Virus record (IMG/VR): IMGVR_UViG_3300046804_004556 | Span: 1 to 56,823 of that record | Direction: 5' to 3' (one strand) | Source of the DNA: a virus | Lineage: Duplodnaviria; Caudoviricetes | Length of the DNA: 56,823 nt | Part shown: in pieces, positions 1 to 56,823 of the stretch | How positions within the stretch are numbered: position 1 is the stretch's first letter | Layout: each line of letters begins with the position of its first letter | Program-made: the position numbers and the translations under genes | The notes under the pieces: model-generated | The model's input: only the letters and a program-made list of their open reading frames with translations | The model's database searches: none | Told to the model about the DNA's origin: nothing

Positions 1-152
1 AGTTCTATCTCTTGTAAGTGGAATGCCAGTTGTCGTTGCGGTAGTACAGTTAGTGTATATATTACGGTGTACTTGTTTCCCTTCTTTATCCACTTATTTG
101 GAGGTATTTCTTTTGGTCTGTTCTTATCGTTTATGCATGTACACTCTATCAT
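1..152 (-). CDS. Hypothetical protein, truncated at the window edge (MIECTCINDKNRPKEIPPNKW...)
   Basis: Manually read open frame from ATG at 152 running off position 1; not in the ORF track. Confidence 0.6.
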   Translation of the reverse strand, partial: MIECTCINDKNRPKEIPPNKWIKKGNKYTVIYTLTVLPQRQLAFHLQEIE

Positions 153-207
153 TGGTCTTGTCTGGATTATTATATTATACTTTTCTTATTCTTTTTATCT
201 CTATTGC

Positions 208-562
208 TTATTGTATTATCCTTCTGTCTTTGTCTATTATTGCTCTGGTTGGTATCTTAGCTTCATCAACTTTAAATTGTGCATATGAATGTTCATAGTA
301 ACCTGCATCATTAGTTTGAATTTTATCTACACCATATATTCTAACTCGCTCTAGTAAACTCAACTCCCTTTCTTCAATCTTCAATCCCCCACCGTCTACC
401 ATACTCTTCATCGGTTTTAACCATATCAATAAACTCGTCCTTGGTCATTCTTCTTGTTTCAATATTATATCCTTCATACTGAAATGTCTTCTCTGCATTA
501 TGGTTGCTATTCCAATACAACTCATACGCCTTATCAATCATCTGTTGTTGTTCTTTATTCAT
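208..562 (-). pseudogene. Hypothetical phage protein split by a 1-nt frameshift in a G5 run
   Basis: ORF from ATG 562 (MNKEQQQ...EYGRRWG) stops early; removing one base from the run at 386-390 joins it to the 208..429 frame (…WGLKIEERELSLLER…). Confidence 0.55.
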
Positions 563-771
563 AACTTTTCTATTTCTTGTTTTACTAGATCCCAATGGGT
601 TGGTTTGGCCGGTCCCTTTACGGTACACAGCTGTAGATACTGTCTCTTCAACATGCGTGCTGCGGCTGTGGCGCACTGCTTGGTGTTGTGCTTTATGTCT
701 TCTGTTGTGTTGCCTCCTGCGTAGGGAAGAAACGTCTGGAATAGTTCTTCTGCTTCTTCTTTTGGTGTCAT
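559..771 (-). CDS. Small hypothetical protein (MTPKEEAEEL...WDLVKQEIEKL), paralog 1
   Basis: Likely start ATG 771 overlaps the stop of the upstream gene (ATGA); C-terminus shared with 768..1073. Confidence 0.7.
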   Translation of the reverse strand: MTPKEEAEELFQTFLPYAGGNTTEDIKHNTKQCATAAARMLKRQYLQLCTVKGPAKPTHWDLVKQEIEKL

Positions 772-1073
772 AGCTTTTCTATTTCTTGTTTTACTTCTCT
801 CCAATGTTGGATTAGATCTAACAGTACGCTTCCTCTCACGTCCAAATCTCTTATGTCCATGTTTAGCGTATTGATTATCTCGTTTGTTGTCATTATGGCA
901 CACTTCTTTCCTTCGTCCCATCTGTCGTGGATGTTGTTGATGCCCGTAAAACCTCCGTTGTTCGGCAACGAGAGATAGAACTTGTGCAGCAGCTCCCTCG
1001 CCTTTTGCTTGGCAGGGTTTGCTTCCTGTGTTTTATTGTTGGCTGCAAGCCATTCCTCTTCTGTTAGTTTCAT
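768..1073 (-). CDS. Small hypothetical protein (…KQKARELL…WREVKQEIEKL), paralog 2
   Basis: ORF track; ATGA overlaps on both sides; 22-bp identity with the neighbour (565-586 = 774-795). Confidence 0.7.
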   Translation of the reverse strand: MKLTEEEWLAANNKTQEANPAKQKARELLHKFYLSLPNNGGFTGINNIHDRWDEGKKCAIMTTNEIINTLNMDIRDLDVRGSVLLDLIQHWREVKQEIEKL

Positions 1074-1228
1074 TGTTCTGGTTTTAATTTGGCTATTTCT
1101 TCGTTTAGTCTCTTTACTTCCGCAATCACGTCGTCTCCGATCTCGATCTTGGCCATCGCGCTCAAGTCTACCACTTGGCTCATAAGCACGTCTATCAATT
1201 GTTGTTGTAGTTCTTCTGTCTGTGTCAT
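1070..1228 (-). CDS. 52-aa coiled-coil hypothetical protein (MTQTEELQQQLIDVL...)
   Basis: Manually read ORF that fills the gap and overlaps the next start by ATGA. Confidence 0.55.
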   Translation of the reverse strand: MTQTEELQQQLIDVLMSQVVDLSAMAKIEIGDDVIAEVKRLNEEIAKLKPEQ

Positions 1229-1245
1229 ATTATTCGTTTTCAATT

Positions 1246-2025
1246 TTATATTCTGTTGTAGTCGTCTTCTATCCTCACTATGTCGTCCTCTCCAAAGTAT
1301 GTGCCCGTCTGCACTTCTATGAATACCAATGGTTCCGATTGTAAGTTCTGCACTCTGTGTTTAGCTCTCAACGGCAAGTAACAACTCTCTCCCGCTTCCA
1401 CCACTTTGATGTCCTCTCCGATTGTAACGTGAGCCGTGCCCGCTATCACGATCCAATGTTCCGATCTTTTGTGATGGTACTGCAACGATAACCTGCCACC
1501 CGAATTAACTGTTATTCTTTTTACTTTGCAATTGTCTGCGTCTAAGAGAACTTCGTAGTGCCCCCACGGTCTAGTCTCTATCGTGTTGCTTGTTTTTGCT
1601 GTTCTATCAAAACTTGCATTCTCTGCAGGTTTTGGCACCGTCTTGAAGTGGTATTGGCAAGTATGCTTGCTGTGTGGTATGCGGCACTTGTTCAAATCGC
1701 AGATCAATCCCTGTCCCACTCCGACGGCGTGTAGCAGCATTTGACAGTTGGAACAGGTCGGCTCTTCCGCTTCCAACAGCTTCTCGATCTCTCTGTAGAG
1801 AGCGGCTATCTCCCATTTCTGTGCCTTTACGTGTTGGTTCTTGTACTGTTGGACACGGCGTAACTCGCTGTCGAGTTCGTCGGGGGCCGGGACGTTTTCT
1901 TTCGCGGGCTCGCTTTGAGTTTGCTCTTTGTACCATTCGATAGCGTGTAGGAATGCTTGTCTGTTGGATTCCATTAGGTATTTGCCTGCTTCGTGCTGTA
2001 TTGCTTCTTCTAGTGTTTGATTCAT
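1246..2025 (-). CDS. Fusion of UVR-like helical motif, Cys/His Zn motif and C-terminal type II mannose-6-phosphate isomerase-like cupin
   Basis: Cupin motifs RPWG.Y, VKRITV..G.RLSLQ.H..RSEHW and IEVQTG.Y.GEDDIVR.EDDY.R; N-terminal AQKWEIAALYREIEK and CxxC...C...C...HxC. Confidence 0.8.
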   Translation of the reverse strand: MNQTLEEAIQHEAGKYLMESNRQAFLHAIEWYKEQTQSEPAKENVPAPDELDSELRRVQQYKNQHVKAQKWEIAALYREIEKLLEAEEPTCSNCQMLLHAVGVGQGLICDLNKCRIPHSKHTCQYHFKTVPKPAENASFDRTAKTSNTIETRPWGHYEVLLDADNCKVKRITVNSGGRLSLQYHHKRSEHWIVIAGTAHVTIGEDIKVVEAGESCYLPLRAKHRVQNLQSEPLVFIEVQTGTYFGEDDIVRIEDDYNRI

Positions 2026-2029
2026 AACT

Positions 2030-2242
2030 TTACTTTTTTGGATCGTAGTTTACTGTTGCGAATCCCTCAGATGCTTTGATTTTGTTCTGTATCTCTTCTA
2101 CTGATTCTGTTACCGTTATTGTGAAGTGATTGAATAGGCACACAGCAGTTGTATCTGTTGGTAATGGATCAAGTGCTACTATCATCATAGGATTTACTGC
2201 TATCTCTCCGCCTGAATTTTTTGTTAGTGCTATAAACTTCAT
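2030..2242 (-). CDS. FlbD-like small beta protein
   Basis: Pattern MKFI.LT...G..I.VNP..I...... T.V......I.V.ES.EEI..KI resembles the FlbD family. Confidence 0.5.
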   Translation of the reverse strand: MKFIALTKNSGGEIAVNPMMIVALDPLPTDTTAVCLFNHFTITVTESVEEIQNKIKASEGFATVNYDPKK

Positions 2243-2257
2243 AACTATTGTTTTTGA

Positions 2258-2638
2258 TTATTCTGTTTCGTATTCGTACATTACACCTGTGTCGTAAAGT
2301 ATGGCGTATAACATATGTGTTGATACTTCTGGTTTAAACTTCTTCATCATGAAGTGACATTTCTCTCCATTACCGTTGACGCACTTCCAAGTAAATGTTA
2401 CGTGGTCATCGTATGTTGTTTTCTCGTAATCGTCGTAAGTCTTAAATTTGTATGTGCCAATTGTGATATCCCAATCTTTCATGATTACAAAAAAATCCGT
2501 TGGGTAACTAGACGATACTGTCTTCCATTCTGTTCCAGTCCATTCTACTTTGGACGCTCTAATTACTTTGTTGAAGTCTTGAGAATAGCTGAATAGAGTT
2601 GTGAGTAGACTAACTACTATGAGAGATAACTTTTTCAT
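2258..2638 (-). CDS. Exported protein with Bacteroidota-type signal peptide
   Basis: MKK, hydrophobic stretch, then SYS/Q cleavage (mature N-terminal Gln). Confidence 0.6.
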   Translation of the reverse strand: MKKLSLIVVSLLTTLFSYSQDFNKVIRASKVEWTGTEWKTVSSSYPTDFFVIMKDWDITIGTYKFKTYDDYEKTTYDDHVTFTWKCVNGNGEKCHFMMKKFKPEVSTHMLYAILYDTGVMYEYETE

Positions 2639-2648
2639 GTTTTAATTA

Positions 2649-2843
2649 TTATTTTTTAATATCGAATGTTGCGTTGTGATGTATCTTTATCTGATCCGAT
2701 CTGTAGTGTCTGACTATTCCGCCTTCGCAGAGCACTACGCACCATATATCGTTTTCAAAAGATCCTCCGTTTGTTACGTATATGGCGTATCCATCTTTAG
2801 TACCTTCTACTGTTACCGGAATAGGATTCTTGAATTCTAACAT
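2649..2843 (-). CDS. Hypothetical protein
   Basis: ORF track, co-oriented and tightly packed. Confidence 0.55.
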   Translation of the reverse strand: MLEFKNPIPVTVEGTKDGYAIYVTNGGSFENDIWCVVLCEGGIVRHYRSDQIKIHHNATFDIKK

Positions 2844-2873
2844 GGTTTGTTTTTATCTGGTTCCTGTGTCCCA

Positions 2874-3128
2874 CTATGGCTGATGGATATCGAACCATTT
2901 GGCGTGTTTGGATTGGGTTTCTTTTATCGAATGATTGATACACTTGACTATGAAGTAGTGTCTGTTGGGTTCCTCGTCTCTACTGACAAACGCGTCGAGT
3001 ATTATGTTCGCGTAGTTTGGAAATTTGGTTGTAGCCACTGTTTTGGGATCTGATGTGTCGCCGCTATCGGGATCTATATCTATGTATTGAACGTCCCATT
3101 TGTAGTCCATTTTCTCTTCTCTTTGCAT
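2874..3128 (-). CDS. Hypothetical protein
   Basis: ORF track; AGTTATG start context. Confidence 0.55.
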   Translation of the reverse strand: MQREEKMDYKWDVQYIDIDPDSGDTSDPKTVATTKFPNYANIILDAFVSRDEEPNRHYFIVKCINHSIKETQSKHAKWFDIHQP

Positions 3129-3143
3129 AACTTATTATTTTGT

Positions 3144-3380
3144 TTACGATGTGAGTGTTACAGATGCACCAGGAAATTGAGTTATAGGTGCAGTAGTCGT
3201 AGTCCATTTATTTAATTCAGATCTCTGTGTTTGATTATCTGATTTTTCGTCCTCTTCGTAAAGATCTATCACTTTGATTATTTTCTTTAATAAAGCGGTA
3301 GTATCTGAATGCATTACTTGAGCTAACGGATCCGACATTACTGTGCTTTCGATTAGTTTCTTTAGCGTTTGTATTTTCAT
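3144..3380 (-). CDS. Hypothetical protein (MKIQTLKKL...)
   Basis: Internal ATG with A-rich leader inside ORF 3144..3434. Confidence 0.5.
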   Translation of the reverse strand: MKIQTLKKLIESTVMSDPLAQVMHSDTTALLKKIIKVIDLYEEDEKSDNQTQRSELNKWTTTTAPITQFPGASVTLTS

Positions 3381-3563
3381 AATCTTTATTTTGTTTGTGT
3401 ATTTCCTTTTGTGTGTTTGGGTTTGTAAGGACAATTTCTACATTTGTTACCGCAACACTTACCACGCTCTGTCAGATATACAGAGGTGAATACAAACTTA
3501 CCATCTTCTATCGTATAATGAATATTCTCTACTAACTTAGACACAGTTTTTATATTGCTCCTA

Positions 3564-3595
3564 CAAATTTAAGCGCTTTATAAAAGACGTACAAA
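3564..3595 (-). promoter_or_regulatory. Bacteroidota primary-sigma promoter (TTTG-N20-TAAATTTG)
   Basis: Minus strand reads TTTG (3595-3592), 20 nt, TAAATTTG (3571-3564); matches the -33 TTTG / -7 TAnnTTTG consensus. Confidence 0.6.
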
Positions 3596-3693
3596 GAAAA
3601 TACTGACATACATATTGAGAATACAATTATTCCGTACGACAGTATCAATTTAATTATTCTTATCGATTTTTTGATATTCATGTTCTTTGTGAC

Positions 3694-3900
3694 TTATTCT
3701 TTTTCTTTTTCGGCAGCTTCGATCTGTGGTTTATATATACCATGCACCATGGACATCCAAAGGGCACTACACGAGAAATAAGACAACACGGTTATAATGT
3801 CGATGTACTTACACATAAACTGAAAGGATAAATTTAGTGTAATCATACCAACAAAAGTGATAACGTTTCTCGTGTGTCTCACTTCGTTCATGAAATGCAA
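3694..3900 (-). CDS. Small membrane protein
   Basis: Two hydrophobic segments. Confidence 0.45.
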   Translation of the reverse strand: MHFMNEVRHTRNVITFVGMITLNLSFQFMCKYIDIITVLSYFSCSALWMSMVHGIYKPQIEAAEKEKE

Positions 3901-3902
3901 TT

Positions 3903-4121
3903 TTATAGAGACTTACGAATGTCTTCTACAGTCTTCTTTATACTTGTTGATAAAGCCTTTACATCGAATTTAGCATTCTTAGTGGCCTCAGCAACAGCTT
4001 TATCCATTGCCGCTTCTATGGTTGTAAGACTTTTCTCTATTACTTCCGAATTTGTCTTGATTGATGCATTCAATTCATCAAGACTACTCTTCATTGATTT
4101 TGTTATTTCTGTAAGTTTCAT
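3903..4121 (-). CDS. Coiled-coil hypothetical protein
   Basis: Heptad-like amphipathic sequence. Confidence 0.5.
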   Translation of the reverse strand: MKLTEITKSMKSSLDELNASIKTNSEVIEKSLTTIEAAMDKAVAEATKNAKFDVKALSTSIKKTVEDIRKSL

Positions 4122-4154
4122 GTTTTTTTATTAATACATATGTGAGATATTCGA

Positions 4155-4571
4155 TCAGATCTTGCTCAATTGAAAATGCATGCCGTCTTTTCTAGTCCAT
4201 GTACCACCCCATTCAAAACCAGCATCTGTAAAACATTTGACGAAATCTGTTGAAAGAGTTGGAGTTTTTCCTAATTGATTCCATGCAGCATTAACATCTA
4301 TTGCTATACCCCAAGAATGAAGGGACATAGAAGACAAGCCACGTTTCTTTCTGATATTGAAACATCCGTCCCATGTTTTGAGTTCTGAGATCTTTCCTGT
4401 TTTTATCAGATTCTCTAATGCTTTCGAAAGAGGTTGAATAAGATCTCTATTACAATACAATTTTTTGGGAATTGCTCCCACTTCTAAATAACCTGGTATA
4501 TCCCAAACCGTCATATTGGTTTCTTTTGTGGGATCACCATATTTTTTTAGACACTGTGCTGATGTTACCAT
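4155..4571 (-). CDS. M15 family peptidase (L-Ala-D-Glu endopeptidase-like endolysin)
   Basis: R...S.HSWG.AID.N and WGG.W...D.MHFQ zinc-binding motifs. Confidence 0.85.
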   Translation of the reverse strand: MVTSAQCLKKYGDPTKETNMTVWDIPGYLEVGAIPKKLYCNRDLIQPLSKALENLIKTGKISELKTWDGCFNIRKKRGLSSMSLHSWGIAIDVNAAWNQLGKTPTLSTDFVKCFTDAGFEWGGTWTRKDGMHFQLSKI

Positions 4572-4708
4572 TTTCTTCTGTTTTTATTTGTTTTTGTTTA
4601 GGTGGTTCGTATCGAGATTTGATCCATTCTTCGAATGGAATTTCTGGCTCAAATGCTTTCACGAATCTTTCTTGTTTCCATTTTTCTATTATGATTTCCC
4701 AGTCCATG

Positions 4709-5002
4709 TTAATCTTGAGCATATTCTTTTGTATCGGGAAAACAACTCTTAAGCACAGCGACGTCTGCGTCCATAACATCCAACTCAGATTCGCCTATTG
4801 CTATAGTCTTTACTTCGTAACACACTTTCATTCCATCTTGTCCAAATATCTTAAGCCACATGTTGTGTTCAGGATGAGTTGTTAATTCTGCATCTCTCAA
4901 AGATATTCTGTATTCGTTATTGTCTTGTGTCTTAGTGTGGATCTGTTGACTGTATCTAACTATCCAACCATTTTCTGTTTTATGTAGTGTTCCGTCTTGC
5001 AT
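4709..5002 (-). CDS. Hypothetical protein
   Basis: ORF track; start overlaps the upstream stop. Confidence 0.55.
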   Translation of the reverse strand: MQDGTLHKTENGWIVRYSQQIHTKTQDNNEYRISLRDAELTTHPEHNMWLKIFGQDGMKVCYEVKTIAIGESELDVMDADVAVLKSCFPDTKEYAQD

Positions 5003-5271
5003 TAGTCTTCTGCTTTTTCGTATGTTTGTTCAAAAATTCCCGGTTTACATGGATAATATTCGCCTTTCACTCCTCTGATTATGTAATCTCTTTCTGTTGC
5101 TGACATCGTTCCTTCGAGGGTCGTTATGTATATTCTACCCAAGAATTTACCCGATCCATCCATTTGTTTCCACACATTCTTTTCAGACCAACTGCATATC
5201 ATATCAGCAGATTCGTTGCTACCATCGAACTGTATGGCTTCTATAACCACAGGTTTTTTTCTGTATTTCAT
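5002..5271 (-). CDS. Widespread phage hypothetical protein (KYRKKPVVIEA.Q...TLEG...GE.YPCKP.IF..TY family)
   Basis: Recognisable conserved motif string. Confidence 0.75.
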   Translation of the reverse strand: MKYRKKPVVIEAIQFDGSNESADMICSWSEKNVWKQMDGSGKFLGRIYITTLEGTMSATERDYIIRGVKGEYYPCKPGIFEQTYEKAED

Positions 5272-5272
5272 A

Positions 5273-5473
5273 TTATCCGTTTTGTAATCTTTCTAATAAA
5301 ACTTTTCTTAATGCATCAGGCATATCTAATCTCTGAAGTTGTTGCAAGATGTCAGTCTTCTCTTCTATTGTTAATTTGCCGTTCTGACTAACACTCGGTT
5401 TTTGTTGCTTGTTTGGATCGTCGAATCCTTGAATAGCTATTTTTTCTACTATCATTTCGTTATTGTTTTTCAT
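5273..5473 (-). CDS. Hypothetical protein
   Basis: ORF track. Confidence 0.5.
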   Translation of the reverse strand: MKNNNEMIVEKIAIQGFDDPNKQQKPSVSQNGKLTIEEKTDILQQLQRLDMPDALRKVLLERLQNG

Positions 5474-5732
5474 TTTCTGAATTTGTTTCTTGTGTATCTG
5501 AAATTAATTGCATCTCTTGTAAATCCATGTCTCTTTGTACCCAATCGGCGATGATACCTCCTTCGTCCTCTTCCCATACATCTTCGTCTCCATTCCATAC
5601 TAAAACAGATGTTTCGTTAGGCGACTCTGTTATAATTATACCAATTTCTTTTCCCGACTCATCTTCTATTTTGCACTGTCTGGTTTCTGACCATGTTATA
5701 ATCTCTGGTAAACTCTTTAATATAAAGTTCAT
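5460..5732 (-). CDS. Acidic hypothetical protein (MNFILKSLPE...)
   Basis: Likely start at ATG 5732, just after the upstream stop. Confidence 0.55.
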   Translation of the reverse strand: MNFILKSLPEIITWSETRQCKIEDESGKEIGIIITESPNETSVLVWNGDEDVWEEDEGGIIADWVQRDMDLQEMQLISDTQETNSENEKQ

Positions 5733-5733
5733 T

Positions 5734-5952
5734 TTATTTGTTTTTTGATTTTTTATTGTTATCGATAGATTCATTAACGGTCTCTACAACAGGTTCATTC
5801 GCTTGTTTACGAGAGTAGGTTTTCCATTCAGATTTGGATACGTATTGCCAGTATCCGTCTTTAACAGAGATTTCTGCTGAACTATCAGCCACTCTTTTGA
5901 TTTCTCCTACTGCAACGTGCTTGGTTGGTTTGATTGCTTTTATACACTTCAT
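5734..5952 (-). CDS. Basic hypothetical protein
   Basis: ORF track. Confidence 0.55.
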   Translation of the reverse strand: MKCIKAIKPTKHVAVGEIKRVADSSAEISVKDGYWQYVSKSEWKTYSRKQANEPVVETVNESIDNNKKSKNK

Positions 5953-5953
5953 A

Positions 5954-6253
5954 TTATTTCTTTTTAGCTGCTTTTGTTTTAGTTGTCATTGTTGATGTTG
6001 CAGGTTTTCTACCTCTTTTTGGTTTTTCTACAACTATTTTTGTCTCAATTACAGGTTGATTTTCTAAGTGAGACTTAGCATAATTCTGAAATTCTTCGTG
6101 TTGTGCTTCTGCTTCTGCTAATTTGGCCTTCCAATAATCTATTCTGTCTTGAGTCAATTGGGTTGTGGCTCTGCTTTTGGATCTCTGTACTCCAATGATC
6201 AGTGTTGTAATTGTTGCAACTATGATCGTAAGTAAAACTGCTGATAAAATCAT
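5954..6253 (-). CDS. Membrane-anchored protein with C-terminal AT-hook-like KPKRGRKP
   Basis: N-terminal TM helix, coiled coil and basic tail. Confidence 0.55.
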   Translation of the reverse strand: MILSAVLLTIIVATITTLIIGVQRSKSRATTQLTQDRIDYWKAKLAEAEAQHEEFQNYAKSHLENQPVIETKIVVEKPKRGRKPATSTMTTKTKAAKKK

Positions 6254-6305
6254 GAATTTTTGTTTTTTATGTGATGAATTTCTTTATTTCGCTAAAAAAA
6301 AATAA

Positions 6306-6536
6306 TTATTCTTCGTCTTCTTCTGGATACAATCTATTGATTTCTTCGTATAGATTTTTTACAGCTTCTTCGTCCAATTCTGTATTAAACAATCCTGATT
6401 CTTTTGCCTCTGCCCATTCAGATTCTGTTAATGGTTCAATCTCTTCTAAAATCTCTTTGTTCTCTTCATTTGCATTGTCAATGGCAATTTTCATAGCGTC
6501 TTTAAATGCAACTATGTAGTCTTGATAGTTTTCCAT
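6306..6536 (-). CDS. Highly acidic small protein
   Basis: Glu/Asp-rich 76 aa. Confidence 0.55.
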   Translation of the reverse strand: MENYQDYIVAFKDAMKIAIDNANEENKEILEEIEPLTESEWAEAKESGLFNTELDEEAVKNLYEEINRLYPEEDEE

Positions 6537-6540
6537 GAGT

Positions 6541-6735
6541 TTATTGTTTATTGTTTGATTGTAATTTTTCTGATATTATCAGGTTCATGTATGATGATAT
6601 CGCCCAAAATATAGTGCTGAGTGGCCACATAAAATCTTTTTTGGTTGCGACTGCTATAACCATGCCTAATAATCCCGTCATCATTCCAGCCCAATGGCAA
6701 ATGTGCATTATCCTATTATTTTTCATGCGTTTCAT
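6541..6735 (-). CDS. Small two-TM membrane protein
   Basis: Two hydrophobic segments. Confidence 0.5.
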   Translation of the reverse strand: MKRMKNNRIMHICHWAGMMTGLLGMVIAVATKKDFMWPLSTIFWAISSYMNLIISEKLQSNNKQ

Positions 6736-7686
6736 TTATACTAAATTAACTAATTCTTCTTTTTCTGAAAAGATTATTTTATTTGTGATCTTTTTTAAAT
6801 GAGGAAGAAGAGCAATCTCTTTGAGTTTGCACTCTGTCATTACATCAATATTTAATCCATAAGTTTCAGGTATATTATTTATCAAGTCGGAGTGTGCTCT
6901 TGCATTCTCTTTTGGATTATTTTCGTGTAGTCTTTTGCTTTCGCTGTAGTGAACTGCTTGCACAATACCATCAGGCCAAGTTGTTGCTGCAAGTTTGAGT
7001 GCTTCTTCTTCGGTCTGATTGCCTGGGTTCAGAGAGTGATGAAAGTAATCGAACGTGATGGGTATACCTATAAGTTCATGTACGTACATCAGATCTTCTA
7101 CAGTGTATTGTTTTAGTTTGTCATCGTTCTCTACAACCAATCGAGTTCTGACTGATTCTGATAAAAACCAGAATGCGTCGCAAAATCTCTGCATTGAGGC
7201 TTTCTTACCATTTGCGGTTGTGTTGACGTGTATGTTTATCTTGTTGTATGGACTCTTCTCTAATCCCATCCAGTCCATAATTTTGGCGTGCATCTCAAGA
7301 TCTTTTATTGAGTTCTCAACTACTGTATGGTTTGGAGATGCAATCACCGTGAAGGGTCCTGGGTGGAATGATAGTCTAATATCATTTGCTTTAGCATAAT
7401 CTCCAGCTTCTTTTAGAGCTGCGATAAGTTCATCCACTCTTGGTAGATTATCCAAATCGACAGCATTACCCCACGGAATAATACAAGAGGACATGCGAAA
7501 CATCTTGATACCGTTTTCGTTATTCCACCTCAATATCTTTATCATGTCTTGTGCATTCTTTATAGCCAATTCAGACACATAATCCACGCCTTTGGCTTTG
7601 AATGTTTTTAGCGTCATACCACGATTAGTGGTCGCAGATTTGCCCAACGTCATGTTGATGCAAGCATAACCGATTTTATTTATCAT
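6736..7686 (-). CDS. uvsE: UV damage endonuclease UvsE/UvdE
   Basis: IGYACIN, FRMSS, RLSFHPG.F..., ENDD, FD..HH, HYSES and HSD motifs; likely start MINKIGY at 7686. Confidence 0.9.
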   Translation of the reverse strand: MINKIGYACINMTLGKSATTNRGMTLKTFKAKGVDYVSELAIKNAQDMIKILRWNNENGIKMFRMSSCIIPWGNAVDLDNLPRVDELIAALKEAGDYAKANDIRLSFHPGPFTVIASPNHTVVENSIKDLEMHAKIMDWMGLEKSPYNKINIHVNTTANGKKASMQRFCDAFWFLSESVRTRLVVENDDKLKQYTVEDLMYVHELIGIPITFDYFHHSLNPGNQTEEEALKLAATTWPDGIVQAVHYSESKRLHENNPKENARAHSDLINNIPETYGLNIDVMTECKLKEIALLPHLKKITNKIIFSEKEELVNLV

Positions 7687-7696
7687 AACTGTTTTA

Positions 7697-8026
7697 TTAT
7701 AGCGTGATGTAATCAATGTTCTCGTATCCCATATAATCATTTAAGTATCCAATCATTATATTACACATAATTCCATCCTCGGTTTCGTATTGCCATATTT
7801 TGCACTTAGATCCTAACTCATCTTCCCAAGTGTCTTCTTGTAAGAATGTAAATTTTCTTGATTGGTTAGTCTTGTTGTTGACTATGTGAAACTCCTGTTT
7901 GCCGTTAGGAAAACACTCAATGGTGTTTGTATTATCTGGATAAAGCCACATAGCTTCTCCATAAAATGTTTTATCTGTAGCATTCCATTTGAATTGTCCG
8001 ATGTCGTATGTTATATATCTACTCAT
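7697..8026 (-). CDS. Hypothetical protein
   Basis: ORF track; ATGA overlap. Confidence 0.55.
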   Translation of the reverse strand: MSRYITYDIGQFKWNATDKTFYGEAMWLYPDNTNTIECFPNGKQEFHIVNNKTNQSRKFTFLQEDTWEDELGSKCKIWQYETEDGIMCNIMIGYLNDYMGYENIDYITL

Positions 8027-8286
8027 AGTTCTCTTTGTTTTTGTTCTTCAATAAATTTACTATATTTTACCCATCCGAAATACTTTCTTTCTTCAGGTGA
8101 ATCACTGGGAAAATAGAGTGTAATTTCTCCGTCTGTATCCTTTCCTATTGCTGTGAATCCAAATCCTTCGCATATATAGGATTGATAATAATCTGGATTT
8201 AGTTTTGATGCTATATGTTCGATGTCGAAATCGTGTGGCATTTCTGGATCGTTGAGATCACACCACTGTTTTGAAAAATCTGCCAT
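8023..8286 (-). CDS. Hypothetical protein (MADFSKQWC...ICEGFG)
   Basis: ORF track; preceded by a CGTATATTTA -7-like box at 8308-8317. Confidence 0.6.
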   Translation of the reverse strand: MADFSKQWCDLNDPEMPHDFDIEHIASKLNPDYYQSYICEGFGFTAIGKDTDGEITLYFPSDSPEERKYFGWVKYSKFIEEQKQREL

Positions 8287-8356
8287 ACATAAATTTTTGA
8301 TTTATACTAAATATACGACTATCATTTAATTAAAAAAAGATTATGTCTTACGTGAA

Positions 8357-9082
8357 TTACAATCCAACTTTGGATTTACTTGAAATATAATTTTGTAATA
8401 CTTCAGAAGCAGAAAGTGCTTTATTATACATTCTCATGTAATAAAGATCTCCTGTTACGTATCCTCCTGATGATAACATAAAAGTCATTGCGTATGTGTT
8501 ATCTACTGAATTTGTGCCTATGAAGGTTTTTGTCTGACTTTGTTGAAGAACTCCATTTATGTATCTTTTTCCTGTCGTAACTGCTCCATTCTTTTCAATA
8601 ACATATGTCATGTTTAAAAAAGATCCTATGAAAGAATACGTAAGAGATATTATATTGTCTCGATTTCCAGTTGGTGTTGTACCATTGTCGTCTTGAACAT
8701 AGAATTCGCTAGCGGATACTCTATCGCAAATACCTGGATGCCCTCCCTGGCCGATGTTGCTCGATTGATCTCTTTTCATTAATATGGAAGAATATGCTGC
8801 AGCAGCAACTACATTTACTGTATAATCTATAGTAAAACCCTTGGTTCCAAAATTACCTAATGTGTTGTTTACACATTGAGCATACTGATTTGTTCCATTG
8901 AAGCTTAGACGTTTTCCGTTATGGGTTGGAGAATTAAACAACGTGAAGTGATTGGCATTTTTAGTGAGATCATACCACCTATTTCCAGTTCCTGGATAAC
9001 TATTCGAATTATTCGCGTCTAAATACAACACTAAAGAATCTCTAACAATTCCATTTGGTCCTTCTACTGTACTTCTTGCCAT
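8357..9082 (-). CDS. LamG/concanavalin A-like lectin domain virion protein
   Basis: N-terminal LVLYLDA.N..SYPG.G..W.DL and C-terminal R.YN.ALS..EV.QNY. Confidence 0.8.
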   Translation of the reverse strand: MARSTVEGPNGIVRDSLVLYLDANNSNSYPGTGNRWYDLTKNANHFTLFNSPTHNGKRLSFNGTNQYAQCVNNTLGNFGTKGFTIDYTVNVVAAAAYSSILMKRDQSSNIGQGGHPGICDRVSASEFYVQDDNGTTPTGNRDNIISLTYSFIGSFLNMTYVIEKNGAVTTGKRYINGVLQQSQTKTFIGTNSVDNTYAMTFMLSSGGYVTGDLYYMRMYNKALSASEVLQNYISSKSKVGL

Positions 9083-9105
9083 GTTTTTAATTTTTTAATA
9101 TCCCA

Positions 9106-10188
9106 TTAAACTTCGTGCACTGTTACTGTATTATTCAATTGCAAAGTTTCTATATCTCCATCTGGTATGCCTGCGCCTTGAGCATTCATTAATGCGGTTG
9201 GTACGGTTAAAGAAATTGTTTGTAAGTTTATGTTGTTGAAAACTGCATCATCGTATATGTCTCCTCCAAGATCCGTACAAGCCGGTAACGATATTGTTGA
9301 GAGACTCGAACACGTATCGAAACATTCGTATCCTATTGTAGTGGCACTAGGAAGAGATATGGTCGATAGATTAATGCATCCGTAAAAAGCATAAATATCA
9401 ACAAGTATTGCGGCTGGTAAAGATACATTTATTAGAGAACCACAATTATAAAACGCGTTAACACCTACTGTAGTTATTATAGGTAAAGATATAGTTTCAA
9501 GATAATATGACGATTCGAAAGCATTGACGCCCATTGAAGTTAGAGAAGGCAACGATATAGTTGTCGCTTGACAGTAATTAAAACAATAATCTCCAATAGA
9601 AGAAAGTACTGGGAAGTTTGGATTGTCGATTGCAGAACCTGCGAAACAGTTTGCGCCCGCTGTAAGTAGATTTGGAAAATCAACGTATCCAAATACGTAT
9701 GTGCTATCAAAACAAGAGGTACCTGCATGCTGTAGCGAAGGCAAAATTATAGACGTTATATTTATACAATTACTGAATGCTCCTTGATTCGCTATAATAA
9801 GAGCAGGCATGTTTACTGTAATTATGGCAGAACTATCAAACGCAAAATTTCCAGCTACTTCTACTTTTTCCATGTATATATCTGTTATTCCTGACTGAGA
9901 AAAACAACCAGTGCCCAAAGACGTTACACAACCCGTATCGTTCACTTGATACAAGTCTATATTATATGCAAACAAATTGTCTGCGATTACGATATCACTA
10001 CCTCCTTTAAGATAAACCGCGTTTCCCATCACTTCAACCGAAGTGAATGGCGTTCCATTAGTGGGTAAATCAAAATAGGTATTCCAATCTGATAAGCTGT
10101 TTGGATTTGCTACTGGAATAGATGATATACTATACCAGTAAAGTGTCAACGTTGGTATTGGTGGTAATGGTCCTATTCTGCCTGCCAT
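9106..10188 (-). CDS. BspA-type (LRR_5) leucine-rich repeat protein
   Basis: About 10 repeats of L..ISLP....IG..AF..C. Confidence 0.8.
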   Translation of the reverse strand: MAGRIGPLPPIPTLTLYWYSISSIPVANPNSLSDWNTYFDLPTNGTPFTSVEVMGNAVYLKGGSDIVIADNLFAYNIDLYQVNDTGCVTSLGTGCFSQSGITDIYMEKVEVAGNFAFDSSAIITVNMPALIIANQGAFSNCINITSIILPSLQHAGTSCFDSTYVFGYVDFPNLLTAGANCFAGSAIDNPNFPVLSSIGDYCFNYCQATTISLPSLTSMGVNAFESSYYLETISLPIITTVGVNAFYNCGSLINVSLPAAILVDIYAFYGCINLSTISLPSATTIGYECFDTCSSLSTISLPACTDLGGDIYDDAVFNNINLQTISLTVPTALMNAQGAGIPDGDIETLQLNNTVTVHEV

Positions 10189-10191
10189 ATA

Positions 10192-10974
10192 TTAAAAATT
10201 AAAACGTGCTTTTTGTGCGTTATAGTTTCGCGATATTTCCGTTGATGATAACACTCTGTTATATACTCTAATAAGGTATAAGCTACCGCTTGCATAATAT
10301 GAATTTCCGGCTGCTTTCATAATATTTAATGGGTATACTGTATTAGATATATTACTATCTCCAAGTAACTGTCCGCTAGTCAAGAATCTAGTAGGTCCCA
10401 TATCATATGTTATAGTTGTAGTCAAAGATCCAGTTTTATAAAGTTTACCAGTTACTGTATCTACGTTAGATGGTCCTCTTTGAATAGTATAAGCTTGATA
10501 TGTTATTTGATCTTTTAGCGGCATATTCTTGGTATCAGCTCCAAACTGTTCTAAATTGCTATTTGCTCTATAACCATTATCTTGAAAATATGTTTGGTTG
10601 ACTATTCCCAAACTATATCCAGCTGCATTGTTTGAACCAACAGAGTGATATGCTCCAACATTATTACTCATTACGGCAGAAAATGATCCGTTTGCTGATG
10701 GAAAGTTTGCAACGTATTCTATTGTAAAATCGCTCTTATTAAAATCTCCAAAAGTACTACTATTACTAGCGCCGTATTGATTTACTACTCCATCGAGATT
10801 GAACCTCAACGATGAGTTTCTATAAGTAGGAGAGTTATATAAAGTGAAGCTATTACCATACATTGACAGATCTCTCCAAGTATTTCCGCTGCCTGGATAT
10901 GAGATTGGGTTTCCAGCATCAAGATATAGAATTAAACCATCTGTTACTATTGAATTTCCAAAACTAAATGCCAT
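10192..10974 (-). CDS. LamG/concanavalin A-like lectin domain virion protein (paralog of 8357..9082)
   Basis: IVTDGLILYLDAGN..SYPGSG..W.DLS ... RVYNRVLS..EI..NYNA.K.RF. Confidence 0.8.
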   Translation of the reverse strand: MAFSFGNSIVTDGLILYLDAGNPISYPGSGNTWRDLSMYGNSFTLYNSPTYRNSSLRFNLDGVVNQYGASNSSTFGDFNKSDFTIEYVANFPSANGSFSAVMSNNVGAYHSVGSNNAAGYSLGIVNQTYFQDNGYRANSNLEQFGADTKNMPLKDQITYQAYTIQRGPSNVDTVTGKLYKTGSLTTTITYDMGPTRFLTSGQLLGDSNISNTVYPLNIMKAAGNSYYASGSLYLIRVYNRVLSSTEISRNYNAQKARFNF

Positions 10975-10975
10975 G

Positions 10976-13900
10976 TTATATTGCTCTTATTATTGTTTTA
11001 AATGTCCAACCTGATGATACTGCTGATCCGGATATTGCAAAGTTGCCACCAATTATTCCTCCCACTACAGTAATATTTGCTGCAGCTAAGAAATCTCCTC
11101 CATTGTTCACTGAAACATCAACTAAACTTCCACTCCAAACCGCTGTTCCAGTAACTGAACCTCTTTTTGTTCCTGACGAAGCAAATAATTCGTAAGCCAT
11201 CATATCATAGGATGCTGTTGGCAAACTATATAAAACAGTCTGTGTTGTTCCTACCGTTACTTTAGATGTGGCATTTAAAACTGGTGCTAGATAGTTACCC
11301 ATCTTTACAGTCTGATCGGAATTAACTTCTAGTATTGGTAAACCTGAAATATCATTCACGGAAAATAGAGAACCAGTTAAACTATCAGTAACACTAAACA
11401 ACTCTCCTTGAGATCCTTGTACCGTAAACAACGGATTCAAAGATCCAGAACCCACCACTCTCATTACTCTGTCTCCAGAACCACTCACATCCAAATTATG
11501 GGTAGGAGAAAAAGTATTGATTCCTATCAAACCGTTTCCTACAGGAGTGGATATAACCGAATTTATATCGTCCGAAAAATACGATCCTGATCCAAACAAT
11601 ATACCACCTATGTTTATACAATTTTTTGCAAGCGGAGGAAGAGCTATTGCATTTCCTATTATTATATTATTTTTTCCGTATGCTAAACCTCTTCCAGATA
11701 AATTTCCTATGATTATACTGTAAGGACTATTATTACTATTGCCTACATTATTTCCTATATAAATAGATTGAGAAGCGTTGAGTGAGCCAAATCCTGAATT
11801 AGTTCCAATGAATATAGATCCTGAATTATTTTGAGGATACTCTTGTAGTATTGTACTTCCTGCGCCACGACCAATCATGATTGAATCATTAGCATTATAT
11901 GAATCGGCACCAGCTGAACTACCTATTTTTATAGAATTTACCGATGTGGCGTTGAATCCGTTTGCAGGTATGAAATAAGACATGTATCCTGCACTTGTTC
12001 CAATTGCTATAGAATTGGAAGAGGTAACCACATTAGTACTTGTATCGGCTCCTATTGCGATGGCGCTAGAGGCAGTAGCGTTGTTTAAACCCGCACTATT
12101 GCCAATCATAATTGAATATTGTCCCTCTCCTGTACCGTAAGCAGCTGTATTACCTATAGCGATTGAATTATATGCATTATTTGAATTTTTGCCCGCGTCT
12201 TGTCCAATTACTACAGCTTTGTATATTTTTTTCGAGTTGGCTCCAGCACTATTTCCTATGAAAATAGAATTTCCTCTTATCGCCGTTGAATTCTGATTGG
12301 TGTCTGTTAAATACCCTGCATCTGGTCCTATAAAAATGTTTTCTAAAGATGCAGTAGATTTATATCCCGCTCTGTTTCCTATGAATACAGAGAAGCTTCC
12401 TGTTTTTGACTGCTCAGCGGCTCTATCGCCTATAACGATTGATCCAGTCATCAATTCAGATGCATATCCTGAATTTGTTCCAATGAATATAGAACTTGTT
12501 ACGCTTTTGGCAAGATAGCCTGAAAAATCTCCTATAAAACTGGAACTGTTTGCATTTATTGCATACGACGCAGCTTGATAACCCAATCCGATAATGTTTG
12601 CTGAACCTGTTGTTCTATAAAGCGATCTATAACCTACAGCTATACTGTTTCGAAGATTATCAACTTCATATACTGCTTGATAACCTAGAATAATATTATT
12701 AGAATTAGTTCGTGACCTATATAACGATTGGTATCCAATAGATATGTTAGATCCATTTACCCAATCAGTTGTTGTATATCCAACTTCTCGACCTATCAAT
12801 ATAGATCCAGTTGGTCCAAATCCAGTAGGTGAACCGAGATAACCTTGACCAGCACTAATACCTATCATTATTGACGATTCTAAATTATAAGAATCACGTC
12901 CCGCACCCGTTCCGATCAAGGTTGAATATTTTGCACTCGATCCCGAACCTGCTGCATATCCTATTGCAACTGTATTTGTACCCCCATCGTCAGCTAACAT
13001 TTGTGCTCCAGCAGAATAACCTATGAAGACCGATGCGGGAGCATTTCCTGTTTTGTATCCAGCTCTTTTTCCTATATGCGTAGTTGCAGTGCCTAAAGTC
13101 TGACCAAGTCTTAATGAACTGGCTTCTGTACCTATCGCTATATTTCCGTCCGTGTCCACGTTAGGGCCGCTTCCAGTCATTGCGTTATTTCCTATTGATA
13201 TATAATCTCTAACGTAATTATTGGTTTGTATAGGATAAAATTTAGGATTGTTTCCTATTACTATATTATCTATGAAGCCTTCCACTTCTATACCATAAGT
13301 AGATTCAAAATCTCCTCCATGTATGGATACAAGATTATTACTTCCGGTTACTTTAAACGGATAATTAGATTTGTCTGCCCAACTTGATGTGCCAAATAAA
13401 CTTGCAGTTACTCCGTTTGTCACTATCAAAGATCCACTTATACTTGTAGAACCTGATATTTTTAGGCTTCCTGATATTATTAAAGATCCTGTTATAGATT
13501 GTCTAGTTGTTGCACTACCAGTAATTATCACAGAGGAAGTGTCTAGGTTAGAAGTTCCTCCTCCATTGAGAGCGTACGATGCTGTGACTGCGAATGAAGA
13601 GGACAACGCTAGATTTCCTGCAGAAAATATAGAACCTGTTACGTAAGAAGCAGACGTTGCTGTTCCTAAAATAGATCCTGTGAAACTACTTGCACTAACT
13701 CTAGTCAATACATTTAGAGATCCACTAATAGTTAGAGATGCACTGAGTGCAGCTTGTGGTGTCAGCATTAAATACCTAGCATCAGCAGCTGCTACGTCTA
13801 AAGGACTTATCGGATACCATTGACCAACCGATGATGATACGTAAATGTATACGTCTCCGTTGTTATTAGCATTCGCATCTCCTGATATTACCCAAACGGT

Positions 13901-16819
13901 TCCATCCGCTATTGATGCAGTAACAGCCCCACTGGAAACGTTCACCAGTGATTGAGAGTTTCCTGTTCTTGTGGCTGTCAAACTAGTTGCTATATTTCCA
14001 TCGACTGGAGATATATTATTTACCGTTCTTACATTTGCTGATACTTGATACTGGTTTGAAAATGTATTCGTCACAGTTACACCAGGTCCTGCGGTTACTA
14101 CAGTTGCTGCAGTTCCTCCATTCAATGCGTAAGATGCGGTTATCGCATACGATCCACTAAAAGAATACGAACTACTTATGGAATTAGACGAACTAATTGC
14201 GTAGCTGCTCGATACAGAATAAGAAGATGCTGATGCGTAAGACGCACTAAGCGCGGGATTATTTACTGTGAATATGGATCCCGTCACATAAGAAGCTGTT
14301 ACAGAGTTACTAGACCAACTTGAAGTGCCTGATAATCTACCACTAAAAGAACCTGTAAAAGATCCTGTAGCTGCTACCACTGTTCCGTTAGTCGTAATTC
14401 CGCTTGTACCATTTATAGTACCGTTACTATTGTATTGTAGTTGTTGATCGCTTCCTCCAGCGGCCACTGATGTGGTGGAACCTGATATTTGTATTTGATT
14501 TCCGAAATATGTAATTGTTATACTTCCACTTCCTGTTATATTTACATAGCTAGAAGATAATGCTAACGAAGACGTTGAGGAGAAAGAACTACTTACCGTC
14601 AATGAAGAGCTCAATGAGTAACTAGAAGATACGCTGAACGAACTGCTCATTGCGTAAGAGGCAGTTATTGCGTAAGATGCTGTTGTCGCATAAGACGATG
14701 TAGTTGAATATGATGAGGTTCCGTATAATCCTCCTGAAACGTAAGCTTGACCTTTCGTCAATCCTGTAAAAGATCCAGTAAAAGATCCTGTGGCTATTAG
14801 ATTATCTCCATCAAAAATGGCGATACTGGTTCCAGCTAAAACACCATTGTTATTATATTGCAGCATCTGATTTGTTCCTCCTGGCGAGGTTATCGTTGCC
14901 GATGATGTGTAGAATAATTGACCGCTCGCTGTATTATACAATACAACGTGAGGAACAATAGAACTTGTTTGTAAATTTCTAAAAGCAACAGAGCCAGAAA
15001 CATCAAGAGATGAACTTGGTTTGGTAACATTTATCCCTATTTTACCGTTCGACGGTGATGAGGATGGAGATAGATCAAGTTCATTTGAGAAATAAGATCC
15101 ACTTCCAAATATTATACCTCCTATATTAATTGCGTTCGATGCGTTATCAGGAAGTGTTACATTATTTCCTATTACTATATTGTTTGATCCTATTCCATAT
15201 CCCAATCCGACATTATTCCTACCAGCGTGTAATCCTATCAATATAGAATATGATGCGCTGTGAGCGGCTTGTCCTGCTCGCCATCCCATAAAATTTGAAT
15301 ACGATGCACTTACTGCTGCATAGCCTGATATGCCACCTATGAAGTTTGAGTGATGAGCATAATATGCTAATGGACCTGCTAAATATCCTAAAAATACAGA
15401 ATAAGACGATGTATATGTGGTATCTCCAGCGCTGTTACCAATAAACACCGCTCTATCGGAATTATATGCTTGGAATCCCGCTTGGTATCCTATAAAAACT
15501 GTATTATTAGACGTTGTATCTACCGATGTGGATCTTCCTGCATATCTACCTATTACAACCGAACTATCGATATTATCGTTGCCTGATGCTGCTTCGAATC
15601 CAATTGCTATGGCGTAAGAAGCCGATCCTGCATTTTTACCTGCATCTGTTCCAAAAAATAATGATTGTACTGAAGATGATGCATCTGTTTGATAATCTGG
15701 TCCCGATCTAGGAGATGTAGAGTATAACGTGCTTCCTGTTACTGATATTGGATAAGAGGACGTGATTGAATTTCTTGCCCAACTAGACGTACCGAATAAC
15801 GATGCGGTAACTCCAGTCGATACATTAACAGATCCTGTAATTTTCCACGAACCAGTAGCATTTACTGATCCAGTGATATAGTGTTTATTAGCAATGTCAG
15901 ATCCTAAAGAAACTCCGTCTAATGATAAGAAACTTCCTGTTACCGTCAATACGTGGTTTCTACCGTTTTTAGTGTAAATACCAGCATTAACAGTATTCAT
16001 ACTAACACTCGTATTGTCTGATATTATAGTTAGGTATTTAGGTCTATCTATTGCGCTGAATTGATCTCTAGAAAAATATATTACTGGAGAAAGCAGGTTG
16101 TATCCGTCGTCCAAACCGGGGTATCCTATACCGATGTCGGTGTAAACATACTTAACTCCTCCAACTGTACTATATCCACCTCTGTCTGAATTATCAAACA
16201 TGAATGGAAACGCGGGAACTTTTCCTGCAGTTAACGCATATATATCACTTATCGAACTGTATCCGCCATCAAGAGCTGGTCCTATTCCAGCGTAAGGTCC
16301 TGTTCCGACATAGGTATCAGAGAACATCGATCCTGTAACTGATACTTTTCCTTTGACAATTAAGCTGCTAGAAATAGCTAAGCTTCCCGTAATTGATTGG
16401 TAAGCTATTGCCGATCCTGTTGTAATTACTGATCCAGACAAATTTCCTGTTGATACAGATAAATTTGATAGACTAGCAGAGATGGATGATGATAAGCTAG
16501 TTATCGACGTAGATACAGAAGAAGATAGACTTGATATGCTACTAGAAACTGAGGATGAGAGAGACGTTATTGATGTAGATACCGAAGAAGATAGACTTGA
16601 TATACTACTCGAAACAGAAGAAGATAGATTTGTTATCGTTGTCGCTGTTGATGACGATATACTATTTATCCTGGTATTTATCGAAGAAGACGTCGACGTT
16701 AGTGTTGTGACTATCGACGATGATACCGATGTTATTCTTCCATCTAAGTAAACAAAATTGTTATCTAATTCTGTATAGAGAAGAGCAGAACCCTTATCAT
16801 TTCTCAATATTAATGCCAT
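10976..16819 (-). CDS. 1947-aa Ser/Thr/Gly-rich tail-fibre/adhesin-like protein with two YadA-head-like beta-roll blocks
   Basis: N-terminal LR..KGS.L...ELD.NF; repeated (N/S)xxIGxxAG units; IGIN...P...LDVSGS; TGS/SSYA repeats. Confidence 0.75.
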   Translation of the reverse strand: MALILRNDKGSALLYTELDNNFVYLDGRITSVSSSIVTTLTSTSSSINTRINSISSSTATTITNLSSSVSSSISSLSSSVSTSITSLSSSVSSSISSLSSSVSTSITSLSSSISASLSNLSVSTGNLSGSVITTGSAIAYQSITGSLAISSSLIVKGKVSVTGSMFSDTYVGTGPYAGIGPALDGGYSSISDIYALTAGKVPAFPFMFDNSDRGGYSTVGGVKYVYTDIGIGYPGLDDGYNLLSPVIYFSRDQFSAIDRPKYLTIISDNTSVSMNTVNAGIYTKNGRNHVLTVTGSFLSLDGVSLGSDIANKHYITGSVNATGSWKITGSVNVSTGVTASLFGTSSWARNSITSSYPISVTGSTLYSTSPRSGPDYQTDASSSVQSLFFGTDAGKNAGSASYAIAIGFEAASGNDNIDSSVVIGRYAGRSTSVDTTSNNTVFIGYQAGFQAYNSDRAVFIGNSAGDTTYTSSYSVFLGYLAGPLAYYAHHSNFIGGISGYAAVSASYSNFMGWRAGQAAHSASYSILIGLHAGRNNVGLGYGIGSNNIVIGNNVTLPDNASNAINIGGIIFGSGSYFSNELDLSPSSSPSNGKIGINVTKPSSSLDVSGSVAFRNLQTSSIVPHVVLYNTASGQLFYTSSATITSPGGTNQMLQYNNNGVLAGTSIAIFDGDNLIATGSFTGSFTGLTKGQAYVSGGLYGTSSYSTTSSYATTASYAITASYAMSSSFSVSSSYSLSSSLTVSSSFSSTSSLALSSSYVNITGSGSITITYFGNQIQISGSTTSVAAGGSDQQLQYNSNGTINGTSGITTNGTVVAATGSFTGSFSGRLSGTSSWSSNSVTASYVTGSIFTVNNPALSASYASASSYSVSSSYAISSSNSISSSYSFSGSYAITASYALNGGTAATVVTAGPGVTVTNTFSNQYQVSANVRTVNNISPVDGNIATSLTATRTGNSQSLVNVSSGAVTASIADGTVWVISGDANANNNGDVYIYVSSSVGQWYPISPLDVAAADARYLMLTPQAALSASLTISGSLNVLTRVSASSFTGSILGTATSASYVTGSIFSAGNLALSSSFAVTASYALNGGGTSNLDTSSVIITGSATTRQSITGSLIISGSLKISGSTSISGSLIVTNGVTASLFGTSSWADKSNYPFKVTGSNNLVSIHGGDFESTYGIEVEGFIDNIVIGNNPKFYPIQTNNYVRDYISIGNNAMTGSGPNVDTDGNIAIGTEASSLRLGQTLGTATTHIGKRAGYKTGNAPASVFIGYSAGAQMLADDGGTNTVAIGYAAGSGSSAKYSTLIGTGAGRDSYNLESSIMIGISAGQGYLGSPTGFGPTGSILIGREVGYTTTDWVNGSNISIGYQSLYRSRTNSNNIILGYQAVYEVDNLRNSIAVGYRSLYRTTGSANIIGLGYQAASYAINANSSSFIGDFSGYLAKSVTSSIFIGTNSGYASELMTGSIVIGDRAAEQSKTGSFSVFIGNRAGYKSTASLENIFIGPDAGYLTDTNQNSTAIRGNSIFIGNSAGANSKKIYKAVVIGQDAGKNSNNAYNSIAIGNTAAYGTGEGQYSIMIGNSAGLNNATASSAIAIGADTSTNVVTSSNSIAIGTSAGYMSYFIPANGFNATSVNSIKIGSSAGADSYNANDSIMIGRGAGSTILQEYPQNNSGSIFIGTNSGFGSLNASQSIYIGNNVGNSNNSPYSIIIGNLSGRGLAYGKNNIIIGNAIALPPLAKNCINIGGILFGSGSYFSDDINSVISTPVGNGLIGINTFSPTHNLDVSGSGDRVMRVVGSGSLNPLFTVQGSQGELFSVTDSLTGSLFSVNDISGLPILEVNSDQTVKMGNYLAPVLNATSKVTVGTTQTVLYSLPTASYDMMAYELFASSGTKRGSVTGTAVWSGSLVDVSVNNGGDFLAAANITVVGGIIGGNFAISGSAVSSGWTFKTIIRAI
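16480..16700 (-). repeat. 33-bp-period coding repeat (11-aa SSSVSxSIxSL units)
   Basis: LSSSVSSSISS/LSSSVSTSITS repeated in the fibre N-terminus; DNA GAAGAAGATAGACTTGATAT recurs. Confidence 0.8.
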
Positions 16820-16860
16820 CTGTAGTCTTTACAAATAAATATTGAGATTATGACATTATA

Positions 16861-17199
16861 CTAGAATGAATTATTGTTTTTCAAATACTCTTTACCATCT
16901 TCAGTTATTGAGTAAACAATATCACCGTCTTTATTTATGCCAGTTTGTACCAAATCTAAATCAACAAGTTTATTAATCATGTCTTGTGTTTGTTGATGAG
17001 AGGCTTTTTGCCAAGCCATTTCTAATTCGTCATCGTATAACGTATAATTCTCCCTATCGCCTGTCAAATAATCTGTCCATGCATCTTCTGCAATTAATAA
17101 TAAGCTGTCGGTCAAATATTTTTTAAATTGATCGTCTACTTCTGGAGGAACTAGATCAACTATATCGGTTACGTATTCTTTATAAGATGAATATACCAT
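16861..17199 (-). CDS. Hypothetical protein with C-terminal winged-helix-like motif
   Basis: L..LVDLDLV...... Y.ITEDG.EYL. Confidence 0.55.
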   Translation of the reverse strand: MVYSSYKEYVTDIVDLVPPEVDDQFKKYLTDSLLLIAEDAWTDYLTGDRENYTLYDDELEMAWQKASHQQTQDMINKLVDLDLVQTGINKDGDIVYSITEDGKEYLKNNNSF

Positions 17200-17200
17200 A

Positions 17201-17455
17201 TTAACTGTTTGTGAATAGGTTTTTTAACTGTTGTTTACTTGTCATGCCTGTGTGTCTAAATTTAATAGTGCCAAGAGAGTCCACACCAATGAGGGTGGGA
17301 ACACTACTCACTTGCATAGAAGTAGCCTGTGCCCTCGATTGATCTACGTCAATAAAGTCGATAGGTACGCCTGTCTCTGCTGAGACTTGTTGAGCGATGG
17401 GCTTCAATGCTTTGCAAGGAGCGCACCACGTAGCTGTGAAATACATTACTTTCAT
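17201..17455 (-). CDS. trxA: Thioredoxin
   Basis: YF.A.WCAPCK, IDVD, V.SVPTL. Confidence 0.85.
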   Translation of the reverse strand: MKVMYFTATWCAPCKALKPIAQQVSAETGVPIDFIDVDQSRAQATSMQVSSVPTLIGVDSLGTIKFRHTGMTSKQQLKNLFTNS

Positions 17456-17912
17456 ATTGTTTTTTTTATATTATAAAAAACTTCTCGATAATATGAAAGA
17501 TTATCTTACCAGTTTATTTTTTCTTCTTCTCTTCGTTCTTAACGTTCTTTTCTTTCTGTTTGCTCTTATCGTCTGATTCTTTTTTGTAAAGTTCAGCGAG
17601 TTGAGAGAAAGAGTTGAGAACGTAAAAGCCTTTCTTGTCTTTTTTCAACATTCGTCATTTTTTGGTTAAAGATAATCCCATATTGAGGGAAGTTATAATG
17701 TGTAATTTATTGATTATCAATCTAGTGTAAGTCATTGAAAACCAACGATTTGCCTGATTGCATTGCATGATATTGGAGCTTATTGGATTAGCCATTTTTG
17801 TTCGCCTTTGTTTGCCTATTGGGTAGGCCAGTTTTGTTGAGACTGGCAGCGTGGGGACTGCTGGTATTTTTGTTTTTGATTATATCCATATGAGATTGCT
17901 TACTAATTACTA

Positions 17913-18500
17913 TTAATCCCACCAACATTCTATTTTTGTCTTTAAAATTTCGAAGATCAGATTTTTACACCGATCGTGATTGTATTTTCCCACATGAAAC
18001 GCGAGAGTTTCTTTATCTGATAGATTTGTTTTTTTATTCAATCTTTTTACCGCTCTAACTGCTGAAGGATATTTCTTAAGATAGTTGTCTAAATCCTCTC
18101 TTTTCGTTTCTTTCACCATTTCGTATTGATCTTTTCCGTGATGAGTTGGTACAAACTTTATTTCTGAATCTAGGTAATCGTACATTTCGGTTTCGTAGTA
18201 GCACTCTTTCTGCCTCTCTATTAAATTTAAAACAACTGTCATCCAATAATTGTCTTCATCAATTCTAGTGTGTCTATTCGCGTTTACTAAATAAGCTCTT
18301 TGCATCTCTATCTTTTTTTGCAACACTTTAAATATATAGTAATCGTCCCAGTTTTTATCTTTATAAATAGTAGGAATCCACGATAATAAGTTTTTTATAC
18401 CTTCTACGAAATATACAATTCTCCAATGAAAAAACCTACGCCATGTTTTTCTACCAAATGCAGAATCATGTGGCAGCTTTAATTTAGTATAAACCTTCAT
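17913..18500 (-). CDS. Hypothetical phage protein
   Basis: ORF track; W.P.I.KD..WD...WWD pattern. Confidence 0.65.
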   Translation of the reverse strand: MKVYTKLKLPHDSAFGRKTWRRFFHWRIVYFVEGIKNLLSWIPTIYKDKNWDDYYIFKVLQKKIEMQRAYLVNANRHTRIDEDNYWMTVVLNLIERQKECYYETEMYDYLDSEIKFVPTHHGKDQYEMVKETKREDLDNYLKKYPSAVRAVKRLNKKTNLSDKETLAFHVGKYNHDRCKNLIFEILKTKIECWWD

Positions 18501-18606
18501 TTTATTTTATTTTATTTCCATTAGTAAAAAACCATCCAAATTCCTTATTGAACCATGATTCGAATGATTTTATTAAATTTATAATCTTATTCATGAATGC
18601 AATATA

Positions 18607-18954
18607 TTAATTTTTCCAAAAGAGTTGGATTAATACTATTGATAATCCTAAAATTAAACAAGTTATTGTTTTAAGTGTGAGAGGTTCCTTGAATAGAAGT
18701 TCAGACATGATGGTAAATATTATAACACCGATGCCGAATCCTATCAATCTTGATGGCCATATCTCGCCGTTAAACGCGAATACGAAATTTTTTACAGATA
18801 ACATGAATAGATACGAGATGGGTATTCCCATCAGTAATGTAAACCACGTATTTGTTTTTAGAAAATCGTATTTGAGTTGACCTTGTAGTTGTAAGAATGT
18901 TATTATTTGGGCTAATACACCAAAAAGTATTCCGTATAATATTCGTATTGACAT
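18607..18954 (-). CDS. Four-TM small membrane protein, SMR/DMT-like
   Basis: 115 aa, four hydrophobic helices, C-terminal F.EP.T.K....L.L. Confidence 0.55.
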   Translation of the reverse strand: MSIRILYGILFGVLAQIITFLQLQGQLKYDFLKTNTWFTLLMGIPISYLFMLSVKNFVFAFNGEIWPSRLIGFGIGVIIFTIMSELLFKEPLTLKTITCLILGLSIVLIQLFWKN

Positions 18955-18999
18955 AACTTTTTTTTAAAGTGTGAATTCCTCTTTTCGAGGGACTCATAA

Positions 19000-19581
19000 T
19001 TAATTGTCGCTAAGCGTTAATCCAGTAGATTTGTTACCACCTTCTTCGTTCATTCCGCCTTTTGCTTTACTTAAAAGAGATTTGATTTCTTTCTGAATTT
19101 CTTTAACGCTTGCGATGTACTCTTCCAGTTTTTGTTTTTCGTCTGGAGATAGGTTTTCAAAATTAAATTTCATATTTTTGTTTTCTTTTATTCCTGCTAC
19201 GGTGCGACCTTGATATTTTTGTTTTAGATAATCAACCATTTTAGCGTTCATATTAAAATCCTGCTCCAATTCTTTATCGTCTGGTTGGGATTCTATCGAC
19301 TTAGCCATTGCTTGCATGAATCCGTTCTCTACGCTATCGTCTACTATCGCTGACATCTGATCATCAACGTCCAATCTATCCAACCATGTTTTGGTTTTTT
19401 TAGAATCGGGTTTTGATATAGCGGCTTTGATGAAATCGAAAGTGTTCTTCGCTGCGTCTGCACCCGGTATCAAACCAGTTACCACATTAAGTGCTACGTT
19501 TCCTATCTTCTCGCCTTTCTGTTTCGTAGAAATGGCTTTGATAACTTTCTTTAGATCTCCGTATGTTTGTAATTCTGCCAT
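19000..19581 (-). CDS. Hypothetical, possibly late/virion protein
   Basis: ORF track; ATATTTAT motif 6 nt upstream. Confidence 0.55.
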   Translation of the reverse strand: MAELQTYGDLKKVIKAISTKQKGEKIGNVALNVVTGLIPGADAAKNTFDFIKAAISKPDSKKTKTWLDRLDVDDQMSAIVDDSVENGFMQAMAKSIESQPDDKELEQDFNMNAKMVDYLKQKYQGRTVAGIKENKNMKFNFENLSPDEKQKLEEYIASVKEIQKEIKSLLSKAKGGMNEEGGNKSTGLTLSDN

Positions 19582-19598
19582 CAGATAATAAATATCAA

Positions 19599-19805
19599 TT
19601 AGTGTCCATAAACATTACTTAGTTCTACGAGTTTTCTACCTACTTCTGGATCTCTGATAACTTGTATTGAGTCAGCTGTTTTGTTATCTGCAACCACAAA
19701 TCCTGTGTATCTCTCAGAAGTTGAGTGTTTAACGCATGTTGTTTTGTATCCCATTTTTACTCGAAGCGGGTGTATTTCTTCTTGACATACTTTACATTTG
19801 TGCAT
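19599..19805 (-). CDS. DksA/TraR-like zinc-finger protein (C3H)
   Basis: CxxC.EEIHPLR...GY..TCVKH. Confidence 0.55.
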   Translation of the reverse strand: MHKCKVCQEEIHPLRVKMGYKTTCVKHSTSERYTGFVVADNKTADSIQVIRDPEVGRKLVELSNVYGH

Positions 19806-19845
19806 AACTTTTATTTTTTTAGTTTACAATTTTTGAATGATTTGC

Positions 19846-20070
19846 TTAGCAATTATTGAATCTATTCTGTAAGTCTTCCCAATAGCCTCGCTCTCTGTTG
19901 TATCTATTAACCACCTCAACAAGATCGGGAAAACCTTGAGCCAGCTTTTTACGGTTGTCGTCGTCAGCTGAGAATATTGTTTCAATTAAATTTGATTTGA
20001 ATGAACCCGCTGTACCTCGTTTGTAGAAGCAAAAGTCGAATTCAGCTTTTGTAACATTTTCTTTTACCAT
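19846..20070 (-). CDS. Hypothetical protein (GSF...LI..I..AD..N..KL..GFP)
   Basis: ORF track. Confidence 0.6.
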   Translation of the reverse strand: MVKENVTKAEFDFCFYKRGTAGSFKSNLIETIFSADDDNRKKLAQGFPDLVEVVNRYNRERGYWEDLQNRFNNC

Positions 20071-20093
20071 ATATTTTGTTTTATTTTTTAGAA

Positions 20094-20315
20094 TTAACGA
20101 TATAGTGTTACGTATTCTCCGAAGTACTTATCAAAGACTTTAATGAGATTCTCGTAATCTCCTGACATCATTTCAGATTGAATCTTCTTTTTGTCAAGAT
20201 CAAGCTGCTTTGCCAAGTTTCCGGCCGTTGCGATCATGCTAAAGGCATTTCCATCTGGACCAGTGAGATCTATTTCAACAGGACCTGTTTTCATTTTTTT
20301 ATATTTTATTGACAT
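20094..20315 (-). CDS. Conserved phage hypothetical protein (IDLTGPDGNAF...M.SGDYE.L)
   Basis: Recognisable motif. Confidence 0.65.
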   Translation of the reverse strand: MSIKYKKMKTGPVEIDLTGPDGNAFSMIATAGNLAKQLDLDKKKIQSEMMSGDYENLIKVFDKYFGEYVTLYR

Positions 20316-20329
20316 AACTATTTTTTTTA

Positions 20330-20764
20330 TTATAGACTATTAATGTAATTGTTAACGGCTCTTGCATTGTTTGTGGCATCATTATCGTATCCGCCTACAC
20401 AAAAGATAGAGTGCTCGTCTTCTTCATCTTGATCTCGACTTCTTGCGTTTTCAACTCGAGACTTAAGGGCTTCTATAGTAGTCTCTTCCAATTTGAATTG
20501 TCCTTCGAATCCATAGCAAGAACAGTGTGATCCGTGCATCTCGTACAATGTTCCATTTTCTTTGTTTCTAAACACAAAGAAAGAAGTAGAGTCGCAGCCC
20601 CAACTGCCAACTGATTCGTACGCAATGAGTACATCTAACTTATCGAGTTGATCGTATACGACTTTTGCAGATTCTGCATCGTAAGGTTGTTCTGCGTATT
20701 GATCCGCGATGTGCTGTTTTACTTCAGCTTCAGTTTTTCCTAGTAAGTCTTCGATTGCTAACAT
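20330..20764 (-). CDS. Hypothetical protein with GSHCSCYG.E motif
   Basis: ORF track; Cys/His motif. Confidence 0.6.
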   Translation of the reverse strand: MLAIEDLLGKTEAEVKQHIADQYAEQPYDAESAKVVYDQLDKLDVLIAYESVGSWGCDSTSFFVFRNKENGTLYEMHGSHCSCYGFEGQFKLEETTIEALKSRVENARSRDQDEEDEHSIFCVGGYDNDATNNARAVNNYINSL

Positions 20765-20774
20765 AGTTTTTATT

Positions 20775-21134
20775 TTAGTTGAATTGATAAGATTGTTTTA
20801 AAGACCAGTTGTATGCGTCGTCTAAATTCATGAATGTAATTCTACTCGATAATTCTTCTAGACTTATACTAGCATCTACGCTTTCTCCTTCATCATCGCA
20901 TCCCAAAATTAAACCATTTCCTGCGATTGGTTGCGGATAACTATCGAGTAAGAAGAAATGTTGAGGATTTTTCAGTAAGCCTTCGTCGTCACAATACAAC
21001 GTATCATTATCTTGCATAATGTGAGGAGCTGAGAATGTTTCACAATCTATTGCCTTTGAAATTTCAGTGAAGTGTTCACCGATTTCTATTTGTTTTACTA
21101 CTTTGTTTTTTGAGTCGATCAATAATGCTTTCAT
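20775..21134 (-). CDS. DUF3846-like protein
   Basis: MKALLID..., LYCDDEGLL, P.AG..L..G.D..G; start at 21134. Confidence 0.6.
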   Translation of the reverse strand: MKALLIDSKNKVVKQIEIGEHFTEISKAIDCETFSAPHIMQDNDTLYCDDEGLLKNPQHFFLLDSYPQPIAGNGLILGCDDEGESVDASISLEELSSRITFMNLDDAYNWSLKQSYQFN

Positions 21135-21169
21135 AACTTTTATTTTTAGTTTGTTTAATTTGTTTTTGT

Positions 21170-21460
21170 TTACCATTTATTGTAGCCGATGTAGTCCTTA
21201 GGACCACCAGCGATTGTCTTCTTAGCAGTCATTTCACCACCAATAGAACTACCACAAAATTCTACATAATCAGGCAACTTATCGCCGTATGCATCGAATG
21301 CTTTATCGACCTCTGATAGTAATTCTTCTGGCCAGTTGAAGCCGAATTCGATTGAGTAAGTTATTTCGTCGTCGTATCCGAAACGTTTAACTTCGCATGG
21401 GATCTTAGCTTCTTCTAAGCGAGCTACTACTTGTTGAAAAGTTAATTTTTTTTGTTTCAT
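21170..21460 (-). CDS. Hypothetical protein
   Basis: ORF track; AGTTATG start. Confidence 0.55.
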   Translation of the reverse strand: MKQKKLTFQQVVARLEEAKIPCEVKRFGYDDEITYSIEFGFNWPEELLSEVDKAFDAYGDKLPDYVEFCGSSIGGEMTAKKTIAGGPKDYIGYNKW

Positions 21461-21476
21461 AACTATTTTTTTATTA

Positions 21477-21614
21477 CTAATGTTTTTTTCTAGCCCAATT
21501 TTTTGCGGCGTGTTTCTTCTTGTCTCTCACTACTTTCTCTTTGAATCTGCCATCGTATGCACCAGCTGCAACCATATCTGATCGCTTAGCTTTGAGTTTG
21601 TTTATCTTTTTCAT
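21477..21614 (-). CDS. 45-aa basic peptide (MKKINKLKAKRSDMVAAGAYDGRFKEKVVRDKKKHAAKNWARKKH)
   Basis: Manually read ORF filling the gap. Confidence 0.5.
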   Translation of the reverse strand: MKKINKLKAKRSDMVAAGAYDGRFKEKVVRDKKKHAAKNWARKKH

Positions 21615-22020
21615 AAAAACGTTTTGAATTATCGTATTCGTCTTCTACATATTCTGTTCTCACTCTCTTAACCAACCATTTCTCAGTAACTGTACCACAC
21701 TCTCTATCTTCGATAAAAACTTGGCCGACTCCATAATCAAAGCTCAAATCTATTCCGTTATAATATCTTAAAGCCGCTTCATAACTTGTGAAAGGCCCTT
21801 CTGTAAAAGTGTCTTTGTCAGAATCGTAACCTTCGATCAATTCAAAATCATACGACATATCTCCATCGTGAACAGCTACATAAGGACCAGCAGTAACGAA
21901 CCACATATTTGGTGTTCGTCCGTCTCCAACTATTTCTCTTGCCATTGCTTTAATTTCTTTTTGCGTCATAACTTTATTTTTTTGTGCTTTGATAAAAGCG
22001 GTGATTTGATAGTGATTCAT
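21586..22020 (-). CDS. Hypothetical protein
   Basis: ORF track (start may be 21969). Confidence 0.55.
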   Translation of the reverse strand: MNHYQITAFIKAQKNKVMTQKEIKAMAREIVGDGRTPNMWFVTAGPYVAVHDGDMSYDFELIEGYDSDKDTFTEGPFTSYEAALRYYNGIDLSFDYGVGQVFIEDRECGTVTEKWLVKRVRTEYVEDEYDNSKRFYEKDKQTQS

Positions 22021-22035
22021 TTCGATTGTTTTTAA

Positions 22036-22233
22036 TTATTCATCATCATCGTCTTCGTCATCGTATTCGATAATCTCTTCTTCCCATTCATCGATGTCTT
22101 CAGTAGTTTCTTCTTGAATTACCTTATCGATGTCTTTCTTTGCCTCTTTAGCGGCTTTGGTATTGCTTTCAAATACTGGAATTATCTCATCGTCCAGTTC
22201 GAAGTCGTCAAATTCGTCGTACATAAAATTCAT
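22036..22233 (-). CDS. Extremely acidic small protein
   Basis: Asp/Glu-dominated 65 aa. Confidence 0.55.
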   Translation of the reverse strand: MNFMYDEFDDFELDDEIIPVFESNTKAAKEAKKDIDKVIQEETTEDIDEWEEEIIEYDDEDDDDE

Positions 22234-22256
22234 AGTTGTTATTGTTTTTTTATTTA

Positions 22257-22475
22257 TTATTCAGATATTGTTTCAAGTTCAAATGCTTCGGCTCTTTTAC
22301 CTTTAACTGCTGTTGGGTAATAGTATATGCCGTCTACTCTTATCGATTGTTGTAGCAGACCAGTTTCTACGCTACGTACACGAATAGACTTTTCAGCTTT
22401 CGTTTCCCAAACGATGTCTTCGAGAACAATCTTTGATTGTGATACTCTTTTGAATGTTTTAAGTGTTGTTTCCAT
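22257..22475 (-). CDS. Hypothetical protein
   Basis: ORF track. Confidence 0.55.
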   Translation of the reverse strand: METTLKTFKRVSQSKIVLEDIVWETKAEKSIRVRSVETGLLQQSIRVDGIYYYPTAVKGKRAEAFELETISE

Positions 22476-22498
22476 GTTGATATTTTTTATTTGATTAA

Positions 22499-22717
22499 TT
22501 ATTTTATAGGATTTCCGATTAGCATATTGCGTTTAGCCATAACCATCAGCTCAGTCTCTCTTGTGTTGTGCACCCAATGGTACATAAGATCGTTAACCAG
22601 TTCGGCGTAAAATTCTGGATCGTTCTTGATGTCTTCTAAAGTTGGCGTGAATGCAGCTTCTACTTCGTGTGATCTGTCAATGTAGTTGATGTCGATGTAA
22701 GGATTGATTGTACTCAT
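22499..22717 (-). CDS. Hypothetical protein
   Basis: ORF track; AAAGTTATG start. Confidence 0.55.
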   Translation of the reverse strand: MSTINPYIDINYIDRSHEVEAAFTPTLEDIKNDPEFYAELVNDLMYHWVHNTRETELMVMAKRNMLIGNPIK

Positions 22718-22758
22718 AACTTTAATTTTGTTTTTTATATAATAAATTTTGTGAATGA

Positions 22759-23187
22759 TTATTTAGATTTGTTCGCAACGAATGCTTTATCAGCCCATGT
22801 TTTTGCGTTACACAATGCGTAATTGGTTTGGCTATATAAATTAGTATTCGACCAATTCTGATTGATGTCACCAACCTCCATGTCTTTGAACAGTTGATAG
22901 TCCATCAATTTAATTTTGTTACCAGCTTTAGCGAATACAGTCAACCACGTATTTGATCCCTCAGCTTTGAACTCGATCGTTTGTAAGGCGCCTTTCTTAA
23001 AGCCACGAAATACGTCGATAGCAGAATTCCATCTTTGCTTACCCCAATTGTTTTCAATACCGATATCGTTAACTACCGTCATGAAGCCAGCTTGCACTTT
23101 TACGATTGCTCTGTATTCACCTTTACGGTCGTTAATGAATTCTACTTGACTGATTCTTTCTGAATTGATAATTTGTAACTTGTTCAT
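22759..23187 (-). CDS. Hypothetical protein
   Basis: ORF track; AAAGTTATG start. Confidence 0.6.
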   Translation of the reverse strand: MNKLQIINSERISQVEFINDRKGEYRAIVKVQAGFMTVVNDIGIENNWGKQRWNSAIDVFRGFKKGALQTIEFKAEGSNTWLTVFAKAGNKIKLMDYQLFKDMEVGDINQNWSNTNLYSQTNYALCNAKTWADKAFVANKSK

Positions 23188-23246
23188 AACTTTTATTGTT
23201 TTATATTTTTTAAATGATTTGATTAGAATTGAAGTGAGTGCTGATA

Positions 23247-23603
23247 TTACTTGATAACAGCCAAACGATTAACCGCACCTGCGGTAAGTCCTAACGCTCT
23301 AAGCTCTTGCTTAAGCTTGTTAACGTTTTGGAATTTACCCATCTTAACGTTATACTGAGCACAGATCTGATTGATAGTGGCTGATTCGCGCTTCAGCATT
23401 GCTAAGAACTGCATTGCTTCTTTCAACTGCTTGTTAGTCTTACAAGCAATGATTTGCTTCTTACCGAAGAAGTCAACATACTCTACACGTGTACCACTAG
23501 ATGCTTTTTCAGTAAGCTTTGTAGCAGCTTTAGGAATGTAAACAGTCTGCTCTTGAGATGAAGTGTTCCAGATTGCGTCGTTGTAAGTTGTTACTTTGTT
23601 CAT
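23247..23603 (-). CDS. Basic hypothetical protein, first gene after repeated promoter copy 1
   Basis: Start re-assigned to MNKVTTYN (23603) because the upstream extension overlaps the promoter. Confidence 0.6.
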   Translation of the reverse strand: MNKVTTYNDAIWNTSSQEQTVYIPKAATKLTEKASSGTRVEYVDFFGKKQIIACKTNKQLKEAMQFLAMLKRESATINQICAQYNVKMGKFQNVNKLKQELRALGLTAGAVNRLAVIK

Positions 23604-23650
23604 ATTATATATTTTTTTAATGATTAGGCTGTCTGTTGCCGTTAATAGGG

Positions 23651-23724
23651 TAAATCTACGATGGCTTTTTGACATAAAAAAATTTTTAAGCAACTATTTT
23701 CAAAAAAATATCAGGGAGAACCAA
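23651..23724 (-). promoter_or_regulatory. Repeated promoter, copy 1 (34-bp upstream element plus TAGATTTA -7 box)
   Basis: CAACTATTTTCAAAAAAATATCAGGGAGAACCAA at 23691-23724, 32 nt from the -7 box at 23651-23658. Confidence 0.7.
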
Positions 23725-23967
23725 CGCTTTATGGATATATTTCCAATGAATATATAACTTATTGGTGGACAATCAGTTGCCGCAGGCCCAGGCAGGTGCG
23801 TACGAGGGATAGGGGCGATGTATGTATAAGGCAAGACCCAAAGCTTTGTCCATGAGCTTCCTGACTGATCTGGCAGCTGTTATTTCCGTAACAATTATAT
23901 GCTAAAATTTGTTACGATCAATGAGTTATGTATTATATTTTATGTATATGTGTAAGTGATTGGACAT

Positions 23968-23998
23968 AAAAAAAGATCGGCCGATTAAGACCGATCTT
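23968..23998 (-). terminator. Intrinsic terminator after the HTH gene
   Basis: Minus strand AAGATCGGTC-TTAATC-GGCCGATCTT followed by a T run. Confidence 0.75.
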
Positions 23999-24040
23999 GT
24001 GTTAGCGCCGCGAGGTGCTAGCGTTTAAGGATAGACGCTC

Positions 24041-24316
24041 TTAGGCATTTTCCATCTTAGACAACTTAACTGCGTTTGATACGCGGTTACGAGTCAAATC
24101 GTAGATACGATTAACGATAGATTCGTTGAAGTACTTACCGCTTACAACGTCAGATACGTGAGTAGTAGAATAGCCAGTTTCGTCTGCAATTCTAGTGATG
24201 TCACCATTACGAAGTTTACGATTGATACGACTTACTTTCTGGATGTAAGATAGTTTTTTGTAGCTAGATGGACGACTACTTTCGCTCTTAGAGCTTGATT
24301 TTGTGTTCTTGTTCAT
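24041..24316 (-). CDS. Basic HTH DNA-binding protein
   Basis: ITRIADETGYSTTHVSDVVSG helix-turn-helix; own terminator. Confidence 0.65.
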   Translation of the reverse strand: MNKNTKSSSKSESSRPSSYKKLSYIQKVSRINRKLRNGDITRIADETGYSTTHVSDVVSGKYFNESIVNRIYDLTRNRVSNAVKLSKMENA

Positions 24317-24413
24317 AACGCTTATTTGTTTTTGATTATAAGACTAATATATAGAGCTTTTTTCTATTTGAGAAATTTACTTTTTAAGTAGTAAAAGTTT
24401 TTTCTTCTAAGTC

Positions 24414-24518
24414 TTATAGATGATCTTGGCATCTTGTACACTTCAAATTAACATAACCTCCGAAGGTGTAAGCCGTCATCCATGTGTGACCGATAAGGGT
24501 GCATATTAATTTTTTCAT
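24414..24518 (-). CDS. DUF1660-like 34-aa Zn-binding peptide (MKKLICTLIGHTW...CTRC)
   Basis: Manually read ORF; C..L.GH.W...CxxC. Confidence 0.45.
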   Translation of the reverse strand: MKKLICTLIGHTWMTAYTFGGYVNLKCTRCQDHL

Positions 24519-24582
24519 AGTGTTTAGAATTTGATTAATATAATGCAAACTGTGTGCCAAACTTTAGACTTAGAAATATTTT

Positions 24583-25326
24583 TTATATTTTATTTATATT
24601 TATTTGATCGTCCTCAATTACCATGTATTGGCCTGATGTTCCGAGACAATCTATAAACCAATACCTATTGTCTTTTTCTGCGGCGATATCGTCAGTTATC
24701 TTACTGACTTGTGTGTGTCCTACTATCTGAATCACTTTATTTTTAAGTGTATCCATATTTGCACTCATTAAAGATCTTGGCCTGATCCAGATGGGTGACT
24801 GTTCTGTGTTGTCTCCGTAAGGATCTAACCAACGTGACTTACTGATTGAGACTGCAGCTCCAAACATGAACGTACGAGGTTTGTACTTATACAGTTCATT
24901 TATATCTTCCACAATATTTTCTACATTCCATTCGCCTTTACCGAAAACACTATTCAAAAACTTACCGCTTACCCCAGCGTGAGTGAACAAAAAGTCTTTG
25001 AATTGATATGCCATTTGTAAGTGATGTTTGTTCTGCTCTAAGACTTCTGATATTGATGGAGCAAGAGTGTTTTGATAACCCGAATATTGCTCATCGATAC
25101 CCGTCATATAATGATAATCGTGGTTGCCTACTAACATCACCACTTCAATGCCGCTAGTTTCTTTGTAGTGCACTATGTCTTTGAAGTTTTGTATCTGATC
25201 GAATCCACTAATTTCGAAAGAATCAAAATAATCACCGATGAAAACAACCCTGTCTGGTTTCTCAGTATGCGTGATTAATTTCCATAGCGACCTTCCGTGA
25301 GTGTCACCTAGTACTACTGTTTTCAT
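24583..25326 (-). CDS. Calcineurin-like metallophosphoesterase
   Basis: GD.HG, GDYFD, GNHD, THAG and GHT motifs. Confidence 0.85.
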   Translation of the reverse strand: MKTVVLGDTHGRSLWKLITHTEKPDRVVFIGDYFDSFEISGFDQIQNFKDIVHYKETSGIEVVMLVGNHDYHYMTGIDEQYSGYQNTLAPSISEVLEQNKHHLQMAYQFKDFLFTHAGVSGKFLNSVFGKGEWNVENIVEDINELYKYKPRTFMFGAAVSISKSRWLDPYGDNTEQSPIWIRPRSLMSANMDTLKNKVIQIVGHTQVSKITDDIAAEKDNRYWFIDCLGTSGQYMVIEDDQININKI

Positions 25327-25454
25327 GTGATTTATTTTTGAATAATTTAAAAATTTCTATGATTGTTTTACAAATTATCTTTACGGCCTCAAGAAAAAAT
25401 GCTGCGCATAAAAACATGGCTAATGCGATCCAAAACATGATGATGTTGTTTTAA

Positions 25455-25703
25455 TTATTTATTGTGTTTTGCGTATGAGATCTCTCTCGAATCGTATGAA
25501 CAAACGATAGAGTCGTAAAATGCTGAACTGATGCCCTCAAATTTACCGTCTCGACCTTCGTTGATGTACATTATATTGTTTTCTTTCTCGATGATTGAAG
25601 AAGTTTTTGGCGGCCATAGAGAAAGTGCAGTGTATTTCTTGTCTCTCTTCATTCTTTTTAACGTTACTAAAGCTTCTAGTTCTTTTTGGTTGTAGTCTAT
25701 CAT
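25455..25703 (-). CDS. Hypothetical protein
   Basis: ORF track. Confidence 0.45.
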   Translation of the reverse strand: MIDYNQKELEALVTLKRMKRDKKYTALSLWPPKTSSIIEKENNIMYINEGRDGKFEGISSAFYDSIVCSYDSREISYAKHNK

Positions 25704-25736
25704 ATGTGATTTTTTTAATTAATTATTTTGATTGAT

Positions 25737-25898
25737 TTAGAATTCTTCTATGATACCAATTACTTCAGCAAGCATAAATGCTGCTCCTGCTCCGAAGAAA
25801 TCCTGGTACACTAGAAAAAAGCCTGCGAATAATCTAACTATAGATTTTGCGATACTCAATCTAAAGTGCCAATTTGTTTTTGATTCTTTCTGTTGCAT
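25737..25898 (-). CDS. 53-aa membrane peptide (HF..S..KS..R...AE..GI.EE)
   Basis: Manually read ORF; hydrophobic. Confidence 0.5.
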   Translation of the reverse strand: MQQKESKTNWHFRLSIAKSIVRLFAGFFLVYQDFFGAGAAFMLAEVIGIIEEF

Positions 25899-25916
25899 GA
25901 TTTATATTTTTATTTA

Positions 25917-26165
25917 CTAATTGTGTTTCATCCCAGAACAAACACCATATCCTTGTCTTGAGGCAAGCATGTTCATTCTGTTCGCCAATTCCATTGGCAT
26001 GATCTGTATCTCGTTTCCCGTTTTGTGATTAGCGATCTGCACTCCACCAACCGGTTGAACGGTGGAACAGCTAACGCAACTCTTATAACCATATTTTATC
26101 TTGCGAAGAAGCGGCATATCGTTACCGCATTTGGTGCATGCACACATTTCTAATTTTATTTTCAT
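25917..26165 (-). CDS. DksA/TraR-like C4 zinc-finger protein (paralog of 19599..19805)
   Basis: CTKCG..MP.LR...YGY..CVSCS...HKTGN.IQI. Confidence 0.6.
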   Translation of the reverse strand: MKIKLEMCACTKCGNDMPLLRKIKYGYKSCVSCSTVQPVGGVQIANHKTGNEIQIMPMELANRMNMLASRQGYGVCSGMKHN

Positions 26166-26184
26166 AACTTTTATTTTTTATTGA

Positions 26185-26439
26185 TTAGTAATTTTCGTCT
26201 TCGTATAGATCTTCTTCAGACCAAGGATTTTCATTTGAAATGCCGTGATCGATATTGTAGATTCTAACTTTGTGTTTATAGTCTTCTAATTCTTCCCAAT
26301 CCATTTGTCTAAGAAGATCGAATAGCTGACACTCTTTAGAATACAGATCATGAAATTCTGGATGATCGGCTGACATCGATTCCATAGGAACGGTGTCTAC
26401 ATACAATCGAAATGCTGTGCTGATGATTTCGTCTCTCAT
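26185..26439 (-). CDS. Hypothetical acidic protein
   Basis: ORF track. Confidence 0.5.
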   Translation of the reverse strand: MRDEIISTAFRLYVDTVPMESMSADHPEFHDLYSKECQLFDLLRQMDWEELEDYKHKVRIYNIDHGISNENPWSEEDLYEDENY

Positions 26440-26470
26440 AATTAATATAGTTTTATTTTTTATTGATTGA

Positions 26471-27256
26471 TTATTTATTTCTATTAATATCGTCTATCGC
26501 TACGATAAATGCGTTGTTAGTCTTTTCTACTTTGTTCTTAACGCGTTTGAATTTAAGACCAACGATTACGTTCTTATCATCTACGTATCGCATATCGTAT
26601 GCATCGCCGTCTATTACTTTATAGCCTTTGTACGTTTCAGGTAAACTCTTTTCGAATACAACAGCTACACGACCATAATCATTATTTAGTATGTACTCGC
26701 ATTCGTCCCAATTGTGTCCAGAGTAACTGAACGTAAGATCATAGTTTTGATATTGATCTGGCAAACGGAAACGATTGGCTACTTTCGTATAGTCGTAGAA
26801 CTGTACGTCTGGAAATATATCGAATAACACTTTGCCTTCGTGCTTAAATAAAGTTGGTTGCAAATCTGAGGTACCGTTGATACGCACTGAGAATTTCATG
26901 CCTTTCTTTTCAGCCTTCGCTTTAGCCTTTGCAATTTCGGCAACAGTCCACGACATGAAGTAGTCACGATTAGTGAAAAACAATTGAGTCTTCTTGATAC
27001 GCGATTCGACTATACGGTTAGTCTTGTCCATAATAACTTGGCCACTGCCAAATAAACATGCGTTAGTACATTCAGCTGTACGCTTAGGACACACCTCGTA
27101 TCCGCTCAGATCCGCAGGTGCAAGATAGATAATGTAAGTAAGCTCGTTATACTTTTCGTTCTTTAAGATCTTAGCGCTTGAATTGATAGCGCCGATGTAA
27201 GATAATCCAGTTTCGCGTTTGGCTTGAGTAGCATTTTTGTAAGTCAACTTTGTCAT
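26471..27256 (-). CDS. GP88-like protein (atypical radical-SAM-like Cys motif)
   Basis: LAPA..SG..VCP.....C...CL..SG, R.NGTSD, FYDYTK, Y.LTFS.S, VIDGD..D.R. Confidence 0.75.
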   Translation of the reverse strand: MTKLTYKNATQAKRETGLSYIGAINSSAKILKNEKYNELTYIIYLAPADLSGYEVCPKRTAECTNACLFGSGQVIMDKTNRIVESRIKKTQLFFTNRDYFMSWTVAEIAKAKAKAEKKGMKFSVRINGTSDLQPTLFKHEGKVLFDIFPDVQFYDYTKVANRFRLPDQYQNYDLTFSYSGHNWDECEYILNNDYGRVAVVFEKSLPETYKGYKVIDGDAYDMRYVDDKNVIVGLKFKRVKNKVEKTNNAFIVAIDDINRNK

Positions 27257-27306
27257 AACTTATTATGTTTTTTTATTATTTAATGGCCTGATTGTCGGCA
27301 ACAGTG

Positions 27307-27379
27307 TAAAAGTACTACTATTTGGATTACGAAAAAACTTTTTAACAACTATTTTCAAAAATACTTCAGGGAGAACCAA
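27307..27379 (-). promoter_or_regulatory. Repeated promoter, copy 2
   Basis: CAACTATTTTCAAAAATACTTCAGGGAGAACCAA at 27346-27379; TACTTTTA -7 box at 27314-27307. Confidence 0.7.
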
Positions 27380-27516
27380 GCAATTACACATATATATTTT
27401 TTACATATGTGCTCCCATTGGTAATCAATAAGTTGCATGGAGAGGGGGGGCCTTTATCGACGCTTAGCATATATATTTAGCTAAGAGGATGAGATCGGGT
27501 GCAGCTGTAGTATAGC

Positions 27517-27798
27517 TTATTTGACGTTGTATTTAAAGAATAGCTTTTCCAATTGTGTCTCTTGGGACCAAGTTAGTGTGAGTGTTTTTTGCACAAGTTT
27601 TAAGAACGCCGCATCTACTTCTGTGTCAGCGACGCTCTCGTGCCTTGTGATTCTGAACTTGTAACGCTGGGATATTGCGTCATGCAGACGCTTTAATTTT
27701 TCTGATCTTTGTCGACTTTTTTCAAAAGCTTCTGCCTTGTCCGTAGACTGCAGCAGTTTGTCCGCCATCTTGGTGAGTAATGATCTTCTTTTATCCAT
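27517..27798 (-). CDS. Basic hypothetical protein
   Basis: ORF track. Confidence 0.5.
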   Translation of the reverse strand: MDKRRSLLTKMADKLLQSTDKAEAFEKSRQRSEKLKRLHDAISQRYKFRITRHESVADTEVDAAFLKLVQKTLTLTWSQETQLEKLFFKYNVK

Positions 27799-27834
27799 TG
27801 TCTCATAAAACGGGGTTTAAGTGAACAATATCGA

Positions 27835-28149
27835 CTATTGCTTTAGCAAATAATCGATGATAGTTTTTCTGAGTTCGACAATGGCTTCTGTGTTGGCTTT
27901 CACCAAAGTCGCCATTCTATCTCTCTCTTCGACAATCAGTTCCATCATTTCCTCTCTTAGCTTTTCAACCTCTTCTTCTAGCTTTTCGTTTCTGTCTAAA
28001 AGACGCTTGTACTCTTCTTCGTTCTTTTTAGCTATAGAAGTGTACGTGCTGTAGGCGAAGTAACCAAGTAAAACGGCTATGATTCCTAATATGCCGTACT
28101 GAAGGACATACGTGTTAACCTCTTTGAACGAGATCTGTAGCAGTTCCAT
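27835..28149 (-). CDS. Single-TM plus coiled-coil protein, holin-like (BhlA/UviB-type architecture)
   Basis: LQYGILG...LLGYF TM followed by a long coiled coil. Confidence 0.45.
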   Translation of the reverse strand: MELLQISFKEVNTYVLQYGILGIIAVLLGYFAYSTYTSIAKKNEEEYKRLLDRNEKLEEEVEKLREEMMELIVEERDRMATLVKANTEAIVELRKTIIDYLLKQ

Positions 28150-28155
28150 GTTAGG

Positions 28156-28368
28156 TTAGTTTTGGGTGCTGTAATAATTTATCAACAACGTTTCCCAATT
28201 TTTCGCGAGTACTGTTAGACTTTGAATGTTGGGTCTTACCTGTTTTTTCTTTATTAAAGCGGCAACCCTAGTTGTCCATGCTTGCTGGCAATTAACGTGT
28301 AAGAGCGGATGTATTCGATTTGGTATTGCTATCTCCGCTATTGTTTCTAGTTTATCTTGAAGCAGCAT
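28156..28368 (-). CDS. Hypothetical protein
   Basis: ORF track; ATATTTAT 5 nt upstream. Confidence 0.45.
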   Translation of the reverse strand: MLLQDKLETIAEIAIPNRIHPLLHVNCQQAWTTRVAALIKKKQVRPNIQSLTVLAKNWETLLINYYSTQN

Positions 28369-28411
28369 ATTTAATAAATATTGTTTTTGGTGAATTAATT
28401 TATTTGATCTA

Positions 28412-28822
28412 TTATTTTTTTTTACCTTTGCGCAAATTTATTTTTGATAAGTATGTCATGCATTTTTTATAGTCTCTCTCTTCTATATAAGTCGCCTCTT
28501 TCTCCATAGGATTATCGTCGTGATTTAGGTACTTAGACAATACGTAGTAATCTTCCATCGGGTGTTTAACGTAATGAGTGTATTCGTGTATGATCGTCTT
28601 AGTTAATTCTTCTATGGTTGGATTTAACTCTTTGTTCACATATATCAATTCATCTACTTCATCGTAATAACCTGAGCAACCCTCTTCCGTATAATCTGGT
28701 TTTCTGTATTCTACACATGGAAAGTCGCCATTATAGCGACTCTTTCCATACGTATTCATGCACCATTCCAAGATCTTATGAGCGTCGTGGTATGATGGCT
28801 TTTTATTTATGTTGTTTTCCAT
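28412..28822 (-). CDS. Zinc metallopeptidase-like protein (HExxH)
   Basis: G.Y......I.V...TIIHEYTH...NPMEKEA. Confidence 0.7.
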   Translation of the reverse strand: MENNINKKPSYHDAHKILEWCMNTYGKSRYNGDFPCVEYRKPDYTEEGCSGYYDEVDELIYVNKELNPTIEELTKTIIHEYTHYVKHPMEDYYVLSKYLNHDDNPMEKEATYIEERDYKKCMTYLSKINLRKGKKK

Positions 28823-29034
28823 TGTTTTGACTCTATTAATTTTTTAAATTTACTTGAATCGAATTCATTTATCGAAGACTGGCGGAGTTCTCCTTGTTTT
28901 TTGTACATGCATCCAACTCTGTACTTTTGACACCAAGTGTTAAATTCCTTAATGGCTTGAAGCATCGCAACCTTTTCTTTTTTCATTTTAATGGGTTTAA
29001 GTGTAAGTGATATGGTTAGATTCAGTAGCAAATA

Positions 29035-30114
29035 CTATGCTATAGTTATAGTTGTGGTGACTTTCTTTTCTATATTCGCCATCTTCGCGATCTCAACTAC
29101 GTAGTAGTCTTTAATAGATCTTGATTCGAAAAAGTCTTTTACTTTCTGCTCTGAGAATATTCCTTCTACAATATCTTTTTCACCTCCTGTTTTCCAGACT
29201 ATCATATACTTTTTCTCTTGAGACTTGTTTTCAGCAATCATCTCATCAGCAATTCTGTCTAATTCTTTATAGAGATCTTTTACCGTATCAGATATTTTAT
29301 TTTGAGGCAAAAGATCAGCGTATGCCCAATGGTAACAAGACGTTACATCTCCATCTCCTTTGTACCAGTATTTTGTTGCAAGATTATCGAGCTGATTAGA
29401 CGTTATACCGTGCGCAGCTAAAATATTGCACATACGATTGTATTGATCTTCAGGAAGAAAACGATCTATATTAATTTTTGTGTCTTCTTTCTTTTTACCT
29501 CCAGGACGGCAAACAGCCCAAAGACCATTAGGCAATTTGAACAAATAACCTTTAGGATTGTTTTTTACAAAGTGACCGTCTGGGATTCGATGGCCATTGC
29601 GATACGTAGCGTTCTTACGAAACGCGCCTGAATAATAACCTCGATTCTCTGTAGGATCAAATGAGCCGATACCATTATTCATTTCATATACGAACTTAAT
29701 AATGTCAATGTAACGCATTTCATTGTTATGCGCTTCGATGTGTTGTAGAGTTTTTTCTTTTTTTGTCATATATTCGTTTCGTTTGGTTGATATGTTTGCT
29801 ATAGGAAGTACGTCGTTATACAAATAGTTTCTAATAACAGATTTGTTTACATAATACCAATATTTGTTCTGATTGTATTCTTGTCTGAGAAAGCCTCTGC
29901 TTATCATGAAGTAACGAATCGGATCGTACTGTTGACTTGTATAGATAGTCTGGTTTTTTGGATTGCGTTCGTGACTAGATTTGAGCCAAGGAAATTTTAT
30001 AATTTCGATCTTAATATCTAGTGTAGCGCGTGTAACGATAACATCCACGTTAGAATCCAAAATTTCTTTCAATACTTGTTTTGCTTGTAATAAACTGCGA
30101 TTAGATAGTGCCAT
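29035..30114 (-). CDS. Multi-segment hypothetical protein
   Basis: 359-aa ORF; AAGTTATG start. Confidence 0.6.
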   Translation of the reverse strand: MALSNRSLLQAKQVLKEILDSNVDVIVTRATLDIKIEIIKFPWLKSSHERNPKNQTIYTSQQYDPIRYFMISRGFLRQEYNQNKYWYYVNKSVIRNYLYNDVLPIANISTKRNEYMTKKEKTLQHIEAHNNEMRYIDIIKFVYEMNNGIGSFDPTENRGYYSGAFRKNATYRNGHRIPDGHFVKNNPKGYLFKLPNGLWAVCRPGGKKKEDTKINIDRFLPEDQYNRMCNILAAHGITSNQLDNLATKYWYKGDGDVTSCYHWAYADLLPQNKISDTVKDLYKELDRIADEMIAENKSQEKKYMIVWKTGGEKDIVEGIFSEQKVKDFFESRSIKDYYVVEIAKMANIEKKVTTTITIA

Positions 30115-30175
30115 AACTTATTTGTTTTTTTTATGATAATGAAATTAATTTAGTAATAAAAAAGTTGCTTTAGTA

Positions 30176-30409
30176 TTAGCAACTTCCACAGAATTGTTCT
30201 TCTAACTTTGCATCTATAATCATTTGATGCTTAGCAAAGTCAGCGTATCTATAATTCATTTCGATATGTTTTGCTTCCCAACCCGCGGGGAACATATCAG
30301 CAAGATCTTTTTCTGTCAGATCTGGATTGAGTTCTTTTACTTTAGTAATGTACTCTTGTTTAGGTAATTCGATCAGTGTTTTCAACTGTTGTAAAATTTG
30401 TTTAGTCAT
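30176..30409 (-). CDS. Hypothetical protein, first gene after repeated promoter copy 3
   Basis: ORF track. Confidence 0.55.
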   Translation of the reverse strand: MTKQILQQLKTLIELPKQEYITKVKELNPDLTEKDLADMFPAGWEAKHIEMNYRYADFAKHQMIIDAKLEEQFCGSC

Positions 30410-30453
30410 ATTATATATTTTTTTAATGTTGATAATCTCGATTTGTATTTATG

Positions 30454-30527
30454 TAAAATTACCCCATCATATTGACATGGTAAAACTTTTTAGCAACTAT
30501 TTTCAAAAATACTTCAGGGAGAACCAA
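30454..30527 (-). promoter_or_regulatory. Repeated promoter, copy 3
   Basis: 34-bp element at 30494-30527 identical to copy 2; TAATTTTA -7 box at 30461-30454. Confidence 0.7.
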
Positions 30528-30633
30528 ACACTTACATATATAATTTATTATAATGTGTAATTGATTTAATACCAACAAGATGTACGGTATTGATTTTTAA
30601 CTAATTATGTATTTGGGAAATTGTAATGTATAA

Positions 30634-31335
30634 CTATTTGATAATGTCTATGAAATCGTCTGCGTCATCATGCGATTCATTTTGTGGCTGTTTTTTATCT
30701 ATCACATCGCCTTTATCGTCTAATCCTAAGCTTTCTAAGTGTTGCATGTAAAAATCGTCGAGCTGATAAAAGCTCTGTATCTCTTGATGAGTTTCGTCAG
30801 TGTGTGAAGTGAACGATTCAATATCACGAACCATTCTATTTGAGAAGTAGTCGAGACCGAGAAGAAATGAGCAGTTGTAGCATACCCATCTCAAATTGTC
30901 TAATCTCCAATCGGATCTAATACCATTCTTAAACGATATCATTAAAGGCATCTTCATGTCAGTTAGGCGTCTTTCAGAGAAACTACACACATCGCAGCAA
31001 TAACCTAACCTGCCATCTTTCATTAGCAGACCCTTGAGCACTGCAATTCTTCTGGGACTATTGTGTTGGTTTTCGGTTAGCATTTTGTCGAGATCACCTT
31101 TCAATTCTCCAGTGTTCCACTTTTTAGGTATGCCTCGTGAAGGTATGTTCGTGTGTAATTCCCATAGGGTTTTACCAGTAAGAACGTCGATATATCTTTT
31201 CGCGTACTTCTTATAAGTCTCTATGTCCATGTTGAGATGTCTTGCAGCTTCAGCGTTGCTACGAGTGGCAGCCATAGCTTGTCTTACATCTTCCTCTGTT
31301 AAATTGTAACCGTAATACCTAAATTCTTTTGGCAT
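30634..31335 (-). CDS. HTH plus degenerate HNH-fold protein
   Basis: SNAEAARHLNM HTH; CxxC ... NG...D.RL.NL...CYNC. Confidence 0.65.
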   Translation of the reverse strand: MPKEFRYYGYNLTEEDVRQAMAATRSNAEAARHLNMDIETYKKYAKRYIDVLTGKTLWELHTNIPSRGIPKKWNTGELKGDLDKMLTENQHNSPRRIAVLKGLLMKDGRLGYCCDVCSFSERRLTDMKMPLMISFKNGIRSDWRLDNLRWVCYNCSFLLGLDYFSNRMVRDIESFTSHTDETHQEIQSFYQLDDFYMQHLESLGLDDKGDVIDKKQPQNESHDDADDFIDIIK

Positions 31336-31336
31336 A

Positions 31337-31738
31337 TCATATTTTTGGATTTAACTTGGAAACCAAGTCCCATAATTGATGTATGTCTTTTAATTCTATT
31401 TCGTTATCGTCTTCATCAAAGACTGGGTTTATAGTTCCGTCTGGATTCACTCGATCCCATAGGTAGAAGGATATTAGTTCGGCTGCATCTTTACCAAATG
31501 CCATTATTAGCAGAGCATCTATTGCTGTATGATAAACTTCGTCATAACTTGAGTAATCAACTCCAAGATCTGTGAATGCTATGTTTGATCTAATTATTCC
31601 TGTCTCAATATTATTGATGGCAAGTGTGAAGAGCTCTTTCTTTTTATTTTGTTCGTTCTTTCTCTTTCTTCTTACCGATGATTTAATTTTTAACAAATCA
31701 TCTATTGCGGATTGAACGTTCTTGAAATCATTCGCCAT
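31337..31738 (-). CDS. Hypothetical protein
   Basis: ORF track. Confidence 0.6.
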   Translation of the reverse strand: MANDFKNVQSAIDDLLKIKSSVRRKRKNEQNKKKELFTLAINNIETGIIRSNIAFTDLGVDYSSYDEVYHTAIDALLIMAFGKDAAELISFYLWDRVNPDGTINPVFDEDDNEIELKDIHQLWDLVSKLNPKI

Positions 31739-32087
31739 CGTTTTCTTTTTTAATGTTTAACTTTTTTGTTGGCTTCTTCTGAATGTCTTCGATCATGTTT
31801 CTGAGTTTGGTACATTTTTCGTACTCTTCTGTTTCTAAATACCAGATTATGCACGTTTCTAAAGCTTGCGGCCAATCTCTTTTGTGAATTTCTATGTAAT
31901 GATCTGAGTCATTTATCTCAAATACAGATGCGATCTGTCGATTTGCTGTGTGTGCTTCAAGTATACAAATAGGCACTTGAATTTTAAGTAGATCTTTTAG
32001 AGCTTGCGATTTAGCGATCTCATCAGACGATAATTTATCTACATCTTGAAATATTGCTCTTACGTGTTTTTTCTTTGCCATAACCAC
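31728..32087 (-). CDS. Hypothetical protein with C-terminal UVR-like motif
   Basis: AL..C....LE.EEYEKC.KLR. Confidence 0.6.
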   Translation of the reverse strand: MVMAKKKHVRAIFQDVDKLSSDEIAKSQALKDLLKIQVPICILEAHTANRQIASVFEINDSDHYIEIHKRDWPQALETCIIWYLETEEYEKCTKLRNMIEDIQKKPTKKLNIKKENDGE

Positions 32088-32101
32088 TTTTTATTTTCTT
32101 A

Positions 32102-32407
32102 TTACCCTTTTAAAGCTTTCAAAAGCATTTCTGATATAGATTGAAGTGGTACTATGTAAGATATAGCATTATCGTATGGAGATCTTTCGTCGTAGTCAAT
32201 AACAATACCAGCTTCACCGAATTTTTTTTGTAAAGCAGTAGATATTTTAGAAGCTAGTGCCTGCTTTTGTCTTACGTCGTCAAATTGTTCGTCTAAAATA
32301 AAATGTAATTTTATACCTTTTTTAGTTTCGTGATTATTAACATCAAATAATAATCCAAGGTTTCTACCCTCTATTCGTACTGTTGCTTTTGGTTTTGCTG
32401 CTTGCAT
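32102..32407 (-). CDS. Hypothetical protein
   Basis: ORF track; ATATTTAT upstream. Confidence 0.6.
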   Translation of the reverse strand: MQAAKPKATVRIEGRNLGLLFDVNNHETKKGIKLHFILDEQFDDVRQKQALASKISTALQKKFGEAGIVIDYDERSPYDNAISYIVPLQSISEMLLKALKG

Positions 32408-32427
32408 GTTCCTCTTTTATATAAATA

Positions 32428-33705
32428 TTATTCGATAGATAATAAACTCATATCGAATTTAGGATTGTTAACTTTTGAAGAAGGGGTAATGTCGACAAAT
32501 TCTTTAATATATAATTTGCAATTTCCTGATTCATATTCACCGGGTTCTGCCATATTTTTTAGATGTCTAAGATTTAATAGTGTTTCTTGTCCCAAGAAAT
32601 TAAAAGCGGAGCTATCAACGTCTAATTCTATTTTAACATTATATTTTTCAGGTTCTCCTATTAAAAATATGTCTTCATAATTTATTTGATTATAGAATTT
32701 TTTAGAATTCTGCCAATCATCTTCACTGAATTTTAATAGTTGATTTGCTGGATCATTTATATTTTTTACCATGTCTAACAACTCTAATTTCATATCATCT
32801 GTTTCGATCCAAACTCTACTAAAAAAAGGCTCTGTTTGAAATGCTGCTTGTATTGATTTGTTTCGATCTCCTTTTATTACTAGATCTATATCGTATTTTT
32901 TAAGTTTCATTTCTCCATGAGAGAAATTTCCCCACTTTTTAACAAACTTTCTCAGTTCTATCTGATCAGCTATAGATTGCAATACAGTACGATCTTGTGC
33001 AAGTTTGTCTTGAGTATCAAACCAATTCTTACCTCTTGAAGAAACACAACTGAAATGGTATACGTTTGCTTTAAACGTTTGTTTTATTTTTATTCCACTA
33101 TTTATAAACCTCAGTAATAAATCTGAATCTTCTCTAGATCTTCTAAATAGAGTATCGTACCCTCCAACTTGAAGCCAAACTTTTTTATAAAATGTAAAAG
33201 GCGCAAAAAAGTATGATAATGTTTTATCTTCTTTTACTGTTTCAGAAAATACCATAAAATTTTCCCAATCGAATAAATTAGGATCAATACCAAAATCTCT
33301 AGTTATTGTTTTATCAGATTCTCCGTGGAGTGGTGGTTCTATTCTCGTAGCGCTTAATATACAATCATCTTCTAATTCAGATAACACATCTAAATCGTAA
33401 TTTTTGCTAATCACCATATCTGATTGCAAATAACTAACTATGTCGTGCTTTGCTAATTCTACTAATAAATTGTTATTTCTAGAATATCCTACACAGGGAT
33501 GTAACTTGTGTGTAATGATTTTTAAATCAGCAAAGTATTGTTTTTGATCTTTTAAATATTGTACTGTTCCTTCGTTATCTGAATCAACAAATATTAGTAT
33601 CTCGTGTTCCTTACCATATAAATTTTCTTTTAGAGATTTCAAAAGAAGTTTAACGTGATCAAGAGTGTTAACTGATGTGTTAATTATAAAACTTATATTT
33701 TTCAT
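32428..33705 (-). CDS. GT2-family glycosyltransferase
   Basis: ISFII, FVD, GY....N, YLQSDM, GG.D..F....EDSD...R, VYHF. Confidence 0.8.
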   Translation of the reverse strand: MKNISFIINTSVNTLDHVKLLLKSLKENLYGKEHEILIFVDSDNEGTVQYLKDQKQYFADLKIITHKLHPCVGYSRNNNLLVELAKHDIVSYLQSDMVISKNYDLDVLSELEDDCILSATRIEPPLHGESDKTITRDFGIDPNLFDWENFMVFSETVKEDKTLSYFFAPFTFYKKVWLQVGGYDTLFRRSREDSDLLLRFINSGIKIKQTFKANVYHFSCVSSRGKNWFDTQDKLAQDRTVLQSIADQIELRKFVKKWGNFSHGEMKLKKYDIDLVIKGDRNKSIQAAFQTEPFFSRVWIETDDMKLELLDMVKNINDPANQLLKFSEDDWQNSKKFYNQINYEDIFLIGEPEKYNVKIELDVDSSAFNFLGQETLLNLRHLKNMAEPGEYESGNCKLYIKEFVDITPSSKVNNPKFDMSLLSIE

Positions 33706-34472
33706 TTTAATTTATTATGTACTTCTTTAATACCGTATTCTATTCCTAACCATTCGATATTAGGTGACCAAATATTAGTGCCGTAGTAGTGATCTCCCAT
33801 TGAATCTTTTTGTATGATTACTTCAACTTTATATTCATCCAAACAGTTTATCATATTAGCGACCCTTTCTAATGTGTAAATAAAAGGATAGCAGCATTCT
33901 ATTTCTTTTTGAGGATTTTTATCTACTATATAGTATTCTACTAATTTAATTAGATCTTTCATATAAAAAAAACTCATGTATTTATCTTGATGTATTTCTA
34001 TAGGTTTTCTTTGTATGTAATTTTTTATATTAGCTTTTATAAATCTAGTATCTAATTCATTTTCATCGAACACCGAATATATTCTTAAATTATAAAAACC
34101 TTCTTGATTGTTTATTGATTTCGCTATTATTGATTTACTGCATCCGTATGGAGTATCTACCATTGTTTTTTCGGCGCCTGATCCAAAGTGTATTAATCTA
34201 TCAAAATGATTTTTATTTTGCAATAAATTATAATACATTTGTAGATTATCGTCCATAACAGATGTTTCGTCTGTTTTTAATCTACTACCACCTCTTACCG
34301 CACAATGTATAACAACATCAAATAATCGATGTCTAAAAAAATTATTTGTAGCTTCTGAATTTGTGAGATCAAAATCTTTTCTACTTATAATCATCACCGA
34401 ATGCTTAGCTTTCAAAGCTTGATATAGACTTTTAGCTATGTATCCATTTCCACCTGTTATTAATATATTCAC
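33702..34472 (-). CDS. Extended SDR NDP-sugar reductase/epimerase (candidate YerF-like branch ketoreductase)
   Basis: ILITGG.GYIA, IHCA, YGCSK. Confidence 0.8.
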   Translation of the reverse strand: MNILITGGNGYIAKSLYQALKAKHSVMIISRKDFDLTNSEATNNFFRHRLFDVVIHCAVRGGSRLKTDETSVMDDNLQMYYNLLQNKNHFDRLIHFGSGAEKTMVDTPYGCSKSIIAKSINNQEGFYNLRIYSVFDENELDTRFIKANIKNYIQRKPIEIHQDKYMSFFYMKDLIKLVEYYIVDKNPQKEIECCYPFIYTLERVANMINCLDEYKVEVIIQKDSMGDHYYGTNIWSPNIEWLGIEYGIKEVHNKLK

Positions 34473-35467
34473 TTTTTTAATTTTTGTGCTATTTCTAATA
34501 TTAGATCTTCTTGTCCAGCAACTAATTTTCTATTTCCTAATTCAAATATCAATGATGAATATTCGATACCATATAATTTTGAAGCTTTTATTATTGGTTT
34601 TTCAAATCCTGAGAAAAGCCTATGCAGTCCTGTTAGTATATTTACTGGGGTGGATATAGGAGCTGATGGTATTAAATAGTCCATAACCTTATCTGCTTCT
34701 ATTATCACCTTCTGAAAATCTATTCCTAATTCGTATCCGCTCTTTTCTAATACGGGTATCAGCATTTCTAAATGGGCATTTCCTGCGCCTGCTCCAAACC
34801 CTCTAATACATGCATCTATGTATTTAGCACCGTAATTTACAGCTGTCAATGAATTTGCTATTGCCAACCCAAGATTATCATGAGCGTGAAAACCTATATC
34901 GATCGTCAAACTATCTTTTAATGCAGACACTCTTTCATAAACATCTTTTGGAAGATAAGTTCCTGTGGAATCCATAATTACTACAGCTTCTGCACCATAA
35001 TCTTGCATATATTTTGCATTCTCAACAAGAGTTTTTACGTCTGCTAGTGCTGACATCATTAATACACCTATGACTGTCTTTCCTTTATTTTTTAAATATT
35101 CTATATGGGATTTAGATAATGTTCCTTCTGTACAATGCGTAGCAACTCTAAACACATCTACGCCTATATCTATTGCTCTGTTTACATCTTTTTGTATCGT
35201 CGCCAATCCAGGTATTATATGAATACCTAATTTAGATTTATTTAGATTTTCTTTAGCAACTGACAACATATCTGTATCAGAATGTGGAGATAGACCTATA
35301 AGTAAAGAAGACGCGCCTATTCCATTGCCATGTCCAACTTCAACAATTGGTATGCCAGCACTTTCTGCAAATTGACAGTATCTTTTAATCTGATCTAAAT
35401 TTAATGTGTGTTTCACTGCATGATTACCGTCTCTTAGAGAAGAATCTGTTATTACAATATTATTCAT
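34469..35467 (-). CDS. dmpG: 4-hydroxy-2-oxovalerate aldolase (DmpG/MhpE family)
   Basis: D.SLRDG.H, EVGHGNG.GASS, RVATHCTE, H.H.NLGLA.ANS, G.GAGAGNA, VAGQED. Confidence 0.9.
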   Translation of the reverse strand: MNNIVITDSSLRDGNHAVKHTLNLDQIKRYCQFAESAGIPIVEVGHGNGIGASSLLIGLSPHSDTDMLSVAKENLNKSKLGIHIIPGLATIQKDVNRAIDIGVDVFRVATHCTEGTLSKSHIEYLKNKGKTVIGVLMMSALADVKTLVENAKYMQDYGAEAVVIMDSTGTYLPKDVYERVSALKDSLTIDIGFHAHDNLGLAIANSLTAVNYGAKYIDACIRGFGAGAGNAHLEMLIPVLEKSGYELGIDFQKVIIEADKVMDYLIPSAPISTPVNILTGLHRLFSGFEKPIIKASKLYGIEYSSLIFELGNRKLVAGQEDLILEIAQKLKK

Positions 35468-36315
35468 GATATTAATTTTTTAGTTATTTCAATAGCAGCG
35501 CAATTAATAATATCAAGATTGCCTGCATATTCTGGTAAATAATCTCCCGTACCTTTTACTTTTATACTCAATACCAATACATCATCATTTATGACTGGAG
35601 GTAAAACTAATTCGTAATAAGGTATATAATTTTTTAATTCTTTAATTTTTCTGTATATGTCTTCTACTAATGGACCGAAGTCAATACTTTTAAACTTTAA
35701 GAACATTGTAGTTTGCATGTCTACACATGGTTCCGCTGGATTAAGATTGAGTATCACTTTGCAATTTTCACATTTTGTGAATTTTCTTATAGCCATTTCT
35801 GTTGTATGAACATAACTATCGATGTTTATCCTTGTAGCCATTCCTGCGCTCTTAGATGCGATTTGAGAAACTACCTCAATATATTCTAAACTATCGCAAT
35901 ATTTTGATATAAGATTTAACATGGGCATTGATGCTTGTCCTCCGCATGTAATCATATTCACATTATCGTTTTCAACAATCATTTCTGGATTTATGCTTGG
36001 TACACATAGTGGACCAACTTTTGCGGGAGTAAGATCAATTACTTTTATTCCTTGTTCTTTAAAAATAATTGCATGCTGCTTTGCGTCTTCTGCACTAGTA
36101 CAATCATATACTACATCACAGCATTTTGGATTGTCTAAGAAATATTTTATGCCTTGATCTGTTACGTTGACTCCTTTGGATTGAGCGATTCTAATTCCAT
36201 CTGAATCTAATCTTCTACCTGCAAAAATAACAGGCTTTATAAAATCTGTTTTTAGAATCTTAAGTAATAGATCTGTTCCAATATTACCAGTTCCTATAAT
36301 TCCTGCTTTTATCAT
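35464..36315 (-). CDS. dmpF: Acylating acetaldehyde dehydrogenase (DmpF/MhpF family)
   Basis: IIG.GNIGTDL, IDLTPA, NVNM.TCGGQA (catalytic Cys), GDYLP.YAGNLDI. Confidence 0.9.
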   Translation of the reverse strand: MIKAGIIGTGNIGTDLLLKILKTDFIKPVIFAGRRLDSDGIRIAQSKGVNVTDQGIKYFLDNPKCCDVVYDCTSAEDAKQHAIIFKEQGIKVIDLTPAKVGPLCVPSINPEMIVENDNVNMITCGGQASMPMLNLISKYCDSLEYIEVVSQIASKSAGMATRINIDSYVHTTEMAIRKFTKCENCKVILNLNPAEPCVDMQTTMFLKFKSIDFGPLVEDIYRKIKELKNYIPYYELVLPPVINDDVLVLSIKVKGTGDYLPEYAGNLDIINCAAIEITKKLIS

Positions 36316-38087
36316 CTTTTTATTTTTTTAGATTTGTGACTTATTCCTATAATCATATTATTTTCAACTTCATCTAATGAAAGTAGTGGCGACATTTCCT
36401 CTATTGGAGGAGATAGTATAGAAAAGTCTTCGTTTAATACTCCTTTAACTTTTGGAATGAAATCTTGTTCAGGATCCATAAAAACTTCTAAGCAAGCTGC
36501 TCCTTCGCAATTAATAAAATCCAACATTGTTTCTTCAAAACTTTCCCAATTGTTTAAAGAATAATATTCATATCCAAAAGCCGTCATTAATTTGTTGTAG
36601 TTCGGTAAACCTATTCCAGTTTTTTTATCTACGCTTACATAATGTTTATCAAATAACATTTTTTGTGTATGCTTAATCATCAAATAACCATCATTATTAA
36701 AAATGATTATTTTTATCGGTAAATTATTTTCTATAACAGTATGACACTCTTGTAAATTCATCATCATTCCTCCATCGCAATTTAAACACAAGACAGGTTT
36801 CGTTGGACAAGCTAATTGAGCGCCGATTGCTCCAGCTATTCCATAGCCCATTTCCCCCAATCCTAGAGAAGTAAACATTATTTGATCTTTTTTCAAACGT
36901 ATCGCTTGATGACCACTTAATAATGCTGTTCCCATATCTGTAACAATGATATGGTCATCTTTTAAGTATTCTGACATCTTATCAATAAACTTATAAGAAT
37001 TTATATATCCGTTATCTACGTGTTCATCATTTACTATAGGAAACTTTATTTTTGTATTATCACAATATTTTATCCAATCTTTTTTATAAGAATTGATTTC
37101 AACCTTATTTAGTGATTGAATAATTTTTTTGCAGTCTTGTTTTATGTAATGAACAGGATATTTTTGACCTTCATTTTCGTCTATGTCTACCACAATAATT
37201 TTTGCATCTCTTGCAAATTGGCTGAAGTCATAACCTACTTGAGGAAGAGCTAGTCTACTTCCTAATACTACAACTAAGTCAGCATTCTGAACTATGAAGT
37301 TAGCACATCTTTGTCCATATATGCCAAATCTTCCATAGAAATTTGGATTATCTGACTCTAATAAATCTATTCCTGACCATGTTAATAATGTTGGTATTTT
37401 CAATGTCTTAACAAGCTGATTAAATTCTTTTTTTGAATTAGATAATCTAACTCCATTGCCACCTAGTATTACTGGTCTTTGAGAATTATTTATCATTTCC
37501 ACTATATAAGTAACATCAACATCATTATTGAACTTATGATCAGGATTTCTCCAAACTCTTTTAGTTACGAGTTTCGATTGTAAATTAAATGGCACATCTA
37601 ACCAACAAGGTCCTGGTCTATCACTAACAGATTTTTCAAATATGTGTTCTAAGACATCTTGAATATTCATATCATCATCAAATGCTATGGACTCTTTAGT
37701 AACGTCTTCTAACATTTTTGTTATATTTAAGCCTTGAGTACCGTACATACGTAATCTACTATGATCTTTAACATAATTGATTGATTCTTGCCCAGAGATT
37801 ATAATTCCCGGTATTGAATCTGCCCAATTACTAACTACTCCAGTAACAGCATTGGTTGCGCCTCCTCCAGCTGTAACAATTGCGGCTGATAATTTTCCTG
37901 ATGCTCTGTAATATGCACCCATCGCCATCACAGCGGCTTGTTCATGATGAGTGTTTATTATTTTCGTGTATCCTAATTTATCTATAGAATCAAATATGTG
38001 TGAATTAGCTGATCCTATGATACCAAATACAGTATCGATCTCTTTCTCTTTTAAAAACTCCGCTATTAAATCACTAACTTTTACCAT
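36312..38087 (-). CDS. ThDP-dependent acetolactate-synthase-fold carboligase (YerE/ErwE-like)
   Basis: HHEQAA (catalytic Glu), W.DS.P...ISGQ, GLG.MGYG, DGG.MMNLQE...NN.GY..I. Confidence 0.85.
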   Translation of the reverse strand: MVKVSDLIAEFLKEKEIDTVFGIIGSANSHIFDSIDKLGYTKIINTHHEQAAVMAMGAYYRASGKLSAAIVTAGGGATNAVTGVVSNWADSIPGIIISGQESINYVKDHSRLRMYGTQGLNITKMLEDVTKESIAFDDDMNIQDVLEHIFEKSVSDRPGPCWLDVPFNLQSKLVTKRVWRNPDHKFNNDVDVTYIVEMINNSQRPVILGGNGVRLSNSKKEFNQLVKTLKIPTLLTWSGIDLLESDNPNFYGRFGIYGQRCANFIVQNADLVVVLGSRLALPQVGYDFSQFARDAKIIVVDIDENEGQKYPVHYIKQDCKKIIQSLNKVEINSYKKDWIKYCDNTKIKFPIVNDEHVDNGYINSYKFIDKMSEYLKDDHIIVTDMGTALLSGHQAIRLKKDQIMFTSLGLGEMGYGIAGAIGAQLACPTKPVLCLNCDGGMMMNLQECHTVIENNLPIKIIIFNNDGYLMIKHTQKMLFDKHYVSVDKKTGIGLPNYNKLMTAFGYEYYSLNNWESFEETMLDFINCEGAACLEVFMDPEQDFIPKVKGVLNEDFSILSPPIEEMSPLLSLDEVENNMIIGISHKSKKIKR

Positions 38088-39076
38088 ATAAACTTATCTT
38101 TGTAATAATCTACAATATTTTGTATTTCTTCATTAAAAGAAATCTGTGGTGACCAACCTAATGCTCTTAATTTAGAATCATCTAATGCGTATCTTACGTC
38201 TTGTCCTGGACGATTACATGAAAAATCAATATAATCATCTTTATGTTTAAAATCTTCCCAATTTTCTACACCGATATATTTTGATATTACACTTTTAACA
38301 GTGTCAATATTTTGTTGCTCGAATCCTCCAGCTATATTATATATTTCTCCTATTTGTCCCTTTTCTATAAGTGTAATAACAGCTCTTGCAGTATCTGATG
38401 CGTGTAACCAATTTCTATACGGTTCTCCATTATTGTGAATTGGAATTTTTCTACCTAAATTTAAACACTTGACTGCTTTTGGTATTAATTTCTCTACATA
38501 CTGACCAATTCCGTAATTGTTAGTTGGTCTTATTATCATGTAAGGAACGTTATGTGTTCTTCCCCAAGCCATTATAAGCATATCTGCTGCTGCTTTTGTT
38601 GCTGAATAAGGATTGCTTGGTTTTAGTATATCTAATTCTGTATGTGCTCCTGATTCTATATCCCCGTATACTTCATCAGTGCTTAAATGTATGAGTACTG
38701 GTTTTGATGAATTTTCGCCTCTATGATTTTTTATTAGTTCAAGTATATTATGAACTCCATCAATGTTTGATCTAACAAATTCGAAGCTACTAGCAATACT
38801 ATTTCCTACGTGAGTCTCTGCGGCTGTATTGATGATATAATCGCAATCATACAAAAATTTTAGATCATTTATATCGCAATGAACAAATGAAAAATTTGGG
38901 TGTTTTTCAAACCTGTTTAAAAGACTCTTATTGGCTGCATAAGTCATTTTATCTACGCCTTTTACATACCAACCTTTTTCTAAACACTGTGTTGTTATAT
39001 AAGATCCTATGAATCCTAAACAACCAGTTACATACACTATTTTTTTACCATCATTTTTTTTATGTATCTCTCCCAT
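38081..39076 (-). CDS. rfbB: NDP-glucose 4,6-dehydratase (RmlB/RfbB-like)
   Basis: TG.LGFIG, DK.TYA, AAETHV..S, STDEVYG, PSNPYSATKA, NNYG..Q..EKLIP, RPG.D.RY. Confidence 0.85.
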   Translation of the reverse strand: MGEIHKKNDGKKIVYVTGCLGFIGSYITTQCLEKGWYVKGVDKMTYAANKSLLNRFEKHPNFSFVHCDINDLKFLYDCDYIINTAAETHVGNSIASSFEFVRSNIDGVHNILELIKNHRGENSSKPVLIHLSTDEVYGDIESGAHTELDILKPSNPYSATKAAADMLIMAWGRTHNVPYMIIRPTNNYGIGQYVEKLIPKAVKCLNLGRKIPIHNNGEPYRNWLHASDTARAVITLIEKGQIGEIYNIAGGFEQQNIDTVKSVISKYIGVENWEDFKHKDDYIDFSCNRPGQDVRYALDDSKLRALGWSPQISFNEEIQNIVDYYKDKFIW

Positions 39077-39849
39077 AATATGTCTTCTATTATATTGTAT
39101 TTTAAAGTTCTATTAAAATTATCGATAATTGCCTCTTCTTTAGACAAATATAATTCAGGTGTTAATAAATTTGGATCGAAAGAATCATCGAGTTTTATTA
39201 TTCCATCTATATTAAAATAATCTCCTATATTTGGATCTCCATGATAAATCGGTATAGTTCCACAAGCAAAACAATCAAGTATTTTTTCGCTCCAATATCC
39301 ATCATAAGATGCATTTTCCATTGTGACAGAGAACATGTAATCCGCTAATGCGTCTTCTTTTTTATTAAATTCTCTAATTCCTCTACCGAATAAATCAACT
39401 TTATCTTTTAATTTATCAGCCCAATGTAACCTATATAAGTGACCCTCGCATTGAGTTTTATTTGAAGTTATCATCGAACACAATCTTGTTTTAGGGTAGC
39501 ACTCAGGATTTTCTATCCAATATCCAGATGGAGGAAGATAATAGAAATTATCAGCTAAACAAGATATAGATTTGTCGTGAGTTATTAAAAACTCATATGC
39601 ATTTGATATTTCTTTACTTTGTTCTTTTATCTTCTTTATTACTTCTGGGATTATTGCGGATGATTCTACTATCCATGCTATTTTCTTCGTGTTATATGTA
39701 GAATTTATATTTTTTACTATATCTTCATCTACAAAAAAAGTTATGTCTTTTATTTGATTTTTAGACCATGTAAAATATGTTGGAATTTTCCAAAGTGTAG
39801 ACGAATACGCGTGTTGAAATCCTCCTCCTATTAATCCTACTTCTATCAT
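39037..39849 (-). CDS. GT10-like alpha-1,3-fucosyltransferase-family protein
   Basis: Y.FS..MEN....Y.SEKI.D.F..GTIPIY.G; likely start MIEVG at 39849. Confidence 0.7.
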   Translation of the reverse strand: MIEVGLIGGGFQHAYSSTLWKIPTYFTWSKNQIKDITFFVDEDIVKNINSTYNTKKIAWIVESSAIIPEVIKKIKEQSKEISNAYEFLITHDKSISCLADNFYYLPPSGYWIENPECYPKTRLCSMITSNKTQCEGHLYRLHWADKLKDKVDLFGRGIREFNKKEDALADYMFSVTMENASYDGYWSEKILDCFACGTIPIYHGDPNIGDYFNIDGIIKLDDSFDPNLLTPELYLSKEEAIIDNFNRTLKYNIIEDILWERYIKKMMVKK

Positions 39850-42011
39850 ATAACAATCCAATTTTGTGGAATTAAATCTCGTGTATCATTATTTTTTAAA
39901 GCTTCTCCAAACCATTTTTTGGGAGCAATAACTTTTTTATTTTCATTCGTATTTAACCATGCTCCCCACCAACTAAAGCTACTGTTAGCTATTATATTAT
40001 GCTTACACATTGACATTATATATAGATCAATATAATCATTTTCTCCATCAATTATGTTATATTTCTTATCAGTGAAATTATTTCTAATAAAATCTTTATC
40101 ATCACCAAACACTAAAAAAGTCTCAGACTCTGGGAAATGGGATATAGCTTCTTTATAGTAATCTATATTGCATATGGGATGATGATCTTGACTTACCATG
40201 TAATCTCCTCTTCTTATATGAATACTTGTTGGATTATTTTGCAATACATGTCCATATTTTTTATTTATGTAATCTACTACTTCTTCATTCGGAGAAAATA
40301 AATCAATTATTTTTTTCTTATTATGTGCAAAATACTTTTCGCTTTGAAAATGGCCTTCTATATATAAATTTTTATCAAACTTATAGGATATGGGTTTGTA
40401 AGAAAAGCTCTGTTCTTTCCATACATCAAAGTTAGAAGGATTATCAATAAAATCTATTTTAGAGTATATGTTATTTTTATATAGCGTTGGGCTACCATTT
40501 TCACCTAATAAAGATGTATACACTCCATTAGCTTCGCTTATTTTAATATCGCATTTATTGTCTATCGCAAAAGAATATGCTGTAGCTATTTGAAACATTT
40601 GATTACCCAATCTGCCTAAAATTCTTGGGATAACATATTTGTCTGAGTTATCTTTTATGACTGAATATGGTCTTATGCTTTTTATGTAATTCTCTCCATC
40701 TCTTCCGTTTATATAATCTTGATGATTTCTATCAGAGTTTGGTTTAGATTCATTATATACATAAGTAACAAAATTCATTACACCTATTTTATTTTTAGGA
40801 GATTGTTCCATAGCGGCGCACATAATTGCAACATCATCTCCGAATCTGATCCATTCTCCATTGTGTTGTAGATCTATTTCTGATATATTCTTGAACAGAA
40901 ATCCTTTCATTGTTTTTAAATGACTCGCAGTATATGGATATTGTCGATATAGGTTAAATTTATGTATGTCTTCAGGGTGATCTTTACCGTGTGATGGAGA
41001 TTCTAATAAACTCGGGTAACATACCATTTTTGAATATGCAACCCATACACTATTTTCTATATAGTATTCTACAACTTTTTGAAATACATCATTATATGCT
41101 ATCCAATCATCTCCATCTATAAAAACGACTATATCATTATCATCTATAAAATCTTTTCTATACTCCATAAAAGAATAAGATTTGCTCTTATTTTCTTTAT
41201 GACAAATAAGTTTGAATTTTGAATTATTTGATATTAGATAGTCTGCTATTCTTGCTGTATCATCAGAAGAATTATCATCTATATATAAAACTTCGTAGTT
41301 TTTATATTTTTGATCTAGTATACTCTCTATATTAGTTTGAACCCAGTCTTCATTATTATATGTAGTAACAATAACTTTTATTTTTGGAGCTTTTACATAT
41401 AACGCATCTCCCCAATTTGCATGAGTCCATGCAGTTTCTATTCTAATAAATCCGTATTCTGATAGATAATCATCTATATTATCTACGATATCACATCCTT
41501 CATACAGCTCTTCTTTGTTTATTTCTGTATAAATGTAATCTATTTTTTCTAAATACTTTCCTAAACTTTTTATAGCTCTAAGTTCTATTCCTTGTAAATC
41601 TAAATTAATGAAATTGTACTTATCAATATCTAAGTTATTTTCGTTTATTATTGAATCTAATCGCTTGGTTATTACTTCTATTTTTTGTACAACGTCTATC
41701 TGAGGATAGAAATTTTTATGATTTTTTAGTTTTAATATAGACGAACTCTCTCCGTTATTAGTAATATTAAATTCTATTTTTTCTCCATCTATATCGTTTA
41801 TCGCATCATTAATAACGATACTTCCTACTTCATTTTCTAAATATTTTTTACAAAAATCGCTTTTTGCTGGATTGGCTTCTATCCATACGATGTCGCTTAT
41901 GTTCAATTTTTTATATAAAGAAAACTCTTCTGCTTCATGAGCTCCGCAGTGAATTATACCTTTTATGTTTAATTTATATTTCTGAATTAGGTGGTTAAGA
42001 TCTATTAACAT
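39846..42011 (-). CDS. Triple fusion of FkbM methyltransferase, GT2 and GT11 alpha-1,2-fucosyltransferase-like domains
   Basis: IIH.GAH..E, EANP, N.D.QG.EL; TTYN...IDD.SSD...DGDDW; GRLGNQMFQ, FQSEKYF, HIRRGDY, IIANSSFSWWGAW. Confidence 0.85.
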   Translation of the reverse strand: MLIDLNHLIQKYKLNIKGIIHCGAHEAEEFSLYKKLNISDIVWIEANPAKSDFCKKYLENEVGSIVINDAINDIDGEKIEFNITNNGESSSILKLKNHKNFYPQIDVVQKIEVITKRLDSIINENNLDIDKYNFINLDLQGIELRAIKSLGKYLEKIDYIYTEINKEELYEGCDIVDNIDDYLSEYGFIRIETAWTHANWGDALYVKAPKIKVIVTTYNNEDWVQTNIESILDQKYKNYEVLYIDDNSSDDTARIADYLISNNSKFKLICHKENKSKSYSFMEYRKDFIDDNDIVVFIDGDDWIAYNDVFQKVVEYYIENSVWVAYSKMVCYPSLLESPSHGKDHPEDIHKFNLYRQYPYTASHLKTMKGFLFKNISEIDLQHNGEWIRFGDDVAIMCAAMEQSPKNKIGVMNFVTYVYNESKPNSDRNHQDYINGRDGENYIKSIRPYSVIKDNSDKYVIPRILGRLGNQMFQIATAYSFAIDNKCDIKISEANGVYTSLLGENGSPTLYKNNIYSKIDFIDNPSNFDVWKEQSFSYKPISYKFDKNLYIEGHFQSEKYFAHNKKKIIDLFSPNEEVVDYINKKYGHVLQNNPTSIHIRRGDYMVSQDHHPICNIDYYKEAISHFPESETFLVFGDDKDFIRNNFTDKKYNIIDGENDYIDLYIMSMCKHNIIANSSFSWWGAWLNTNENKKVIAPKKWFGEALKNNDTRDLIPQNWIVI

Positions 42012-42860
42012 TTATGAATTATTTTTATAGAAATCTACTAATTTATGCACAATTTCATCAATATTATATTTGCAGTCGTATCCATAATTTTGAAGTTTTG
42101 TTGTATCTAAATATGAATTTTTTACTTGCACGATATTGTGAAAATGGGTTGGATCTATGTTTATTATTTTCGATTTCGATTTTGAATATTTTATTGCTTT
42201 TTTTACTATATTTAAAAATAGATAAGGTTTCCCGCTTCCTATGTTTATTATTTCATTAAGAGGAGCTTGATTTATGCAATGATATATGGCTTCGCAAACA
42301 TCATCAACATATATGTAGTCTCTTAAAACATTACCTCCATAATATAATTCTACGTCTTTATTTTCAACTATCTCTTTTATTAAGAATTGTAAAGCATTTT
42401 TTTTCTTTGATATTTTATAATCCCCTTCTCCTAATACATTCGCTAATCTGAATATTCTATACTTTATATCGAAGGTATTACAAAAACTAATTATTAGCTG
42501 TTCTGCACATCTTTTAGTTATAGAATAAAAACCTGTTGGATTACACTCAAGATCATCTTCTTTAAATGGTGTTTTATTATTCTGTCCATATACAAACCAT
42601 GAACTAACGAAGTTAAACACTGTATCTTTATTATGCTTAAAATTGTCTAACACATTCATTAGTACTTTTAAATTAGTATCTATATCAACGTGAAGATCAT
42701 TATGAATATTATAGTTATCTATGGTACTTATCAAATAGAGTATATTATTTGATTTTGGTGAATAATCACTTCTATCATTTATGATAACTTCTTGATCATA
42801 CATTTGACAAAATCTTTTGCCTATAAAACCAGTTCCTCCGAATATATTTAATTTTTCCAT
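42012..42860 (-). CDS. NAD-dependent NDP-sugar epimerase/4-reductase
   Basis: GGTGFIG, SS..VYG, YSITK, RDYIYVDD, NIGSG. Confidence 0.8.
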   Translation of the reverse strand: MEKLNIFGGTGFIGKRFCQMYDQEVIINDRSDYSPKSNNILYLISTIDNYNIHNDLHVDIDTNLKVLMNVLDNFKHNKDTVFNFVSSWFVYGQNNKTPFKEDDLECNPTGFYSITKRCAEQLIISFCNTFDIKYRIFRLANVLGEGDYKISKKKNALQFLIKEIVENKDVELYYGGNVLRDYIYVDDVCEAIYHCINQAPLNEIINIGSGKPYLFLNIVKKAIKYSKSKSKIINIDPTHFHNIVQVKNSYLDTTKLQNYGYDCKYNIDEIVHKLVDFYKNNS

Positions 42861-42863
42861 ATT

Positions 42864-43508
42864 TTAAATTTCATTTAATAACGATATTTTATTTATCGAT
42901 TCGTTTGTTAATTTTCCATGGAATCCAAAAGTCTTTTCTAAATTATATTCGCACTCTGGAATATTATGCTCTAAGGAGAATTTTGAAGCTATCTCGATTG
43001 GTGCATATTTCATTCCATTTCTTACGAAAATATCATAGTAATAATTTGTGACTAATACATCATTATGCATGCCTTCAATATAATCTACTTTTTTCTCTAA
43101 ATCAAGAAATTTTTTGCTTTTTAAAACGAATCCTCCATTTCCAACTCTATTTTTCTTACACCAATCTAAATCTGGCCATGGCGCTCCTATATAATCGTAT
43201 TCATAAAATTCATTTATCCACATGTGCGGATTTATTATGAATCCATCATCTTGTATAGATAACATATAATCAGTTTCTACATAGTCTGATAAATTCTCCA
43301 TTGCGAATCTATTTATCGACGAGTGTGATTGCTTTTCTATTTCTATGAAATCTATATCTTGAGTTATATTATCTGGTCTTTCGTTGGATATCAGTATGAT
43401 TTTTCCAAATTGTATGTGCTTAGAACTGTATAGTAATGCTTTAACAGAATTAGATGGATTTACGCAATCTATTGCAAGTAACGTTATATTTTTTAAATTT
43501 ATTTTCAA
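42864..43508 (-). CDS. DUF5672-like putative glycosyltransferase
   Basis: Q.DG.I....W..EF..YDYIGAPW...VGNGGF.L.S...FS.E...FGFHG. Confidence 0.7.
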   Translation of the reverse strand: MKINLKNITLLAIDCVNPSNSVKALLYSSKHIQFGKIILISNERPDNITQDIDFIEIEKQSHSSINRFAMENLSDYVETDYMLSIQDDGFIINPHMWINEFYEYDYIGAPWPDLDWCKKNRVGNGGFVLKSKKFLDLEKKVDYIEGMHNDVLVTNYYYDIFVRNGMKYAPIEIASKFSLEHNIPECEYNLEKTFGFHGKLTNESINKISLLNEI

Positions 43509-44272
43509 TTTATGTATACTGATTTTGAAGTGTTATAATCTGATCTTTTCTTTATTAAATCTAGTACAGATTCATCGTTCTTTTGATCTTCTGTAGGAGC
43601 AAAGAGTGCTCGACTTCTTTTGTCCACATCTTTAGGAGGTTCGCATAAATAATAAATCGCCAAACTTTTTCTATACTTATTTTCTGGGCAATTCACTTGT
43701 CTACTTAGTCCGTGCCATGAATTTTGAGTGGTATCGAAAAGAACTGCTTTATTGAAACCTACAGAAATTTCTTTTTCTAAAACAGAAGAATCACTATTCC
43801 AAAGACCAAAATGTCCTCCATAAGAATCGTTCCAATCTTCACACAAATATATAATTAAATTTAACTTTCTTTGCAATTCTAAATGTGGGTGCATAGAATA
43901 ATCCAAATGAGGATTTAGTTTACCACCATTAGCGTGTATGTGCCAGCCTCCTCCATGAAGTCCATGATCTGGATATAATTTTGTTCCAAATATATTAGAT
44001 AATAACTCTAAGACTACTGGGGAATTTAAAAAACTAAATAGTTGGTAAGTGTTTGTTGGAAATTTTCTCCAATCACTTAACAATTTTTTATCTTCTATTT
44101 TATTTTTATAATTAAACCAAATATCATCGTTAAAATCGGGGAATTCGTTTGATAGACTCTTGGCAAAATCTTCACTTAAAAAATTATCTATAATAGCATG
44201 ATCGTACGGAGAAGTTTCTATTTGTAGATTAGCTAGAGATTTTATTATTTTATTTCCAATAAAATTATTCAT
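43505..44272 (-). CDS. 2OG-Fe(II) oxygenase (prolyl-4-hydroxylase-like)
   Basis: PY.H.IIDNFL, GGG.H, HLD (HxD), SWHG, R.S.A.YY. Confidence 0.8.
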   Translation of the reverse strand: MNNFIGNKIIKSLANLQIETSPYDHAIIDNFLSEDFAKSLSNEFPDFNDDIWFNYKNKIEDKKLLSDWRKFPTNTYQLFSFLNSPVVLELLSNIFGTKLYPDHGLHGGGWHIHANGGKLNPHLDYSMHPHLELQRKLNLIIYLCEDWNDSYGGHFGLWNSDSSVLEKEISVGFNKAVLFDTTQNSWHGLSRQVNCPENKYRKSLAIYYLCEPPKDVDKRSRALFAPTEDQKNDESVLDLIKKRSDYNTSKSVYIN

Positions 44273-44282
44273 TATATCATTT

Positions 44283-45275
44283 TTATTTTTCGAAATACGG
44301 TTTACATAAATTATTTATATATGTCTCTTCTATTTCTTTCTGTCTCTCTGTACATCCATAAGCCATATGTATTCCACAACAGTTTCTAACATATGCAGGT
44401 TTTTTCTTTTGCGCTAAAGAGTATACATTCATCTGTCCTTCATCCCATCCATCTCTAAATGTAGATTGACTTTCTTTCCAAAAAGAGGTTTTTATAAAAG
44501 TTAAATTATTACAAAAATATACACTATTATGATCCATAATATGATATTCTCTCTTATCAAAAATTAAATTCTTATTTTCTATTAATTTTTGTGTTATGTA
44601 CGAATTGTATGTATAAGAGAATCTAGCTGGATGGAATCCTTTTGCTAACGACATATAATTTGGAAGATTTATATTTTCTATAGGATTAAACTTATCAATA
44701 AAATTCCAATATTCGTTGTAATCCCATTCAGATTTTGAATCTATATATTGTTGAACTTTTCTATAGTCGCAACCCCATATATGTAAATTGTTTTTTACAC
44801 CTTCTGATAGGAATATTTTATAAGCCTCTAACTTCTCTTCTTCACTTAAAAAATCTTCAATAAAAAAATCCACTGTAGGTATACCATTTTGAATTATCGG
44901 TATGAGTACGGATATATCTTCTTTATCTAGAACAGATACATTTTCTATCATATAGTCCCATACGTATGAATTAATAAATGTATCATCATCCCATTTACAC
45001 GAATATTCGCAATCTGATTCGTGCGCTAATTGTACTTTCTTAATATATTCATCATCAGTCATACACTGAATAGTGATATCTATATTTTGGTACTTTTTGT
45101 CTGTTAGCTCTTCTACCCATTTACTCTCATCTAATGCATTAATGTATACATGCAAAGATATTTTTTCTAAATTGTCTTTTTTTATTTTAGAGAATTGATC
45201 TAAACACATTCTAGTAAACCAAAATCTATCTTTGTAATGTGCACCGTTAGCCGTAAATAAGTTTATTTGTATCAT
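44283..45275 (-). CDS. Putative GT-A fold glycosyltransferase
   Basis: K.DDD motif, context, H..YG. Confidence 0.5.
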   Translation of the reverse strand: MIQINLFTANGAHYKDRFWFTRMCLDQFSKIKKDNLEKISLHVYINALDESKWVEELTDKKYQNIDITIQCMTDDEYIKKVQLAHESDCEYSCKWDDDTFINSYVWDYMIENVSVLDKEDISVLIPIIQNGIPTVDFFIEDFLSEEEKLEAYKIFLSEGVKNNLHIWGCDYRKVQQYIDSKSEWDYNEYWNFIDKFNPIENINLPNYMSLAKGFHPARFSYTYNSYITQKLIENKNLIFDKREYHIMDHNSVYFCNNLTFIKTSFWKESQSTFRDGWDEGQMNVYSLAQKKKPAYVRNCCGIHMAYGCTERQKEIEETYINNLCKPYFEK

Positions 45276-46063
45276 TGTGTATCTATTATTTTATATTCTA
45301 AATTAGGATTTAAGCATCTTATGAAGAAATTCACATTGGATCCTGTGCAACATAATAAAAAATTTGTTTTTGATAGCAGATATGCCTCTATTAAAACTTC
45401 TTCTCCGATAAAATATTTGTTATGAAAATATGCATTGTGATAATGTAGTGGACCTTCATTTATACTTCTAAATGTTGGATACAATATGACTTTATCTCCA
45501 AATATATTTTTTATATAATCAACTCGACTTTGTTCATCAGATGTTACGAATATTGCATCATAGTCTTTTAATTTTTCAGCAATTTCATTCACATACATGT
45601 GCATAGGTTTCTTATCCGGATGATCTGTTCCTCTGCAATGCAGACCTAACACTTTCTTATTAGAAAAATTTTCATTATAAAACGAATCTAATTTTTCTTG
45701 TACGTGAGGTAATAGCTTTACATGTTTTTCTACTATTTGTGCATATTCTAGTCTTCTCTTTTTATATATTTCTGGATCTAGAAACACATCTCTAAATTCA
45801 CTAAAATCATCATGCAACAATCCCACTTCAGATAATATCTGATCTTTATCTGGTATAGTATTAGTGTGAGGTTGTTCAAAATAATAATCCCAAACATTGT
45901 ATATCCCTTGTTGACCGTGAATGTCATAATCGTAATAACAACATTCTTCTCCAAATAATACGTAATACTTTTCATTTGGATAATGGTACATTCCTCTTAA
46001 AGTCTGCCAAATAAATGCAAACAGTCCTGAATTTGGTTGTGTTGGATGGAGTAGTCTATACAT
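45272..46063 (-). CDS. NodZ/GT23-like fucosyltransferase-family protein
   Basis: SGLF, LG.H.RGTD, IFVTSDE, E.YLLS....L....SNV. Confidence 0.65.
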   Translation of the reverse strand: MYRLLHPTQPNSGLFAFIWQTLRGMYHYPNEKYYVLFGEECCYYDYDIHGQQGIYNVWDYYFEQPHTNTIPDKDQILSEVGLLHDDFSEFRDVFLDPEIYKKRRLEYAQIVEKHVKLLPHVQEKLDSFYNENFSNKKVLGLHCRGTDHPDKKPMHMYVNEIAEKLKDYDAIFVTSDEQSRVDYIKNIFGDKVILYPTFRSINEGPLHYHNAYFHNKYFIGEEVLIEAYLLSKTNFLLCCTGSNVNFFIRCLNPNLEYKIIDTQ

Positions 46064-46072
46064 ATAAACTTT

Positions 46073-47056
46073 TTAATTTAATACTTTATTCATATAGTTT
46101 AACCATATGTCTTTATGGTAATAAGATTTATATGAATCTTTAGCCATTTTACTACAATGCTCGTAAAAATCTTTATTTTCTTTTAAGTTCTTAGCTAAGT
46201 TTCTTGCAGAGTAAATATCTTCCACATCTACTGATAATAGTGGATGACATGCTGATTGCGTATCTACTTCTTTGTTTCCTATACACGGTATTCCAAAATA
46301 CGCGCAGTTTAGACTAAAAGTTCCTGCTGCAACCGTTGGCATTAAATGCACAGCGTATTTGAATTTAGATAATTCTTGCATCCATTGATTCCATAGCATT
46401 CTTGGAAAGTGATTTATATTTTCAAGTTGATCTTCGTATTGTCTTTTTGAGTGAGAATCTTGAGCCCAAATAGGCACACCGAATTCTTGAGCTACGGTAT
46501 AGCTTTCGAATCCTCCATACCATCTAGAGAAGTTACCACCAATGATCGCCAGATCTGTTTTAATAGGCTCTATATCTTTTATTAGAGTTTCTATCATAAG
46601 CGTTTGCATTACGTGAACAGGCTTATCAGGAAACATTCCTATATAATATCTTCTGTCTTGTTGATTATGCGCAAATATGCTATCGCATTCACTTATAAGA
46701 TTATAGAAGTTTATCTGATCTACTATCTCGTAATCATTAAATAACCAGTGAGGACCTTCTTGAACAAAGTGTACTTTTTTATTATTTATTTTAAGTACTC
46801 TTAAAAAATTAGAATATAATAAATTGCTTACTGGATTTATTTTATCAACGAGTTTTGATCCAATTGCATTTAGATAGACTTCTCCTTTTGGGAATATTAA
46901 AAAAACGTGGTCGTAATCTATAACATTTTCGTACGTAGAAATATGATAATGGTCAGCATTAAGTGCATTCATCCAAGCGAACTCCGTTCTCATATTTGGA
47001 TGATCCTCTTGAATCTTCCCTTGAAATGCCATTTCTGTTAAAAAAGCTATTCTCAT
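46073..47056 (-). CDS. Putative GT-B glycosyltransferase
   Basis: C-terminal AGTF.LNCA..G.PCIG nucleotide-sugar-binding-like motif; context. Confidence 0.55.
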   Translation of the reverse strand: MRIAFLTEMAFQGKIQEDHPNMRTEFAWMNALNADHYHISTYENVIDYDHVFLIFPKGEVYLNAIGSKLVDKINPVSNLLYSNFLRVLKINNKKVHFVQEGPHWLFNDYEIVDQINFYNLISECDSIFAHNQQDRRYYIGMFPDKPVHVMQTLMIETLIKDIEPIKTDLAIIGGNFSRWYGGFESYTVAQEFGVPIWAQDSHSKRQYEDQLENINHFPRMLWNQWMQELSKFKYAVHLMPTVAAGTFSLNCAYFGIPCIGNKEVDTQSACHPLLSVDVEDIYSARNLAKNLKENKDFYEHCSKMAKDSYKSYYHKDIWLNYMNKVLN

Positions 47057-48366
47057 AAATAAGATATAAACTTGTCTAGTATTGTTTCTATGTAATCTGT
47101 TTTTTCTTTGTTGATAACAGGACTGGTTCCCAAAAAGAATGTGTCTGTTGTAACTTTTCTTGCTATAGGATATTTCTCTATAACCTCTTTTGGATCCATT
47201 AGACCAGTATATGCTGGTTGTAACATTATATTTCCTGCAAAATATGGTCTTGTTTGTATTTTATTCGCTTCAAAGAATTGACAAATATCTGATCTTTTAA
47301 ATGGAGCATCATCTCTTAAAGTTACAGGAAAAGCAAACCAGTCTGGATCGGATAGTGGTTGCGCTTCATGTAAATGAAAATATTGTTCATATTTAGAGAA
47401 TGCTTTGAAGAGGTTTGTGTAATTCTCTCTTCTCTTTTGACCAATCTCTTCTAACTTCTTCATTTGTACTAATCCAATCGAAGCTTGTAATTCTATTGGT
47501 TTTAAATTGTAGCCTATTTCTTCGTAAACGTATTTGTGATCGAACAAGTCTTCTGGTAATGATGGAAGCCAATTACTAAATCTACAATCACAAGATCCAT
47601 TAGCTAGCAAATTCTGTTTTCCTACGCAATAACAACCTCTTCCCCACTCTCTAAAACTTCTTACAATTCTTTCTGTATCTAAATCTTTCATCGCAACAAA
47701 TCCCCCTTCTCCTATTGTCATGTGATGTGCTGGATAGAATGAGCAGCTAGCCATTTCGCCAAAAGATCCTAATTTTTTTCCGTCATATGTAGAACCCAAA
47801 GCATCACAACAATCTTCTAATAGAATTAAATTGTATTTCTCTATAATTTCCATCAATCTATTCATATTTGGAGGATTTCCCAATACGTGAGCGAAAGTAA
47901 TTATTTTTGCATCTGGGTTATCTATGCATGCTTGCTCAACTTGATCTAAATCTAAATTGAGGGTTTGTAATTCAATATCAACAAAAATTGGAGTAAAACC
48001 TACTTGAAGTATTGGATTAATTGTAGTTGGAAATCCTGCAATGGGTGTTATAACTTTAGTGCCTTTTGCAAAATTTCTACCTCTTTTAGAAGTCATGGCA
48101 AGCATCATTAAAAGATTTGCGCTTGATCCGCTATTAGCTAGTAATCCAAATCTCTTACCAAATTTTTCAGGAAAAGTCTTTTCAAATTTTATTGCGTCTG
48201 CTCCTAAAACTAGCCATTCTCCTAATAAACTTTTTACAGCCGCTATATACTCTTTAGAATCGAAATATGGTCCTGCGTATTGCACCCAATCTTTACCAGC
48301 TTCCCATTTTTTTTCTGAGTGTTTCTTTTCAATAAATTCTTCAACTAATTTTAAAATCTCTTGCAT
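47053..48366 (-). CDS. rfbH: NDP-4-keto-6-deoxyhexose 3-dehydrase (RfbH/DdhC, E1)
   Basis: 437 aa; NSGSSANL, FPTT.NP, AH.LGNP, EDCCDALG, SFYPAHH.T.GEGG (His in place of the PLP Lys), WGR.CYC...C..RF Fe-S Cys, DHKY.Y..IGYNLK. Confidence 0.9.
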   Translation of the reverse strand: MQEILKLVEEFIEKKHSEKKWEAGKDWVQYAGPYFDSKEYIAAVKSLLGEWLVLGADAIKFEKTFPEKFGKRFGLLANSGSSANLLMMLAMTSKRGRNFAKGTKVITPIAGFPTTINPILQVGFTPIFVDIELQTLNLDLDQVEQACIDNPDAKIITFAHVLGNPPNMNRLMEIIEKYNLILLEDCCDALGSTYDGKKLGSFGEMASCSFYPAHHMTIGEGGFVAMKDLDTERIVRSFREWGRGCYCVGKQNLLANGSCDCRFSNWLPSLPEDLFDHKYVYEEIGYNLKPIELQASIGLVQMKKLEEIGQKRRENYTNLFKAFSKYEQYFHLHEAQPLSDPDWFAFPVTLRDDAPFKRSDICQFFEANKIQTRPYFAGNIMLQPAYTGLMDPKEVIEKYPIARKVTTDTFFLGTSPVINKEKTDYIETILDKFISYL

Positions 48367-48371
48367 AACAT

Positions 48372-49283
48372 TTATTTTCTTATATTGTGATAATTCAATT
48401 TAAACCATTCTACTGTCTTTTGTAAACCTATTTCTAAAGTAGTAAAATTATATTCACCAATTACACTTAATAATTTTTTATTAGATGATGGTTTTCTGTG
48501 TTGTCCATTTGGTTTGTCTTTTAACCATACTACTTCTCCTTCAAATTCCATGTATTTTACTATTAAGTCGACTACTTGTTTTATACTATACTCTTTAGGA
48601 TTCGATATGATGATTGGACTCGTTTCTTTGTAATTATCAATCAATAGTCCTACAATATTTGCAACGTCCTCAGAAAAAATAAATTCTCGTAATGCAGAGC
48701 CATCTCCCCAAACCTCAAATGGAGTATTATTTATTTTCGATAAATAACACTTGTGTATTAACATTGGTATAACATGACCATTCTGTAAATCAAAATTATC
48801 ATTAATGCCGTACACATTACATGGTATTACAGAAAAATACTGGGTACCATATTGTTTATTATAAGCTTGGATCTGGACATCTGCCATTCTTTTCGCATAA
48901 GCATACGCCGCATTAGTAAAATGAGGTTCTCCTTTATGTATTTTTGATTCGTCAAGAGGATAATCTATATTATCAGGAAATACGCATGTTGATAAAAAAC
49001 AAACCAATTTTTTTACATTGTTCAAATAAGCATGGTGAATAATATTTGTATTCATCATTATATTATCATAGTAAAAATTAGCAGGATAATTCATATTAGC
49101 TCCAACTCCTCCTACTCTCGCTGCTGTATGAATTACCACATTGGGTTTTGTATCTTTAAATAATTTTTCAACTTCACTTTGAGAAGTTAAATTATAATCT
49201 TTAGATCCTATTTTTAATCCTTCACGGAATGCGGATCCAATTAGACCGGTTCCACCGGTGATAATAGTGTTATTTTTTTCCAT
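48372..49283 (-). CDS. fcl: GDP-L-fucose synthase
   Basis: AARVGG..AN, STC.FP, YAYAKR, P.N.YG..DNF, HV.P, WG.G...REF. Confidence 0.88.
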   Translation of the reverse strand: MEKNNTIITGGTGLIGSAFREGLKIGSKDYNLTSQSEVEKLFKDTKPNVVIHTAARVGGVGANMNYPANFYYDNIMMNTNIIHHAYLNNVKKLVCFLSTCVFPDNIDYPLDESKIHKGEPHFTNAAYAYAKRMADVQIQAYNKQYGTQYFSVIPCNVYGINDNFDLQNGHVIPMLIHKCYLSKINNTPFEVWGDGSALREFIFSEDVANIVGLLIDNYKETSPIIISNPKEYSIKQVVDLIVKYMEFEGEVVWLKDKPNGQHRKPSSNKKLLSVIGEYNFTTLEIGLQKTVEWFKLNYHNIRK

Positions 49284-50247
49284 AATAAGTTATCCAATAT
49301 TCTATCATTTCATCCAACATAGTTTCAAATGTATAACTAGGTTGCCAACCGGTCAATTGTCTTAATTTAGTAGAATCGCCTTTTAAATTGTGCAATTCTT
49401 CTGGTCTTAGAAACTTTTCATCTTGCTTTACGTAATCTTTCCAATCAAGTTGTAATTTAGAAAATGTGTATTCACATAAGTCTTTGACTGAGTGAGATAT
49501 TCCTGTCGCGCAAACAAAATCCCCAGGTTGATCTTGTTGAAGTATCATATGCATTGCTCTAACATAATCCTTAGCATGTCCCCAATCTCTTGTAGCATCG
49601 AGATTTCCTAACTTTAATTCATTCGATAATCCAAATTTTATTTTAACAGCTTCTTTACAAACTTTATTTGTAACAAAATTTGTACCTCTTCTTGGAGACT
49701 CGTGATTAAACAGTATTCCATTAGACACAAACATATTATACGAATGTCGATAATTCCTACTTATATTATAAGCAAAAACTTTTGCGCAACCATAAGGAGA
49801 AACTGGGTTCAGTGGAGTTGATTCTCTTTGAAATCCATCTGAATCTATAGAATTTCCAAACATTTCTGATGAGGATGCTTGATATATTTTTATAGATGGA
49901 TCTATTTCTTTTACTACTTCCAATAAATTCAATACACTAATTCCTGTTGCGTTTGCTGTATATATAGGTTGGTCAAAAGATATTCTAACGTGACTTTGAG
50001 CAGCTAAGTTATAAATCTCATGAGGTCTAACTGTATTAACAATCCTTAAAAGAGATGCGATATCAGTAACATCAGCATAATGTAGTTTTATATTGCTATA
50101 TATAGCGTCTAATCTAGCAGTTTGATTTTCTGCGACTGAGTTTCTTTTTAGAATGCCGTGTACTTCATATCCTATCTCTATTAAATACTCTGCCAAATAA
50201 GATCCATCTTGTCCATTTATTCCACTAATTAAGGCTTTTTTTATCAT
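49270..50247 (-). CDS. gmd: GDP-mannose 4,6-dehydratase
   Basis: GI.GQDGSYLAE, NLAAQSHV..SF, YQASSSE.FG, SPY..AK, GILFNHESPRRG..FVT.K, RDWGHA.DYV. Confidence 0.93.
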   Translation of the reverse strand: MIKKALISGINGQDGSYLAEYLIEIGYEVHGILKRNSVAENQTARLDAIYSNIKLHYADVTDIASLLRIVNTVRPHEIYNLAAQSHVRISFDQPIYTANATGISVLNLLEVVKEIDPSIKIYQASSSEMFGNSIDSDGFQRESTPLNPVSPYGCAKVFAYNISRNYRHSYNMFVSNGILFNHESPRRGTNFVTNKVCKEAVKIKFGLSNELKLGNLDATRDWGHAKDYVRAMHMILQQDQPGDFVCATGISHSVKDLCEYTFSKLQLDWKDYVKQDEKFLRPEELHNLKGDSTKLRQLTGWQPSYTFETMLDEMIEYWITYYGKK

Positions 50248-50861
50248 ATTTTTGAATATAGTGTGTTTTGTTCTTCTTGTCTTTTTATGTGTTTGTGATG
50301 CAGAATGCAGTATTCTTCATCAATTGGAAGAAGCGCATGATTTTGATAGCCATATATTATTTCATGGACTTTTCCTACCCATTTTATCTTTGGACTATTC
50401 TGAATTATTCGTGTTTGATAATCTGGAAAATTTACCCAGCCATTATGATTAACATGCCATTTCCACATGTCTATATGATCTTGAGTTAAACCATCGACTG
50501 TATTTATTCTTGGCACACAAAATAAATGTATAGTAGGATTATCTTGAAGTATTGTGTGAATGTTTTGCATTAACCATGTACTTAACATTTCGTCAGCATC
50601 TATTTGAAATATCCACTCGCCTGTACAATGGGATTTTAAAGTATTTTTAAAAAATGCGAAATCTCTATTGAGAGGTATTTGACAAACTTTTATTTTATCT
50701 CCAAAATTTGATAGCACTTCATAGACTTCTTTAGTAGTATTCCCTTGATCGCATTGAACGACTATTTCGTCTTGAGACTGTTTGTATTCTAATAAAAAAT
50801 TTATTAATCTATTGACTTCTATGTGCTCATTACACACAGGTATAGCATAACTTATTCTCAT
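50244..50861 (-). CDS. GT2-family glycosyltransferase
   Basis: ISYAI...NE, DFA..KN, WIFQIDADE, PDYQ.R, VHE. Confidence 0.8.
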   Translation of the reverse strand: MRISYAIPVCNEHIEVNRLINFLLEYKQSQDEIVVQCDQGNTTKEVYEVLSNFGDKIKVCQIPLNRDFAFFKNTLKSHCTGEWIFQIDADEMLSTWLMQNIHTILQDNPTIHLFCVPRINTVDGLTQDHIDMWKWHVNHNGWVNFPDYQTRIIQNSPKIKWVGKVHEIIYGYQNHALLPIDEEYCILHHKHIKRQEEQNTLYSKI

Positions 50862-50870
50862 TTGTAGTTT

Positions 50871-51314
50871 TTAAATAGAAAAAAATCCAATATAATCTAA
50901 AGCTTCGACGAAATCTTTTTCAAATGACTTAAGACTTGATGAATCTGATTTATGTGTTTGATTTTTGAATCTAGGATTTTGTCTGTCTTCTTCGCTCAAT
51001 TCTACGCTTTTTATTGCGGACCATGTCCATGTTTCTTTTGATTTTCCGTTAGCAAATACTGTTCCTTTCCCCATTATATTTATTGACTGAGGATACCAAT
51101 ATCTACCGTTATCATCTAATCTCTTAATGTCTTTATACAATTCAGGTAGAGTTTCTTCATATTGCTCTATATCGAACTCTCCTATTTTCATTAAATCGTT
51201 TGACGAATATCCGCATCCGAAACAAGAGTACGAATTATGTTTTTCGTTTAGAGGAACAACATAACAAGCCGCTTTTTCTTTACAGAGAGGACATTCAACT
51301 AATTTATCAATCAT
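50871..51314 (-). CDS. Zn-ribbon hypothetical protein
   Basis: CPLC...CFGCG. Confidence 0.6.
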   Translation of the reverse strand: MIDKLVECPLCKEKAACYVVPLNEKHNSYSCFGCGYSSNDLMKIGEFDIEQYEETLPELYKDIKRLDDNGRYWYPQSINIMGKGTVFANGKSKETWTWSAIKSVELSEEDRQNPRFKNQTHKSDSSSLKSFEKDFVEALDYIGFFSI

Positions 51315-51516
51315 GTAATGTAATTTTATCGTTAGTTGTATTTATTGAGTAATTTGATCTTTCTATGTTGTAATTATGCAATTTAATTTCATCTTGTTTA
51401 AGATCTACACTATTCAATTTATCGCATATATCTTCCCATTGTTTAGGTGTAATGTTGTATGGATTAGATGCTTGTACAAAACCTCTAAACCATATTATAA
51501 ATTCTCTTGGACTCAT
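51307..51516 (-). CDS. Hypothetical protein (EF..W..GF...QW..I..KL..V)
   Basis: ORF track; ATGA overlap. Confidence 0.55.
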   Translation of the reverse strand: MSPREFIIWFRGFVQASNPYNITPKQWEDICDKLNSVDLKQDEIKLHNYNIERSNYSINTTNDKITLHD

Positions 51517-52829
51517 AGTGCTTCTTCTTTTTTCAATGATGGTAATTGTATTTTCTTCAATGTCGGTAATTTTAGCTCCATTTTTTTAGGTACCAATTCT
51601 AAAAATTCATTCAATTTATCTTTCATTTTTTCAAATGAAAAATCAGTTTTGCATCTATATGCCTGTCTTTTAGCTCCGTCTACATACTTATCATAATTTT
51701 CAAAAACATCTCTCACATAGTATTTAACTTCTCCTATATTTGGACTAAACCACGCTGATTCTTGAAGAATTATATTTTGAACCACAGCTGAAGGATGTAC
51801 TTGTTTTACTTCTCCTCCAACTAAACAAGAATAATCTTTATTTAAAAAATCAATGTGACCAGACCAATTTGTGGTTATTATTGGTTTTTTAGAAGTTGTG
51901 AATTCTAATAATGGTCTACCGAATCCTTCTCCTTTAGTTAGATTAAGCATCGCTTTAACTTTTGGATGATTATATAAATTATTCATGTCCTCATCTTCGA
52001 GTTCTCCGTGCAATAGATATATATTTGGTAAATCTTTATCAGGAAACATACTTCTAATCGACTCAATTTTTTCTAATATTGCATGTCTATCCATCACGCT
52101 AGCTCCTGCACCAGATGTTTTTAGGATCAATCCTGGCTTTTGTTTTTTTCCTTTAAACATATCTAAAAATGTATACAGTAATAGTCCCACATTTTTTCTG
52201 TCTTCTCCTAAATCGCCCTGTAGCCAGTGTCCTACGAATAAGTAACAAAATGATTCTTTTATCTCATTTAGTGATTGTACTAATTTTGTTTTTTCTAATT
52301 TATTCTCTTCTATATAAAAATACTTTTCTAAATTAACACCTTCGAAAAGAACCTCTACTGGTTTTTCAATTTTAATGTGTCTAATTACTTGATTTGTTTG
52401 TTGATTTCTCTCTTCGAATGATGTGTTTTCGAAAACATTTTTGGCATGATTAGAAGAAACTAATGTGATGTTCATTCTATTTACTCCATCTATCCATGAA
52501 GGATCACAAATAGTTGTCTCTATTCCTGCTGTCATACCAATATTATATTTGCCTATTGGTTGGAATTCATTTGGCACAGTTATTTGTATCCAAATATCAG
52601 GTTGTTGAGGTATTTGATTATTTTGACTTATGAGTGGTAGTAACCATCCCCATTCAGATTCATTTTCTTTTATATAATTCCATGGAGTATTACCCCATCT
52701 TTGAGCCAGAATTTCTATTTTCCATTCATCTTTTTTTAGATCGTATAATGCTTTTACGAGATCTCTTGCTCTTGCTCCGTATCCTGAATGTGTATCAATA
52801 GGACAAGATATTACACAGTATTGTTTCAT
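51513..52829 (-). CDS. GT4-like (GT-B) glycosyltransferase
   Basis: SGYG...R, DRKN...L, GEGFGRPLLE....KP.I.TNWSG..DF. Confidence 0.8.
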   Translation of the reverse strand: MKQYCVISCPIDTHSGYGARARDLVKALYDLKKDEWKIEILAQRWGNTPWNYIKENESEWGWLLPLISQNNQIPQQPDIWIQITVPNEFQPIGKYNIGMTAGIETTICDPSWIDGVNRMNITLVSSNHAKNVFENTSFEERNQQTNQVIRHIKIEKPVEVLFEGVNLEKYFYIEENKLEKTKLVQSLNEIKESFCYLFVGHWLQGDLGEDRKNVGLLLYTFLDMFKGKKQKPGLILKTSGAGASVMDRHAILEKIESIRSMFPDKDLPNIYLLHGELEDEDMNNLYNHPKVKAMLNLTKGEGFGRPLLEFTTSKKPIITTNWSGHIDFLNKDYSCLVGGEVKQVHPSAVVQNIILQESAWFSPNIGEVKYYVRDVFENYDKYVDGAKRQAYRCKTDFSFEKMKDKLNEFLELVPKKMELKLPTLKKIQLPSLKKEEAL

Positions 52830-52830
52830 A

Positions 52831-54273
52831 TTAGTATGTTAGTGGGTGAAGAAGTTTTTTTCTTGGTAATTTATCTATTTTTATTAATTCAAAATTATCT
52901 CTTTTCTGGAATGTATCGATAGTTTTATCTACGGTAGTAATAAATTTCTCACACATTTTTCTTGCACTCATTTCAGATTCATTAGATTGTACCCATTTTC
53001 TTCCTTCCATTCCTCGTCTCTCTCTTTCTTGTAGAGGTAATTCATATACTTGTTGAATAGCTTTTGTAATATCTCTAAAATCTGCTCTATCGTCAAATAT
53101 ATACGGAGTCGGTATTGATCCAACAATACTCATATTAGTGGGAAAAACAGGAATTGCCCATTCTCCACACTTCTTATATTTTCCAAAATGATTAGAACAG
53201 AAATTTTCATCAAAATCTATCCAATTTCCATTCTCATCTTCGAATCTTAATTGATCTTGCATTCCACCAGTAACATTCGCTATAATCATTTTTCCACACA
53301 TCATAGATTCTGTCAAAGATAATCCCCAACCTTCGTTAGAAGAAATCAAACACGTTACATCTGCCATATTGTAATATAAGTTTATATCAAATGTAGATGT
53401 TCGGCCTTTTGTAAAAGTGACTTTTTGATATTCTGGATCACAAAAAAGATCTATAACGGCTGGTAAATCTGTTCCATTATCGTCCGCTCTGTCAGTGTGT
53501 AATAACAATCTGCATTTTTTTGCTTTCTCTTTTCCGATTGATTCACAAAATTGAGCATACGCAGCAATTAAATCAGATGTAGATTTTCTCCTAATATTTC
53601 TTGCATTATAGAATACAACGAATTCAGGTTGATCTTCGCCGAATAATTCTTTCTTTTTATCAGTCAATTTCTGATAATCGTCCTTCATATATTCATTTAT
53701 GGGATAAAACATTTTTTCGTTTATACCGTGAGGAAGATATTCAATAATCTTGTCTTTTGCTTTATCTCCTAGAACCAATCTATTTATATTCCTAGTTTGT
53801 TTAGAGATAGCGAGAAGAGTATCACAAGATTCATAATATGGTTTATTGTAAATAGGAGCAGGTAAATCGTCCCAAATGTTCAAATAGATCATTGGAATTT
53901 TCTTTCTGATCTCATTCTCTATTTGAAATAACCAAATCCAATATCTTGGATCAGTGAACATCATCAACGCATCTGGCTTTTCGATGTTAATAATTTGCCT
54001 AACTGCTTCTGGAGATCCGTATCCAGATATAGGATAAATGTAAACGGAAGAATCTTCTATGCCTGATACTTGATTTGTATCTTGGCAAAGATCTAATCTT
54101 TTACCTTGATCTGGGTGGTTAATTGCACCTCCCATATTTACCCAATTAAATCTATGAGCTGTACCTACAACAAGCTCTCTTGCCACTGTTGAAATACCGG
54201 ACGTCATTCTTATATCGTCCGAAAGTAATAGGATTTTTTTTCTTTTGTCTTTTGGAATGTAACCTTCTTTCAT
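52831..54273 (-). CDS. GT4-like (GT-B) glycosyltransferase
   Basis: KILLLSDD.R..SG, PHGI, RN.RRK, S.NEGWGL...E.M..G..II...TGG..DQ. Confidence 0.82.
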   Translation of the reverse strand: MKEGYIPKDKRKKILLLSDDIRMTSGISTVARELVVGTAHRFNWVNMGGAINHPDQGKRLDLCQDTNQVSGIEDSSVYIYPISGYGSPEAVRQIINIEKPDALMMFTDPRYWIWLFQIENEIRKKIPMIYLNIWDDLPAPIYNKPYYESCDTLLAISKQTRNINRLVLGDKAKDKIIEYLPHGINEKMFYPINEYMKDDYQKLTDKKKELFGEDQPEFVVFYNARNIRRKSTSDLIAAYAQFCESIGKEKAKKCRLLLHTDRADDNGTDLPAVIDLFCDPEYQKVTFTKGRTSTFDINLYYNMADVTCLISSNEGWGLSLTESMMCGKMIIANVTGGMQDQLRFEDENGNWIDFDENFCSNHFGKYKKCGEWAIPVFPTNMSIVGSIPTPYIFDDRADFRDITKAIQQVYELPLQERERRGMEGRKWVQSNESEMSARKMCEKFITTVDKTIDTFQKRDNFELIKIDKLPRKKLLHPLTY

Positions 54274-54277
54274 TTGT

Positions 54278-54493
54278 TTATTTTATTGCGTTTAATACAT
54301 CACTTCCCGTGTAATAGGTGTTGAATTGGTTATGTACCATCTGTCTAAAGTTTGCCTCTGTCAGATACAAGTATATTGATCTTTCAACTAGATCTTGTAA
54401 ATTCATTTTTGTTCTTACATTCATAATTTTAAAATCTTGATATAGATTATCAGGAATTTTAACAGATGTAATTAATCTTTTGTCATTTTTCAT
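54278..54493 (-). CDS. Ribbon-helix-helix-like DNA-binding protein
   Basis: LITSVKI...LY..FK.......LQ.LV.R.I.LY. Confidence 0.55.
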   Translation of the reverse strand: MKNDKRLITSVKIPDNLYQDFKIMNVRTKMNLQDLVERSIYLYLTEANFRQMVHNQFNTYYTGSDVLNAIK

Positions 54494-54558
54494 TTTTATT
54501 ATTTATAATAAATATACGTAAATATAAATTATAAATACATAAATAAAAAAAAATATCT

Positions 54559-55461
54559 CTACTGTCTATTACAAAGATCTGGTTTATTATTGAATGGGCA
54601 ATATGTGCATGATTTTAAATCTTTAGGATAATCTCTATTAATTAGACTACCACTATTATCGTAACAACTACTGACGAACTGTTCAAATTCGTTAACAGCA
54701 TTATCTACTTTCTTCTTACCGTTAGCTGGAGAAAATTCTTGCACTCTGTGAATAGGAAAGTCTGGATTCTCAAATGGTTTTCTTTTAACTATAAAAAACT
54801 TAACGTCTATTTTTTCTGTTGGTACTTTTAGAATTTTAGCGTAATAGTTTTTATATAAAAGAATCTGATTGAGCTTGATCTTATCTCGTTTATCGTTATC
54901 ATTCCAACCTCTTGTTGAGGTTTTTATGTCATATATAGTATATGATTCTGTATTTTTTTCGTAAAGAACCATATCTATTGAACCTATCATGAAAACATTT
55001 GGAGAAGATTCAGATATTCTCGCTTTCATTGGTATTTCTATGCCTACTAATTTTGTGTTTCTGATGTTGAAATACTGTGCTCTTCTTTTTTTAATCCACT
55101 CCAATATAGTTGTTCCATCAGAAATGAATCCCTTAAATTCGTCTGGCTTTATGAAATGAACATTGTTATTGCTTTCATAGACTTCTTTATAGTTAGATAC
55201 CATTCGCTCTTTGAGATATGTTTCTACATCAAATTCAGTTGCCGCTTTAGCAGATTTTTCGTACATTATTTTTATGTACTCTTGAAAAGTCTCATGAAAA
55301 GAGGTACCAAAAACTAAATGAATTGACGGTTCTGCTGGTTTGAGTTTCTTCACGTATTGAAGATACCAGCGAAATTGACACTGATTGTAGATCGAGTACT
55401 GCGAATAGCTTATACCCTTCTCAGTTGCCCAATTTATATTATAATCTTGTTTTGGAGCCAC
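54559..55461 (-). CDS. PD-(D/E)XK Cas4/RecB-like exonuclease
   Basis: SYSQ...Y..C..RW, GT.FHE, G.ID, D.KT, Q..LY, C..CPF....LC. Confidence 0.8.
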   Translation of the reverse strand: MAPKQDYNINWATEKGISYSQYSIYNQCQFRWYLQYVKKLKPAEPSIHLVFGTSFHETFQEYIKIMYEKSAKAATEFDVETYLKERMVSNYKEVYESNNNVHFIKPDEFKGFISDGTTILEWIKKRRAQYFNIRNTKLVGIEIPMKARISESSPNVFMIGSIDMVLYEKNTESYTIYDIKTSTRGWNDNDKRDKIKLNQILLYKNYYAKILKVPTEKIDVKFFIVKRKPFENPDFPIHRVQEFSPANGKKKVDNAVNEFEQFVSSCYDNSGSLINRDYPKDLKSCTYCPFNNKPDLCNRQ

Positions 55462-55696
55462 CTATAACTTGTTTTATTTTTTGAAGATATAGTATCGCAT
55501 CCATATGTTCTTCTAATGCGTGATTGATCCACTCTTCTAAACTTAAATCTTTTCTATCGAGATCTTTTCCATATTTCTTTTTTCCAAAAGTTGCCCTATC
55601 AATGAATTTATCTACAATAGTATCAACTACTGTGTCAGTTTTTAACACGGTTCTTGAATTGCTTGTATCATAAGCAATTACATTAACGTCTTTCAT
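55439..55696 (-). CDS. Small all-alpha NTP-pyrophosphatase (MazG-like) protein
   Basis: R...G.KKYG..L.R.DL...EW..HA.EE.MD..LYL. Confidence 0.5.
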   Translation of the reverse strand: MKDVNVIAYDTSNSRTVLKTDTVVDTIVDKFIDRATFGKKKYGKDLDRKDLSLEEWINHALEEHMDAILYLQKIKQVIGGSKTRL

Positions 55697-55700
55697 AGAC

Positions 55701-55931
55701 TTAGTTTTGGTTTTGTAATTCTTTTGGATAAAATTCTTCGTTAACTCCTCCGCATTTGGTACAACAAAATGTTGGAATTGGAAGAATTGCGTCTTGAGTA
55801 GTACCAGTTAAAAATTTTGAAGCTTTTCTAATCATTACAGCTTCTTGAAAAGTCTGTCCTCCGCAATGTTCACAAACTACTGGTGTTGTTTTGTCTAGGG
55901 AGAAATTTAATTTCATTTGTTGTTGTTCCAT
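55701..55931 (-). CDS. Zn-ribbon hypothetical protein
   Basis: CEHCG...CTKCG. Confidence 0.6.
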   Translation of the reverse strand: MEQQQMKLNFSLDKTTPVVCEHCGGQTFQEAVMIRKASKFLTGTTQDAILPIPTFCCTKCGGVNEEFYPKELQNQN

Positions 55932-55979
55932 TTACCTATTTTTTATAAACTTAAATTATTTTATCGAATATATAAAGCA

Positions 55980-56300
55980 TTAATCTTGAGTCTCAGCTTT
56001 CTTTTTTCTTGTTCTTGTTTCAACTATCTTTTTTATGTCAGCACATATTTCGTACTCTTCTAAATTTATCATGTCTTGCAAACAATTATTTAAGAAGTTT
56101 TTGTATTCTGATTTTTCCATAGCAAAAACCATTGAGCTCGTATCTTTAAATGATATATCGAATATGTTTATCTGAGGTTTCTTTCTCTTGTATGCACTCA
56201 TTACACACTTGACCATTTTAAATATGATCTCAGGATCTCTCTGTTTCATTTTTTCGAAAAACTCCTGTTCATTCTTCATTAATATGTTATGACAAGCCAT
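55980..56300 (-). CDS. Hypothetical protein with UVR-like motif (paralog of 31728..32087)
   Basis: L..CL......EEYE.CA.IK. Confidence 0.6.
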   Translation of the reverse strand: MACHNILMKNEQEFFEKMKQRDPEIIFKMVKCVMSAYKRKKPQINIFDISFKDTSSMVFAMEKSEYKNFLNNCLQDMINLEEYEICADIKKIVETRTRKKKAETQD

Positions 56301-56359
56301 TTGTTTTTTTATTTTAAATATACGTAATTAATCTATCAATAGAAACTATATTTTTTATG

Positions 56360-56823
56360 TTATTTCAATAATGAATGAAACTTTTTAAATAAGGTAATTC
56401 TTTCTTCGAGTCCGTTTGTTCCTCCATTTATTTTCTGTGTTAATAGTTTCACCACAGATATATCTGCTCCATTATCGGCCAATTTGTGCAACTCATTCTT
56501 ATAAAAAAACCAAGCAGCAGACACTAGAGGATATTTCGTTGCCACAAAATCTGGATTCATAGTCATATCTTCAAGTATGGCTTTTGAAAACTCCACATAA
56601 TTGTTTCTCCCGGTCAATTGTATATATCCTCTGCCTCTAAACTTCCAACCATCACCAGTTGATTTGTTACCGTTACCCATTCTGTCAGCATATACAATAT
56701 TCGCTATCTTTTCAGGCTTTCTCTCATAAAGAAGAGAAGTGGTTTCGTTGAAGTACTTTGGAAAAACTTGAAGAAGTCTCTTAGCTCCGTAGTTTAAATT
56801 TTCTGTTACTACTCTAAATCCTC
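56360..56823 (-). CDS. GH19 chitinase/lysozyme-like endolysin, 5' end outside the window
   Basis: ENLNY, IAN.VY..RMGNG...GDGW.FRGRG.IQLTG..NY, SAAWF, T..INGG.NGL..R. Confidence 0.85.
   Translation of the reverse strand, partial: GFRVVTENLNYGAKRLLQVFPKYFNETTSLLYERKPEKIANIVYADRMGNGNKSTGDGWKFRGRGYIQLTGRNNYVEFSKAILEDMTMNPDFVATKYPLVSAAWFFYKNELHKLADNGADISVVKLLTQKINGGTNGLEERITLFKKFHSLLK

Follow-up and report, generated by a model that had tools for sequence, protein, structure and literature searches.

A phage cassette with a probable role in making an erwiniose-type, C-branched deoxysugar

The window, meaning the whole stretch of 56,823 nucleotides analysed here, carries a cassette of six co-directional, overlapping genes at 32428-39076. 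In order, these encode a 4,6-dehydratase, a thiamine diphosphate (ThDP) enzyme, DmpF, DmpG, a short SDR and a GT2 glycosyltransferase, all on the minus strand (Table 1). A preliminary description of this DNA had listed the same run of genes, and both coordinates and families were confirmed. It had also reported four ATGA overlaps of 4 bp. Three of them read exactly so when the letters are checked (36312-15, 35464-67 and 33702-05), and the one at 34469-72 is GTGA, GTG being the start codon of the SDR. The dehydratase and ThDP genes overlap by 7 bases. Two further claims also held: an RfbH/E1 3-dehydrase lies upstream, and a Pfam scan of the 89 ORFs of the window found no aromatic meta-cleavage genes (dioxygenase, hydratase or hydrolase). 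In addition, the window encodes endolysins, virion proteins and nucleases.

Table 1. Position and assignment of the cassette, the remaining glycan island and a flanking backbone marker.
Feature	Position	Strand	Basis or remark
GT2 glycosyltransferase, 425 aa	32428..33705	-	PF00535 at residues 13-176
Short extended-SDR, 256 aa, GTG start	33702..34472	-	Rossmann motif, YxxxK
Class II pyruvate aldolase, DmpG/ErwI type, with DmpG communication domain	34469..35467	-	TIGR03217, PF07836
Acylating acetaldehyde dehydrogenase, DmpF/ErwJ type	35464..36315	-	TIGR03215
ErwE/JanthE-like three-domain ThDP-dependent carboligase, putatively C4-branching	36312..38087	-	Pfam/NCBIfam, tree
RmlB-type NDP-hexose 4,6-dehydratase	38081..39076	-	Pfam/NCBIfam; would supply the 4-keto-6-deoxy sugar
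Other glycan-tailoring genes, interval between E1 and cassette	39037..46063	-	Pfam
Phage-specific protein, 4-base overlap with the E1 stop	46073..47056	-	Homologs in 13 of 64 viral loci
E1-type PMP/[2Fe-2S] NDP-4-keto-6-deoxyhexose 3-dehydrase (RfbH/DdhC type)	47053..48366	-	NF011936
GDP-L-fucose synthase (Fcl-like)	48372..49283	-	Best solved relative human GDP-L-fucose synthase, 264 bits
Gmd	49270..50247	-	TIGR01472, 404 bits
PD-(D/E)XK nuclease, backbone marker flanking the island	54559..55461	-	PF12705, 80 bits

In terms of family, the ThDP enzyme falls below every NCBIfam equivalog cut-off for acetohydroxyacid synthase (AHAS), the best score being 325 bits where 738 are required. The match to JanthE (8RPH) covers the full length at 548 bits, while AHAS and PpYerE reach 231-234. 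JanthE (Janthinobacterium sp. HH01; PDB 8RPH/8RPI/8RPJ) is the closest solved structure, and the two enzymes share an identical CDG ThDP-binding stretch and a conserved Lys aligning with JanthE K567 (PMC12188165). The catalytic Glu is present as well. The Oxalobacteraceae homologs that we fetched adjoin DmpFG; the locus of JanthE itself lies outside this set.

The phylogeny that had been proposed against YerE and AHAS was run with FastTree (113 rows) and IQ-TREE in quick mode (68 rows), AHAS being the outgroup. The viral ThDP enzymes form a single clade with support of 100 and 99, respectively. In both trees its sister is a bacterial, DmpFG-linked clade, AHAS is distant, and a YerE-like clade with a GDG motif and no DmpFG is basal. 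All 29 viral rows and all 46 bacterial rows linked to DmpFG have the CDG motif; 25 of the 27 bacterial rows without DmpFG carry GDG. Identity to the window enzyme is 50-72% for viral and 34-51% for bacterial sequences. As judged from sequence, the enzyme is YerE/ErwE/JanthE-like, of the YerE-like lyase subclass. AHAS (IlvB/IlvI/IlvG) was rejected on the unmet cut-offs, the separate branch and the lack of an AHAS small subunit, ilvC/D or other ilv genes among the 89 ORFs. JanthE is promiscuous and accepts pyruvate among many donors (PMC12188165), so clade membership by itself does not reveal the donor. A preference for (4R)-4-hydroxy-2-oxopentanoate over pyruvate would fit, indirectly, the link between the CDG clade and DmpFG and the aldolase signature described next.

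As for the aldolase and dehydrogenase, DmpF scores 315 bits with TIGR03215 (cut-off 282) and 182-236 bits with solved relatives. Its catalytic Cys motif aligns with theirs and is kept in 47/47 viral and 48/48 bacterial homologs. DmpG scores 333 bits with TIGR03217 (cut-off 286) and retains the equivalents of Arg17, Asp18, His21, His200 and His202, that is, the metal-binding and catalytic residues including His-x-His. At two other positions it departs from BphI, with His for Leu87 and Phe for Tyr290. This pair is present in the window, in 45/45 viral and in 46/46 bacterial homologs, thus in all 92 sugar-linked DmpG examined. Leu/Tyr is the pair in four solved catabolic enzymes and in a Salmonella reference. 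Specificity for 4R has been obtained in BphI with the variants L87N/Y290F and L87W/Y290F (PMC3962088). The His/Phe signature thus mimics an engineered 4R-specific aldolase and fits a dedicated 4R-forming enzyme, in line with the 4R donor of ErwE, so that the DmpG product is probably 4-hydroxy-2-oxovalerate in its 4R form. Catabolic DmpFG, BphIJ and HsaFG have the same fold and catalytic residues, and their aldehyde-channelling communication domain is kept in the phage pair. The phage pair differs in its sugar-biosynthesis context, in the two substitutions and in a direction that would be synthetic. The two substitutions, together with the lack of meta-cleavage genes among the 89 ORFs, speak against a catabolic meta-cleavage DmpFG/BphIJ pair.

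The dehydratase scores 305 bits with the dTDP-glucose type model TIGR01181 but only 82 with that of the CDP type. Among solved structures, its best matches are dTDP-glucose 4,6-dehydratases throughout (top 2HUN, 239 bits), and it contains the Rossmann, T-D-E and YxxxK motifs. E1 reaches 463 bits with NF011936 (cut-off 423), and 346 bits with Yersinia E1 (3BCX) against 170 with ColD. Three traits were used to assign E1, namely His where other family members have the PLP lysine, cysteines for a [2Fe-2S] cluster, and about 437 residues. Aligned to 3BCX, the window protein shows this His and the Cys residues, and the signature of His and three Cys also occurs in 37 viral and 49 bacterial homologs. 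Overall, none of DmpF, DmpG, E1, the dehydratase or the SDR has lost its catalytic residues.

Among the 89 ORFs there is no ferredoxin, flavodoxin or E3 reductase, with thioredoxin the only related protein, and no nucleotidyltransferase. One of the five long relatives has a nucleotidyltransferase, and none of the five has an E3 (PF00175). E1 is thus the only member found in the window of the set for a CDP-3,6-dideoxy-4-keto acceptor (cytidylyltransferase, CDP-glucose 4,6-dehydratase, E1, E3). With an RmlB-type dehydratase and neither E3 nor nucleotidyltransferase in the window, the pathway would depend on the host and its carrier nucleotide is not fixed. Deoxygenation of the acceptor at C3 by E1 is graded only as likely, because E1 lies about 8 kb upstream of the cassette, beside Gmd and Fcl.

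The AlphaFold model of the SDR (pLDDT 94.8) best matches NDP-sugar 4-keto reductases, namely GDP-fucose synthase, heptose C4 reductases and RmlD. When compared to the bacterial ErwF-like SDR of Flavobacterium undicola (locus L084), it shares only the Rossmann motif, and the two are not orthologous. Judging from the model, it would reduce the branch carbonyl in analogy to YerF/ErwF. In most groups the SDR comes immediately after the branching module, whose final gene is DmpG in 25, a distant ThDP class in 8, ErwE in 5 and transketolase in 3. The GT2 likely transfers the branched sugar. A second GT-A-like domain may make up its C-terminal half; for residues 200-425, ESM Atlas structure rows lead to phage glycosyltransferase clusters, which we take as a lead only.

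The cassette and the remaining genes belong to an island of 22 kb with many soluble transferases. Gmd and GDP-L-fucose synthase (48372..50247) are a separate GDP-fucose branch of it. GT10-, GT11- and NodZ-like transferases were found by Pfam near these two genes. The interval between E1 and the cassette encodes a GT10-like protein, an FkbM-GT2-GT11 fusion (721 aa), an N-terminally truncated SDR, a DUF5672 protein, a 2OG-Fe(II) oxygenase, a 330-aa protein without assigned family and a NodZ-like protein. The phage-specific protein next to E1 has no Pfam or NCBIfam match. It is probably a GT1/GT4-like glycosyltransferase and not an E3 reductase; ESM Atlas features lead to phage "glycosyl transferase family 1" clusters, again a lead only. 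Membrane segments were predicted in none of the 21 island proteins tested, including the products of that interval, and no Wzx/Wzy/Wzz or other membrane protein was found in the island.

We compared 64 viral loci fetched by the ThDP protein, and 99 dereplicated groups for counts of the slot between dehydratase and SDR. The ThDP gene is present in 60 of the 64, the dehydratase in 56, DmpF in 47, DmpG in 46, the SDR in 44 and the GT2, downstream of the cassette, in 42, with order and strand shared. This recurrence is far beyond chance. The dehydratase is directly upstream of the ErwE-like gene in 38 of the 42 dereplicated groups with both. As for the slot, 37 of the 99 groups have the ErwE-like enzyme with DmpFG, and 4 have it with two HpaI-type pyruvate aldolases and an Fe-S protein. 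In 5 it stands alone without aldolase, another 5 have a distant ThDP enzyme with DJ-1, and 3 a split transketolase. By these gene orders, related phages exchange branching modules between dehydratase and SDR. The replacement of DmpFG by another family of pyruvate aldolase argues that the donor is an aldol product. The preliminary description had also called for a synteny check of dmpFG, ThDP and rfbH, which the counts given here and below provide.

Five long viral relatives (136-183 kb, rated 82-100% complete) carry the cassette. All five encode the T4-type capsid protein Gp23, four encode terminase, and one has terminal repeats. In each of them a homolog of the nuclease, 41-53% identical, is encoded 5-7 kb ahead of E1. 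The source is a large uncultured T4-like phage with its own erwiniose-type enzyme set.

The chemistry of this cassette is not a new pathway, as it has already been published for bacteria. In Pectobacterium atrosepticum SCRI1043, the erwiniose genes comprise ErwE (ThDP), ErwF (reductase), the DmpG-like aldolase ErwI and the DmpF-like acetaldehyde dehydrogenase ErwJ, and the scheme was partly tested in vitro (Steitz et al. 2022, PMC9306805). ErwE takes 4-hydroxy-2-oxopentanoate, prefers the 4R donor and rejects pyruvate (PMC9306805). Likened by enzyme type, the phage shares a YerE-like ThDP enzyme, an aldolase, a dehydrogenase and a reductase with this operon. Both have an E1 3-dehydrase nearby and a glycosyltransferase downstream. 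The window thus holds the YerE-like enzyme, an adjacent DmpG with intact active site and an adjacent DmpF with catalytic Cys; neither an ortholog of the ErwF-type reductase nor the full CDP acceptor set was found in it. The known pathway runs on CDP sugars and uses a dehydratase of the CDP type, whereas the phage has the RmlB type, a non-orthologous 256-aa SDR, no E3 or cytidylyltransferase found, no Wzx/Wzy/Wzz, and a ThDP enzyme from a separate sister clade. The locus of F. undicola follows the same logic, with E3, nucleotidyltransferase, CDP-type dehydratase, ThDP enzyme, DmpF, DmpG, SDR and E1. In the yersiniose A pathway of Yersinia pseudotuberculosis (YerE/YerF), a ThDP enzyme likewise extends an NDP-3,6-dideoxy-4-keto sugar at C4, and the branch is then reduced. 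YerE uses pyruvate and has the GDG motif, the type that is basal in our tree and without DmpFG. The five phage groups with ThDP enzyme and SDR but no aldolase resemble this type.

We consider it probable that the genes at 39076-32428 form an erwiniose-type module of the phage itself, serving to make a C-branched deoxysugar, and infer the direction of flux, donor, acceptor, carrier nucleotide, product structure and glycan target as follows. The dehydratase would convert an NDP-hexose, probably host-made dTDP- or UDP-glucose, to the NDP-4-keto-6-deoxyhexose, and E1 would probably strip the 3-OH with electrons from a host reductase. DmpF would turn acetyl-CoA into acetaldehyde and pass it to DmpG, which would join it to pyruvate, giving 4-hydroxy-2-oxovalerate, probably the 4R enantiomer. 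The ThDP enzyme would decarboxylate this donor and put a 3-hydroxybutyryl unit on the C4 ketone; the new branch ketone would be reduced by the short SDR. Finally, the GT2 would move the 4-C-(1,3-dihydroxybutyl)-deoxyhexose into a glycan built by the soluble transferases of the island. The route to a C10 sugar in the preliminary description fits the published scheme as well as the families and residues of the ThDP enzyme, DmpF and DmpG. It is not a new inference, and the SDR is not orthologous to the ErwF-like reductase of bacteria.

The same branching could also take place on an NDP-4-keto-6-deoxyhexose, giving a 4-C-branched 6-deoxyhexose with its 3-OH, and E1 would then serve another sugar of the island. 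Translational coupling of dehydratase and ThDP enzyme through their overlap agrees with this, as do the distance of E1 and the lack of E3 in the window and the long relatives. Furthermore, a ColD-like dehydratase without the Cys insert replaces E1 in 13 related loci, and E1 is missing from the stretch covered in 11 of the 37 DmpFG groups. On the other hand, E1 is present in 5/5 long relatives and upstream of the RmlB-type dehydratase, always collinear, in all 52 dereplicated groups with both (directly adjacent in 10, including two DmpFG groups). The neighbouring Fcl is an ordinary GDP-fucose synthase, which needs no 3-dehydrase, and the characterised YerE/ErwE acceptors are all 3,6-dideoxy-4-keto sugars (PMC9306805, PMC12247030). 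Retention of the 3-OH is therefore unlikely in our view. A yersiniose-type product, with pyruvate as donor, a two-carbon branch and DmpF/DmpG serving, for example, acetaldehyde detoxification or pyruvate supply, appears very improbable. JanthE does accept pyruvate, and the five phage groups without aldolase would suit such a product. However, DmpF and DmpG sit between ThDP gene and SDR with 4-base overlaps in an arrangement recurring in 37 groups; ErwE rejects pyruvate, a different pyruvate aldolase family fills the slot elsewhere, and the His/Phe signature suits a 4R-forming aldolase.

A reading as auxiliary metabolic genes (acetolactate synthase plus DmpFG catabolism of aromatics or acetaldehyde, with no link to sugars) has annotation on its side: the source annotations of ThDP homologs read "acetolactate synthase large subunit", and the NCBIfam titles for DmpF and DmpG refer to meta-cleavage. 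It is scarcely credible for a ThDP enzyme apart from AHAS and a DmpG without the catabolic Leu87/Tyr290 pair, inside an operon of sugar-nucleotide and glycosyltransferase genes, with no AHAS small subunit, ilvC/D or meta-cleavage genes among the 89 ORFs. Misassembly of bacterial DNA onto a phage, or a misclassified bacterial contig, had been raised as a concern as well. The G+C of the island is 28-33%, against 33-42% in the first 30 kb, and bacterial clusters of the same logic are common among the loci fetched. Nevertheless, five 136-183 kb relatives with the T4-type capsid protein carry the cassette at the same backbone position after the nuclease, so we see no chimera. The viral ThDP enzymes are closer to the window than the bacterial ones, and nothing close to the viral dehydratase, SDR or GT2 occurs in the 80 bacterial loci fetched, a set that does not contain the Pectobacterium locus. 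An artefact of this kind is extremely doubtful.

Lastly, to the erwiniose-type chemistry published for bacteria, the present analysis adds the viral ThDP clade, the DmpG His/Phe signature, the swapped slot, the combination of an RmlB-type dehydratase with a non-orthologous reductase, and the phage setting. Since the phage carries the enzyme set for a four-carbon-branched sugar, genes that look like those of amino-acid synthesis and aromatic breakdown most likely make a rare glycan sugar.

All six genes that the preliminary description had placed in the cassette were found there and are assigned by profile scores (table below). The RfbH/DdhC-type 3-dehydrase (E1) is likewise present and scores above its cut-off. 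The four overlaps between the last five genes are all four bases long, as had been described; three of them read ATGA, while the one at 34469-72 is GTGA. The dehydratase and ThDP genes overlap by 7 bases. Absence of meta-cleavage genes was confirmed for the 89 scanned window ORFs, and no ilv genes occur among these ORFs either.

Features of the window discussed in the text
Feature	Coordinates	Strand	Profile scores
RmlB-type 4,6-dehydratase	38081-39076	-	dTDP-glucose model 305 bits, CDP model 82 bits
ThDP enzyme, three domains	36312-38087	-	
DmpF	35464-36315	-	315 bits (cut-off 282)
DmpG with communication domain	34469-35467	-	333 bits (cut-off 286)
SDR, 256 aa	33702-34472	-	
GT2, 425 aa	32428-33705	-	
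RfbH/E1	47053-48366		463 bits (cut-off 423)
GDP-fucose branch	48372-50247, 39037-39861, 45272-46063, 1246-2025	-	
282-aa extended-SDR-like protein	42012-42860	-	
721-aa fusion protein	39846-42011	-	
147-aa CHC2 zinc-finger protein	50871-51314	-	
ConA/laminin-G-like to 1947-aa protein block	8357-16819	-	
70-aa ORF, FlbD family match	2030-2242	-	Pfam 30.7 bits (cut-off 24.7)
Protein, function not assigned	29035-30114		

On sequence grounds, the window cassette is a predicted phage-borne variant of a published module, that of erwiniose. Steitz et al. identified the ThDP enzyme ErwE, the reductase ErwF, the aldolase ErwI and the acetaldehyde dehydrogenase ErwJ in Pectobacterium atrosepticum; by the main text of that paper, ErwE uses 4-hydroxy-2-oxopentanoate, prefers the 4R donor and rejects pyruvate (PMC9306805). 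The same text proposes exactly the route that had been inferred for the window, with a donor made by DmpFG and branching by the ThDP enzyme (PMC9306805). This match supports the mechanism. The claim that the chemistry is new does not hold, the route being already in print for bacteria (PMC9306805). What is new relative to the main text of Steitz et al., whose supplement may hold cluster details or aldolase residue comparisons, is that the module occurs in viruses, and broadly, along with its distinct parts list, an aldolase signature and a swappable slot. Compared with the erwiniose and other bacterial lipopolysaccharide pathways, the phage version is put together from a different set of parts. 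In its available text, a 2025 review catalogues YerE-like enzymes, and viruses come up there only as unexplored territory (PMC12247030). Literature searches turned up no description of a phage pathway of this kind.

The ThDP enzyme is set apart from acetohydroxyacid synthase (AHAS) by both scores and trees. Its best AHAS equivalog gives 325 bits against a cut-off of 738, and none reaches its cut-off. The closest solved structure is the YerE-type enzyme JanthE (8RPH; 548 bits, full length), with AHAS at 234 and PpYerE at 231 bits. JanthE is reported to carry an unusual CDG ThDP motif (PMC12188165, seen in part), which is also present in the window enzyme. Scanning genomes gave 80 bacterial loci with 34-51% identity to the window enzyme, except L116, a partial match with 56% identity; the Pectobacterium locus was not among them. 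DmpF and DmpG almost always lie beside the ThDP gene in bacterial loci of at least 42% identity, but not in those at 41% or below. The trees (113-row FastTree, 68-row IQ-TREE) were rooted on two AHAS sequences and leave out 23 near-duplicates and six sequences shorter than 480 aa (L060, L061, L062, L107, L123, L143); five further loci had no usable ThDP hit (L030, L055, L064, L065, L116). In the viral loci L060, L061 and L062, ThDP genes 35-42% identical to that of the window are split by stops into ORFs of 381-456 aa.

The viral enzymes group together in a single clade (FastTree: 39 rows, support 100; IQ-TREE: 29 rows, support 99), which adjoins the bacterial DmpFG-linked clade, with AHAS as the outgroup. 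This answers the AHAS part of the phylogeny that had been suggested as a check. The basal position is taken by a GDG-type clade that lacks DmpFG. The CDG motif is found in 29/29 viral and 46/46 bacterial DmpFG-linked rows, and GDG in 25 of the 27 bacterial rows without DmpFG. One contig of the viral clade, L112, comes from a MAG assigned to Flavobacterium psychrophilum. The ThDP enzyme of L112 sits on a long branch, and the neighbouring genes are bacterial-looking (a CDP-type dehydratase, and an E1 with 42% identity). L112 may reflect phage-host transfer, or hint at the host.

In DmpF, the catalytic Cys motif is kept in the window and in all homologs (47/47 viral, 48/48 bacterial). The window DmpG keeps its Arg, Asp and His residues and the His-x-His metal ligands. 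In BphI, Leu87 and Tyr290 are reported to fix 4S stereospecificity; Y290F loses stereocontrol, and L87N/Y290F or L87W/Y290F cleave the 4R enantiomer only (PMC3962088, a review seen in part). At these positions, whose numbering was confirmed on the 1NVM alignment, the window DmpG has His83 and Phe285 in window numbering, and 45/45 viral and 46/46 bacterial sugar-linked homologs likewise have His and Phe; Leu and Tyr are found in four solved catabolic enzymes (8IH7, 4JN6, 1NVM, 4LRS) and in the Salmonella reference. Given the behaviour of the BphI variants, the natural His/Phe pair would fit an aldolase forming the 4R acid, the donor preferred by ErwE. The tyrosine is unmentioned in the main text of Steitz et al. 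(PMC9306805). The His/Phe signature offers a simple sequence test to tell ErwI-type aldolases of biosynthesis apart from the DmpG/BphI enzymes of catabolism, and suggests nature's way to the 4R aldol product that engineers reached by mutagenesis.

A scan of IMG/VR with the window ThDP protein returned 64 loci (35-72% identity), and a second scan with E1 gave 80 further loci. After merging near-identical stretches, the window and these 144 loci form 99 groups. The slot between dehydratase and SDR holds an ErwE-like enzyme with DmpF and DmpG in 37 groups, window included, which bears out the dmpFG-ThDP part of the synteny that had been proposed as a check. Other groups carry an ErwE-like enzyme with two HpcH/HpaI-type pyruvate aldolases and an Fe-S protein (4 groups), an ErwE-like enzyme without aldolase (5), a distant ThDP enzyme with a DJ-1 protein (5) or a split transketolase-like pair (3). 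Since another pyruvate aldolase family stands beside the same kind of ThDP enzyme, the replacement of DmpFG independently supports an aldol product as the donor. In most groups the SDR lies directly 3' of the last gene of the module, be it DmpG (25 groups), the distant ThDP enzyme (8), ErwE (5) or transketolase (3), and is not adjacent to any searched-for gene in 11 groups. The window SDR has the Rossmann motif and YxxxK. Its AlphaFold model (pLDDT 94.8; 25 sequences) matches GDP-fucose synthase, heptose C4 reductases and RmlD, and it is not orthologous to the ErwF-like SDR of one bacterial locus. In the swapped modules, nature offers a set of ThDP carboligases and aldolases with which tertiary alcohols could be made.

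On the acceptor side, the dehydratase has its T-D-E and YxxxK residues, and its nearest solved relatives are all dTDP-glucose 4,6-dehydratases. The window E1 carries a His where the PLP lysine would stand, together with the Cys cluster. With Gmd and Fcl nearby, it could be read as ColD of a GDP-colitose route. This reading was rejected because E1 scores 346 bits against the Yersinia E1 and 170, half of that, against ColD, because it has the Cys cluster, and because the Fcl beside it is an ordinary GDP-fucose synthase (best solved match the human enzyme, 264 bits). E1 is tied to the RmlB-type enzyme rather than to Gmd, because it lies upstream of that dehydratase on the same strand in 52/52 groups having both on one locus; the two are directly adjacent in 10 groups, within 3 kb in 15 and 3-10 kb apart in 27, window among them. 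A ColD-like 3-dehydratase does replace E1 near a Gmd homolog in 13 related phage loci (L013-L018, L020, L023-L025, L029, L054, L059). These enzymes have His at the lysine position, no Cys insert and 28-32% identity to the window E1; the loci still carry a ThDP gene and, in most cases, the RmlB-type dehydratase. Deoxygenation of the acceptor at C3 is thus likely, though perhaps not in every phage. An E3-type reductase partner was found neither in the window nor in any of the five long relatives, and a nucleotidyltransferase, absent from the window, is found in one of the five, just upstream of its dehydratase. As neither was found in the window, the phage would have to draw NDP-hexose and electron carriers from its host. 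A 327-aa ORF overlapping the E1 stop was considered as a replacement for E3 and rejected, as it has no redox domain; its resemblance to phage GT1/GT4 transferases is a lead.

A chimeric assembly of bacterial DNA had been named as a way in which the reading might fail. The window is a viral contig rated 31% complete (56.8 kb, IMG/VR record). Endolysin-like, virion-structural, UvdE, HNH and PD-(D/E)XK genes all lie within the window, and nearly all of its ORFs are on the minus strand. Five of the 64 loci are contigs of 136-183 kb rated 82-100% complete, one with terminal repeats. Chimerism is very unlikely because these long relatives encode the T4-type Gp23 capsid protein (5/5) and terminase (4/5), and in each of the five a homolog of the PD-(D/E)XK nuclease flanking the island precedes E1 by 5-7 kb. 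Among GenBank phage records (INPHARED), none of the matches to the ThDP enzyme or DmpG is a true relative; all are below 37% identity, and several lie in bacterial contigs or ilv/leuA genes. In the five long relatives nothing matches the protein of unassigned function, and a tRNA search found none. The 70-aa ORF matching the flagellar FlbD family is odd for a phage. G+C is 28-33% in the glycan island (32000-56000) and 33-42% in window 1-32000.

The window also holds a separate GDP-fucose branch of Gmd, the GDP-fucose synthase (Fcl) and three fucosyltransferase-like proteins of the island (GT10, GT11, NodZ-like), which the Fcl fits; a 259-aa protein of this branch corresponds to ManC in its C-terminal isomerase/cupin part alone. 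The extended-SDR-like protein matches the Epimerase profile from about residue 87 onward and has no N-terminal Rossmann glycine motif. It also occurs at L150:17313-18164 and has homologs in L006, L035, L047 and L048; its truncation is no accident of the window contig, as 62-82% identity is kept in four related loci. The fusion protein joins an FkbM-type methyltransferase, GT2 and GT11 (alpha-1,2-fucosyltransferase-like), with a full-length match in 1/64 related loci. The CHC2 (primase-type) protein lies mid-island, between GT2 and two GT1 genes. The 8357-16819 block, with two ConA/laminin-G-like proteins, a BspA-type leucine-rich-repeat protein and the 1947-aa protein, is likely a host-recognition block, whose proteins are candidate glycan carriers or readers. 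The 1947-aa protein has weak tail-fibre and endosialidase-like matches; phage matches to it and to a GP88-like protein are weak and scattered only.

A simple hydropathy scan predicted no membrane segments in 21 island proteins, and Wzx, Wzy and Wzz are absent from the island; the bacterial locus compared has Wzz. These two absences hint at a soluble acceptor, e.g. virion proteins. Rather speculatively, this T4-like lineage might carry a self-contained soluble-enzyme glycosylation system around a hot-swappable ThDP slot, attaching differing rare C-branched sugars to virion proteins or another cytoplasmic acceptor, and not to the host lipid-linked O-antigen.

The mislabelling that had been foreseen is borne out for the ThDP gene: metagenome homologs, where named, are mostly called "acetolactate synthase", and a tally of auxiliary genes would place such homologs under amino-acid metabolism or aromatic degradation. 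The predicted acyl-branched sugar biosynthesis, described until now for bacterial lipopolysaccharides, turns up widely among large uncultured phages. Should the proposed glycosylation system exist, bacteriophages would have a counterpart to the autonomous glycan machinery that giant viruses possess, one that diversifies under pressure from hosts or predators.
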